DNA of 64,000 nt, from NCBI GenBank assembly GCA_043228905.1, contig JBHGNT010000011.1, positions 1,116,001 through 1,180,000 on the forward strand. The letters are read 5' to 3'. Each line of letters starts with the position of its first letter. Position 1 is the stretch's first letter. The stretch is from Azolla caroliniana (taxonomy: Eukaryota; Plantae; Polypodiophyta). Below the pieces are notes generated by a model. That model did not search any database. It saw nothing but the letters and a program-made list of their open reading frames with translations, and was not told the origin of the DNA. Below are positions 1 to 64,000 of this stretch, in pieces. The translations under genes were made by a program, and so were the position numbers.

Positions 1-3000
1 ACTTTGTGAGGTCATTAAAGATCATGTTACTGAGAGGCATGTTTAATACATTCACATGACTACACAAAAGTAGGCAGGTAAAAATAACACTAAGGAAATA
101 ATTGAGCCGAAGAATGAGAAAATACCTCATATACATCATTTATCTTTACTACCCTACTCTTAGCTTGCTCAATGTAACTTTGTATTCCTAATCAAGATCA
201 TGATAAATAATTACAAGTACAAAAAAGAGGTAAATGGATCATATTCAAAGAGACTTTTACAAGTTCAATAAGTGTTATGTTACATGTAGCCTTTTAATGC
301 ATTCACAAGAATGCATAAAAACTATGTATGTGAAAGAGCTACTAAGAGAATAATCATTCAATGCCCCCCTTTAGACTATGGAAACATTTGATCCTAGTCG
401 TTTAACTTTCATTGCATGCTTGCCAACCTAAATTTAGCTTCCTAATGTAAACTCATATTTGTAAGCAAGATCATGGAAATAAATGTAAGAATAGAAGAGA
501 GTTTAGGGATTAACGTTTACAAGTTATGGTCCCAAGAGTGTACTAGAGCTTAAGAACTTTTGAAATTTTGAAATTTCGTAGTCTAGGGACTTTTTGAATA
601 AGTAGAAAAATCATTATAGTCAATTATGCCCTCCAATGTTTTTGTAACTATTAACAATCCTACTTTTTCAATCTATGTTTCATCAACATGCATCAATCTT
701 GGGAAATGGAACGAATTATATTCAAACTAAATAAGTTGGTCGAATAAACACTCTTACTATCTCCAGAAATTCAAAACTTGTCAAATTTCATCATCGCAAG
801 AAAACAAAATGTTTAACGTACCCAATATGCTTGGACATGTAGAATTTGTGTTGATTCTTTTCCATTGGTGACAATTCACTATAGTTAGCTCTCCTAATTG
901 TGTAGAGTGTCCAAATGTAGTAGAATCAATACGACACGCTCTATGGGACTGCCCAATGTCCCATCGAATATGGCGGGGGGTTGGCCGTTTGTTGCAATTA
1001 TGCCTGGTGCAAGGCTCAATCAAGTGGGGAAATATATGTTGGCTATCATGGTAGACCCCAGTTGGCAGATACAAGCATCAGGAGGAGGGGATGACTTTGG
1101 TGATAAAAGCACAAGAGGTTTTTTTCTCCACCATCGACAATGTCCACTCAACTCCTCTTAATGACAAATCTCAAGTTGTGTTGGAATTGGTCAGCCCAAT
1201 AACTCATTGGATTCTATAGAAACAATGGTGCAGAAGGGTCTTTTCCAACCAAATTGTGCATCCCACAATGTTATTGCGAGGGATATAGAGTGAAATTGTA
1301 GCCACTCTAAAGAGCCAATATGATGGCCTCAAGGGCAGCTCCGATGGAGTTGAAAGACAACGAATAGCCTTCATCCAACAATGGTCGTCCTCTCCCTTTC
1401 TTGAGTCAGTGGGCATCCACATAAGATGGAACTATCATGTCCCTATAGGGATTTGTATATAATCATCTTGTTTGTAAAATTTTATAACTAATGGAAGGAG
1501 TTTTTTTTGGAAAAAATAAAAATAAATAAAAAATAAATAAAAAATAAATAATCATTATAATTAGACTCCTAGCTCCAAGAAGTCAAAACTCATCGAGTCA
1601 TGGAGTCATAGGTCTAATAAATCATTTGTGCATCAAAAAGTGGTGTCAAATTCAAGAAATGAGACTTGGATTCACAAAAATGAGACTTGGATTAGGAGAC
1701 ATTTCTGATGCCCATTGTTCTTCAACAAGCAAAGTTCACATTGATTCTTTCCTATTGAAAGATGAATCGTAGACAAACCCGACACACTGAAATTAGATTG
1801 TTGACATCTACTATCAACATTCAACAAATTGTGCCTTTAGAATAGAGTTTGGCTTGCAATATTATTGTGAAAGTAGTTAACTTATACTTAATGTGACTTC
1901 ATGAAAAATCATTTAGGTAGAAATATACTTTGCTACGTATGGTAGCAATGTATATTTCCCTCCTTTAAAGAGATTCCAGTAAGTTATTACATTTGATTAT
2001 CAAAGTGTTTCCGAATTCTAATGTATTACAAGCTTTACAATCACACATATACACACTCTCCCAAATTTGACTAATAACTCATGATGTACATCACTATATG
2101 TATGTATCATGCCATGTCAATGAACACACATATATTTGTATTACAATTTACATGCTTGGAACGTAACGCAAGTGTCAAATTTGGAGACGGGTTATGGTAC
2201 GGAGCATTTGGGTTAGGAACCCCATCTAATGAACAGTTTTCCAATTTGAGATACTCATGAATCATGACACTTCGTCGGTGAAGGATTTAAAGTCCATCCT
2301 AAGACCGTTCCACACCTTTTCCCAAACCCGAGGTACAAGAGCGTGGTTCTCACCTCCACATTATTGCGAATCTATAATCTTTGAGGAGTGTCTTGACTCT
2401 TGACTTTAAATAATCATTTAAGACATCCATCAATTACTAGCCTTTATATGGTCACCTTTCACTTTGGTCATGGAATCTCGCTCACGACCACTAGTGATTT
2501 CATGTGGTTGTGAATACTTGTAAAAGAATATGCCGATCGCTCAACACCCACCATTGATTGAGGCTTCATGGACACCCCAAACGGAATATTCCACAAAAAT
2601 TGTGCATAGTGAATGGAGATTACAAACGCTTTAGAATCTACGCACTAATTCCAATGTAAACACAACTACCGAAGGCTCGACATATCTACAAAGTCCGAGA
2701 TTGACAAGGTCTTATATAATCAATCCACATCAATACAAGATCACGGAATAGAAATCGAACAGTTTGGAATCTAGGCACCCTTTCCAATGTAAGCATGATG
2801 GCCAACAACTCGCCACATCTAAATGGACAACATAATATATATCCATTGCATTACCGACACTCAATGCTTTGGAATCTGGACACTCTTTCCAACCTAAGCA
2901 TGATGGCCGAAGACCGAAATGTCTACTAAAAGAACCCCTATTCAACAAGATCTTCCCGAATTGGTATCCATACAAGTTTAGCATTTGTTCCCGCATAGTA

Positions 3001-3719
3001 CACATCGACAAGTGAACATGTCTCACAAGCGCATACGTAATCACTAACATCAAAAAGCTTCACAATCTAAAACACTTTTTTCATCATAAACGCGACAAAC
3101 AAACGCTTGGGACATGATAGATATTGAAGACTAATTCAAGCCATTTTGAAGTGTTAGAAAACAAAACCAGCATATGCTTGCCAATCATAACAACCCGTAA
3201 GGTAAGCATCCACAAAAGAGGCTGACCGAGAAATCTCTACCCAAGTGACACAAAATTACTCCTCCAAAATGAAGCAAAAACATAGTGGGTCATCAACAAG
3301 AACAATAAAAATTTGATATATCTTTGGAAGGAGAAATGGTCTACAACTTTTGTGGGTAAGGCCAATAAATGTCCTATATGGTGTGGGTGGCCATTGAATG
3401 AATGCACATAAGAGAGGAGTGTTAGATCTTTCTTCTTCTTCTTTTAGTCATATGTTTTTTGACTGGTTACAAATGGCTCAAAGACAAAGCCCATGACTAA
3501 GCTACTAGATTGTAGCCTTTTTAACTAACTGAATCAAAAGAAGATCAATCAAATCAATCATTATAATGGGGAAAAAGAAAACAGAGGAAAGAGAAAGGGT
3601 TAGGCCTTGAATTGAAGGCCTAACAAGCAACAGAAACGCATGAAAATAAGCCAATACGAGAAGAGCCAAATGATGGAGGGAAAACAGAGCATAAAGAGAG
3701 AGGTTGGATTCTGATGCTA

Positions 3720-4200
3720 GTAGGGTTTCAGATAGGGTATGGAGGTTAAGTCAACAGGTTTGGGGTTTTAAGACTTAAGACAAGGATTAATTAATAATGG
3801 TTAGGATTTATAAAAGATTTACATAGGGTTTTGATTTGGGTATAGAAGTTAGGGCTTCCTTAGGGTTCGATTTAGGTATAGAGGTTATTAGGGCTTCCTT
3901 AGGGTTCAGACTTTAGGGTTTAGATAGAGTGTAGTAGAGGCTAGGTTTCAGTGTGGCTTAGGATTTCCAGGGGACTTAAGAGGCTAGGGTTAAACAGAGT
4001 ATAGAGGTTAGGGTTCCTACGGATATGGGGTTTAGGGCATCAAAATTAGGGTTCCTATGGGATAGGGTAGTGGATGGATGGAATAGGGTTGAGGTATTTC
4101 TTAGTTAATTTTCAAGGCGATAAGCCAGGGTTTAGGTGATTAGTAGCAAGGAATTAGGGTTTGGGGAGAGTAAGTTTTGGTAAGTTTTCTTTACCCTAAC
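3720..4200. repeat. Degenerate TAGGGTT / telo-box-like repeat tract just downstream of the KCS stop
   Basis: Many dispersed TAGGGTT/TTAGGG variants, plus a duplicated AGGGCTTCCTTAGGGTTC at ~3851 and ~3890. Not a perfect tandem array. Confidence 0.6.
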
Positions 4201-4245
4201 CCAGAGCCAAAGAGGGAAGGAAGGATCTATGGGGAGGGGGGGTCA

Positions 4246-5161
4246 TCATGAGGAGGTTGATGATGATGATGATGATGATGAAGGCGATGGCGATGGCGAT
4301 GACAAGGTTCTCATGGTGGGCACAGCTACAGGGAACTTGTGGATGATATCGCTCCATGGATTGTTAATGGAAGCTTGGGTGGTGGGGGCGATGGCAGACA
4401 GGGACCTCCACACAGCACTGTTGCACTTGAACCCAGATCCGAAGGCGATCTGCCATATCCTGTCGCCCTTCTTCACCCTGCCTTTGGCCTCTGTGTAGGC
4501 GAGCTCATACCACAGGGAGCTACTGGAGGTGTTCCCAAATCGGTACAGCGTCATTCTAGAAGGTTCCATGTGCCATTCCGACAGGCCCAGGTTCTTCTCC
4601 AGCTCGTCCAGGACTGCTCTGCCGCCGGCATGGATGCAGAAGTGCTCGAATGCTCGCTTGAAGTCGGGGATGTAGGGTTTCACCTTCACGCCATCGCCAT
4701 AGCCATAGCCATAGCCAGCGGCTGCGATCTTCCTCAGTATGAGGCTCGCGAAGAACAGGATCTGCTCAGAGAGCGGCAGCACCAAGGGGCCGAGCGTGGT
4801 GATGTTGGCTTTCAGGGCGTTCCCGGCTATGGCCATGAGCTCCTTGGACAGAGACACCCCGACCTTGCCATGGCCATAGCCGCTATGGCTATGGCTGTCG
4901 TCTTCTTCCTGGTACACGCATCTGTAGGCTTTGTCGTCTGCTCCCTTGTGGGTCCTGACGGTGTGGACAAGCTCGTACTTGGCGGATCTGCGGTCGGATC
5001 GCCTGCTGCTCAGCAGAATGGCGGCGCCGCCCATGCGGAAGATGCAGTTGGAGACGAGCTTGGAGGCGTCGTTGCCGAGGTACCAGTTGAGGGTGATGTT
5101 CTCCATGCTCACCACCATAGCCAGCGAAGGATGGGAGCAGGAAGAAGAAGAAGATGATGAT

Positions 5162-5193
<32 letters not shown>

Positions 5194-6039
5194 AGCAGAG
5201 GATCGGAGCAGGCGAGCAGCGAGATCTATGGCGATGACGCCTGCGCTGCAGCCCATGCCGGCAAGGTTGAAGCTCTTGAGGTTGCCGCGGAGGCGGTAGC
5301 GGGAGGCGATGAGGGAGGCGAGCGAAGGGGTGGGGACGAAGAGGCTGCAATTGACGATGAGGATGCCGATGTCTTTGGGCTTCACGCCGGTTCTGAGCAG
5401 GAGGGCGTCGATGGCGGCGAACATGACCCGCTCCGCCTCGCGCCTGGCCTCGCCCATGCAAGGATTGGGCGGCTGGCTCATGACCGCCGGCGGGAGGCCC
5501 GTCTCCTCCCCCACACCAGACCTCTCGCACACCTTCCTCTGCAGCTCCACACTCCTCTCGCTGAACGCCCCCGTCTCCCGCGTGTATCGCAGGAACTCCG
5601 CGTTGCTGCACACCTCCTCCTTCAGCGGCCTGTAGCACGCGTAGTCCAGCATGTACACCGGCCATGGCCTCCTCACCAAGTAGTACACCGTGCCTATGGC
5701 CGCCATCGCTATGGCCGCCACCAGGTGGCTGTACTGCACCGCGCTCTCCCACAGCGCCGTCACCCCCATGTGCCGAGCTCTGCTGCCCACCTCCGCGGCT
5801 ATGGCGAGGGTGAGCGGCGGGATGAGGAGGAGGTAGAGCGCGTGGCGGATCAGGTAATGGTACCCCAGCTTCACGTACTTGAGCTTCACGGTGTCCAGGA
5901 AATCAGGGAAGGCGTACTGCGCCCCCCCATGGTACGACGACCTCTCAACCTCTGCAGATCTTGGTTTCCCAGAAGAAGGAGCAGGATCTGAAGAAGAAGG
6001 AATAGGGGACTCTGTTCTGGCACTATCATCAGCAGCCAT
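4246..6039 (-). CDS. KCS: 3-ketoacyl-CoA synthase (FAE1/KCS family, very-long-chain fatty acid elongase condensing enzyme), intronless, 597 aa
   Basis: Intact ORF with N-terminal VKLKYVKLGYHY, two hydrophobic segments, catalytic GMGCSAG (Cys), FCIHAGGRAVLDELEKNL (His), FGNTSSSSLWYELAY (Asn) and WQIAFGSGFKCNSAVW. Confidence 0.97.
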
Positions 6040-6163
6040 GGCTGATCACAGGTGAACGAAGAAGGGAAGAAAGAAGAAGGTGCTTCAATTCTCTCTGTTT
6101 ATTATGAGTTGAGTGAGAGTAGTAGACCTGTAGAGTGAGCGAGTGAGAATGCCTATATATATT

Positions 6164-6310
6164 GTCTTATAGACATATGTGTAACATGTATATGTATATA
6201 GTCTTATAGACATATGTGTAACATGTATATGTATATAGTATATAGTATATAGTATATAGTATACAGTATATAGTATATGTATATAGTATATTTATAATTG
6301 TGTGTGTGTG
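6164..6310. repeat. ~37-bp direct duplication plus (TATAG)n/(TG)n microsatellite in the KCS upstream region
   Basis: GTCTTATAGACATATGTGTAACATGTATATGTATATA occurs twice in tandem, followed by TATAG units. Confidence 0.8.
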
Positions 6311-8635
6311 TTTTGCTTGAAAAATGAAGTTTGCGAGAGTGACCAATATAGGATGGCCATTGTCCATCTCCCTAGTGAGTGACACGCTTGGCCATTGGCC
6401 ACACTCAATGCCTCTTTCCTGCAAGCTCTTTTGTGCTAGTCATGGTATATGCCTGCTATCCATATCTCTCTCGATGTCCATCTATCTATCCATTTATCCA
6501 TCCATCCTCGCACGGACGCTTCGTGATTCTTCATAGCCCGTGTTTCGTCTTCTTGCCGAAAAGTCGACGGCAGACACCCGATCTCCATGCGTTTCGAGTC
6601 CCCACACGAGCATTCCTAATGCGAAACAGCTATTTGCGGTCTCGCATCGAAGCGAAAGATATAGACCGTGACAAGACCTGTCTATGTTTCAAGGAGGTCC
6701 ACCTCGTAAAGATAATGAAAGGTTTTTGACAGTTTGAGAAAACTGTCACGACTCATGGCTTTGCTTTTCTGTTTTCTTCGTCTTCTTTTTTTCCCCTCCT
6801 TTCCCACATGAATTTGTGTGGCCATGGTTCACTTTGGCATTAATGTGGGTCAATCGGATTGCTGCAATGTAGTGGCATTGTGTCATGAGTGATGGAGGTT
6901 TGCCAGGTAATGCTTTTGTGGAAAGGCTTGCATTTATGGGGGGGGCATGTATATTGGTTGGTAGGTACGTATACATACACACGTATGTTGTGTCAACGCA
7001 CACATATGTGTATGTATGTATGTATGCAAGTATGTAACATGCTCATTGGAAACCTACTCCGGTCAACGAAGCACTCATTATAAACGATATGCAATGTGTA
7101 TGTGTGTCTGTTGATGTGCAAAGCATACACACATATATGTACATGTACAATATGTAAATGTAAGCACATGCATTTGACTTGTGTGCGTGTATAGAGACCA
7201 TTCATCTCTTCAACAATTAACCATCAAGCAATTAGTTGTAAGTACAAAGGGTCGAAATCAAAGCCCCACCCAACTCTTTCGTTGTTCGACGGTGATGTGT
7301 AAATGTGGTCTCCTCAAGACATCGGGAACACGACAAAAACATGCACATTCTAGAATCTTCGCCAATTAGGATGAGGAATTTGTCAAATTATTAGGTGAAA
7401 GAAGAGAAGGGGCGAGAGGGGTCAAGCAAGGATCTTGGGACACCGTGTTCATTCAATGCCAATGAGCTGTCATTTATTGTTAACCGATTGCATCTCGATT
7501 TTGTCTACTTCTTTCGTTGAAATTCTAGCAAGCAATGCCAGCGTGACTAGAAAGAGATCAATTGGGAGGAGAAAAAGGGGAAGAGGGGTGGTAAAAGATA
7601 GCTTCCTAATGGATAAATAACACACCCTCAAGAAACATAACTATAAAGGTCTTCAAAAAGCAAAAATGAAAAACCAACAAAGTTAGGAGCAATAAAAATG
7701 ATGAGGATTTTGTGGTAGTTGGGTACAAATTTTCCAAGTGGGATTGACTTCGGGTTGATCATAAATGTGCTTGGTTGGATTTGATCTTGTAGTGTGTGAA
7801 GTGGGTGGACCTACCTCCGGTTGCTAGTTTTACTACTATATTTAGAGGCACCCCATAATAGCTTAAGGTTAGAGGTGGACCTACTACCACTATCCATTTC
7901 CATCCTTGTATTTACAGGCTCACCATCAAAGGTTAAGGTTGGACCCAAATTTAGATGGTGGTTATTATTGTTGGACTTGGGTAAATTCCACACCCCCCCC
8001 CCCCCCCCCTCAGGTGAAAAAAGCACTCTATTGGTTTTTTGGGTCCCATCACCATGCGAAAGTGTAGGAATGTGGATGAGGACCATAACCTCGAAAACCT
8101 TCATTATAACTAGCATATGTTGTGCATGGACACTACCAAAGCACCTAATTGTAGAGTCGTCAAATGAGGTGAAAAAACAAAATCAATGTTAGTTGCATTT
8201 TATTTTCTTTCCTTAATCAAGGGAAGAATTCAACCCTCAAGAACCTTGATTAGAGTGGACATGTGATGTACAATGATACCACTTGAAGCTTTAGAACATA
8301 TAGTCGTTCGTAATTGTGGAAATTTTCCATCTTCATTCGATAAGTCATTGATGGAGGTCAAGGCTCACAACTCACTAGGTTCCAGAGGAGCAATGCAATC
8401 TCGATTTCTTTATACCGGGTTTCTTTTAACAAACAATAGGTTTGATATATGTAAGTTATACTTACTCTAACCCATAAATGTCTTCACAAAATTTACTTGT
8501 GTGTCTCATTGATCTTGCAAGTCAATTGCCTCATTCTACTTTATAATAACATGCCTCTTCAGACCCATATTTCAAAATAGAATAATGTGTATCACCTTTT
8601 TAGCACTTATGGGCTGGCATGACAAGCTTCCATAA

Positions 8636-8655
8636 CTCTCTCTCTCTCTCTCTCT

Positions 8656-8697
<42 letters not shown>

Positions 8698-8699
8698 AC
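8636..8699. repeat. Compound (CT)n(CA)n microsatellite
   Basis: Directly visible. Confidence 0.95.
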
Positions 8700-8789
8700 T
8701 TATCTCATAGGTCATCTTTGACCTTGGAAGGCATTCATAAAAAAATTCTCTATCTATCCATCCATATCCATGAGTGCACACTCTTGAGT

Positions 8790-10200
8790 CTGGACTCCCA
8801 CCTTAAGTAGCCAATCAAAGAAAAAAAGTAGAGTGTTTTGCTTCTTAAAGGTTCACCTAATTAATATCCCCTTCATGCCAACGTTAGAGAAAGTAGAGAA
8901 TGAATTTTCTTCCATTACCTAATGTGAATATGCCTTTTGAAATGCAAGACTTCGTATTTGACTGAAAGATTCGTCTCTTCTTTCAACACCCTTTTATGAA
9001 AGTAATATTGGTCATCGTTTTGATGTGGAAGACCACTACGTCTCTCATCAACAAATTATCACATAAGCACACAAATAAAAAAGTGTGTTTCTTTTATCAA
9101 TTATGGGACCTATGTTTTGGTTTTTTTTGCATAATGACTTCAAAAGTATCATTTTTTACCACATAATCTCCATATCATGTCATGCGAACATATTTTCTCC
9201 CATGTCACATTTCTATACTAGTGTGAATCCAATCGTAGTGGTCACTTGTCATGATGTTGAGTTATTGATGTTATGTCATGTAAGGGTCCTAAATTCCCTT
9301 AACCCCAATCTTGTGCACATTAGGTTTGACTCGTTCTTGATGATAATCCTTTTAAAATATAACTTGCACTTTGTTAGAAACATGTCACACGGGCTACACA
9401 TGGATGGACTCGTCGGTCTCATTAATTCTGTTCGATGAATGTTATTTAGGATAATTAACAATGGGGTCCAAATAAAGATTACCTAACATTCACATTGATA
9501 TTTTATATGATGGAACCACTTCCCCCAACCCAAGTCCATGCTCTCAGAAAATGATACTTGACATAGATGTTGAAGATTAGCTACCAACATGAAAGATATC
9601 AACTTCTTACAAAGCTCTAAAAACGTGTCCCTCCCTTGATATTGATTGAATTTGCAATATGATCTTATACCTCATAGATGAAATGTTTATCGATATGAGC
9701 TCATCCAAGCTCATACATTGTTCATTATCTTCCAATTGCTCTAGTTACATATATAAATATCCTTGTTTAAACATAAGCGCTCCATCTTTAGACATGGAGA
9801 TTTGGTGGGGCAATCAAATGGTCGATCCTTGGATAAAGGTTGTTATATCGATTATTATGATTTCATTGCTATGAGTGTTGAAGAGGAAAAACTTTGGTTT
9901 CTTAAAAATGACTTTTCCATTTTGTTTCTTGTCTTTTCATCATAAATGCTCATCTTTTTTATTACAATGTGATCCTCGGTAGTTGGTGGAATAATGAAAA
10001 GACATCATTTGTACATTGATTATGACACAATATTCCTTTTTAACACAATAAAGTTGGGTTATTTTGGTGGATGTATGACTTGGTATCGAAGAAAGTCTCT
10101 TGAGATAATTTACACTTCGGAATAGAATTCTAAAGCACCAACGATTGATCATTCGGGGCTTACGTATGTAACAATAGAAACAAATAACATATACATATGT
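8790..10200 (-). mobile_element. Highly degraded Gypsy-like pol remnant (RNase H/integrase region)
   Basis: Weak minus-strand peptide echoes (SKDGALMFKQGYLY, LMRDVVVFHI) resembling the Gypsy integrase linker and core. Many stops; boundaries uncertain. Confidence 0.3.
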
Positions 10201-10846
10201 CACAGATGACTAGAAATAGGTAAACCATAACTTAGTGTCTCTTGATTCTATTTTTTAGGATTGATGTTAAACCAAGAAAATAGGGTGGTGTTGTCACTTG
10301 TGTATCAATGCCTTTGTTCAACAAGATGTTTATTGGTACCATCAATGGCATTGGTGAACGATGTTGGATCCATGAACACCAAATAAGTGCATAAATGCTA
10401 ACTAGATGATATTATAATCATTGGTGTCACATGTGTACTTATACTTACCTTATTTAGAATACATATAACATTACTTCTTACTATAAGAAGCAATGATTAG
10501 GCCAAGGATTTTAAGTAACAAAAGTTTGAGAGAGGGCATGATAGTTCAAAGAGAAACATACTTATGGAAGCTACACAAACAACAACGAAAATAGAGAGGG
10601 CAATGTTGATGTGGGGCATATAAGACCATCATTATTACCACTACTTAGATTTGATTATTAATTGATCCCAAACAAGTTTAAATAAGGGCCTTAGATGTAA
10701 CTTCATAGTTTGTATATAAAGTTTAATAAAAACCCATTGAAGGCAATATTGTAACCAATGTAAGAGTTCTATGTATTGTAAGTTAAAAAGCACAATATGG
10801 AAAACGCCATATGGCTGGACCAATATACAAGAAAAGGAATAAGGAC

Positions 10847-10848
<2 letters not shown>

Positions 10849-10890
<42 letters not shown>

Positions 10891-11043
10891 TAGTGAAATA
10901 ACCAAGTGAGTAACAATGTCATATATCCAATGATAACATATTGTAATATTTTTAAAATTTGAAAACCATACTAATCATCAACAATGTATTATCTCTTTAT
11001 CTTTATTTGTTACACACACATGCACACACACACACACACACAC
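10849..11043. repeat. (GT)n at 10849-10888 and (CA)n at 11012-11043
   Basis: Two dinucleotide tracts in opposite orientation, ~125 bp apart. Confidence 0.9.
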
Positions 11044-11051
11044 CCCTTCCA

Positions 11052-11360
11052 CGACTATGCGATTGGAATTGCAATGGATACCCATAGAATGTGGGATTTG
11101 GCATAGAGGAGTTCATTGATGACTCAAATATCACACTTTTTGTTGAAACATGGGAGCATGATACTCACAGGATTCAAGGTTTTAGGAAACTATAATGTAC
11201 ACTCTTTGATATACGCGAAAGTCCAAGACAACGAAGAGGACAAGGAGGGCTCAAGGGCGACATGTTTAATTAAGAAGGAAATACAAAAATATGTGTCAAT
11301 CATAAAAAATGATGTAAATAAATGCTACATATTGCTCAAAATAGAAATACCTAACATGTT
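11052..11360 (+). pseudogene. LINE APE-type endonuclease N-terminal fragment
   Basis: Reads RLCDWNCNGYP*...ITLFVETWEHD...TCLIKKEI. WNxNG and ETW are APE endonuclease motifs. Contains a stop and a frameshift. Confidence 0.7.
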
Positions 11361-11752
11361 CGTGTTCACAAGTGGAAGGATCACACACAAATGGAAGGAT
11401 AGGGAATATTCCGTTTGATTTCAGGGCCTTTTTAACCATTTCACAAAACACATTGATACCAGTATCACACTTTCTGAAAATTTCGATGGAAAAGCTTAAA
11501 AATCCATCATTTCATAAAATTGAAAATTCACAAAATTTGGCCAAATACGAAAAGTTACATTGTGCATTTTTTCGTAAAAAGGACAACTAATGTTTTTTGT
11601 AACAAACAATCTTCATAAGGAGCGATAGATTTCAAAACATAACCTTTATATCATTCGAGTTTTTACAAGCTTAAATTTGACTCATCCTTGTCATCTTTAG
11701 ATGTACTATCAAAGCATTGTCTTAATCTAAAACCAAATGGTGTAACTCCAAA

Positions 11753-12487
11753 TTATGTGTACAGATCTGGTTTGACTTCGATTAGAGACACCGTGTAGTG
11801 TAGACTTGGTAAATTCTCTTCTATTTGGTTTGTTGTTGACTTTCTTAAACGTCCAACTTTTGTAAGTGTAAAGTCGTACACAATGATGTCCACCTTACTA
11901 ATGTCAAGGGTCGATGTTTTACAAATGTTTCCTTTCCTCTTTCTATTTCCTCTTGACCTTGGGCATTCCATCATCTCTAATGTATACTTGCCTGTAAATG
12001 CATTTTTGCTTCTAGTGTTGTACCAATGCACCTTTATAGACTTGATCTGATTTTGGTTTTCATACATCGCCACGTCCAATACTTTACCAATCCAAAATTG
12101 GTGCCCTAGGTCATTGCCATCTGCAAGTGTACCAATTAACATCCCAACCTTCAATTCTTGCAAGTTTCTTTGCCACCTAGCTTCTACTGCTTTTGTCATC
12201 CTTGGTCAAACATAAATGTCTCTTTGTTGTGGATGGAACAAACTATCAAGATTTGCATTAGGTGCATGAAGTGGTGATTGAGAACCACACGAGTGTTGTA
12301 TAGATTGCGTAAATGGTATTTGTAAGGTCCAACTACCAGCAACACAATTATCAATAATTCCTTGTTGATCACTAAAGAACACGTCCCACCATGAGGTATC
12401 TTGTTGTGCAACATACTTCTTTACATTATCAATATGCTTCCTTTTGTCTTGTAAGACTTGCATCCAAAAGTTCCTCTGTTCATCCAA
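11753..12487 (-). pseudogene. Frameshifted C-terminal fragment of an unknown, probably DNA-transposon-associated protein lying inside the LINE
   Basis: Protein-like ORFs 12206-12487 and 11753-12199 (FWIGKV...VHWY...DFTLTKVGRL) on the opposite strand, between the LINE EN and RT pieces. Confidence 0.4.
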
Positions 12488-13291
12488 AGGGACACTTTAC
12501 AAACGAAGAGATGTTAGACTATGTACAAAGGCTATATATGCATGATGGTGTGACTCCTATGGTCGAGAAACTTGAAACACGATGCACTACATGTATAGAT
12601 ATTGATGGTGTCAATAAGGGATTAAAGAAGATGTACAACCAATGTCTCAAGTGAGCTTTTAAAATGGACAATGCCTAGAGCAAGTTATAAAACAAGGATT
12701 TCCAAATGATTAGCTTATGAATTGGATTAAACCAATATTTAACACCGGAGATAAGAATCAAGTATCAAATTATCGTACAATAATGGTGAGCTCAACTATT
12801 ACTAAATTATATAGCACTATTATGGAGCAAAAGATAAGCACATGGGCTGAAAGTACAAGCAAAAGAGCACTTGGGCAAGCAGGATTTAGACCAAAACACT
12901 CCACTGTGGATCATTTGGTCACATTGAGAGTAATCATGGAAGAGAGTTGACTACAAGGAAAAACACTGTATTGTTGTTTTGTTGATTTTAAGAAAGCTTT
13001 TGATATCGTACCACGAAGTGAGCTTTGGAATAGAATGGTAGAGATGGACATGCCATTAGAGTATCGAGTTGTTGCTGCACGCCTATATGAACAAGTTAAA
13101 TGCCAACTAAAAATGGACAGTGGATTCTCAAAGCACTTTTTAAGTAACATGGGGGTCAATCAAGGATGTCCACTATCAGCCACACTCTTTGGCTTATGTA
13201 TTGATAAATTAGACGAAGTGGTGAATAAGGTTGCAAGAGAAGAAGGATTGACTAGCCCCAAATTGATGCAACATGTTATCTTATTGCTTCT
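12485..13291 (+). pseudogene. LINE reverse transcriptase, N-terminal part (degenerate)
   Basis: WIKPIF..GDK..SNYRTI, QAGFRPKHST.DH, CCFVDFKKAFD, GVNQGCPLS.TLF, then ILLLL up to the Copia insertion. Confidence 0.9.
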
Positions 13292-13729
13292 TGTTGAGAT
13301 ATCAAGCTCAACTAGTTTAATTTAGTTAGTCAACACATGTAACTTAGTAGTTACCTAGGTCGAATCTAGTTAATGTGTTGACCTTAAGCCTTTAAATAGG
13401 ACCTTGTACTTAAGTGGGATATTCTAGATCCTCCACTCCTTAGTACATTTAATGTAGGACTTACACATAAGTACCTATGTTCTACCCACACATGTGCACC
13501 TTTGCACATGGGTTGTATATATACCTCATTGTGGGTATTTTTGTAGTTGATGACACTTTTCAATATAGTCAATCATCCCCCATTTATCTTTGTGTTCAAG
13601 TGTAACTTCCTCTCTCTCTCTCTTCCTCTCACACACTCTCACGCGCATATCATACTAATCTTCCGTTGCTTAACGTAATAATATAATTAGTCTCTAATTA
13701 ACCCTAGTTAATTACCTAATTACTTAACA
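13292..13729 (+). repeat. Copia-1 5' LTR (438 bp)
   Basis: Direct repeat of 26961-27400; about 5 substitutions and a 2-bp indel by eye. Confidence 0.95.
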
Positions 13730-13905
13730 TGGTATCAGAGCGCGTGGTTTAGGAAATCCACTAAGCCCATCTCTTATTCGTGATTGTGTGTTCGAGACGC
13801 CGACGACAAATCCCGACTATTCGCTATCCGCTATCGTAGTGCCGCTACGAAGGACGTGTACGCGACCAAGAGAAGAAAAACAAAACGGAAGACACAACAA
13901 TCAAC

Positions 13906-14129
13906 ATGAACAAACAAATGGGAAGCTCGCTCCCTAGCGAAAAGCTGGACCGAAGCAACTATTCATCTTGGGAGTACAAGATGAATCAATACCTTGTCGG
14001 CCAAGGGTATTGGAGCTACATCAACGGCGCACAAGAAAGCAAACCCGAAACCACACACGCCAACTACCCAACGTGGGACAAGGCACGAGTTGGGTAATGT
14101 ATTGCTTGGCAACATGTGTAAACGACCAC
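13906..14129 (+). pseudogene. Copia-1 gag N-terminus, cut by the Gypsy-1 insertion
   Basis: EKLDRSNYSSWEYKMNQYLVGQGYWSYI is a typical Copia gag N-terminus. It continues at 24208. Confidence 0.85.
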
Positions 14130-14500
14130 TGTTGGCCGGTCAGAGAAGGCAAATGGGAAAGCAAGGTCGGATCGGATAAATATAGAAATAGGAATAGAAT
14201 TATTAGGAGGGACGGATCCGGTAGTTGTAACCGATCCGGATCCGAACCGATTCGGTTTCGGTTAACGGTTGCCTACCGAGCACCGATTGTAATCTGGCCG
14301 GATGCCTATAAAAGGATCCGATGTTTTGTAATGAAGTGACGAAGAATTAATATAGTTTTGCTTATGCTTATTGATCTTGTCTTCGTCTGTGCTTAAGTGT
14401 AATTATCATACGCGTGTATTAACATCCTATCCCTACCACCCCTTTGGAGAAGTGTCGGATAGACACCTGTGTTGCGGCTAGTCCAGCCATACATACAACA
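14130..14500 (+). repeat. Gypsy-1 5' LTR
   Basis: TGTTG...CAACA; identical to 23837-24207. Confidence 0.97.
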
Positions 14501-14552
14501 CTATTTTGGCGACCACGATTCCTGCAGAGTGCAGAGGACAACCGGGGGATGG

Positions 14553-17500
14553 ATGTCTAGACAAAACAACGACCACCTCACCGAAAGAGGGAGACGCCAC
14601 GCCGAACGACAGCGACGACGGGAAGCCCTGCAACAAGCCGTCGACGAAATCCGGCGCGATCGGTCATTCTCAAAAACGCTTCGGCAAATCGCAGAAGAAG
14701 CACTGCAGTTCCAGGTTCTACAAGCTTCTGACGAAGGCAGTAGCATAACCAGCCTCCAAGAAGCAGAGACACTACTACAGACTCTCGCCGGCGGCGACGG
14801 GGACGCAGCGGCATTTGCAACATTAGAGGCGGATTCGGATAGCGGGGAAAGCGTGGGATCCCGTTATAAAAGCAGCCACGAGAACAACCCCTTTGAGTCG
14901 GATAACTCGGCAACATCGGAGCCAGAGGAGGAAATAACTCTGGAGTTCGGTGACCGGCAATCGCCGAGGAGGGAGGAGCGGTTATCAACACCACCCGCGG
15001 AGGAACCGCAGGAGCGGTTATCAACACCACCCGCGGAGGAACCGCAGGAGCAGATACCAACACCACTCGCGGAGGAACCGCAGGAGCGGATACCAACACC
15101 ACCCGCGGAGGAACCACAGGAGCGGTTATCAACACCACCCGCGGAGGAACCGCAAGAGCGGATACCGACTTCGGAGGAACCAGCGCAGGAGAATCAGTGG
15201 GACGACACGATGCCGTATCCGTACCCAAAGTATCGGGATGAGCCCGACGGAGAGGCACATGTGTATGCATTCCTGCGAACATGGGAAGCCAACCACGTGT
15301 CCCAGAGACTGACGGAGCCCGAGGCCGACCGATCCAAAGTCGCCGAATTCGGCATGACATTAGAAGGACCGGCGGCCCGGTGGCACGCAAAGCACTTACC
15401 AGGCAGCTTCGCCACGTTCGAGGCATTGAAAACCCAGTTTTTACGCCTGTTTCATAGACGAGTGGAACAAAGGGAATTGGTCGGACAATTCTACACCACC
15501 CGGCAGGGAGAAAATGAGACGGTCCCACAATTTATCATTCGTTTCCAGACCTTGCACAGTCAATTAGCAAGAGCACCACCCGAAGAGGAGGCCAAGGCAG
15601 TCTTTTTGGCTGCGTTGAAAGAGCCACTTCGAGCGATGTGTGGAATCCTCGATTTCAGCACCAGCACAATGGACCAAGTCATTGATCGGGTCCTGGAAAT
15701 GGACAACACGAGCCCCTTCTTGCCGATGGGGGCGTTACACCAGGCGCTTCCGAAGGAGGAGGACCTCCGGTTCCGACAAGCCCTACAATGCACAACATGC
15801 CTAAATTCGGGGCACTCGACCGTCGACTGCACCCTGCGTGCACAGTGCATGATATGCAATTCTCGCGCCCACACAACGAACCGATGCGAGTATAGCCTGT
15901 TAACTCGACAAGCGGCACCGGTCCGACACATAGAACCGCGCAACCGGGACCCGGAAGAGGATCGATTCCGGAGGGACGACCGCTACCGACGAGAACGCGG
16001 CGACAGATAACCCGATAGAAGACGCGACAGCTATGACCGAGAGGAGAACCGCAGGGATAGCTACCCCCGGGACCGGTACGACCGAGACGAATCCCCGGAA
16101 TATGAGCGACGCAGAGAAGAAAGGCGGCCAGGGAACCGGAATTTCCGACGGAACCAAAGGCGTGGATTTTTCCGTAGAGAGGAGCGTCGGGAGGCAACAA
16201 GGAATGACAAACCAGTAGCGGCACCGGAGAACCGAAAAACCGAGGACAACCGCCGGGGAATGCCCCTTCCCCAAACATGGGAAAAAGGAGAATCCAGCAA
16301 CACACACAGGGTGTACTGTTATTACTGCCGAAAAGAGGGGCATTACAGTAATCAATGCCCAAGCAAAACAACCGACAAGCAGCCGGCAGTCAACATGGTG
16401 ACAGTCGAAGTACAGTAGGTTACCACGCGGTCGAAGGGGAAGGCCGCCGAATGGGAAGCCCAGGAAGCAATTAGAAAACAAGCGGCACAATGGATCAAAG
16501 AAGCCAACGAACAAGGTGCGGCGGAAGTAAGAGACCAAAATATGCCAAAGGATGAGGAAATCGTACAGCCAGGAGAAAACCCGACATGGCAAGCATTACA
16601 AGATTGTCAGATCGTGCTGCCGTTGGCACGGTTACTGCAGTTGGTGCCGCGGTTTACAGCAGACTTACAAGCCGCTGTGAGCAAACCGACGCCGACGCCA
16701 GCACCGACGTTTTTCTCCAACCCGGAGGAAGGCCCAGCGGTGGTCGATACCAGTAGCCCAGCAATCACGACAATCGTCAAAGGAAAGGAGATTCCAGGAA
16801 CAATTATTGACGGAGGCTCCGGGGTGAACGTCATCAGTCGACAGACATGCGAAGACCTAGGCATCCAGGAGTGGGAACCATGCCCCTTCTGGTTACGCAT
16901 GGCGGATACAAGCTCAGTCCGACCAACCGGTCTTATCCGGGACTTGGAAGTAACGATAGGAGGCCACGTATTCCGGATATCGGCCGTGGTACTAGAGCTG
17001 AATGTACAAGGCGCATATCCCCTACTGTTAGGACGACCATGGCTGCGAACGGCGCATATCAAGCAAAACTGGCAAAAGAATATGATCACGTTCCGACGAG
17101 GGAAAACAAAGGTACGGGTAGCCACGCAACTACGGGTGCTCACTAGCAAGGAGGCAACCCCTTTATATGCCGAAAGCATCAACATGTTGGAGGGCTTACC
17201 GGATGAGGAAGTTGATCGGTACCTCGAAGAACACCCACAGATCGTCCCACTTTTTGAGGTGGATATCACGGCAGCAGTAGAGCCGTACATCACAATGCCG
17301 GACGAGCCGGACAAAGCGGCGATCCGGGAACTACGCCAAGCACAGGAAGCCCTAGAAAGAGAAATGACGATATCCCAAAGGGTGAAAGCATCCCAGCTGG
17401 AAGAGGTGAACCTCGGCACAACAGAACAACCCCGACCGGTAAAAGTCGCGAAGGAATTGCCGAAGGAGGAAAAACAGGCAATGGTAGCACTGTTAACGGA

Positions 17501-20360
17501 TTTCAAGGACGTGTTCGCATGGTCATACGAAGACATGCGAGGGCTGGACCCCCAGCTCTACCAGCACCAAATTCATCTAAGTACTGACGCGAAACCCATC
17601 GCTCAACGCCGGTACCGGATGAATCCAAACTATGCGGCAAAGGTGAAGGAGGAAATTGACAAGCTTCTCCGGGTCGGATTTATCCGACCAGTCAAGCAGG
17701 CAACCTGGCTGAGCCCGATAGTCGTGGTCCCGAAAAGGAACGGCAAAATCCGGGTATGTGTGGACTACAGGAAACTAAATGCCGCGACAGTGACCGACGC
17801 TTTTCCACTACCATTCACGGACGGAGTGCTAGATGCGGTGGCCGGCCACGAAGTTTACAGCTTCCTGGATGGATTCAGCGGCTACAACCAAATCCGAATG
17901 AACCCGGCCGACCAAGAGAAAACAGCGTTCGTGACGGAATGGGGAGTGTTCGTCGCGGTCGTGATGATGTTCGGATTAAAGACAGCCCCTGCAACATTTC
18001 AAAGGATAATTATGGAAATCTTCGGGGATTTTATTCCCGGTTTTATGCAGGTCTTCCTAGACGATTTCGCCGTCTACAGCCGACACGGAGAGCATTTCGA
18101 TCACCTACGACTATGCTTAGAAAAGTGCCGCGAGTACCGATTAAGTCTGAACCCGGCTAAGTGCGTCTTTGGAGTCGCAAGCGGCAACTTGTTAGGGCAC
18201 GTGGTGAGTCGGGAAGGAATCGCGGTAGATCCGGATAAAGTAAAGGCAATTCTCGACGCACCGGCACCGAATAACGCAAAGGCTTTAAGCCGATTCCTTG
18301 GTCAAATAAGGTGGCATAGTTGGATGATACGGCACCTTGCCTACTTTGCTACACCATTGCACGCTGCTGTACATAGAGTACCTTTCCAATGGACAGAAAC
18401 GGAGGAGAAAGCCTACCAAGCGTTGAAGGTCATGCTGTCACAAGCTCCGGTGGTGCAGCCGCCGGACTGGAGTAAAAGCTTTCACGTCTTCGTCGACGCC
18501 TCGGACGTAGCAATCGGCAGCGTTTTGATGCAACTCACGGAACCGAAATGGTATCGGCCGGTGTACTACGCAAGCAGGAAACTCTCGAAAGCCGAACGGA
18601 ACTACTCTACAACGGAACGAGAGGCATTAGGAATGGTGTACAGTGTCACAAAGTACAGGCACTATCTGCTCGGACGAAAGTTCTCCTTCCACGTTGACCA
18701 CTCGGCACTACTCTACCTGGTCTCAAAGGCAGCCCTGACAGGAAAACTCGCACGATGGACGCTGCTATTACAGGAATTCGAATTCGACATTTTCCACCGA
18801 CCCGGGGTGCAGCATGCGGTAGCAGACTACCTGAGCAGACTAGAATCTGGAGAATCAGGGGACGGCGTACAGGACGAATTTCCCGACGCCGAGCTGTTTA
18901 GGGTCACGGCGGCACCGACAACGGAGGCCACAGTAGCGGACGAAGACAAATGGTTAACCGAAATGCATCAGTTCCTGAGCACCGGAGTTCCCCCGGAAAA
19001 CCTGGATCGAGACGAACGGAAAAGGATGGCAGTACGGAGCAGACATTTCTGCTTGGTAGGAGACACCCTCTATCACAAGGGGGCAGATGGCGTATGGAGG
19101 CGAGCAGTGCGGAGCGATGAAAAGGATCTGATCCTGAGGGAAGCCCACTGTGGAATTGCAGGCGGGCATTATGCCGGCGAAACAACAGCCCGGAAGATAT
19201 GGCAGAGCGGACTATGGTGGCCGACTACCATGAGAGATGCCGTTAAGTATAGCAGGGAATGCGACCTGTGTCAACGACTGGGCCAACCCACGGAGCAGGC
19301 CCGGATGCCACATCACCCGGTCTTGCCATTAGAACCATTCCAAAAGTGGGGCTTGGACTTTGTCGGCCCCTTCAAGCCTTCGGCAATGCGGACCGGAAAT
19401 CGGTATATAATAGTGGCTACCGACTACTGCACCAAATGGGTAGAAGCAAAGGCACTACGGGACAACACGACGGCGTCCACAGCCAAATTTTTATACGAAT
19501 GCATATGGTGTCGGTACGGATGCCCGATTGAGCTGATCAGTGACCAGGGAGGACATTTCCTCGGGAAGGTGGTGGAAAGTTTGACATCATTCTATGCGGT
19601 AGTACACAAACGAAGCACTCCCTACTACCCTCAAGCCAACGGATTAGCGGAATCAACAAACAAAACGCTACAGAACATCCTTAGAAAAATCGTCAATGAG
19701 AACCGGACCGACTGGGACACGAAGTTGCAGAGCGTGCTGTGGGCGTACCGAACGGCGTACAAGACCAGCATCCGGACGACCCCATTCCGACTGGCATTCG
19801 GCTTGGAAGCAGTCATGCTAGTAGAATTCCAAATTCCTAGCTTAAGAATACAGGTTAAGGAGCGGTTAAGCGAGAAGGAATCTGAACGAACCCGGATGGA
19901 GATGCTGTTGGAACTGGAGGAAAACCGAATGGCCAGCCTGCTACAGCTAGAACTAGAGCAAAGGAGGAGGAAAGCCTTTGTAGACCGACACCGGCGCGGT
20001 AACGAAAAGGAATTCGAGGTCGGGAAACCTGTATTACTGTTCCAGACAAGGATGGGGAGCATGCCAGGGAAATTGCGATTTCGGTGGACCGGACCATTCT
20101 GGATCACAAAGGAGTACAATGGGTCTTACCAGCTCGGGACGTTGTCAGGAGAAGTTGTGGGCAAATGGGCAAATGGGTTTCGCCTAAAACCGTATAAGGG
20201 GCACATGCCAGCTAACCCCTTCAAGCAAGACCCGGACATCCTGAATGGCGAGGAACCGACACAGATACGGAGGACCGAGGAGCCGACACCGACGCGTAAC
20301 AACGAGGAACCGACAACAGGGCGCACCGACCCGAACACATCGGGGGGAACCGAACAATGA
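14553..20360 (+). CDS. Gypsy-1 gag-pol, one frame interrupted by TAA 16008-16010 and TAG 16416-16418
   Basis: Gag with CCHC knuckles (CTTCLNSGH, CMICNSRAH, CYYCRKEGH), protease IIDGGSGVN, RT FLDDF, RNase H VDAS...DH, integrase HHCC + D,D35E + GPF. The ORFs at 14469 and 16542 are in the same frame. Confidence 0.9.
14975..15190 (+). repeat. 39-bp coding tandem repeat in gag (ERLSTPPAEEPQ-type 13-aa units, about 5 copies)
   Basis: Directly visible in DNA and protein. Confidence 0.9.
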
Positions 20361-20524
20361 TGCGGCATATGCTTTAAAAAAAAAAAATAAAAATAAAAAT
20401 GATGATGACGTGGTGCTACGGTCAAGAAAATTCAAGACAAGAAGATCAAGAAAATCATGGTAATGATGAAGGAGGTAGTTACAACCGTCACACGGGTGCA
20501 CGAGCTATTTAAAGCACAGAACGT

Positions 20525-20830
20525 GGGGGGCCGATGTACAGGATTTAAAACGCGCGTCAATTAAGGAGTCATAATGACAGACACGTAGGAGATTCGACAC
20601 ACGCGGCAAAGAAGCGCAAGCATGACACGCGGCAGCAAAAATAGGACATGCTATTCATGACAGAGCATGCGCAGGCGCCAAAAATAGGACATGCTATTCG
20701 AGGCAGAGGACGTGCAAACGCCAAAATTAAAGAGTGACATGCTAATTATGGCAGAAGATACGCACGCGCGAAAAACAGGAAAAGGCGGCTCGAGGGAAAC
20801 GCCACTATATAAAGGAAGAACCGGAGAAGG
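20525..20830 (+). promoter_or_regulatory. Putative internal promoter cassette for the Gypsy-1 extra ORF
   Basis: PPT-like GGGGGGCCGA + TG at 20525-20536, duplicated AAAAATAGGACATGCTATTC motif (~20637, ~20680), TATATAAA 20806-20813 about 140 nt before ATG 20949. Confidence 0.45.
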
Positions 20831-20948
20831 GTTCACTTTTTACGAATTTTCCCACAAGCAAACGCAGGCTCAAGACAGCGAGATCCGACGCGCAGAACAC
20901 CTACACCCCGACCTCAGACCACAGGCAGCAGCAGACGAAGAAGAAGCG

Positions 20949-23786
20949 ATGGCACTGTCGGAAGGAGCGCGACAATGGCTGACGGAGAACGGATTAGGAG
21001 GGCTGCTGCGGGTCGCTGACGCTCCACCACACAAGGAACCAGAGCAGGCGGCAACAGTAGTGGACCTGGCAGAAGTCACCGAAGGAGCGGTACAAGCGCT
21101 CACCGGGATTGCGGAGGGTGGACTTCAGACAATAGAGCTACCCTCGAGCCAAATATTCTTCGAGTATTTCGGCGAATACTCCCTTAGCAGCAAGGCGTAT
21201 CGCACACAGGGCGGAGAGAACCTGCTGTTCGGAGAGGTGGCCCGCGCCCTGATGGAGTATGGGTTCGTGAACCCTCGTCCGCCAACCATAGCCAAATACC
21301 GAGCAGCGATCGTCATCGCGACATTCGAAGGCCTGCAGGTGGACTGGCTCCACTTCATTACCGAAGGACTGAAAGAGGCGACCAAGCACTTGGTGGAAGG
21401 GAAGAAGCCATGGGCCGGAATATCCCAATGGTTAACCGTGTTGGTCCCACCGGCGTCCCCCATCAAGCACAAGAAAAGAAGTCGGCAGGAGACTACGCCG
21501 AAGCCAACCATGAAGCGCCGACGAATCCTAGAGAAACACACTCCAGGATGGACACAGGAAGAAGAAGCGCCACGGGAAGAAGACTCCTCCCGACGGCAAC
21601 GGGAGGAAGGCCCATCACGGCAGCCAAAGAAACAGCAACAGCAAACAGCCACGAAGAAGAAAGAGGCGGAAAAAGGCAAGGAGAAGCTGGCGAAGAAGAC
21701 CAGCAAGAAGCAAACCGACCCCGAACCAATAACGCTCGAATCGGAACCGATAGTCGCACCGACGAAGGACGCTGAAACAGAGGAAGACTCATCCGAACCG
21801 ATGTTAATACTACCAACCAGGCGAGGAAAGGAGAAACGGGCGACAAGACCGACCCCAACAGCGGACGGAACTCAGCAACGGGCAAAAGAACCGCCTCCAG
21901 TAACCGGAACAGAAGCGACACAGGATGAAGGTCCGTCTGCACCAAAGACGGCAGTACCGGAACCGACGGCGGCGGAGTTCGAAGAACAAAGAAAGGAACA
22001 AGCGCCGGAGCAAGAGAAGAGGCCGGAGAAACAGCCGGAGCTGGGCACGCCTGCTGACACCGACGAAGGCAGAACAAAGGCACAATGGCTAAGGTGGTTG
22101 TCAGGGCAGTTGTCGGGAGTGGCAGACCAGATGGAGAAAGAGGAGGAGCAAAGGGAACAAGTGACTAGGACGACGACTAAGGATATGGTCATGCTCCGGG
22201 CACAATTACATCAGCTGCAAGAAGAGCTAGCACAGGCAAAAGAAGGCAGCCGACAAGCACAAGATGGCATCGAGCCGGTCGGGACATCAGAAAAGCAAGC
22301 CGAACCAGAAACGGAGAAGGAGAAGGCCTTGCAAACCGGCCCTGAGACCGAGAAGTTAATAGCAACTTTGAAAGAAGAATTACAGGCTCAGGAGGCATTG
22401 AGAGATAACGAAAGGGAGCAGCGGAAGTTGGTAGAAGACGACAGACGGCGAATGGAGGAAGGCCTTCGCCGAAGCAAAGCCACCAATGACCGACTACAAG
22501 AAGAAAACGGGACGCTGCAAAAGGAAAAAGATAGGCTGCGCCGACGAATGGAGCAGGAAATCGAGCGGTTGCGAGAAGAACTCCGACAACAAAAGGACCG
22601 GGATGATCGGTTGCGAGCTCAGGCGAATCGACGCCTAAAACAGAAGACGGAGGAATTCGACCAACTATGTAAGGATTATAAACAGGCCACGTCGGACATC
22701 AAGAATCAGGCAGCAACGTACGACCGACAGATAGAGAAGCTGAAAGAGCAGCTCAAGGAAAACCGCTTGGAATTGTCCAAAGCAAGGGAGGAAGTATCGG
22801 CGGAGAAGACCTTGACGTCGGAACAAAGAAAGGAGATGGAAGTACTTCGGCAGAAAGTAGGGGAACTGACAAAGAGCAGGAACGAGGAAAAAGTGAAGTC
22901 GACTTTCGAAATCAACAAATGGCGGAGTACCTGTGACAAGCAAAAAGCTGACTCTGAAGCTCAAGCTCAGTTAATGGCCGACATCATCAAACGGATAAGG
23001 AAGGAAAAACAAGCAGCTTCGGAACAGGCTAAAGCAGGGGTTGGCCGAATTAAGTTCATCATGTCAAGTTGGAGTACCCGAGCTCAGGCCAGCATAAATG
23101 AAAGCACGGAGAAGCTCTGGAGGGAATGGGCACAACAGGCAGCTGAACTGCAGACACTCCGAGCTGATGCAGAAAATCGGAGGAAAACCGGAGATGGGTT
23201 CTATAAAATGGACGAAGAAAGTATTGTCAACATCCGGGAAGAACTGTCGGAGGATTTCTATGCTCTAGCAGAAGAGCATCTCAAGGAAATCCGAGGGTTA
23301 GTAGAGAGGTTGGATGACGGGCAGCTCGAAACCCAACTAGAATTGGAAGGGTACGAGAAGGACCGACTGCGACAGGAAGCCGAGGGACACACAACGCCGA
23401 TCTCCATCAGTGAGGGCGAGCGACCGGCTGAAGAGGACCCAACCGACAACGCACCCCGACAAGAATTACCCGAGGAAGAACTTCCGGAGCAAGAACAGGT
23501 TGATGCCGGGGATGATGCAGAGTGGAGACAGGAAAGTACCGAATCCGGGGAGGAAAGGACACAACCAGTGGAAACCGGAGAGAGCGATACCGGGAACGGA
23601 ACGGAGGTAGAGCAGGACAGACCCGGACAGGATACAAAAGAAACACCGGTACCACCGGTACAAGCAGAGTCGGAGCAGCAAGATGCGAAAAGGCAGCCAA
23701 TCCAATCGGAAGTCGGAGACGGCACAGGCAAGACAACACTTGAAACCTCTGAGCGGAGTTTGCCGGATAATTTGGAGGAAGACTGA
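20949..23786 (+). CDS. Gypsy-1 extra ORF (frame open from 20691): helical N-terminal domain, basic linker, long coiled coil, acidic tail
   Basis: Uninterrupted ORF of ~945 aa from ATG 20949, lying between integrase and the 3' LTR. VDWLHFITEGL motif; E/K/R/Q heptad-rich region ~22180-23380; no obvious transmembrane segment. Confidence 0.85.
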   Translation: MALSEGARQWLTENGLGGLLRVADAPPHKEPEQAATVVDLAEVTEGAVQALTGIAEGGLQTIELPSSQIFFEYFGEYSLSSKAYRTQGGENLLFGEVARALMEYGFVNPRPPTIAKYRAAIVIATFEGLQVDWLHFITEGLKEATKHLVEGKKPWAGISQWLTVLVPPASPIKHKKRSRQETTPKPTMKRRRILEKHTPGWTQEEEAPREEDSSRRQREEGPSRQPKKQQQQTATKKKEAEKGKEKLAKKTSKKQTDPEPITLESEPIVAPTKDAETEEDSSEPMLILPTRRGKEKRATRPTPTADGTQQRAKEPPPVTGTEATQDEGPSAPKTAVPEPTAAEFEEQRKEQAPEQEKRPEKQPELGTPADTDEGRTKAQWLRWLSGQLSGVADQMEKEEEQREQVTRTTTKDMVMLRAQLHQLQEELAQAKEGSRQAQDGIEPVGTSEKQAEPETEKEKALQTGPETEKLIATLKEELQAQEALRDNEREQRKLVEDDRRRMEEGLRRSKATNDRLQEENGTLQKEKDRLRRRMEQEIERLREELRQQKDRDDRLRAQANRRLKQKTEEFDQLCKDYKQATSDIKNQAATYDRQIEKLKEQLKENRLELSKAREEVSAEKTLTSEQRKEMEVLRQKVGELTKSRNEEKVKSTFEINKWRSTCDKQKADSEAQAQLMADIIKRIRKEKQAASEQAKAGVGRIKFIMSSWSTRAQASINESTEKLWREWAQQAAELQTLRADAENRRKTGDGFYKMDEESIVNIREELSEDFYALAEEHLKEIRGLVERLDDGQLETQLELEGYEKDRLRQEAEGHTTPISISEGERPAEEDPTDNAPRQELPEEELPEQEQVDAGDDAEWRQESTESGEERTQPVETGESDTGNGTEVEQDRPGQDTKETPVPPVQAESEQQDAKRQPIQSEVGDGTGKTTLETSERSLPDNLEED

Positions 23787-23836
23787 AGCCGGCTGTGGGT
23801 TCGAAGTGCAATGCACTTTCCCACGGGCGTGCCATG

Positions 23837-24207
23837 TGTTGGCCGGTCAGAGAAGGCAAATGGGAAAGCAAGGTCGGATCGGATAAATATAGAAATAGGA
23901 ATAGAATTATTAGGAGGGACGGATCCGGTAGTTGTAACCGATCCGGATCCGAACCGATTCGGTTTCGGTTAACGGTTGCCTACCGAGCACCGATTGTAAT
24001 CTGGCCGGATGCCTATAAAAGGATCCGATGTTTTGTAATGAAGTGACGAAGAATTAATATAGTTTTGCTTATGCTTATTGATCTTGTCTTCGTCTGTGCT
24101 TAAGTGTAATTATCATACGCGTGTATTAACATCCTATCCCTACCACCCCTTTGGAGAAGTGTCGGATAGACACCTGTGTTGCGGCTAGTCCAGCCATACA
24201 TACAACA
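23837..24207 (+). repeat. Gypsy-1 3' LTR
   Basis: Identical copy of 14130-14500, followed by TSD ACCAC. Confidence 0.97.
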
Positions 24208-26680
24208 ACCACATGCTTAGCCACATTCGTGACGCCAAGACGCCCAAAGTGGCGTGGGAAAATCTCAAGAAGATTTTCGCCGCGGACACATTTGCGCGCA
24301 AGCTTCAACTCCGGCAAGAGTTGAACAACATACGACAAAAAGAAATGTCCGTGACAGACTACACCGCCAAGATCAAGAGCATTTGCGACTCTCTTGGCTC
24401 CATCAACGTCAACATCGACGAGGACGAGATGGTGCAAGTATGCTTGGGCGGCCTCGCACAACGATTCAACCCGTTGAGAATGGCAATCTTGGCGAGAGAT
24501 ACCCCTCCCTCGTTCTTCAACCTCCAATCAATGCTATTGGTTGAAGAAAACCATGTTCAACCAAAGACCAACACATCGGAAGGACAAATGCTCTTCTCCG
24601 ATACGGATGGTGCCCATAGACGAGGTCGACACGGAAGAGGTCAATTCGACCTATCCCACGAAGGGAATTCACAATTTCGGCAAGGAAACGGAAGCCATCG
24701 AGGAACCCTCACAAGAAGGGGGAGCTTCCACGCCGAACAAGGTCGGCGAACGACGCCACCTACATGCAACTATTGCGGCAAAATCGGCCATCGTGAAGAG
24801 GAGTGCCGAAAAAGACGAAGCGAGTCGGCCTCAACAAGCCGGCAACTCACAAATTACGCCGCGAACGCGGAATACGCGGACTACGGTGGACTCTTCGTGA
24901 TGAGGCATAGAGCGAACTCTATGATGGCCTCCGATCCCGCAAACTCCGCAAGCACCTCCAACTCCGAACACGCGTGGTTTGTAGACTCCGGTGCCTCGCA
25001 CCACATGACGTCGCACCAAGAGTGGTTTCGCGACTTGCGAACGCCGGATCAACCCGGCTACATAGAGATCGGAGACGACACTCCGCATCCCATTCGGCAC
25101 ATCGGCGATGTCCCATTCGGGAAAGAAGGCGAGCAAACTTGCATCAATAATGTCTTGCACGTGCCCACAATAACAAAGAATTTGGTCTCGGTCGGCCAAA
25201 TCGTGGAGCAAGGCATGCAAGTCCGCTTCAACAATGAAGGTTGCTTCATCGAGAAAGACGACTAACTCATAGCCAAGGGACGGAGAGACGATCGCTTGTT
25301 CATCGTCGACTTAAACGAGGTAATATCGGCCATGTACGCCAAAGGTCTCAAGACCGAGACAAACATCGAGTTGTGGCACAAGCGAATCGGCCACGTAAAC
25401 CTCCAACGGCTTCGCGGAATGCAATCAAAGGGAGTCGTAATCGGACTTCCGGCCTTCGAATCGAAACAAGTCGACCGAGTGTGCGAAGCATGCCAACTCC
25501 GCAAACAACATCGACTCCCATTCCCGAAGGAGAGCTCCGCAAGCAAAGGCCTCCTTGACATAATCCACTCGGATGTATGGGGACCGGCTCAATCGCCGAC
25601 GCTCGGCGGATGCCGCTACTACGTCACCTTCATCGACGACCACTCGCGCTATGCATGGATATAACCGATGAAGAAGAAGAGCAAAGTGCTCTCCCACTTT
25701 CAAAGGCTCAAAAGCAAAGTGGAGAAAGAAACCAATCGGCACATTCGATGCCTACGATCGGACGGAGGAAAGGAGTACTTCTCCGACGAGTTCACCTCTT
25801 ACCTCCAAGGTGAAGGCATTCGTAGAGAATTCTCATGCCGACACACTCCCCAACAAAACGGAGTAGCTGAGAGAAAGAATCGGCAAATAATCGAGGTAGC
25901 ACGCGCCATGATGCGTGAGAAGCATATGCTGAACTTCTATTGGGCGGAAGCGGCATCCACGACCGTCTATCTCATGAATCGATGCACCACAAATAGCGTG
26001 CACGAGCTTACTCCATACGAGATCTTCGTTGGAAGAAAGCCCATCCTCTCGCACCTCAAGGGGTTCGGAAGCATTGCAAATGTACGCATCCCGAACGAAA
26101 ATCGAGAGAAGCCCGACGCGAAGTCGGAAGAATGTATCCTCATAGGATACTTGTCCGCGAAAAAGGCGTACAAATGCTTCAACCCTTCGACTCGAGCAGT
26201 GCGGATAAGTCGCGACGTCGTTTTCGATGAATCGGCATCTTGGTATAAGCCCGATGTGACTCCATCCGACCCGATCGAGGAAGAGTTGAATGCCAACTCG
26301 GACGACGAAACTCGGCCAAGTCCTCCACCGAAGGACAATCTAAGCTCTACCGAGCTAATTGGCCCACAAGAGCCTCCACGCGATGAAAACACGTTGCGGC
26401 CAAGTCCGACACCGGACAAAGGCAAAGGTAAGATGCCTGAATATGAAGTCGAGGTCCACCCCGACGACCGTGATTCGGATGATTCGGCTCCCTCATTAGA
26501 CAGTGAGTTCGGTGTACCCATCATGAGGACACCCGGAGTAAAGAAGGCGCTCACATCAACAAACGAGAAACTCCGCCGCTCATCACGAGCGAAGACCCAA
26601 GTCACTCGTTACACCTACAACGAGTATATGGCCCATCACTATGCCCTCACGATGAAGGTAGTGGCTGAACAAGAGCTTGA
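24208..26680 (+). pseudogene. Copia-1 gag-protease-integrase with in-frame stops, ending before RT
   Basis: CNYCGKIGH knuckle, WFVDSGASHHM protease, LWHKRIGH/CEACQ, IHSDVWGP, RSDGGKEY, PQQNGVAER, ISRDVVFDE. No RT motifs between here and the PPT. Confidence 0.92.
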
Positions 26681-26960
26681 GGATCCAAGGGTTCGTCACA
26701 GGCTTGAGGGTGGCTGAACAAGAGCTTGAGGATCCAAGCCTTCGTCACAGGCTTGAGGGGGAGCAACAAAGCCGTGAATACGTGAAGAAAGCCGCGCAAT
26801 GCCGCGCAACAAAGCCGCGGAGAACCGCGCAACGAAGCCGCGAAGACGCGAAGAAAGCCGCGCAACGCCGCGAAGGAAGCCGCAAGCCGCACCGATGCTG
26901 ACGAAGCCGAAGGAAGCTAAACTGGATGTTGGACGCCTCACACTTGAGCTTGAGGGGGCG

Positions 26961-27400
26961 TGTTGAGATATCAAGCTCAACTAGTTTAATCTAGTTAGTC
27001 AACACATGTAACTTAGTAGTTACCTAGATCGAATCTAGTTAATGTGTTGACCTTAAGCCTTTAAATAGGACCTTGTACTTAAGTGGGATATTCTAGATCC
27101 TCCACTCCTTAGTACATTTAATGTAGGACTTACACATAAGTACCTATGTTCTACCCACACATGTGCACCTTTGCACATGGGTTGTATATATACCTCATTG
27201 TGGGTATTTTTGTAGTTGATGACACTTTTCAATATAGTCAATCATCCCCCATTTATCTTTGTGTTCAAGTGTAACTTCCTCTCTCTCTCTCTTCCTCTCA
27301 CACACTCTCACGCGCATATCATACTAATCTTCCGCTGCTTAACGTAACCATATAATTAGTCTCTAATTAACCCTAGTTAATTACCTAATTACTTAAAACA
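26961..27400 (+). repeat. Copia-1 3' LTR (440 bp)
   Basis: Direct repeat of 13292-13729. Confidence 0.95.
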
Positions 27401-28118
27401 CTTCTATATGCAGATGATGTGGTACTCTTCTCATATGATGTTGATAATATGCAAAATTTACTTGGGGTATTAGAAGAATTTTGCCATAGTAGTGGACTAG
27501 CAATGAATGTGGAGAAAACAAAAATGATGGTAGTGCAAACCAGCCAACCTCATCATTACCCTATGCTCACATATAGAGGTGAACATATACAATTTGTTCG
27601 AAGCTTTAAATATATTGGTATTGATGTACCTGCCACAAATAAATGGAGTGCATGCTTTGATTCTAGGCTCCAAGCCGGTTGAAAATCATATTACCTTTTG
27701 GAGAACCAATGCAACCAAAGTAATATTTGTAGATGGGAAGCAAAACTAATGTTGTTCAATGCCATGGTAACTCAAGTATTGCTTTATGGAGTAGAAATAT
27801 GGAGGTGTCACCATCTCTCTTAATGCATGGAATGAGATATAGAAAATTCAAAAGATGTTTTTAAGGAGGCAATTAGGAGTTAAATGTAGTACCCCTTAGC
27901 AGGTTATGCTCTTGGAAACAGGTGTTCGACCCATAGAACTATTGGCACTTCAAAGAGTATATAAATACATTACAAAAGTCAAGAATATGCCGAATCATCG
28001 ATTGCCACATCTTGCTTGGAATGTTGGATGTAAGCTACAAAAGAATCATAAAAGTAAGATTCTCTCATCCGGTTGGGTTGTTGACATAAAAACATGGTTT
28101 AGAAGATGGGGTGTGGAT
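27401..28118 (+). pseudogene. LINE reverse transcriptase, C-terminal part
   Basis: Resumes LLYADDVVL, then VEKTKMM, FKYIGI, LLYGVEIW. Interrupted at 28119 by chromovirus A. Confidence 0.9.
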
Positions 28119-28866
28119 TGTCATGAACACATGACCATTATGGCGTCACCCGGACTTGAACCTTGAACCTTGTAATCCATAATTGAAAACCTCAACCATT
28201 AAGATAGCTTATTGTCATATGAGAGGATAAAAGGTACTTTTTGTACATTGATTATTGTAAAAACTCTAGAACATTATAGAAATCTCTAAGCTATTCTTAG
28301 GAACCTATAAATAAGGGCATACATGTATTCTCAAATCAATTCGAATCCACACCAATCTTTAACGATCATTACATATCTTGTATCCATTCTCTTTCTTTCT
28401 CTATCTTAATACACCCATTCTTCGCTTAGCATTTTGTTCCTTTCTTCTTGTGTTCTCTTATATCCTTCTTCCATCACTCTATCTTTTATTCTTGGTTTTG
28501 ATAGTTTGATTCGAATTCTCTCTCCCTCTCTCTCTCTCATCCTTGTCTATAACCATCACAAATCCATTCTCTTTCTTTCTCTATCTTAATACACCCATTC
28601 TTCTCTTAGCATTTTGTTCCTTTCTTCTTGTGTTCTATTATATCCTTCTTCTATCACTCCATCTTTTATTCTTGGTTATGATAGTTTGATTCGAATTCTC
28701 TCTCTCTCTCTCATCCTCCTCTATAACCATCACGAATCCATTCTCTTTCTTTCTCTATCTTAATACACCCATTCTTCTCTTAGCATTTTGTTCCATTCTT
28801 CTTGTGTTCTCTTATATCCTTCTTCCATCACTCCATCTTTTATTCTTGGTTCTGATAGTTTGATTC

Positions 28867-28903
<37 letters not shown>

Positions 28904-31900
28904 CTCCTCTATAACCATCACGAAACCATGGCCACCATTAACTCAGAAGAATATCTCACCCTTGTTGCAGAAATGGAGAATCTTAAATCCAAGTTCGCAT
29001 CTCTTGACGTAGAGAATCAACGCCTACTTGGGGATCTACAAAAGGTTACTATAGAGAAGCAACAACAACAAGGGGAGTTCACACGACGGATTCAATAGTT
29101 AGAGTCAATAATCGTAGTGTTACAACAACAAAGGGTCGAAGGTCAAGGACTTATCAAGGAGCCCAAAATCAGCTTCCCAGCTAAATTCCGAGGTTTCTTG
29201 AATCAAGTATGGTTGGTGATTCAAATGCATCCCACGCGTTATCCGACAGATGCATCACGAGTTGGGTTAGTGGGCACCTTATTGACTGGCATAATGTTAT
29301 TGTGGTTTACTCCATTGCTAGAGACAAATTCTCCTCTATTGAATAATTTCGAGGAATTTATCAAAGAATTTAAGGCTTGTTTCGGAGATACTGATGGGGC
29401 GAGAACAACTATCAACAAGATTCGTACACTACATCAAGGTGATAAGCCAGCTTCGACATATGCAACCAATTTCCTTCTCATCGCAAACTATATTCCTTGG
29501 GATGAACAAGCCCTAATGGAGCAATTCCGTTCAGGCATTCGTAGTGATGTGAAAGACTTACTTCTTACCTTCCCTGAGGATCCAAGGTCACTTACAGAAG
29601 CTATTAGTCAAGCAATACGGTGTGATAATCACCTTTTTGAGCGTCGATGTGAGCGACAACAACAAATAACAAGATCAAGATTCACACCAACTTATGCATA
29701 GTAACGACGCAATCATGCCCAAGGCAAACAAACAACCCTGCTCCAACTCCAAGGAAAACACGTAGTCCAGTCCCAATGGATAGTCCTACACCCATGAAGA
29801 TCGATATGACTCCATGACAAGGACCTTTGTCGGACGAAGAGAAGCAACGGCACCGAGCAAACCGTCTGTGCTTATATTGTGGAGGTCCAGGACATATAGT
29901 CATTCATTGCTCCCGTAGGCTGAGACGTCAGGTAAATCAAATTCACTATGACAATAAAAACGAGTCCAACATTTTAGAATCATTTAGTGAATCTAATATT
30001 ATGAATAATCCACACTTGTCCAATAAGTTTGAAGTCCTAAGACAATTAGAAGAGGATTCAAACGAATAAGTCCGGCCTAAATAGGAGCCATTTGGTTGGA
30101 CAACCCTAGATATATACAACTTAGTGTGGGTTCCATTTCTTCCAAGCATGTTAGTAGAGTCTTCTCAGCCCAAGTACAAGTTAGGACACCGAATTGCCCT
30201 CTTAGATATTGGAGCCAATTCTTGTTTCATGGATAGAGATTTTGCCCAAAAACACCAAATATCCTTGCATACACTTCCTTGTCCAGTTTCCGTAGTAGTG
30301 ATTGATGGATGTCCCATAACTTCCGCGAAGATATTTGAAGAGTCTGAGCCAATACACATACTCTTAGGTGATTTAGGATGTGTAGTTTCCTTTAACATAA
30401 TCCGTAGTCCTAAGCATCCAATTGTCCTCGGTTTGCCATGGTCCGAGCTACATAACCCTAGAATCGATTAGAGGAAGCGAGAAATTTGGTGCCCTTCAGC
30501 AGAAAATATCATTGCCAAGGATCGAACTTAGGATTATTCTCTTGAAGAATATAGTTCTAACAATGGAGCATCTTCTTTTCATCAAATTTCAGCCATCACA
30601 TTGCAACAATTGCGCCAAGAGGGAGGCAAGAAGGACCTTTTCTTATTTGCAGTATCAATGACACCTTCTAGTGCCACTCAAGGGAATTCAGACATCCAAA
30701 TTCCCAAAAAATATCAAGACAATGTTGATGTAATCGACAAAGTCAAAGCTAGTGTTCTTCCAAAGCATTGGACATACGACTGTCCTATTGATCTCCAACC
30801 AGGAAAAGAGCCACCGTGGGGTCCGATTTACAATTTATCACCCATTGAGCTTGAGGTTCTTCGAGAATACATCGAGGAAAATCTTGCACATGGGTTTATT
30901 CGACATTCAAAGTCTCTAGCTGATGCTCCCATCTTTTTTGTGAGGGAAAATGACAACTCCCTTTGTTTGGTCGTGGACTATCAAGGCTTAAATAAAGTCA
31001 CCATAAGGAATTGGTATGCTCTACCTTTAATCTCCAGTCTCTTAGAACGCATTGGTGGGGCAAAGTATTTTACCAAAATTGATCTCAGGGGTGCATATAA
31101 CCTTGTTCGAATTCGACCGGGAGATGAGTGGAAAATTGCATTTCGTACTCGGTATGGTCATTTCGAGTATACATTCATGCATTTCAGGCTCACAAATGCA
31201 TCCGCAATATTTCAACATATGGCAAATGACATTTTTCGGGATTTCTTGGATATCTTTCTCATCATCTACCTAGATGATCTGTTGATTTACTCTAAAACAC
31301 CGGAGGAGCATGATATACATGTGCGGAAAGTACATGAACGCCTAAGAAAGTATGGTCTTTATGCCAAACTTGAGAAATGCAGTTTTGATTGCAAACAAGT
31401 CTAATTTTTGGGATACACTATTTCATCCAAGGGTATTTTCATGGATCCGGAAAAAGTCCAAACAATATTGGAATGGAAACCCCCATGCTCAGTTCGGGAC
31501 GTCTAGTGTTTCCTCGGATTTGCGAACTTCTATCGCAAATTCATACATAATTATTCAAACATTGTGTTGCCCCTCACCCAACTCACCAAGAAAAATCAAG
31601 CATTTTTTTTGGAGTACCGAAGCGGACAAGGCTTTTACTCAATTGAAAGAGGCATTCACATCAACACCTATCCTAGCGCATATTGAGGCGGATGTGTCAG
31701 ACTTCACATTGGGGTGTATCCTATCACAACCAGGCGAGGAGGGGCAGACTCATCAAGTCGCATTTCACTCGAGAAAATTTACTGTTTTGGAGATAAACTA
31801 TGAGGTGCATGATAAGGAGTTACTAGTTGTGGTCGACTCATTCGAGCAATAACGTGATTTTCTAGAAGGATCGCCTCATCAGATTATCATTTATAGTGAT

Positions 31901-31957
31901 CACAAAAATCTCACATATTTTCAAATAGCTCGAGTATTAAATAGATGACAAGCTCGG
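28119..31957 (+). mobile_element. Tcn1-like chromovirus element A (degenerate): 5' LTR, gag, PR, RT, partial RNase H; 3' part absent from the window
   Basis: LTR begins TGTCATG at 28119, TATA ~28306, LTR end ~28503, gag ATG 28928 (MATINSEEYL), LLDIGANSCF, YLDD. Cut in RNase H (LNR*QAR) by element B. Confidence 0.88.
28382..28923 (+). repeat. Three tandem ~175-190 bp copies of the U5 + PBS + leader of element A
   Basis: Units start at 28382, 28562 and 28736. Each has ...TGATAGTTTGATTCGAATTC(TC)n...ATAACCATCAC. Confidence 0.93.
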
Positions 31958-32249
31958 TGTCATGCTATGGCAAGACTCGAACCCATGGACTTATGTTATG
32001 TGGGTCGAGCTCTTGACCATTATACGATCTATTGTAATACGTAGGATATTATTTTCATTTAAGTTTTATTATAGGAAATTAATGTACGTTCCAGATTTCT
32101 CTAGAACATTCCAGAAGCTTCAAGATTACTCCTGAGAACACTATAAAAGAAGGCACTAGGCATTATTTTGAACCAAATTGGTTCAACGCCAGTCTTAAGC
32201 CTCATAGCCCTTTTGTACTTACTCTTCACATAATATATCCTCTGGTATC

Positions 32250-32292
<43 letters not shown>

Positions 32293-35200
32293 CTCTCTTC
32301 CTCTCTCGGGAGTCTTACGCAGTCCTATCCTCTTAGTACTAATAGTACTTCCCTTTTCCAGTACTAATTCTCTCTCTGTTTTAGTACTATTCCTGACAGT
32401 TAGAACTAATTTCCCCCTCAAGTCTACGTGTCGTTTTTCCTCATCCTCCTACCCTTTTTCCTATACTATGGCTACTATTAGTGCCCAAGAATATCAATCT
32501 GTTTTCTACAAGCTACAATGTGTAAAAGAAAAATGTGTTGCCTTGGAACAAGAAAACCAACGGTTGATATGGGATCTGCAACAAATCGCTCTCAAAAAAC
32601 AACAAACGCAGCAACAACATGGGGAGTTAGCGTTACGGGTACAACAACTCGAAGCAGTGTTGCAACAATAAGGATCAAGTCCCCAAGGATTTCATAAAGA
32701 GCCCAAGATTGGACTTCCTATGAAATTTGATGGAACGTGATCACAATTCAGGGGATTCCTTAATCAGGTACGCTTAGTCATCCAAATGCATCCTTCCCAA
32801 TACCCCACTGATGCATCCCGAGTCGGTCTAATAAGCACGTTGCTTAGCGGCTCAGCCTTGGCATGGTTCACTCTGCTTCTAGAAAAACAATCACCCTTGC
32901 TTAATAACTTTGAAGACTTTATTAGTGAGTTTAAAGCCTGCTTTGGAGATACCGACAACATCTGGACAACGATCAACAAAATCCAACGATTGCGTCAAGG
33001 CGATCGTCCAGCCTCTACCTACACAGCGGATTTCCGTCTACTCACCTCAGATATCCCCTGGGATGATCAGGCACTAATGGAGCAGTTTCGCTACGGCCTG
33101 CGAAATGATGTCAAAGATTTACTTTTAACCTTCACCGAAGAACCAAAGTCTCTTACGGAGGCAATCAGTCGAGCGGTCCGATGCGACAACCTCCTTTTCG
33201 AACGGCGTTCGGAACGTCAATTACAAATACCACACTCTAGGCCAGAGTCCACTTACGCCTCAGTTGCGGCTAAACCGTTTGCACTCGACATACCTCAAGC
33301 AAATACTCCGACACCCATGGAGATCGGCACCATGCGTCGACGTGGCCCGTTATCGGAAGAAGAAAAACAACAACGACGTGCAAATCGATTATGTCTTTAT
33401 TGCGGTGGACCAGGGCATATCGCAATCAATTGTCCCCATAGACCAAGAAGACAGGTAAATCAAATCGTAGCCTGTACTAAACCTGAGTCAATTCTTCCCT
33501 TAGGAGTATCTGATAGTATTAATAATACTAATAGAATGTCTGATAGTATTAATAGTACTAATAGCCCTAGTATCTCAAACAAATTTGAAATCCTTAGTCA
33601 ATTAGATGAAGAGTTAAACGATTGAGTCTAGCCAAAATAGGAGTCGTTTGGTTGGACAACCCCAGATCTGTACAGCCCATTAGTGGTTCCATTCCCTCCA
33701 AGAAAGTTAGCAATGTGTTCCTAGCCCAAGTCATGGTTAGTACTAAAATTACTCCCCCAATACACGTCCTAGCACTTCTAGATTCCGGAGCTAATTCCTG
33801 TTTCATGGATCGAAATTTTGCCCAAGCTTCTCAGATATCCTTAAGAAAACTTCCTTGCCCCACATCTATAGTAGTCATTGATGGTCGTCCCATTGCTTCC
33901 GGGAATATTGTAGAAGAGTCAGAACCCATTCAAGTTGTCCTAGGTAGTTTTGTGTGTATAGTATCATTTAATATAATTAGTAGTCCAGAGCATCCCATTG
34001 TCTTGGGATTACCTTGGTTTGAATTACATAATCTAGACATAGATTGGAGAACAAGAGAAGTTCGATATCGACAACCCCAAGAATCTACTCATCGAGTTTC
34101 GACCATTTCACTCCATCAATTACGCGAAGAAGGACACAAGGAGGCAATGTTCCTATTTGCAATATCAGTACATCCTTCCAACACTATTAAGAAGGAATCC
34201 CTAGTGCAACTGCCGATGTCGTGAAGATTTTCGTCCATAGGCGGAAACCGGGGTGGAAAGGCCAAGTCAGTGGTCTGCAACATGTGCACACGTGTACTAG
34301 GAAATGGTGTATAGAAATAAGAGGGGAAATTTTATCCCACATTGTAAGGTCCCTCCCTCCTTGGGGTATAAAAGGAAGGGAGGGGTCACTTATGAAGGGG
34401 TTGCCTATTTTGCGTATAAAAGGTATACCACTTAGCCTAGAGTTCTTACCGTTTTAGGGTTAGGGTTTCATTTAGGGTTTTCCTTATTCATCTTCGGTTA
34501 GGGTTTTCTCATAGTCGTTTGGTGCGGCCCATGCGGCCACCACTGTTGTAATCATTCGTTCGTTTTAATATAACTTGTTGAGTATCTTACCTCCACCGAT
34601 CTCTCCTCCTATGTCATGATCTTATTCTTTCTCCTCTACTCTCTAGTCCGAGACCCCCGTGGTCCCGACCCTTCCACACGCACGCGCGTAACAACGCGAC
34701 ATCTTTGGTGAACCCCACGTGAAGGACGGCAAGGGAGCATGGAGATGGAAGAAGACTTCGACTTCGAGGAGATGATGGCAAAGATCATGATGGAAGCCGG
34801 ACGGAAGATGGCGACGCGAGACGCGGCTCATCAAGTCGTCGAAAGGGTGGTCGATCGAGTCGGCCGGTTCAATGGGAATGAGGTCCCAAAATTTTTGGGA
34901 GCCTACAAGGCCGAGATGGCGAAAGGGGGCATGGACGAGGCGATGGGGCTAGAGTATTTTCCTCGAGTGGCGTCCGTATCGATGCACAAGGAGGTCAAGG
35001 AGCTACGAGAAGCTCACGAGTCGTGGGTGTCCTTTGAGGGAGCTCTATTGGACGCATACGATTATGCGAAACCGGAGTGGGTATGCCGGTAACCCTATGG
35101 GGAGTGGTCGGCAACAACGTGGCCCACAAGCGGCGGAGAAGAGAGGGCGGTGAGCGGCTATGCACTACCGTCGAAAGAGAGCTCGACGCGCGATCAACCG

Positions 35201-38200
35201 GAGGAGTACGACCTAGAGGCGTTGGTATGGGAGGCGTGCGAGAGCGTGAAGGTGAAGTTCGAAGCTAAAGAAGGGCTTATTATGGAGTCGGGCCGGAGAC
35301 GATCCGAGGATGCGGAGGAAGAAGCCTCCCTATGCGTGGACGATGGGGCCTATACGGAGGCCGGAAGAGCATGCAACGGCGACAATGTGGGAGAAGGTGC
35401 AGGGCAAGCGACCCTCTCGTCCTGCAGAAAAGGGACAGTTGTGGACGAGGCCGGTGACTACGAAGCGGGGAGCACCACTTCGAGAGTGGGCGGAGGTTTC
35501 GGGACACATGAGAGCGGAGAGACGGAAGGTGGCGACGGCAAAGCGGATGACCGAAATGACAACGAAGAAGGTCATAGCGGATGGAGGAAAGACCCCTCGA
35601 CACCGAGACTGGAGACTACGACGGTTGCCCTCGAATGCTAACATAAGACCGGAGAGAAGGGCGGTGGCCGTGAGGAGGCGTGGCCCGGAGCGAACACGTA
35701 CGAAGATGAGGATGCGAGGCCCCGAAAGGTACCGAAGGAGAGGCCGGGAGCGGCATCAAGGAGAGAGTCGGGAACCGACCCGAGCGGAAGATAAACCGGT
35801 CGGTAATCGGACATGACCGGAAGACGACGCGGAAGAAGATTGGAGCAAGGGCCGGTCAACCGGGCCCGAATGGAAGAAGAGCTGGCAAGGCCGGAATTGT
35901 TTTGCAATCACGAAAGGGAGCCGACCGAACCAGAGCATGATCAATCGGGATCAAACGGGGGAAGGACCAAACCGGCATGATTGGAGATCGGGAAGACGAG
36001 TCGCAACACATGGTGGGAGCCAGTGAGCATGAGAAGGAGGCCAAGCGGGCATGATGACTACGGTTCCGTGGAAGACCGGAAACGAGCAGGACCCTCCCCA
36101 CCTATTCTAGAGACTTTGGCGGTTGCGGATCAACATAAGACCGGAGAGACGGCGGGTGGCGGCGAGGAGTTGGAGACCGGAACGGACGAGGCTACCGGAA
36201 TGGGTACACGGTGCATGAAGACGGACGAGCACGGCCAAGAGGGCCAAACAGAGACGGAAGGGTCTACGACGACAAAGGAAGAAGAGGCCGACGCGGAGGT
36301 CAGGACTACGGCGGAAGAAGCGTGTAACACGAAGCATGCATTACGGCGTAAAACGGAGCATGCACTACGGCCGACGAAGGGCCAAGAAGCAAGCATGCAG
36401 CCGGAAGAGCGGCAACGAGTGACCGGCAACGGCGGACCGGTCGAGCCTTTGAGAGGCAAGCACGCTGTCACGTTGTTACGCGCGTGCGTGTAGAAGGGGC
36501 AGGACCACGGGGGTCTTGGACTAGGGAGTAGAGGAGAAAGAATAAGATATGAGAAATGGAAGCTTAACACCGGATGAGAAGATGAAGAGTAGCACATAAG
36601 CATAGACCAAAATAGATGGAAGCAAGATCCACAACAAGATATATTAAAACGAACGATTGATTACAACGATGGTGGCCGCATGGACCGCACCAAAACTATG
36701 AGAAAACCCTAACCGGGGATGAACAAGGAGACCCTAAACGAAACCCTAACCCTAAAACGGTAAGAACTCTACACTAAGTAGTATACCTTCCATACGCAAA
36801 ATTGGCAACCCTTCATAAGTGACCCCACCCCTCGCGTACCGCTTGTGTTCTATCTCCGGCTCGATCCTCTCTTCGTCTCGAACACCTCGTGTTGATTCCC
36901 TCCATTCCGCGCTCACCTTCCATAGGCTCTTTCCATGTGCCCTTGTTGTCTCTCGAACATGCGCTCATTGTTTTGTCCCTTGGCGACCTCATTACGTGCT
37001 CCTCGCTTCTCCTTTGCTCGCCATGCTCTCTCGCCGTAGAGTGTACCGTCATCCCGACCACCATGTCAGTGTCCTTCGCGACTCCCGTTACCGCTTCATC
37101 CTGACTCTCGTCCTGTTGGCCCACTTGGCCTCGCAACCCTTTGTCCTCCACGCACCATCCTTCGCTCTCACCGTTTGTCCGTCGATCTCGGCATCTTGTC
37201 GCTTCGTCTCTCGCCACCCTTTTGCCTCTCAAAGGCTCGACGAGACCGCTATCACCGGTCACTCGTTGTGGCTCGTCCGAATACATGCTCGTTTCTTGGC
37301 CCTCGAGCGGCCGTAGTGCATGCTTCCCATTCCGCCCTTCACTCATTGTAGTCCTGACCTCTGCATCGGTCTCTTCGTCCTTCGTTGCCGTAGCCCCTTC
37401 TGCCTCCGGCTTGCCGTCTTGGCCCCGCTTGTCCATCTTTCCGCATTGGATATCCTCTCTGATCCCCGATTCTACATTGGCCTCCAACTCCTCGCCGCCA
37501 CCCGTCGTCCCTTTGGTCTTACGTTGATCCACAACCGCCAAAGTCTCTAGAATAGGTGTGGAGGGCTCCTCTCGCTCTTGGCCTCCCACCGAGTCGTACT
37601 CCTCATGCATGCTTGGCCTCAACCTCCAATCATGCCGACTTAGCCTTCGCCCTGATCGGTCTCGGCCGATCGAGTTCCGGTTTGGTCGGCTCCCTTTTGT
37701 AATCGTAACCGGCCGGTACATGTTCGTCCGAACAAATCCGGCCTTGCCGGCTCTTCTTCGGTTCGGGCCCGGTTGACCAGACCCCGCTCCAATCTTCTTC
37801 CACGTCGTCTTACGGTCGTGTTGGATTATCGATCGGTTCATCTTCCGGTCGGGTCGGTTCCCGACTCTCTCCTCTTTGCCGCTCCCGACCTCTCCGTCGG
37901 TCCTCTTGTATATGCCCGTTCCGGGCCTTGCATCCTCATCTTCGTACGTGTTCGCTCCGGGCCACGCCTCCTCATGGCCACCCCCTTCTCTCCGGTCTTA
38001 TGTTGGCATTCGAGCGCAACCGCCGTAGTCTCCGGTCTCGGTGTCGAGGGGTCTCTCCTCCGTCTGCTATGACCTTCCTCGTCGTCGTTTCAATCATCCG
38101 CTTTGCCGCCGCCACCTTCTGTCTCTCTGGTCTCACGTGGGATCTCGGGGCCGACCGCCAAAGTCTCTAGAATAGGTGTGGGAAAAGTCTCGGTAGCATC

Positions 38201-38427
38201 ACTCGCCGATGTCATGTTTGTAGCCACCTTCGTTCGGACGCCATGGTCCGTGGCTATGTCGTCCCCGGTTACGCAAGCCTCGGTTATGCTTGCTACCTCC
38301 TTGTCCTCATCCTCGTCTCGGTTGCTGTCAGGAACAGTACTGAGACAGAGAAGAAATTAGTACTAAACCAAGGATTAGTACTATGAGAGGTGTGGAACTT
38401 CTTCGAGAGAAGGAAGAAGTGAGCGAG

Positions 38428-38507
<80 letters not shown>

Positions 38508-41500
38508 TGATGATAAGAAAGATATGTATGATATGAAGAGAATATACAATGGTGGCTAAAAGGCTTAAGACTGGCGTTGAACCAATTTGGTTCAATATAA
38601 TGCCTAGTGCCCTCTTTTATAGTGTTTTCAGGAGTAATCCTAAAGCTTCTAGAATGTTCCAGAGAAATCTGGAATATACACTAATTTCCTATAATAAAAT
38701 GTAAATGAAAATAATATCCTACAATGATCTAATGGTGAAGAGCTCGACCCATATAACCTAAGGTCATGGGTTCGAGTCTTGCCATATCATGACACTATCC
38801 TCCCTTTAAAATGACGAGTGTCACGAGTCGTCTTGGATTGAGGACCTGGTTTGTGTGGATATTGACGATGGAAGTCTTCAAGAAGAGCACGAGCATTGGT
38901 CACATTCTCGATCGGTTCCCAAGTACGTTCGTTGGGGCTATAGCCTAGCCAATCGACTAGATAGTAGAGCTTGTTGCGAACAATCTTGGAATCAAGGATG
39001 GCGGCAACCTCATACTCCGGCCCATCTTCAAGCTCGATCGGGGGTAGAGGTTGGATAAGACGTCCTGGGATGGTGCTCTCGTGGTAGGGTTCGAGGAGAG
39101 AACTATGAAACACCGGATGTATCCGAAGTTGAGGAGGTAGATCGAGACGAAAAGCGACATCATTAATCTGTCCAATAATACGGAAAGGACCTAATCGCCG
39201 ATAATCTAACTTCTCACATGAATGACTAGTCTTGATGTGTCGTCGTAGTAGCCACACCCGATCTCCAATATTAAAACTGGATGGAAGTCGAAGACGATCC
39301 GCGTAGACCTTGTGTGTTTGTTGAGCTTGCTGGAGATGAGTAGATAAATCTGCTTGTATCTTGCGTAACTGCTCCAAACAATCCTCCGTGCACGGATTTG
39401 TGGACACCTTTGGGGTTTCAAGTACACTCCACCGGGGGTGACATCCCGTATAAGCATAAAATGGCGTAACTTTAGTGGATGCATGGATAGAGTTGTTATA
39501 GGCAAATTCGGCAAAGTGGAGAATATCTACCTAGTCATCTTGATGATAGCTGAGAAAGCACCGCAGATACTGCTCCAGTGTTTGATTTGTTCGTTCAACT
39601 TGGCCATCGGTTTGTGGGTGGTAGCCGGAGGAGAGGTTACAAGTGACCTTGAGCATGTTAAAAAGGTGCTTCTAGAATTTTGACACGAACTGGGGTCCAC
39701 GGTCGTTGATGATACTATCAGGAAGTCCATGATGCCGACATACTTCACGCATGACAATTTCGGCAGTGTCTTCACTGGAGATCTCCTTAGTACATGGCAA
39801 GAAATGAGCCATCTTCGTATATCGATCGACCACCGTTAGAATCGCATTGAACCCCTTAGAGACTGGAAGATCTGTGATGAAGTCTAGAGCCATGGATTGC
39901 CACGACTTGCTTGGAATTGGTAATGGTTCTAATAAAGCATATGGATGATGCCTTGGCATTTTCGCTCTACAACATGTATCACAAGTCCGAACAAAATCCT
40001 CGGCAAATTGTCGCATACAGGGCCACCAAAATGTTCGTTGTACTAAATGTAATGTTTTAGTATTACCAAAATGCCCAACTGTATATGTGTCATGACAGTT
40101 TTGTACTACTCGAAGGCGGCAAGAACCATTAGGAACATACAAAAGTTCTTTAAAGAAGAGTAATCCATCATGGTATTTGAATTGCCGATAGTCCGTACCT
40201 GGTGGTTGCGACTGTGAACACGACGCTCGAGAGGGATCAATTTGTGCTAGTATAGCTTGGGCGAACGCATCTGTCTTCAAGTCTTCACGTATGGTATCGA
40301 TAACGCGGGAATTCATAGGCATGTCAAAGATCTATGTTGCTTGTAGCCGTGCCGGTCCCAAGATGACTTGTTTTTGGTTATCGAAAACTGGCTCGCCGGG
40401 ACGGGGTGCTAGATACGAACGTCGTGATAATGCATCTACCTTCCCTTGGTGCCTCCCCGGACGATATGTAATTTTGAAGTCGAAACGTGTGAGGAAGTGG
40501 ACCCACCGAGCTTGATGTCGATTCAACACACGAGCATCCTGAAAGTAGGCAAGATTTTTGTGGTCACTAAATACGGTGACTAGATGAGAGGATCCCTCCA
40601 GAAAATGCCTCCATTGCATAAAAGAATCCACTATTGCCAATAGCTCCTTATCATGAATTTCGTAGTTGATTTCGGCGGCGTCAAACTTCCGTGAGTGAAA
40701 AGCCACAAGATGTAGCTTCTCATCATTCCCCTGTTGTGACAGAATGCTCCCCAATGCAAAATCCGATGCGTCAGCTTCGATAATGAATGGTTTTTCCGGA
40801 TCAACATGAGCTAGAATTGGAGCCGATGTAAATGCCTTTTTAAGACTCTCGAAAGCCATGTCCGTTTCTTCAGACCAGATGAACGGTTGTCCCTTCTTGG
40901 TAAGTTGTGTGAGAGGTAGAACGATCTTTGAGTAATCTTGTATAAACTTCCGGTAAAAATTGGCAAAGCCTAAGAAGCATTGCACATCCCGCACCGAACG
41001 CGGACTCTGCCATTCTAGGTCACCGTTTTGACCTTAGCTGGGTCCATGGAGATGCCTTCTGACGAAATGATGTAGCCGAGAAATTCCACTTGGTTGCACC
41101 CAAAACTACATTTTTCTAGCTTTGCATACAGACCATGTTCTCGAAGTCGTTTTAGTACTAATAGTACATGAGAATCATGTTCTTCTTGGGTCTTTGAATA
41201 AACCAGTAGATCATCCAAATAGATGATCAAACAATCATCCAATAGATCTCGGAATATATCATTCGCCATGTGCTGGAAGACTGTCGGCGCATTAGTGAGG
41301 CCGAACGGCATGACCGTCTTCCATTCGTCTCTTGGTCGGATCCGTACGAGGTTATATGCTCCCCGTAAGTCAATCTTCGTGAAGAACCTGGCACCATTGA
41401 TCCGTTCTAAAAGACTTGAGATAAGGGGAAGAGCATACCTATTCCTGATTGTAACCTTATTCAAGCCACGGTAATCTACAACGAGACGAAGTGATCCATC

Positions 41501-42890
41501 TGTTTTCTTGACGAAGAAAATGGGCCCGCCGGCTGGAGATTTCGAATGCTGAATGAAACCATTTTCCAAATTCTCCTCTATATAGGCCCGAAGGACTTCC
41601 AGCTCGGTTGGTGACAAATTGTAGATCGGTCCCCATGGCGGCTCTTTTCCCGGTTGTAAATCGATGGGGCAATCGTACGGTTGATGATGAGGAAGTGTGT
41701 TGGCTTGTACTTTATCGAACACATCGGCGTAATGACGATACTTCTCGGGAAGTTGAACAGTGGATTCTTCTTTAGTGGTGCTGGAGGGGTTTACTGATAT
41801 TGCAAAGAGGAACATTTCCTCCTTGCGCCCTTCTTTACGCAACTGACGTAGCGAAATGGTTGCCATCTTCTGATTTGACCCTTGGGTTTGTCGACACTGG
41901 ATTTCTCTTGTTCTCCAATCTATGTCTGGGTTATGTAACTCGAACAATGGTAATCCTAAAACTATAGGATGTTCTGGGATACTAATATTATTAAATGATA
42001 CTACACATGCTAAGTTATCTAGGACAATATTAATGGGCTCTGACTCTTCTATGATATTTCCGGAAGCAATGGGACGTCCATCAATGACTACTACAGAGGC
42101 TGGACACTGGAGTTTTCTTAGGGATATCTTATGAGCTTGAGCAAATTTCTTATCCATAAAGCAAGAGTTAGCTCTGGAATCTAGGAGTGCTAGGACATGT
42201 ACTGGAGGGGTACTTTTAATAATAACTATTACTTGGGCTACGAACACATCACTAACTTTCTTAGAGGGAATGGAACCACTAATGGGCTGCACAGATCTAG
42301 GGCTGTCCAACCAAATGGCTCCTATTTTGGCTGGACTTAGTCGTTTAACTCTTCTTCTAGCTGACTAAGGACATCAAATTTGTTTGCTAGATCTGGGATA
42401 TTAGTACTATAAGGACTATCAGATATCCCTACTGAAATAGGCTCGGGTTTAGTACAATTAGAACTAGCGACTATTTGGTTTACCTGTCTTCTTGGCCTAT
42501 GGGGGCAATTTATTGCGATATGTCCTGGTCCACTGCAGTAAAGACATAGTCAATTTGTACAGCGTTGCTGCTTTTCTTCTTCGGATAATGGTCCTCGACG
42601 ACGTGTAGTGTCAATCTCCATCGGAGTCAGAGTATTCGCTGGAGGCGCATTATATGACTCCCTCGAAAAAGGTCTTGCTACCACTGAGGCGTAGGTGGGC
42701 TCTGATCTTGCCCTCGGCATCTGTAGTTGTCGTTCCGAACGTCGCTCAAAGAGGCGGTTGTCACATCTCACCGCGCGACTGATTGGTTCTGTTAAGGACT
42801 TTGGCTCTTCGGGGAAGGTCAAGAGTAAATCCTTGACGTCGTTGCGTAAACCATAACGGAATTGCTCCATCAACGCTTGATCATCCCAAG

Positions 42891-43158
42891 TGACGGGAAC
42901 TGGTCGTTCCTTATGCGCAACGCTCGGCCACAACCGAGCTTGTAATGATACACAGAAAACGGGAAATAAAACACGACAGGAAGAAGAGAAAGATACACAG
43001 GAGGTTTACGTGGAAAACCCCAAACTAAGGGAAAAACCACGGCAGCCAACACGCTGCAAACTGTCACTATGTAAGAATATACAACAGTGAGTTCACTGAG
43101 GCACCGACCTCGTTCTCACAAATCTTCGCCACAGACGGCGGTTACAACGGAGGCAATG

Positions 43159-43210
<52 letters not shown>

Positions 43211-43780
43211 AGTTACGCACACTGATCTCGTGCAAAACAGAAAATGACAACAACAATAAAAGTTTGCCCTAAGTCATATTTATACTAATATGACTTTTAG
43301 GCTATTTACAAATATAGCCTCGATGGGCTCTCAGAAACATATTTACGAATATGTCTCTTCGTCCGGTTCTCATCGGGTCTGTACGATTCGGTTCTCCATA
43401 ACCGGGTACTCCTCATCCGGTCTTCTCACCGGGTCTGTACCATCCGGTTCTCCGTAATCCGGTACTCCTCATCCGGTCTTCACCGGGTCTGTATCATCCG
43501 GCTCTCCATAGCCGGGTACTCCTCATCCGGTCTTCACCAGGTCTGTATCATCCGGCTCTCCGTAGCCGGGTACTCCTCATCCGGTCTTCACCAGGTCTGT
43601 ATCATCCGGCTCTCCGTAGCCGGGTACTCCTCATCCGGTCTTCATCGGGTCTGTATCATCCGGCTCTCCGTAGCCGGGTACTCCTCATCCGGTCTCGGCC
43701 TCCGCCTATCGGCCTCGGCTGAGTTTGTTCATCGGCACTGTTCTTCTCCCTTCCCATCCGGAGGGACCTGTCTCCCAACA
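42891..43780 (-). mobile_element. Solo LTR D (890 bp) inserted in the gag of element C
   Basis: TG..CA ends, TSD CCAAG (42886-42890 / 43781-43785), minus-strand TATAAATA ~43278-43285, no coding region. Confidence 0.9.
43362..43695. repeat. ~52-54 bp CCGG-rich tandem repeat, about 6 copies, in solo LTR D
   Basis: Unit approximately CCGGGTACTCCTCATCCGGTCTTCACCRGGTCTGTATCATCCGGCTCTCCGTAG. Confidence 0.92.
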
Positions 43781-46700
43781 CCAAGGGATATCGGCGGCGT
43801 GTAGGCGAAAATCTGCAGCGTATGCTGAGGCTGGACGGTCACCTTGGCGTAATCGCCGGAATTTGTTGATTGCGGTCTTGATGCTGTCAGTATCTCCGAA
43901 ACATGCTTTAAACTCACCTAGAAACTCTTCAAAATTGTTGAGTAACGGAGATTCCTTTTCTAATAGTGGAGCGAACCATGACAACGCTGACCACTTAACA
44001 AAGTGCCTACTAAACCCACTCGTGATGCATTGGTGGGATATCGGGAAGGATGCATTTGAATAACTAATCGTACCTGGTTAAGGAACCCTCTAAACTGCGA
44101 TCCCGTTCCATCGAACTTCGTGAGAAGGCCAATCTTGGGTTCTTTATGAATCCCTTGTGTTCCGGGCCCTTATTGTTGCATTGCTACGATGGTTGCTTCG
44201 AGTTGTTGCACGCGTAACGCAAGTTCCCCATGTTGTTGTTGCGTTTGCTACTTCTCTAAGGAGATTTGTTGAAGATCCCCCAGCAACCGTTGGTTTTCTT
44301 GTTCCAAAGCATGGAACTTCTCCTTCAAGCATTGAAATTCTGAGAAAACAGATTGATATTCTTCTGTGCTAACAGTGGCCATGGGATAAAAGAAAAGAGG
44401 AATAAAAGATTAGTAGGAAATGAGAGAGACAGAAGGTAGGGAAAATTGGTTCAAACTATTAGGAACAGTATTGAGACAAAGAAGAAATTAGTACTAAACG
44501 AAGGATTAGTACTATGAGAGGTGTGGAACTTCTTCGAGAGAAGGAAGAAGTGAGCGAGACGGAGAGAAAGAGAGAGAGAGAGTGATAAGAAAGATATGTA
44601 TTATATGAAGAGAATATACAATGGTGGCTAAAAGGCTTAAGACTGGGGTTGAACCAATTTGGTTCAATATAATGCATGGTGCCCTCTTTTATAGTGTTTT
44701 CAGGAGTAATCCTGAAGCTTCTAGAATGTTCCAAAGAAATCTGGAATATACACTAATTTCCTATAATAAAATGTAAATGAAAATAATATTCTACGTATTA
44801 CAATAGATGATCTAATGGTCAAGAGCTCGACCCATATAACCTAAGGTCATGGGTTCGAGTCTTCTCATATCATGACAGTTGCCCGCCTTGCCGTCGCCAC
44901 CGCCCGTCACTCTAGGACTCATGTCGGCACTCGGGTCGACCGCCGGAGTTTCTAGGACCTGGTACCACCGCTCGTTGTGTCCGTAGCCACCTCCGTCTGG
45001 ACGTCTTCGTCTCGATTGCCCGCCTTGCCGCCGCTACCGCCCGTCGCTCTAGGTCTCACGCCGGCACTCGGGCCGACCGCCGGAGCCTCTAGGACCGGTG
45101 TGTGTAAGGTCGCGGCACCGCCGCTCGTTACCTCCCCACTCGATGTTTCGGGCTGCCATGTCCCGAATCCGTAGTTACCGACCTCCATGGCCGTCCCTTC
45201 ACCGCAAGGCAAGAGGTTCGCTTGCTCTGCACCCTCTCCCATGTCGCCGCCCCGTCTTCTACGCTTAGGGAGGCTTCTTCCTCCGCATCCTCCGATCGCC
45301 TACGACCCGACTCCATAATAAGCCCTTCTTCAGCTTCAATTTTCCCCTTCACAAGCTCGCATGCCTCCCGTATTAGCGCTTCTAGGTCGAGCTCCTCCGA
45401 ACCGTTTTGCGTTGAGCTCTCTTCCGGCGGTAGTGCGTACTCACTTGCCGCTCTCTCTTCTCCACCGCTCGCGGGCCACGTTGTTGCCGACCGCTCCCCA
45501 TCGGGTTGCCGGCATACCCACTCCGGTTTCGCATATCCGTATGCGTCCAATAAAGCTCCCTCAAAGGACTCCCATGACTCGTGAGCTTCTCATAGCTCCT
45601 TGACCTCCTTGTGCACCGATACGGCCGCCACTCGAGGAAAATACTCTAGTCGCATCGCCTCGTCCACGCCCCCTTTCGCCATCTCGGCCTTGTAGGCTCC
45701 CAAAAATTTTGGGACCTCGTTCCCATTGAACCGGCCGACTCAATCGACCACCCTTTCGACGGCTTGTTGAGTCGCATCTCGCTTCGCCATCTTCCGTCCA
45801 GCTTCCATCACGATCTTTGCCATCATCTCCTCGAAGTCGAAGTCTTCTTCCATCTCCATGCTCCCTTGTTGCCCTTCATGTCAGGTTCACCAAAGATGTC
45901 GCGTTGTTACGCGCGTGCGTGTAGAAGGGGCGGGACCACGGGGGTCTTGGACTAGGGAGTAGAGGAGAAAGAATAAGATATGAGAAATGGAAGCTTAACA
46001 CCGGATGAGAAGATGAAGAGTAGCACATAAGCATAGACCAAAATAGATGGAAGCAAGATCCACAACAAGATATATTAAAATGAACGATTGATTACAACGA
46101 TGGTGGCCACATGGACCGCACCAAAACTATGAGAAAACCTAAACGAAACCCTAACCCTAAAACGGTAAGAACTCTACACTAAGTGGTATACCTTTCATAC
46201 ACAAAATAAGCAACCCTTCATAAGTGACCCCTCCCTTCCTTTTATAGCCCAAGGAGGGAGGGACCTTACAATGTGGGATAAAATTTCCCCTCTTATTTCT
46301 ATACACCATTTCCTAGTAATCATGTGCACATGTTGCACACCACCGACTTGCCCTTTCCACCCTGGTTTCTGCCTATGGACGAAAATCTTCACGACAACGC
46401 TGCAAGAGACGGAGCGGTGAGTTGCCGGGATCGGCGGATGAACGACAAAAGTGGAGGATGGTACGTGGAGAGCAAAGAGTTATGCACCGGGGAGAGACAA
46501 AGCGGCTTCTCGGAGGGCATGCAAGGCCAATCGGGCCAAGACGGCGCAAGTCGAGGCGAGGTGGTAATGACAGCCTCGAGGGACACTGACACGGAGGTCG
46601 GGATGACAATACGCTCTACGGCGAGAGAGCACGGAGAGCAAGGGAGAATCAAGGTGCGCATAATGGGGTCATCTAACGAAGGATTGTGTCTGGGAAAATG

Positions 46701-49700
46701 AAGGAGATGCGTGGAGAACGGAGGGTCGCATACTGTGAAGAGCAAATGGGGCATCCCGAAGGATGTGTGCGGCCGAGCGGGCCAGGCGGACCAAGAGGGT
46801 GTACCTCGGGGCGAAGCGGCAACATAAGAGGTTACGGAGGACACCGAAGACGATAGCACCGACTCGAATGTCGGGGAAGCAACGTACCTTTTTGAAAGGG
46901 TATGTAAAGCGGAGCGGAGTGCGAGATGTGCGATGTGGCCGCGTAAGGGTTGAGCGACGAGCACGAGGATGATCAACGACAAAGTTCGTCGCGTGACACT
47001 ACCGAGTCGAGGAAACGGCCGAGGCGAGACAAGCGTGGACGAAGAGCGCAGGTTTGCGAAGACCGGGTCTGGCGGACCGGGCGGAGACAGTGGTTCAACG
47101 AACTCCGTCGAGTATGGTGGATCGGATGGAGCCGACGGTTCGAGAGCATACGACGGATAAGGCGGACCGGGAGGCTACGGTGGTCCATGTGGGACAGATG
47201 GGCTTGCTCGAAGTGGAAGACGAAGTCGGGCAAAGCTGACAAAGATGCTAAGGACTCGGTTGATCGCCATGGCCGAAAATCTCACCTCTTTCCCCTTCCC
47301 TGCACATACCGGTGGATGTGCGGTTTGGTGGGGGCGGATGTCGTGAAGATTTTCGTCCATAGGCGGAAACCGGGGTGGAAAGGGCAAGTCGGTGGTGTGC
47401 AACATGTGCACACGTGTACTAGGAAAAGGTGTATAGAAATAAGAGGGGAAATTTTGTCCCACATTGTAAGGTCCCTCCCTCCTTGGGCTATAAAAGGAAG
47501 GGAGGGGTCACTTATGAAGGGGTTGCCTATTTTGCGTATAAAAGGTATACCACTTAGCCTAGAGTTCTTACCGTTTTAGGGTTAGGGTTTCGTTTAGGGT
47601 TTTCCTTATTCATCTCCGGTTAGGGTTCTTCTCCTCTTGAGCTAAGCTTCCAAACATATCTTATTCTTTCTCCTCTACTCCCTAGTCTGAGACCCCCGTG
47701 GTCCCGCCCCTTCTACACGCACGCGCGTAACAACGCGACACCGGCAAAATATCATCCTTATGTCGATGTATTTGACAAGGTAAAAGCCGGTACTCTTCCT
47801 CATCATCGTCCCTATGATTGTCCCATTGATTTACAACCAAGAACAGAGCCACCATGGGGACCAATTTACAACTTGTCACCCATCGAGTTAGAAGTCCTTC
47901 GAGCCTACATAGAGGAGAACTTGGCAAGCGGGTTTGTTCGTCATTCAACATCTCCGGCCGGTGCACCCATCTTCTTTGTCAAGAAGAAAGATGGCTCACT
48001 TCGTCTCATCGTTGATTACCGCGGCTTGAATAAAGTCACCATCCGGAATAGGTATGCACTTCCTCTTATATCAAGTCTTTTAGAGCGAGTTAATGGTGCC
48101 AAGTTTTTTACAAAAATCGATCTACAAGGAGCGTATAACCTCATACGGATCCGATCGGGAGATGAATGGAAGACCACCTTTCGTACGCGGTATGGGCATT
48201 TCGAATATATTGTTATACCGTTCGGTCTAACCAATGCACCCGCAGTCTTCCAACACATGGCAAATGATATATTCAGAGACCTCTTGGATATCTGTATGAT
48301 CATCTATCTGGATGATCTATTGATTTATTTGAAGACCCAGGAAGAGCACGATTCTCATGTACTATTAGTACTAAAATGACTCCGCGAGAACGATCTTTAT
48401 GCCAAGGTAGAAAAATGTAGCTTTGATTGCAAGCAAGTGGAATTTCTAGTTACATCATCTCCTCAAAGGGCATCTCCATGGATCCAGCTAAAGTCCAAAC
48501 TGTGCTAGAGTGGCAAATTCCACGGTCTGTTCGAGATGTACAATGTATTCTAGGTTTGCTAACTTCTACCGCAAGTTTTATACAGGATTACTCGAAGATT
48601 ATTTTACCTCTCACACAACATACGAAGAAGGGACAAGCATTTCTTTGGTCCAATGAAGCGGATATGGCTTTTCGGCATCTTAAGAAAGCCTTTAGATCAG
48701 CTCCTATTCTAGCTCATGTGGATACAAGCAAACCGGTCATCATGGAGGCCGACGCATTGGATTTCGCCCTCGGTAGCATCCTTTCTCAACAAGGAGATAA
48801 AGAAGAGTTACATCCTGTGGCTTTCCATTCGAGCAAATTCGATGCCAGGGAAATCAACTACGAAATACATGACAAGGAGTTATTAGCCATCGTGGATTCC
48901 TTTATGCAATGGCAACATTTCTTAGAGGGCTCTCCACATCAGGTCATTGTCTTTAGTGATCACAAAAATCTTGCTTATTTCCAAAACGCTCGGGTGCTAA
49001 ATCGACGGCAAGCTCGGTCAGCTCAATTCCTCACGCGTTTTGACTTCAAAATCACATATCGACCGGGGAAGCAGCAAGGAAAAGCAGATGCGCTATCACG
49101 AAATTCATATCTTGCACCTCGTCCTGGTGATCCAGCGTTTGATAATCAAAAGCAAGTAATCTTGGGACCAACACGATTGCACACAACGCGGATTTTTCAC
49201 ACCCCAATGGATTCCCGGATTACCGATGCCATACGTGCGAATTTGAAGACAGACAGTTTTGCTCAAGACATTCTGGCGCACATTGATACCTCTCGGGCAT
49301 CCTGTTCCCAATCTCAACAACCAGGTATGGACTACCAACAATTTGAATATTATGATGGTTTGTTATTCTTTAAAAAGCTTCTATATGTCCCCGATTGCTC
49401 CTGTCGCCTTCAAATCGTCCAAAATTGTCACGACACCCATACGGCGGGACATTTTGGTAGTACAAAGACGTTGGATCTCGTTCAACGATCTTTTTGGTGG
49501 CCCCATATGCGACGTTTTGTCAACAACTACGTTCGGACTTGTGATGCTTGCTGCCGAGCAAAGATGCTCCGACACCATCCATATGGCTTGTTGGAACCCT
49601 TACCGATTCCAAGTAAGCCGTGGCAGTCTATTTGTCTTGATTTTATCACAGATCTGCCGGTCTCGAAGGGGTTCGATGCTATCTTAACCGTCGTCGATCG

Positions 49701-50838
49701 ATATACTAAGATGGCACATTTTGTGCCGTGTACTAAGGCCATCACTAGCGAGGAAACCGCCGCCCTTGTCATGCGTGAGGTATTTCGGCATCATGGCCTC
49801 CCAGACAGTATCATCAGTGTCTGAGGACCTCAATTCGTCTCCAAATTTTGGCAGCATCTCTTCAAGATGCTCATGGTCTCTTGCAACCTCTCCTCCGGCT
49901 ACCATCCCCAGACCGATGGGCAGGCGGAACGAACAAACCAAACGCTGGAACAATATGTCCGGTGTTTTCTGAGTTATCAACAGGACGATTGGGCCGAGAT
50001 TCTCCACTTTGCGGATTTTGCATATAATAATGTTGTTCACTCATTGACTCAGGTCTCCCCATTTTACGCTTATACCGGTTCTCATCCTCGCTGGTCGGTG
50101 ATCGACACCCCGGAGCTACCTACCAATCCTCGTGCCGAGGATCATTTGGAGAGGCTACGCAAGATCCAGATGGATCTCTCTACTCATCTTCGTCATGCTC
50201 AACACACACAGAAGACTTATGCGGATCGTCATCGGCTTCCCTCCTCTTTTGCCATCGGAGATCGAGTATGGCTCTTACGTCGTCACATCAAGACTACTCG
50301 ACCGTGTGACAAGTTGGATTATCGACGACTCGGTCCTTTCCGTATTACTAGTAAGGTTAATGATGTCACGTTCCGCCTTGATCTCCCTCCACATCTTTAG
50401 ATACATCCGGTTTTCTATAGCTCTCTTCTTGAACCTTATAAAGCAAACACTATTCCCGATCGTGTTACGCCACCGCTACCCCCGCTTGAGTTGGAAGTCG
50501 GCCCGGAGTATGAAGTTGTTGTCGTCCTCGATTCCAAACTTGTTCGCAACAAACTTTATTATTTGGTCGATTGGCTCAGCTATAGTCCAAGCGACCGTAC
50601 TTGGGAAACTGTCGAGCATGTCACCAATGCTCAGGATCTTCTTGCTGAGTTCCACCGAAAGTATCCGGACAAACCCGGTCCACAATCAGCGCTGACTCGT
50701 TCCACTCGTCGTCTTAAGAGGGAGATAATGTCATGATATGGCAAGACTCGAATCTGTGACCTTATGTTATATGGGTCGAGCTCTTGACCATTATACCATC
50801 TATTATAATACGTAGGATATTATTTTCATTTAAGTTTT

Positions 50839-50926
50839 TGTTGCAGAAAAGGTCGTCTATGCGGAAGATCAAGAAGCATTCGATTCTGTTCTGTACCTGC
50901 GTATGACAGTTTCTAGGTCGTTGCAC

Positions 50927-50969
<43 letters not shown>

Positions 50970-53900
50970 CACAAAAGAGTCTTTCTATTCCATAAAGCAA
51001 TAATACAACCCAACCTTACAAAAAGGTTACAAGGTCACTATATATAGTGACAGACTTAGGGCATCTACCATTTATGCTAATTACACAAATGGCCCAAACT
51101 TGATCTATACAAAGGGATAGTGTGAATACGTCCATTATACACTTGTATTCGACACTCCCCCGTAATGGGCGTATACATGGGTTATCTAAGATTACAGGCA
51201 TAAACCTAGGTTCTCGGACATATCAGTTTTGTTCGAGTCGGCAGGGTCCGAAGGCAGAAGACCGAACTGGTCGGGTCGGAAGAGTTGAAGCCGATCATTA
51301 AGGAACTGATGTCGGTTGTCGGAAGCCATCTTGCGATGTGTCCGGCTCTAACCAGACTGGTTTGTCGTTACGCCCATCTGATGCCGAAGGGACCGAAAGC
51401 GGTCTGCCGAAAGACACTTGGTCATTCCATCTGCGACATTGTCGGTTGTGGATATTTTCTCTAGACCGATTTTCCCTGAAATGACGCTGTCCCGAACGAA
51501 GTGATATCGAACGTCGATATGTTTGGAGGCGTTGTGGTGAACCGGATTTTTCGACAAGGCAACAGCACCTTGACTGTCGCTATAGACAACTGGGGCCGAG
51601 TCATGGTCGACTTGTCGAAACGTGTGCGCCAGCCGGCCGAGCCACAAAGCTTCTTTTGCAGTGTCGGACGCAGCTACATATTCTGCTTCGGTCGTTGAGG
51701 TCGCTGTGCACTCCTGAAGTTTCGACTTCCACGAAATTGCTCCATTGCCGAATTTGAAGCAGTATCCAGTTGTTGATTTCCGACTGTCTATACAGCCGGC
51801 GAAGTCCGAGTCGGTGTAACCGACTACGCCTGAGGTTCGGTTCGGACCGAAAAGAATGTCGTGATCTTTTGTTCCAGCCAGATATTTGAACACATGCTTG
51901 ACTGCGTTCCAATGCGATCGGCCAGGATTGTGCATAAATCTGCTAACGACTCCTACGGCATGAGAGATATCAGGCCGTGTCGCGACCATCAGGTACATAA
52001 GGGAGCCGACTGCCGGTGTATACGGTACCGACTTCATATCTTCCCCCTCCGGACCGGATGTCGGGCAGTCTCGCTGAGAGAGCCGAAGATTCATGGGGAG
52101 CGGGGTTGAAGCAGATTTGGCTGATTGCATGTTGAAGCGTTCCAAGACACGTTCGATATAGTCGGTCTGAGACAAAAAAAGATGTCGTTTATCGCGATGC
52201 CGACTAATCTTCATGCCAAGGATGTGTCGTGCCGGACCGAGGTCCTTCATGGCAAACTTCAACCGCAGTTGCCGAATGAGATCGGCAAGTTCGCCCGCGT
52301 GGCGTCCAGAAATTAGCATGTCGTCCACGTAAATGATGAGGAAGATGGGTGATCCATCTTGAGCTGCGTTGGTAAAAAGACAATGGTCCTCATCGCTTTT
52401 TGAGAAGCCGATCGATTGGATGAAGTCGTCGAACTTCTTGTACCATTGTCGCGGTGCCTGTTTGAGGCCGTATAGACTCTTCCTGAGTCGGCAGACTAGA
52501 TGTTCTTGGCCAGTTGCCACGAAGCCTTTTGGCTGCTCCATATAAATTTCCTCTTCAAGATCACCATGGAGGAAGGCTGTTTTGACATCTAGCTGAATCA
52601 GCTCCAAGTTGTCGGCCGCCACTACGCCGAGTAGAAAACGAAGGGTTGTCATTTTCACCACTGGTGAAAAAATCTCGTCGAAGTCGACGCCATATTCTTG
52701 TCGGAAGCCCTTCGCAACTAATCTGGCCTTGTACTTTGGGGTGGTCGAATCAGATGTCTCTTTTAGTCGATAAACCCACTTGCAAGGAAGAGCACGTCGA
52801 TTCTTAGGTAATTCAACCAGATCCCAAGTCTTGTTTGCCCGAATGGAGTGCATTTCCGACTCCATCGCCAGATGCCAGGTGGCTGAATCGACAGATGTCG
52901 ATGCTTCTTCGTAAGACGTCGGTTCGCCGGCGTCGGTGAAGAAAATTCCAGGAGAATACCTCTCCGGAGGTTGCGACAGTCTCTCGGATCGCCGAGGTAT
53001 GATTGGACTGGTCGCATCGGGTATCGAGGTCGGATGGTCCGAAAGCGAATCATTCGGCTGTGCCGAGTCCGAGTTGTCCGAGTCGGTGGTGTAAGGTTCA
53101 GCTACCCGTGAAGCTGACCGTGTGTTAAGAGCGGGGCCTTCTTGAAGGGTCGGCACATCGGAAAATGTTACCCTTCGGACTTCGATCGGTTTTCGATTGA
53201 TGGATTCATAGCCGACTCGTTGAACACAACGTCCGAACTTCGAACGATTTGTCTGCGTTCGGGGTCCCAGAGTCGGTATCCCATTTCGCCGTCGGATCCA
53301 TATCCAAGGAAAATGCATTTCCTGGACCGAGGTGCAAGTTTTCGGCGATCATCTTTCGGAATAAGGGCGTACGCCTCGCATCCGAAGATCCTCAGCTTGT
53401 CGTAATTCGGCTTACTGCCGATCCATAGTTCCTGAGGAATTTGAAGTCCTAGAGGTCTGCTTGGCGACATATTGATTATGTGTACTGCCGTGAGTAGAGC
53501 CTCTGCCCAGAAGCCATCCGACAGTCCGGAGTGTTGGAGCATGGAAACTATCCGTTCTTGGATTGTCTGATTCATGCGTTCTGCAATCCCGTTTTGCTCC
53601 GGACTGTGTGGTGCCGTAAATTCACGTCGGATGCCGCGTTGTCGGCAGAATTTGACGAATTCTTCTGATTTGAACTCTCCCCCATTGTCGGTCCAAAAGC
53701 ATTTCAGTTTTCGGTCAGTTTGATTTTCTACCATAGCGAGCCAATCGGAGAAGATCGAGAAGACACGATCTTTGGTGCGAATTGGATAAGCCCACACCTT
53801 TCGAGTCGAATCGTCAATAAAACTGACGAAGTAAGAGGCACCGCCAAGAGACTGATGCGGCATTGGGCCACAGACGTCCGAGTGGACTAAATCGAGAGGT

Positions 53901-56160
53901 CTCGTTTCTCTTGGTGCTGATGTCGGGTGTGATGCGGCTGCTTGTTTGCCATACTGGCAATGTTCGCAGAATTGATGGTCCGAGAAGGAGAGTTTAGGGA
54001 TGTATCCGGCTCTAGATAGGTGCGTAATGCCGGCCTTGCTGAGGTGTCCTAATCTTCTGTGCCATAGTGATGACACAGGAATATCCACCAAAAACAGGTT
54101 ACCCTCTCTGAGTGTAACATGTAACGGATACAGTGAGTGTATCTTGGGTCCTCTAGCAAGCAGGAGGTTCCCCCTGTGGAGTGTCCACCCTCCCGAAGAA
54201 AAACCGGCACGAATGCCGTCTTCATCTAGTTGTCCGACTGAGATCAATGGCCTTGAGAGCTCGGGTACATGTCGGACATTGTGAAGTACAAGTGTAGAGC
54301 CACCTGCAAGGTTGAGCTCTACTGTGCCGATTCCAATGATGTCATAGTGTTGCGAGTTGCCGACTCGAACTGAGTCGGAGTGACGGATCGTATACTGCCG
54401 AAATTGGGATCGATGAGGAGTCACGTGAAATGACGCGCCCGAATCTAAGAGCCATGTGCTCGATTCTTCAGTCGTGAGCAGAACTTCTGATCCGACTGGA
54501 TTTTCGATGGATAGTATATTCGGGTCGTTTGGTAGCACGTCAGCTGAGGAGCTGACGTAATTGATCTCCTCATGCCGGCCACTCTTCTTGTCTGATTTCT
54601 GAGACTTGTCGTTCTTGTTCTTGAGTGCGCGGCAGTCGGCTTTGATGTGTCCGGGTTTCTTGCAATAGTTGCAGATTCGATTATCCCGTGACTGGCTCCG
54701 TCTTCGCTGATTGTTCGGCTGCCGTGAGGAATCTCTTCCTCGTATGTTCGATCGGTCTGTCGAACCTTGTACTACGTAAGCGTCGTCTGTTGAGTCTTTG
54801 GCGAAAGACTTTCTCCGAGCTGCTTCGGTCAGGATTGCGCTCGTGACTTCGGAGTATTTAACAGCCGTGGTTGACGCGTTGCACACGGTTGTGACGAAAG
54901 TTTCCCATGATGAGGGAAGGCTGCTCATGAGTATCATTGCTCTGAGTTCATCCTCGATTGCCGTCCCCTGAGATGAGATTTGGGAGCTTATACTTTCGTA
55001 CTCATTGAGATGTGCTTGGACCGAATCGGATTCTTTCATCCGCAAGTTGTAGAGGCGCCGGATCAGAAACATCTTCGTTGCGGCGACCTTCTTTTCGTAA
55101 GTGTCCGACAGTGTTTTCCACAGTTCGAATGCTGTCGTACACGATTGCACCGTAAAGTATACCGATTCCGATAGGTGCATCCGAATCGTGGCGCGGACAA
55201 TTCTGTCCAGCTTCTGCCACTCAATTGGTTTGTATCCTTCTGGAGGTTCTTCATTTTCGATGGGATCGATTTGCCCCTTGACTATGAGATAGTCCTGCAT
55301 TTGCTCCTTCCAGAAGTTGAAGTTCGATCCATCGAACTTTCGTAGACTCATTTCTGACGAGACGGATGTTGATGCCATCAAATTTGGTTTCGGTTGACGA
55401 AGCTCGGTTCGGAGTTGACTACGAACCTTGTTGGAGTGCAGCCGGTTGGCTCACCCGATATCGTTCTAGTCGGATTTGAACCCGAGTCGGTTCGGCTTCG
55501 GATATATGTATTGTTGAACTTGCTCGAATTGACTCCGGTAACTTGAGGGACAGAACCGACTGGTCTTCCCGAATGTTGCCGAGTCGGAGTGAGCCCGGTT
55601 CGCTTCCGAATATATATGCCAAATGCCGATTATTGAAACCGATTGTCTGGACCGATTCTGCTTCGGGTGATTGCAGCGACGAGAGAGACGGATCCAACTG
55701 ATCCTCCCGAATGTCGATCAGCCGGATGAAGCACGAATTGGGGTTGTTGTCTTGAGACCGATCTGCACCGAGTGGTTACAATGAGCGGCGAGCAGCGTTT
55801 GATGACCTCTTCGGATGCCGTTTAACCGAGTGGAGCACGATCGTGTCAATGTTGCACAAGGGGATTTCACCTCGAGCGGTTACGATCACAAGGAACAGAG
55901 TACAACCGGCTGGCTTACTCCAAGCGAAGATGATCTAACGCGATGAGATGCAAGCCTCGTTTTTCTTCTTCTCTTTTCTTCGAATGACGCAAGAAACCGA
56001 ATGCTGTGCAGGCTGAGACGACGGCCGACAGCGGGATGAAGGACCGAATACTGTGCAGGCTCTGATACCAGATGTTGCAGACAAGGTCGTCTATGCGGAA
56101 GATCAAGAAGCATTTGATTCTGTTCTGTACCTGCGTATGACAGTTTCTAGGTCGTTGCAC

Positions 56161-56192
<32 letters not shown>

Positions 56193-56378
56193 GCACAAAA
56201 GAGTCTTTCTATTCCATAAAGCAATAATACAACCCAACCTTACAAAAAGGTTACAAGGTCACTATATATAATGACAGACTTAGGGCATCTACCATTTATG
56301 CTAATTACACAAATGGCCCAAACTTGATCTATACAAAGGGATAGTGTGAATACGTCCATTATACACTTGTATTCGACA
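50839..56378 (-). mobile_element. Ty1/Copia element E (Tnt1/Tork-like), nearly intact, flanks not duplicated
   Basis: LTRs 56073-56378 and 50839-51154 (3 substitutions plus a GA-tract length difference by eye), tRNA-iMet PBS 56059-56070, PPT 51155-51161. Flanks are GTTTT and CCTCC. Confidence 0.95.
51348..55378 (-). CDS. Copia E gag-PR-INT-RT-RNase H polyprotein with one frameshift near 53180-53200
   Basis: KFDGSNFNFWK, CNYCKKPGH, WLLDSGAS, VHSDVCGP, KARLVAKGF, QLDVKTAFLHG, SLYGLKQAPR, YVDD, YTDSD, ADGMTK. The two ORFs appear joined by a 1-nt indel in an A run. Confidence 0.92.
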
Positions 56379-56966
56379 CCTCCTTTGTCCACCGCGTATG
56401 CCCTCCGATTAGGCCCCCGGTCACTCTGATTGTACGCCGGTTTTCGTGCCTCGCGTGTTGCATGTGTCCCTTCTTTGGTTCAACTGTCTCCTCGTCTCGA
56501 GCACCTCGGCGTGCCATCTCTCTGTGTTCCGTGCTTGGCTTCCATAGGCTCTTCCCGTGCGTTGATTTCATCCTCTGAATACGCGCTCGTACTTCGGTCC
56601 TTAGGTGACCCCATTAAGCACTCCTTGTTTCTCCCTCACTCGCCGTACTCTCTCGCGGTAGAGCGTACCGTCATCTCGACCTTTGTGTCGGGGTCCTTCG
56701 CGGCTCTCGTTACCGCGTCATCCCGACTTGTGTCCTCTTGGTCCGCTTGGCCTCGCATGTCCTCCGGGACGCCGCGTTTTCCCTTCCCGGTGCATAGCCC
56801 TTTGCTCTCCACACACCATCCTCCGCTCTCGTCGTTCATCCGCCGATCCTGGCAACTCACCGCTCCGCCTTCCGTCCCATGCTTGCCTCTTAAAGGCTTG
56901 ACCAGACCGCTATCACCGGTCACTCGTTGCCGCTCTTCCAGGTGCATGCTTATTTCTTGGCCCTTC
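56379..56966 (-). mobile_element. Internal fragment of a third X-family copy (X3)
   Basis: Homologous to X2 36830-37300 and X1 46400-46700 (QRVTGDSGLVKPLRGK...STAREYGE). Confidence 0.85.
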
Positions 56967-56973
56967 CGCCTTT

Positions 56974-57649
56974 TGACATAATGTCCTTATGAGGGTAGTT
57001 AAGCCTCATATTTATACCTTTTCCTAGGCCCCTTGAATAGATGTGCCTTTCTAAAAGGCTCTCCATTCATTGGTTGTCCAAATCATGATAGTGCATGCAC
57101 CTATCATTCCTTCTATCCAATCATTGGTCCCCTTTTTAACATTAGTGAACATACCCTTCACTAATGTAAATATTAGTGACCTACCCTCACCAACGTTATG
57201 TGTACATAAAATTTACTATTGGTCAAAAAGTTTTTTTGCGTGTCCCAACTGACTCTATGTCATTGTCTACGAGCAAGTGCATTAAGTTAACCGCACAATA
57301 TTGTGGCCCATTTCAAATCCTTAAGCGAGTTGGTGAACATACCTGTCACTTATGTTATGTACAATAGTACCCTTCACTTATGTTATTTACTATGTTTTTG
57401 ACCAATAGTAAATGTTATGTACACATAACATAGGGGAGGGTAGGTCACTAATATTACATAAGTGAAGGGTATGTTCACTAATGTTAAAAAGGGACTAATG
57501 TGATTGGATAGAAGGAAGGATAGGTGCATGCACTATCATGATATGGACAACCAATGAATGGAGAGTCTTTTAGAAAGGTACATCTATTCAAGCAGCCTAG
57601 CGAGAGGTATAAACATGAGGCTTAGCTACCCTCATAGGGGATTACATCA
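56974..57649. repeat. Long foldback: ~255-bp imperfect inverted arms around a ~165-bp spacer carrying a Gypsy integrase C-terminal fragment
   Basis: 56974-~57229 is the reverse complement of ~57395-57649. The arm end plus spacer reads KFTIGQKVFLRV...KLTAQYCGPFQILKRVG (GPY/F motif). Confidence 0.88.
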
Positions 57650-58574
57650 GAAGGCTATTGTCTTAGACACCGGTGGTGCGGGCTAGGCTTTGATCTCGAT
57701 GATCGTGTTATCTCTTCCAACATATTAGTCATCCTAATATCCGGCAATATGGGACGTCGGTGGTAGGTTGGCTATGTCTAGAGCATAGCTCGAGGGTGGT
57801 GGAACGGGTTCTTCTATCCAATCTATTTTCCTTCTTTTTACTTTATTTTGGTGTATTGATTAGTAATAGACTCTTAACATGAAAAAACAATATTTGTGGT
57901 GTACACTAATGATGTATACCATAAGTTGGTGAGTCAAGAAGGTTTTGGATACATGGCACATTACCTTATGTGTAGAATGGTGGTGTTGAGTTTTTTATAT
58001 AGGATGGCATTCTCATCTTCCGTTTCATGAAAATGTGTTTCTTTGGCATGCAATGATCAGTGGGTTGCCTTTGGAGATGGCTTTAAAACGAAGACATATT
58101 TTGAATAGTACATCTTTTTTCAATATAATGATTGAGGAAGAGGACATACAAGTTAATTACATGCGTAGGTTCTAATTCCATTTGGGGTGTTATATCACAA
58201 TTTTAGGCATCATTAACTAACAATGTTTTGTCACCTTTAAAATAAGTTTTGACTGAGGGTGTTGGAGTTCTACCCACCCCATCATATTACATTGTGTTTG
58301 ATTATCTTAGCTATTAGGGTTGTGATATAATTGGAGCTTGAGAAATGGGTTCTTGTTTGATGTATTTTGTGGGGCACCAATACTCCAATACTTAGGCTAA
58401 AAGGGAAGTTGATTTAGCACTTTTCACAACTATGTTGTATAGGCACCTTGTCCCTAGAAGAGTTAGACTTATGCCATATAGTATTACAACACCTTAGAGG
58501 GTTTAGGGTTTACTTTGTCATAGTTGAGGTAGCATGGCTTTGCATTGTCATCTTGTTCTAATACAACACAAAAT

Positions 58575-58575
<1 letters not shown>

Positions 58576-58614
<39 letters not shown>
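58576..58614. repeat. (GA)n microsatellite
   Basis: Directly visible. Confidence 0.95.
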
Positions 58615-58618
<4 letters not shown>

Positions 58619-59658
58619 AGATAACTTTCTACCACCTAAGCCATTGGAGGATATGATACATTTGGCGTAGTAGAATTAATGGTTTGATGGTCCCCATAAG
58701 TGCCACAAGTACATCACGGAAAGTAACTAGCCTTACAGCACCTTAGCAAGTTTAGCTCAAAGCTTATATCGAGAGGAATTACATTTATGCTACAAGTCTC
58801 ACAACTTACAAGGTTTACCTTGGCATAAGATCCTCACACATTATACATAGCAAGGTTTCATTTATGTCAATTAATCATACAACATAGAGAAGAGCCTTGC
58901 ACATATGGTCTTCACAGGTTCTACCCCATAGAGTAATATTTATGACAATTTAGTCATGTGAACTCCTTAGTACAACAGACAAAAGCTCTCCTTACCATCA
59001 CAAGAAGACAAGGGCTCAACTATACTATACTAAGCCATAACTTAGTATGACAATTTAGTTATGTAAACTACTAAGTACAAGAGAATACAAGTGCTTGACT
59101 ATGTTATATTAAGCCATTACTTGCAGGAGCACGAAAAGAGGCTGGTTGCATGCATACTTTATATAAGATAAAGAAAGCATAGCATTGGTCCATGGTATAC
59201 CGATTTTGACAAACATGCGGAACTATCGAGATAGCTCAAAATAAGTAAAAATTGTTTGCAACACATTAATCATCACAGAAAAGAAGCAAACTTCAATTTA
59301 ATCAACAAGCAAGAAGTAACAAATAACCATCAAAATCATCCTTCAATCTTTATTGAAAGATTTCATCCTCTTGCCTTCTTTAAACGAAGAAACAAAAGGA
59401 GTGATTTTGGATGGATAGATAGATAGATAGCTAAATAAGTAGGTAGTATTCACGCCCATAAGTCCACTCATCCTCTCAATCTGACCTTCTGATGTCCATA
59501 TAAAATCTTGTTATAGCAGATGCAGTTGGAGGATATGCCTAAAAAGAGATAGATAGATAGATAGATTAATAGATAGATTAATATGCATTTCATATTGCAT
59601 ACATACATACATACATCAACACATATCAGTGACTTCTGTTCTTATATATAGTTAATTC

Positions 59659-62600
59659 CTATATGCATTTCCCCAATGTACTTGCAGCAGATTCAACATG
59701 TTGCAACAAAAACTCGTAGACCTTGCGCTTGACACGATCCAGGATTTGAACCACATGAAGATCCAGCGGCTTTTGCTTGTCGGATTCTATCACATCCACC
59801 CAATCATTCACTCTCTTGATCTGAGATAACATCAATGCAATCACATTGCTCTCTTTCTGAGCAATCTTAAGTTCGGAAGACCCATCAACTGTTACCACAT
59901 CAACCCCCCCACCACTGATGAATGAAAGTCGAAACCCAAATTCTAAGGCTTTCTCCACGAATTGCAAGAACCAACTCTGCATTTCATTCCTCAATAGATT
60001 TGCTAGTTCTAAAGTTGCTGTGGATGACCCACCACCATGTGACTTCTTAGATGATGCATCCCCAAGGAGAAAACCTGCTGCTTTTACAATATTTTCGGCC
60101 CCCGATGTGCCTAAGCTCCTCTTTAACGAGCTGGTTTTTAATGGTGAAGGATTCCTCAACTCTTGGCTTACACTTAACCTTTCACTGCCATGGAAACCTT
60201 TCTGTGGTGTGCTCAATGGCGTTCTCCTCACCGATGGAGAACTGGCTACCCTTTGGGTCGATGTTAATTGGGAGCTTATCGATGATTCATTCGGCTTCTT
60301 TGACAGATAATGCCCACTGTGTGGAATCAAAGAGTCTTTGACAGGAGAAGAGCTCTTTAGAACAGATGCAAATTGCTTGCTGAAATGTGATATGGAAGCT
60401 AGATCAACAGACAATGCGGCATTAACCCATGTCGATGCGCTTTTGAGTTTATTCTCATCCGAACAGATGTCAGAATCTTCTGGGCCACGGAGGCATGGTA
60501 TCGAGTGTACTACCAATGAGGCGGTCCGAAGAGATTGGTATAAACCAAAGAATTGGTCCATCGTTGGGGCGGGATTCTCCGGATCAGATGCCAGACAAAG
60601 CTCGGCAAACATGCTGAAAAAGAAACCAAACAAGATCCATTGTCAGATCCATTTCATATCATTGCTACATCCATTTCCCATGATTTGTTGGTTTACTACC
60701 CTAGCTACTTACATACTCCATAAATCCTTTATCAGAAGATTCTTTTCACATCAAAGTGCATCTATCCATGTGCATAAATGCACATAAACAGAACATGCAG
60801 ACACATAGTATGTCTCACCTCATGCATCTGATTACACTCTCGTGAGCCGAAGCTTCTTGTAATGCTCGAGCGGCTGTTTGTGATGCAGCATTTCTTTTCT
60901 GCATAACATCCTGTCAGGAAAACAGATACAAATCATGATTAATATTATTTAGAACTAATCAGCATACAGGACATCCAATGAAGGGCAACATTTGAAGCAC
61001 ATTTTCAGGACATTACAAGCACATTTGCAAGATATTGTACCTTGCCTAAGGACACAAGGTTTTGAGGTAGAGTGGACCAAGCTACACTACCATCCGTCCA
61101 CCTCTTATCATGGATGGCTGGGCGGTGTGAAATGGATGAATCTGAGTGAGACGAGCTCTTTTTCACAGAAGACATCGATGATGGCCGGTGAGACTTCGTG
61201 TCGGCCTTTTTCTGTATTTGATCAGCCTCTTGCTGTCCATAACAAACCATACACAATCAACACCTTTAACCACAACAAAATCAAGAGAAGGCATATGGAT
61301 CATATACAATCACAACCATAAAGATCACATACAATCAATACCAGACACACACACACACACACACAATATAGGCTAGGCCTTATCCAGGGTCATATACAAT
61401 CCATATCTCCAACTTGAGAAAGGAAGAAAGAAAGAAAAACCAACCATAACAGGTGCAGGGGTCTTGGGTTCCTTGGAGGTCCGAGCCGAGAGCTTGACCT
61501 TATCCGGGGTCTCTTCGGTGCTTTTCCTCATTGTCTTCATGGCCGAAGCGAGGAGGTCGACGCCTTTAGAGCTTGAGGTGGTGCCCGGGACGTAAATAGA
61601 GGACCTTCTTCGGCTCATGTCTCCGATACTAACACGCGGGGTGCGGCCCGTGCTGATAGACCTCTTTCCCGTGGTAGGCGATGATTGACGAGCCCGGCCG
61701 CTCGGAGATCCTTGCCAATTCCTACCACTCGGCGAGCTCTGCCTTATCTTACCTCCTGGAGACGCTTGCCGACTAACCTTACCGCTCGGTGACACTTGCC
61801 TAACCTTGCCACTAGGGGAACTTTGCCTGTACCTGGAAGGAACGATATATGCAACTTTCTTCAACCCTTCTTTCTCTGTAGATTCCTCGGTGGTCTCGGT
61901 ATGACTAGTTTCGTTCGCTTTTAGCGAAGCCCCACCATTGCCATTAGCATTAGCATTAGCATTAGCATTAGCATTAGCATTAGTATTCTCATTGCCACTA
62001 ACATTGCCACCGTTGGCATTGGCATTGGCATCTTCAGAAATGGTGTTTGCATTACTTGTTTTGGAAGGGGTAACATTCCGATTCGGGGTCGATGAACGGG
62101 GTTTGCTTGCTGGGGATGCGTCTCTGAATATCTTGGATTTCACCATTCTTCTCCTTGCCTTTGCAACTGCTTCTGCTTGATCGCTCTGCTGAAGATCTGT
62201 GTACACATTCTCTGTATCTTCAGCTATGCTCTTCTCCAGGGTAGTATTCACTGATGCCGTCTTCTCTCCTCCATATAAGCTCGATGCTTTCGCAGAAGCA
62301 GAAGAGTAGCGATTGTTGGCAGCCACCGTAGATCTATCCGAGAACCGATTCGCAGACAGTGGCTCCGGCTTGTTCGACCGGTGATCAGACAGCTTCGAAA
62401 GCTCTGAAGCACGGTAAGGATTAGCATCGGATGGTTTCAGAATCTCCAAGAGGCGATGATGATGCGAAGGGTAGTCAGTGGAAGGCCGAGGGTTGATCAT
62501 CGAGTCAGGAAGCTTATGAAAGTCCGAGTGTCGATGGGAACTAGAATTAGGGTAAGGGTTAGAGATGTGGCTGGGATTAGAGTTAGGGTTAGGGTTAGGG

Positions 62601-63076
62601 TTAGGGTTAGGGTTTACGCTGGAGCTCTTCTTGGAGATAGGGGCGGTTTCCATGACGATGGATGAATTGGAGGCCGATTGGATGACGAAGCCATTGGTGA
62701 GAGAGGATGAGGCGCGAGCGATCAGATCCTCAGGCGTACCCACGCAGGGATGGCGTCCAGGGAGTGGCCGGATCCCAACAACGCGAGGGACAGGGCTCCC
62801 TGATTCAAGCCTCTCAACATACACAAATTGACCTAACTGAAGCTTGTCTGAAAGGATGAGATCGTTGTCATGGTCGTCCAGGGAGACATATGTGGCATGA
62901 CTGGAGTCGGAGAGCTTGATGTAGAAGCCTTGATTCGGCCATAGATCCCCGCCTGCAAGCGCAGGAACGATCCCGATGACCTGCAGCATCACGGATCGAT
63001 GCTCCCCTGCAACACGGACGTCGGAATTCATGTGCTGAAGGAGCTTGAGCAGGATCCCTGGGTTGAGAGAAGCCAT
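59659..63076 (-). CDS. DUF936-family (CORD-like, probably microtubule-associated) protein. Exons 63076-61445, 61232-61041, 60910-60819, 60613-59659; ~956 aa
   Basis: N-terminus [40 protein letters not shown]...[14 protein letters not shown]; [14 protein letters not shown]; ALQEASA.ESVIRCMSMFAEL; [10 protein letters not shown]; [14 protein letters not shown] junctions keep the frame. The exon 1 donor is slightly ambiguous (6 nt). Confidence 0.92.
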
Positions 63077-63139
63077 GCTGAAGATGCTGAGAAACGGGAC
63101 ACACAGATCTGATTCTGGGGAGCAGGGATGCTTCTCAAG

Positions 63140-63310
63140 GGTGTAGGGTTTAGGGTTGGAATGGGGTCGAAGATGGGTTTAGGGTTTTCAGATGTGCAGG
63201 ATGTTGTTTTAGGGTTTTTGAAGAGACAGGGAGAGAGATGGGGTTTAGGGTTTTCAGATGTGCAGGAGGATGTTATTTTAGGGTTTTAAGAGACAGGGAG
63301 AGAGATGGAG
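63140..63310 (-). promoter_or_regulatory. Telo-box (AAACCCTA)-rich 5' leader of the DUF936 gene with a ~67-bp duplication
   Basis: Several TAGGGTTT on the plus strand. GGGTTTAGGGTTTTCAGATGTGCAGGA...AGAGACAGGGAGAGAGATGG occurs twice. Confidence 0.6.
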
Positions 63311-63374
63311 GGGGAGGGAATGGCGCCATCGCTCCATCGGTTTCCCTCCTTTAACGTCGCCCTCTTCTTCTTCC

Positions 63375-63407
<33 letters not shown>

Positions 63408-63449
63408 AGCGTCCGGATTTTCAAACTTCCATCTCCTTCTTCCTAACGG

Positions 63450-63910
63450 CTATACTCTGTTCTTCTCTTCCGCCCCTGTTCTGCTTCTGGCTTTTTGCTT
63501 TCTGCTTTTTGCTTTTTCTGCTTTTCTTTGCCTCTCTTGCTGTTTAAATTTTCTTTTTTTTTGTTTTTCTTTTTTTTTTTTGCTTGAGAGGTTAAATTTG
63601 ATCTCTTTTGCTTTTGGGCTGCCCATTTCTCTAGCTTCCGATCGAAGCAAGCTGCAACCCCTATATATTCATTACTGATTTTTCGGCCCAAATTTTAATC
63701 TCCTTTTCCTTCTTGCTTTTTGCTTTTTGCTTTTTGCTTTTGCTTTTTGCTTTTTCTGCTTTTTTTGCCTCTCTGCTGTTTAAATTCTTCTTCTTCTTCT
63801 TCTTTTGCTTGAGAGGTTTGATCTCTTTTGCTTTTGGGCTGCCCATTTCTCTAGCTTCCGATCGAAGCAACCCTATTTATTACTGATTTTCGGCGCAAAT
63901 TTTAATCTCT
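63450..63910. repeat. ~225-bp imperfect tandem duplication with (TTTTGC)n tracts upstream of the DUF936 gene
   Basis: TTGCTTGAGAGG...GGGCTGCCCATTTCTCTAGCTTCCGATCGAAGCAA at ~63580-63650 and ~63805-63870. Confidence 0.85.
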
Positions 63911-64000
63911 TTTCGCTTTTTGTCTACTTCAAAGAGTTGGGATCTTTTAGACCAAAACCAAATCTTTTGATCGCCTTCTCGGTGTAGCAGAGAATATTGT

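Follow-up and report, generated by a model that had tools for sequence, protein, structure and literature searches.

A pair of tRNA-type Pol III promoter boxes, read antisense to the element and directed outward, lies near the outer tip of all five chromovirus LTR copies in the window, the whole 64,000-nucleotide stretch of Azolla caroliniana DNA that we analysed. Across eight lineages of related LTRs that cannot be aligned with one another, the two boxes and a variable-loop motif are retained and the anticodon arm and flanks are at background. This bears out the main prediction of an earlier, sequence-only reading of the window, that boxes and spacing would be conserved beyond the flanking U3. 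Because the boxes and the variable-loop motif are kept and the cloverleaf and terminator are not, the retained promoter positions point to selection on a type-2 Pol III promoter at the level of DNA. We suggest, with somewhat less than even confidence, that the module is a TFIIIC/TFIIIB site that would keep the Pol II promoter of the element open.

Box pairs and their host elements in the window

The ten box coordinates of the sequence-only reading are all exact, the spacers are 33 nt in each of the five copies, the orientation is as it had described, and its estimate that the module falls within about 90 nt of the LTR start agrees with an A box whose first base lies 70-88 nt from the LTR tip. 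The features of the three elements, A, B and C, are as follows.

28119..28503, plus strand: 5' LTR of A (end approximate; the R-U5-PBS unit is then tandemly repeated to about 28870)
28152..28162, minus strand: B box of A, tRNA positions 52-62
28196..28206, minus strand: A box of A, tRNA positions 8-19, without G10
28306..28313, plus strand: TATA of A, predicted Pol II promoter
28338..28347, plus strand: predicted 5' end of the genomic RNA of A (self-primer), complementary to 28508-28517
28508..28517, plus strand: self-priming PBS of A
31958..32398, plus strand: 5' LTR of B, inserted into the RNase H region of A
31973..31983, minus strand: B box, 5' LTR of B
32017..32027, minus strand: A box, 5' LTR of B
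50729..50838, plus strand: 3' LTR of B, ending after 110 nt, interrupted by a copia LTR (50839-51155)
50744..50754, minus strand: B box, 3' LTR of B, one mismatch
50788..50798, minus strand: A box, 3' LTR of B
38326..38794, minus strand: 3' LTR of C, preceded by a polypurine tract (about 38807-38795)
38725..38735, plus strand: A box, 3' LTR of C
38769..38779, plus strand: B box, 3' LTR of C
38787..39530, minus strand: integrase C-terminus of C with SH3 and chromodomain, aromatic-cage residues present
44443..44454, minus strand: self-priming PBS of C, 2 nt past the LTR
44457..44877, minus strand: 5' LTR of C (5-bp target-site duplication, 44878-44882 and 38321-38325)
44649..44660, minus strand: predicted 5' end of the genomic RNA of C (self-primer, 12 nt)
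44686..44693, minus strand: TATA of C, predicted Pol II promoter, lying 114 nt further into the LTR than the A box
44808..44818, plus strand: A box, 5' LTR of C
44852..44862, plus strand: B box, 5' LTR of C

A scan allowing at most one mismatch per box, with a motif composed after inspection of the five copies, found exactly five box-pair sites across the window, and these are the five LTR copies; 60 block-wise dinucleotide shuffles of the window gave a mean of 0.3 sites and a maximum of 2. When the published A and B consensus (TRGYNNARNNG and GGTTCRANYCY; PMC12498455) was used instead, with spacing left free between 30 and 60 nt, each copy outscored every one of 100 shuffled versions of its LTR start, with one mismatch in total and a spacing of 33 nt. 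Since the LTRs of B and C are 86-89% alike, the window represents two independent cases rather than five. For the host gene, the best matches are genes of ferns.

The elements that carry the module are coding elements with a Pol II promoter of their own. Pfam recovers gag, protease, RT, RNase H, integrase and SH3 across A, B and C, in the Ty3/gypsy order, and scores a Chromo domain in C only, where the positions of the aromatic cage are occupied by Y, W and Y in the translation. Element C (38326-44877) has gag-pol remnants inside and is not of the short non-coding type. The earlier assignment to a Tcn1-like group is thus backed by domain order, aromatic cage and self-priming PBS; it rests on these features of the elements, as the trees described below consist of unnamed loci, without named Tcn1 references. 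Self-priming was likewise corroborated: in A, C and five relatives (L005, L007, L010, L018 and L021), a PBS of 10-12 nt pairs with a site that follows the TATA by 31-33 nt, and the two partners change together, family by family, with two mismatches in B. As a self-primer exists, the module is ruled out as the primer of reverse transcription.

One further arrangement in the window bears on what the module might do. The copia LTR that interrupts the 3' LTR of B lies 41 nt upstream of its A box, as might be expected if a Pol III complex served integration or nuclear positioning, whether by offering this or other elements a place to land or by tethering unintegrated DNA. However, this is a single event, no target-site duplication was found for the copia LTR, and a carrier has no clear benefit from being a target, all of which makes such a role improbable.

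Conservation of the boxes and limits of their likeness to tRNA

Among nine representatives, of which only one in 36 pairs gives a strong inner-U3 alignment, mean pairwise column identity is 0.63 in the A box, 0.88 at positions 44-48 and 0.75 in the B box, against 0.34 in the anticodon arm, 0.29 downstream and 0.40 upstream. T8, R15, G19, G53, T54, T55, R57 and A58 are invariant in all nine, and A14, G18, C56 and C61 are present in eight; G10, which a published matrix gives as 98% conserved in the A box, is found in four. Tip distance is loose by comparison with box spacing, the B box lying 15-53 nt from the LTR tip within the clade. The numbering of tRNAs with a short variable loop gives 32-33 nt between the boxes. 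In the nine representatives, AT content over the 50 nt that precede the A box ranges from 50 to 100% in bins of 10 nt and is mostly 70-100%; an AT-rich region is also found upstream of plant tRNA genes (PMC3082873). CAA occurs near +1 in five of the nine, and the position of TATA upstream of the A box is not fixed.

The tRNA derivation that had been proposed is supported, and so is the poor cloverleaf pairing noted with it: the acceptor and anticodon stems are 42% and 40% paired, the D and T stems 66% and 65%. In the D stem, positions 11 and 24 pair in all 19 rows and exchange between CG, UA and UG; the covariation score is matched by 5 of 500 shuffles, a rank that related sequences reach by chance in 5-25% of null alignments. 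Neither ARAGORN nor Rfam reports a tRNA at the window copies, and ARAGORN with relaxed thresholds returns only noise. Model RF00005 scores 11.6 bits in L036 and 15.8 bits in L010, below the cut-off of 29, and has no match in L004 or in C of the window. A working tRNA, its acceptor and anticodon stems lost, is rejected.

These data also bear on the alternative that the module functions as a Pol III gene and that its RNA is what matters, either as an antisense transcript that runs from the 3' LTR over the polypurine tract and the integrase end and controls copy number, or as a short tRNA-like RNA. Such a gene would account for the retention of both boxes, their fixed spacing and the AT-rich upstream block, as well as for the pairing that persists in the D and T stems. 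Moreover, neither 3' LTR of the window has a T4 within 700 nt in the antisense direction, so that a transcript would span the polypurine tract, and transposition of Ty1 is limited by antisense RNAs (PMC12786077). However, only 10 of the 21 clade copies have a T4 terminator inside the LTR, and the T4 position ranges, by family, from 0 to more than 700 nt past the B box, which leaves no RNA 3' end common to the families; two stems are lost, and the covariation is of a rank that chance can produce. We regard a functional Pol III transcript as a real but distinctly less probable possibility. Two runs presumed to be RNA gave two low-depth contigs in one and none in the other; since contigs give neither strand nor start, these counts speak neither for nor against expression.

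It is also conceivable that the boxes act in the sense RNA, where U3 would be complementary to the T and D loops of tRNA and could anneal a host tRNA, or engage a tRNA-binding protein, during reverse transcription or packaging. Pairing of this kind is known from Ty3, whose bipartite PBS includes U3 sequence complementary to both the T and the D arm of its primer tRNA (PMC5371799), and the orientation of the module is that required for it. Ty3, however, is tRNA-primed and matches one tRNA (PMC5371799), whereas the elements described here prime themselves, with family-specific matched changes, and so have no primer tRNA to bridge; furthermore, only universal tRNA positions are kept, the variable ones being the degenerate positions of the promoter. 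A role in the sense RNA consequently seems unlikely.

Distribution of the module among relatives

Relatives, metagenome loci among them, were picked by integrase protein and not by their boxes; 25 of 79 loci, in which the LTR start was not located or less than 85 nt of LTR was present, were left out of the counts. With the published consensus and the same free spacing, 16 of 17 LTRs of the window's clade beat their shuffles, L046 being assigned to this clade by LTR likeness and, like L066, too short for the tree. The best pair lies at 32 or 33 nt in all 17, in L053 only as a tie. Three of six LTRs in a sister group beat shuffles, as does one of 31 outside these two carrier groups. The module is thus carried by the window copies and nearly all of their clade, but is missing from the remaining 30 outside LTRs and from SM-Tcn1 of Selaginella, the LTR start of which (supplement S3) has no boxes by eye. 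It does not characterise the Tcn1 clade as a whole.

Grouping all carriers in one clade was rejected by an AU test (p 2e-7; 15 versus 14 rows, two blurred cases scored as non-carriers), so that a single origin is not demonstrated; two gains, or one gain and several losses, are both compatible with the tree. The integrase-chromo proteins are mostly 50-76% identical, and scans of viral contigs gave no relative. Within this sample the module is lost or blurred in L018, L021, L025 and 10 of 11 group IIb LTRs, and the single copies L053 and L011 have damaged boxes. Such decay, together with the scatter of carriers over more than one clade, is what would be left if a tRNA or SINE had long ago inserted into an ancestral LTR and then persisted under no selection. 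Set against it is the retention of the boxes in eight unalignable lineages where the intervening 17-nt arm and the flank on either side are at background, and this explanation, already disfavoured, is very improbable.

A possible role at the level of chromatin

A literature search that covered mostly titles and the start of abstracts returned no account of Pol III boxes in autonomous chromovirus LTRs. Pol III promoters in LTRs are known from miniature non-coding elements, where their presumed product is the genomic RNA. In the present case the module is reversed and sits in coding elements of full size, which possess a Pol II promoter already and do not require a tRNA primer, and it is conserved over long divergence, which argues for another job, most likely at the level of chromatin. 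Pol III units are present in foamy-virus and MLV LTRs, and a tRNA-gene-like sequence has reportedly been described in HIV-1 U3-R. Bovine leukemia virus, too, combines autonomous reverse transcription with type-2 Pol III promoters, but its Pol III cluster makes defined miRNAs (PMC12498455), whereas no conserved product is evident here.

Helenus (TRIMp3; Kojima 2024, PMC10886601) is a closer precedent than Cassandra. Its TRIM LTRs hold a tRNA-like sequence, thought to be SINE-derived, in which boxes A and B are conserved and a working tRNA is unlikely, and one family occurs in Selaginella. Helenus elements, however, are non-autonomous, 311-1263 bp long and tRNA-primed, and their promoter is proposed to make genomic RNA, with sense orientation implied (PMC10886601); those described here code for gag-pol, prime themselves and bear an antisense, outward module apart from the TATA. 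The same source, in an analysis confined to elements under 1 kb, holds that any autonomous counterpart has to rely on a Pol II promoter. It also observes that 'not a few' LTRs in Repbase are similar to a portion of a tRNA. Cassandra TRIMs also place an internal Pol III promoter in plant LTRs, but theirs consists of 5S type-1 boxes in sense orientation, in a non-coding element, with transcription demonstrated (PMC10886601, PMC12786077). The Tcn1 clade shares the aromatic-cage chromodomain, self-priming PBS, TG...CA LTRs, 5-bp target-site duplication and a non-seed-plant host; the parts of its published descriptions drawn on here give moss and club-moss hosts and do not mention Pol III boxes (PMC6317226, PMC2864245).

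According to the explanation that we favour, a worn tRNA-derived sequence, probably captured from a tRNA gene or the head of a SINE, stands reversed at the outer tip of U3. TFIIIC would bind its A and B boxes and TFIIIB would be loaded on the AT-rich block between A box and TATA, giving the 5' LTR a nucleosome-poor or boundary site, so that the Pol II promoter of the element could stay open, shielded from nearby heterochromatin. Of this picture, the sequences show the position, orientation, spacing, selective retention of promoter positions, loss of the cloverleaf, lack of a common terminator and the separate TATA and self-primer. In tDNA/TFIIIC sites and B2 boundaries, for which chromatin effects are described (PMC8136502, PMC11346459, PMC4228148), a type-2 Pol III promoter and a Pol II promoter likewise lie side by side on opposite strands: tRNA genes lie in nucleosome-poor regions (PMC11346459), TFIIIC occurs at boundaries and B2 SINEs form mobile ones (PMC8136502), and in yeast TFIIIC sites block read-in Pol II transcription (PMC4228148). 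Those sites are host or SINE sequence in yeast and mouse, whereas the module here is a fixed part of an autonomous LTR. The B2 boundary, moreover, kept active chromatin from spreading (PMC8136502), which is opposite to the benefit suggested for the LTR.

Several observations count against a TFIIIC/TFIIIB site of this kind. G10 is kept in only four of nine representatives, a complex on the 3' LTR would obstruct the Pol II transcript of the element itself, and related Tcn1-type elements manage without the module. A plain barrier may need the B box alone; the spacing held within 1 nt and the constant pairing of 11-24 hint instead at a constraint at the RNA level.

Aromatic-cage chromodomains are generally thought to direct insertion into silent chromatin, and a TFIIIC/TFIIIB site in the LTR offers a possible answer to how elements thought to land there remain expressible. 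More broadly, and only tentatively, autonomous chromoviruses may have turned the promoter of a tRNA gene into an outward-directed insulator that travels with them, each insertion carrying a TFIIIC/TFIIIB site, opening chromatin beside its Pol II promoter and scattering very many Pol III factor sites in fern genomes. Fern genomes would be predicted to contain a large stock of mobile TFIIIC sites. One 501-nt LTR stretch had approximately 2,300-3,600 distinct matching contigs per run, which is not a copy number, in four of four runs.

Box pairs and the elements that carry them

In the window, a scan of both strands for A box–B box pairs, allowing up to one mismatch in each box and a spacing of 28-45 nt, returned only the five LTR sites of the nested Tcn1-like chromoviruses A, B and C, each with the 33-nt spacer claimed in the sequence-only reading; the same scan of 60 shuffled windows gave a mean of 0.3 sites and a maximum of 2. 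The ten boxes lie at the positions originally assigned. Because the scan motif was defined after the copies had been inspected, the test was rerun with a published consensus (PMC12498455) and spacing free between 30 and 60 nt. All five copies showed 1 mismatch in total each and beat 100/100 shuffles of their own LTR start. The LTRs of B and those of C are 86-89% alike, so that the window provides two independent cases of this antisense pair at the outer U3 tip (the module). Two distant families show a tandem duplication of the B box's first 7 nt (window 28156-28169 and about 4510-4525 of L033, a relative's locus). A 116-nt contig, DNA or RNA (run X23 record 18, depth 2.8), matches window 44795-44860 and reads as an 85-nt tandem or circular unit that includes the module.

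In the window, the retroelement nest is flanked by a FAE1/KCS-type gene on one side and a DUF936 gene on the other. The DUF936 protein scores 481-503 bits against fern proteins and at most 241 against the other 14 of the 17 named proteins compared, which makes a fern host very likely. The LTR of A begins at 28119, and its RNase H region is interrupted by B. The 3' LTR of B is broken by a copia LTR, which enters at 50838/50839, upstream of the A box by 41 nt. The remainder of the B LTR was sought beyond the copia element and not found. Element C, on the minus strand, retains both LTRs (96% alike), a 5-bp target duplication, a PPT and a chromodomain with cage residues, and a tandem array of a 54-nt unit is inserted within it (43355-43697).

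Further features of the window
13292-27396: Ty3/gypsy element, no chromodomain match, LTRs 99% alike
14938-15205: 36-nt tandem array in this Ty3/gypsy element
20688-23786: open frame in the same element, 1032 codons, no Pfam match
28343-28870: R/U5 end and PBS of A in three tandem copies of 174-180 nt, giving three candidate primer-binding sites
56968-57655: possible MITE, an inverted repeat whose 264-nt arms are 90% alike

In every full LTR of the window a TATA follows the A box 98-114 nt further inward, in keeping with the Pol II TATA first proposed there. A site of 10-12 nt, 31-33 nt past the TATA, is complementary to the sequence right after the LTR in A, C and five relatives (L005, L007, L010, L018 and L021), and this complementarity shows family-specific matched changes; these are seven clear cases among 29 inspected, many of which are without the junction. 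Self-priming has been predicted for Tcn1 elements (PMC6317226), and on sequence grounds the complementarity is self-priming of the Tcn1 kind, as originally assigned. Since the LTRs have their own TATA and predicted self-primer, a role for the module as promoter or primer of the genomic RNA is ruled out. Pairing of a tRNA to U3, by analogy with Ty3 (PMC5371799), would be improbable in these elements. A 9-bp inverted repeat has a PBS-like left arm, and its right arm is the predicted genomic RNA 5' end (44667-44649, minus; likewise in B and the C 3' LTR). In SM-Tcn1 of Selaginella (PMC2864245 supplement S3, about 393-406 and 499-512), a 14-nt stretch directly following the 5' LTR appears by eye complementary to a site ~31 nt past a TATA-like run, although no evidence for self-priming is given in the paper (PMC2864245).

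Range among relatives

Relatives were collected box-blind by integrase-chromodomain alignment: a scan taking in 20/64 parts gave 519 loci, of which the best 79 were used. The 54 with at least 85 nt of 3' LTR were counted and 25 left out. In the window's clade (support 98/91 in the protein tree, 88/90 in a reduced tree), 16/17 LTRs beat shuffles (p<=0.05), and the best antisense pair lies at 32 or 33 nt in all 17, in L053 by a tie only. In the sister group IIa, 3/6 LTRs beat shuffles; L036 matches the consensus perfectly at 33 nt, whereas in L033 and L034 the B box is clear and its A partner uncertain. Group IIb contributes 1/11, that one with 3 B-box mismatches, and the LTRs outside these three groups 0/20. 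A single sense-strand pair (1 mismatch) occurs in L009. Inspection by eye revealed no such boxes in SM-Tcn1. Across all 380,315 bases of loci, 20 pairs have no more than 2 mismatches; 14 of them are spaced at 32/33 nt, and all 14 are antisense at an LTR start. A single clade of carriers was rejected (AU p 2e-7), at least two changes being needed; as the carriers are not one clade, the module may have been gained twice, or gained once and later lost in places.

Conservation, probable tRNA descent and a possible transcript

Among nine representatives aligned by tRNA numbering, only one pair has strongly alignable inner U3. Averaged over columns, identity is 0.63 for the A box and 0.75 for the B box, somewhat inflated because the rows were anchored on the best box pair, against 0.40 upstream and 0.29 downstream; it is 0.62 at positions 20-26 and 0.34 in the anticodon arm. 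The boxes are thus kept more than flanking U3, and the feature is real, non-random and selectively retained; that it is a neutral relic is the least probable reading we considered. Positions 44-48 lie outside the search motif and have the highest identity of all (0.88). By the tRNA numbering that we take as established, the 32/33-nt spacer sets this motif exactly at the variable loop. This placement favours an origin from a tRNA or SINE head, in line with the tRNA derivation first suggested. The Rfam tRNA model gives weak matches in the correct place and strand in L010 (15.8 bits) and L036 (11.6; cut-off 29), and none in L004 or window C. A module-only profile also matched an unrelated tRNA-like stretch in L038, outside any evident LTR (29.7 bits). 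L038:11750-11810 (minus) is tRNA- or SINE-like, with both boxes, a T5 run and no evident LTR around it.

A functional Pol III RNA made from the module is doubtful, if appreciably more probable than tRNA pairing. An AT-rich stretch precedes the A box, as in plant tRNA genes (PMC3082873), CAA stands close to +1 in 5/9 representatives, and 10/21 clade copies have a T4 terminator within the LTR. None of the five window copies has one there, and no T4 follows the window's 3' LTR modules within 700 nt. The poor cloverleaf pairing noted earlier was borne out in the acceptor (42%) and anticodon (40%) stems; the D and T stems pair at 66% and 65%. Because the stems are poorly paired and terminators are not common to the copies, the module is unlikely to yield a product that folds fully as a tRNA or has a 3' end shared between copies. 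A small D-arm constraint is possible: pair 11-24 is paired in 19/19 rows, three pair types being represented, and 5/500 shuffles reached the covariation score, a score that related sequences often attain without structure.

Putative function and known systems

We tentatively favour, at somewhat short of even confidence, a putative type-2 Pol III promoter retained for an effect at the DNA level. TFIIIC would bind the A and B boxes, TFIIIB would be loaded between them and the TATA, and the complex could leave the 5' LTR edge nucleosome-poor or make it a boundary site. It may also stop read-in transcripts, for which there is a yeast precedent (PMC4228148); such a block would matter to an element that primes with precisely the 5' end of its own RNA. 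Against this promoter reading, the A box is imperfect (G10 is retained in only 4/9 representatives), a complex at the 3' LTR is a possible obstacle, and some relatives are without the module. A role in integration or positioning is slightly less probable than tRNA pairing.

In the openly readable article literature searched, no account of Pol III boxes in autonomous chromovirus LTRs turned up, in line with the remark at the outset that none was known. According to a 2025 review (PMC12786077), LTR retrotransposons are transcribed by Pol II, and Cassandra, a non-autonomous TRIM, is the named exception. The TRIM Helenus comes closest to the present case: it has a tRNA-like sequence within its LTRs with conserved boxes, but is short, non-coding and tRNA-primed, and its promoter is thought to produce genomic RNA (PMC10886601); membership of the chromoviruses in Helenus fails on autonomy, orientation and priming. 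Their module is, from its sequence, a variation on the Pol III-promoter-in-LTR theme with a putative function. In the Helenus study, 'not a few' LTRs in Repbase are said to be partly tRNA-like, but only elements below 1 kb were pursued (PMC10886601).
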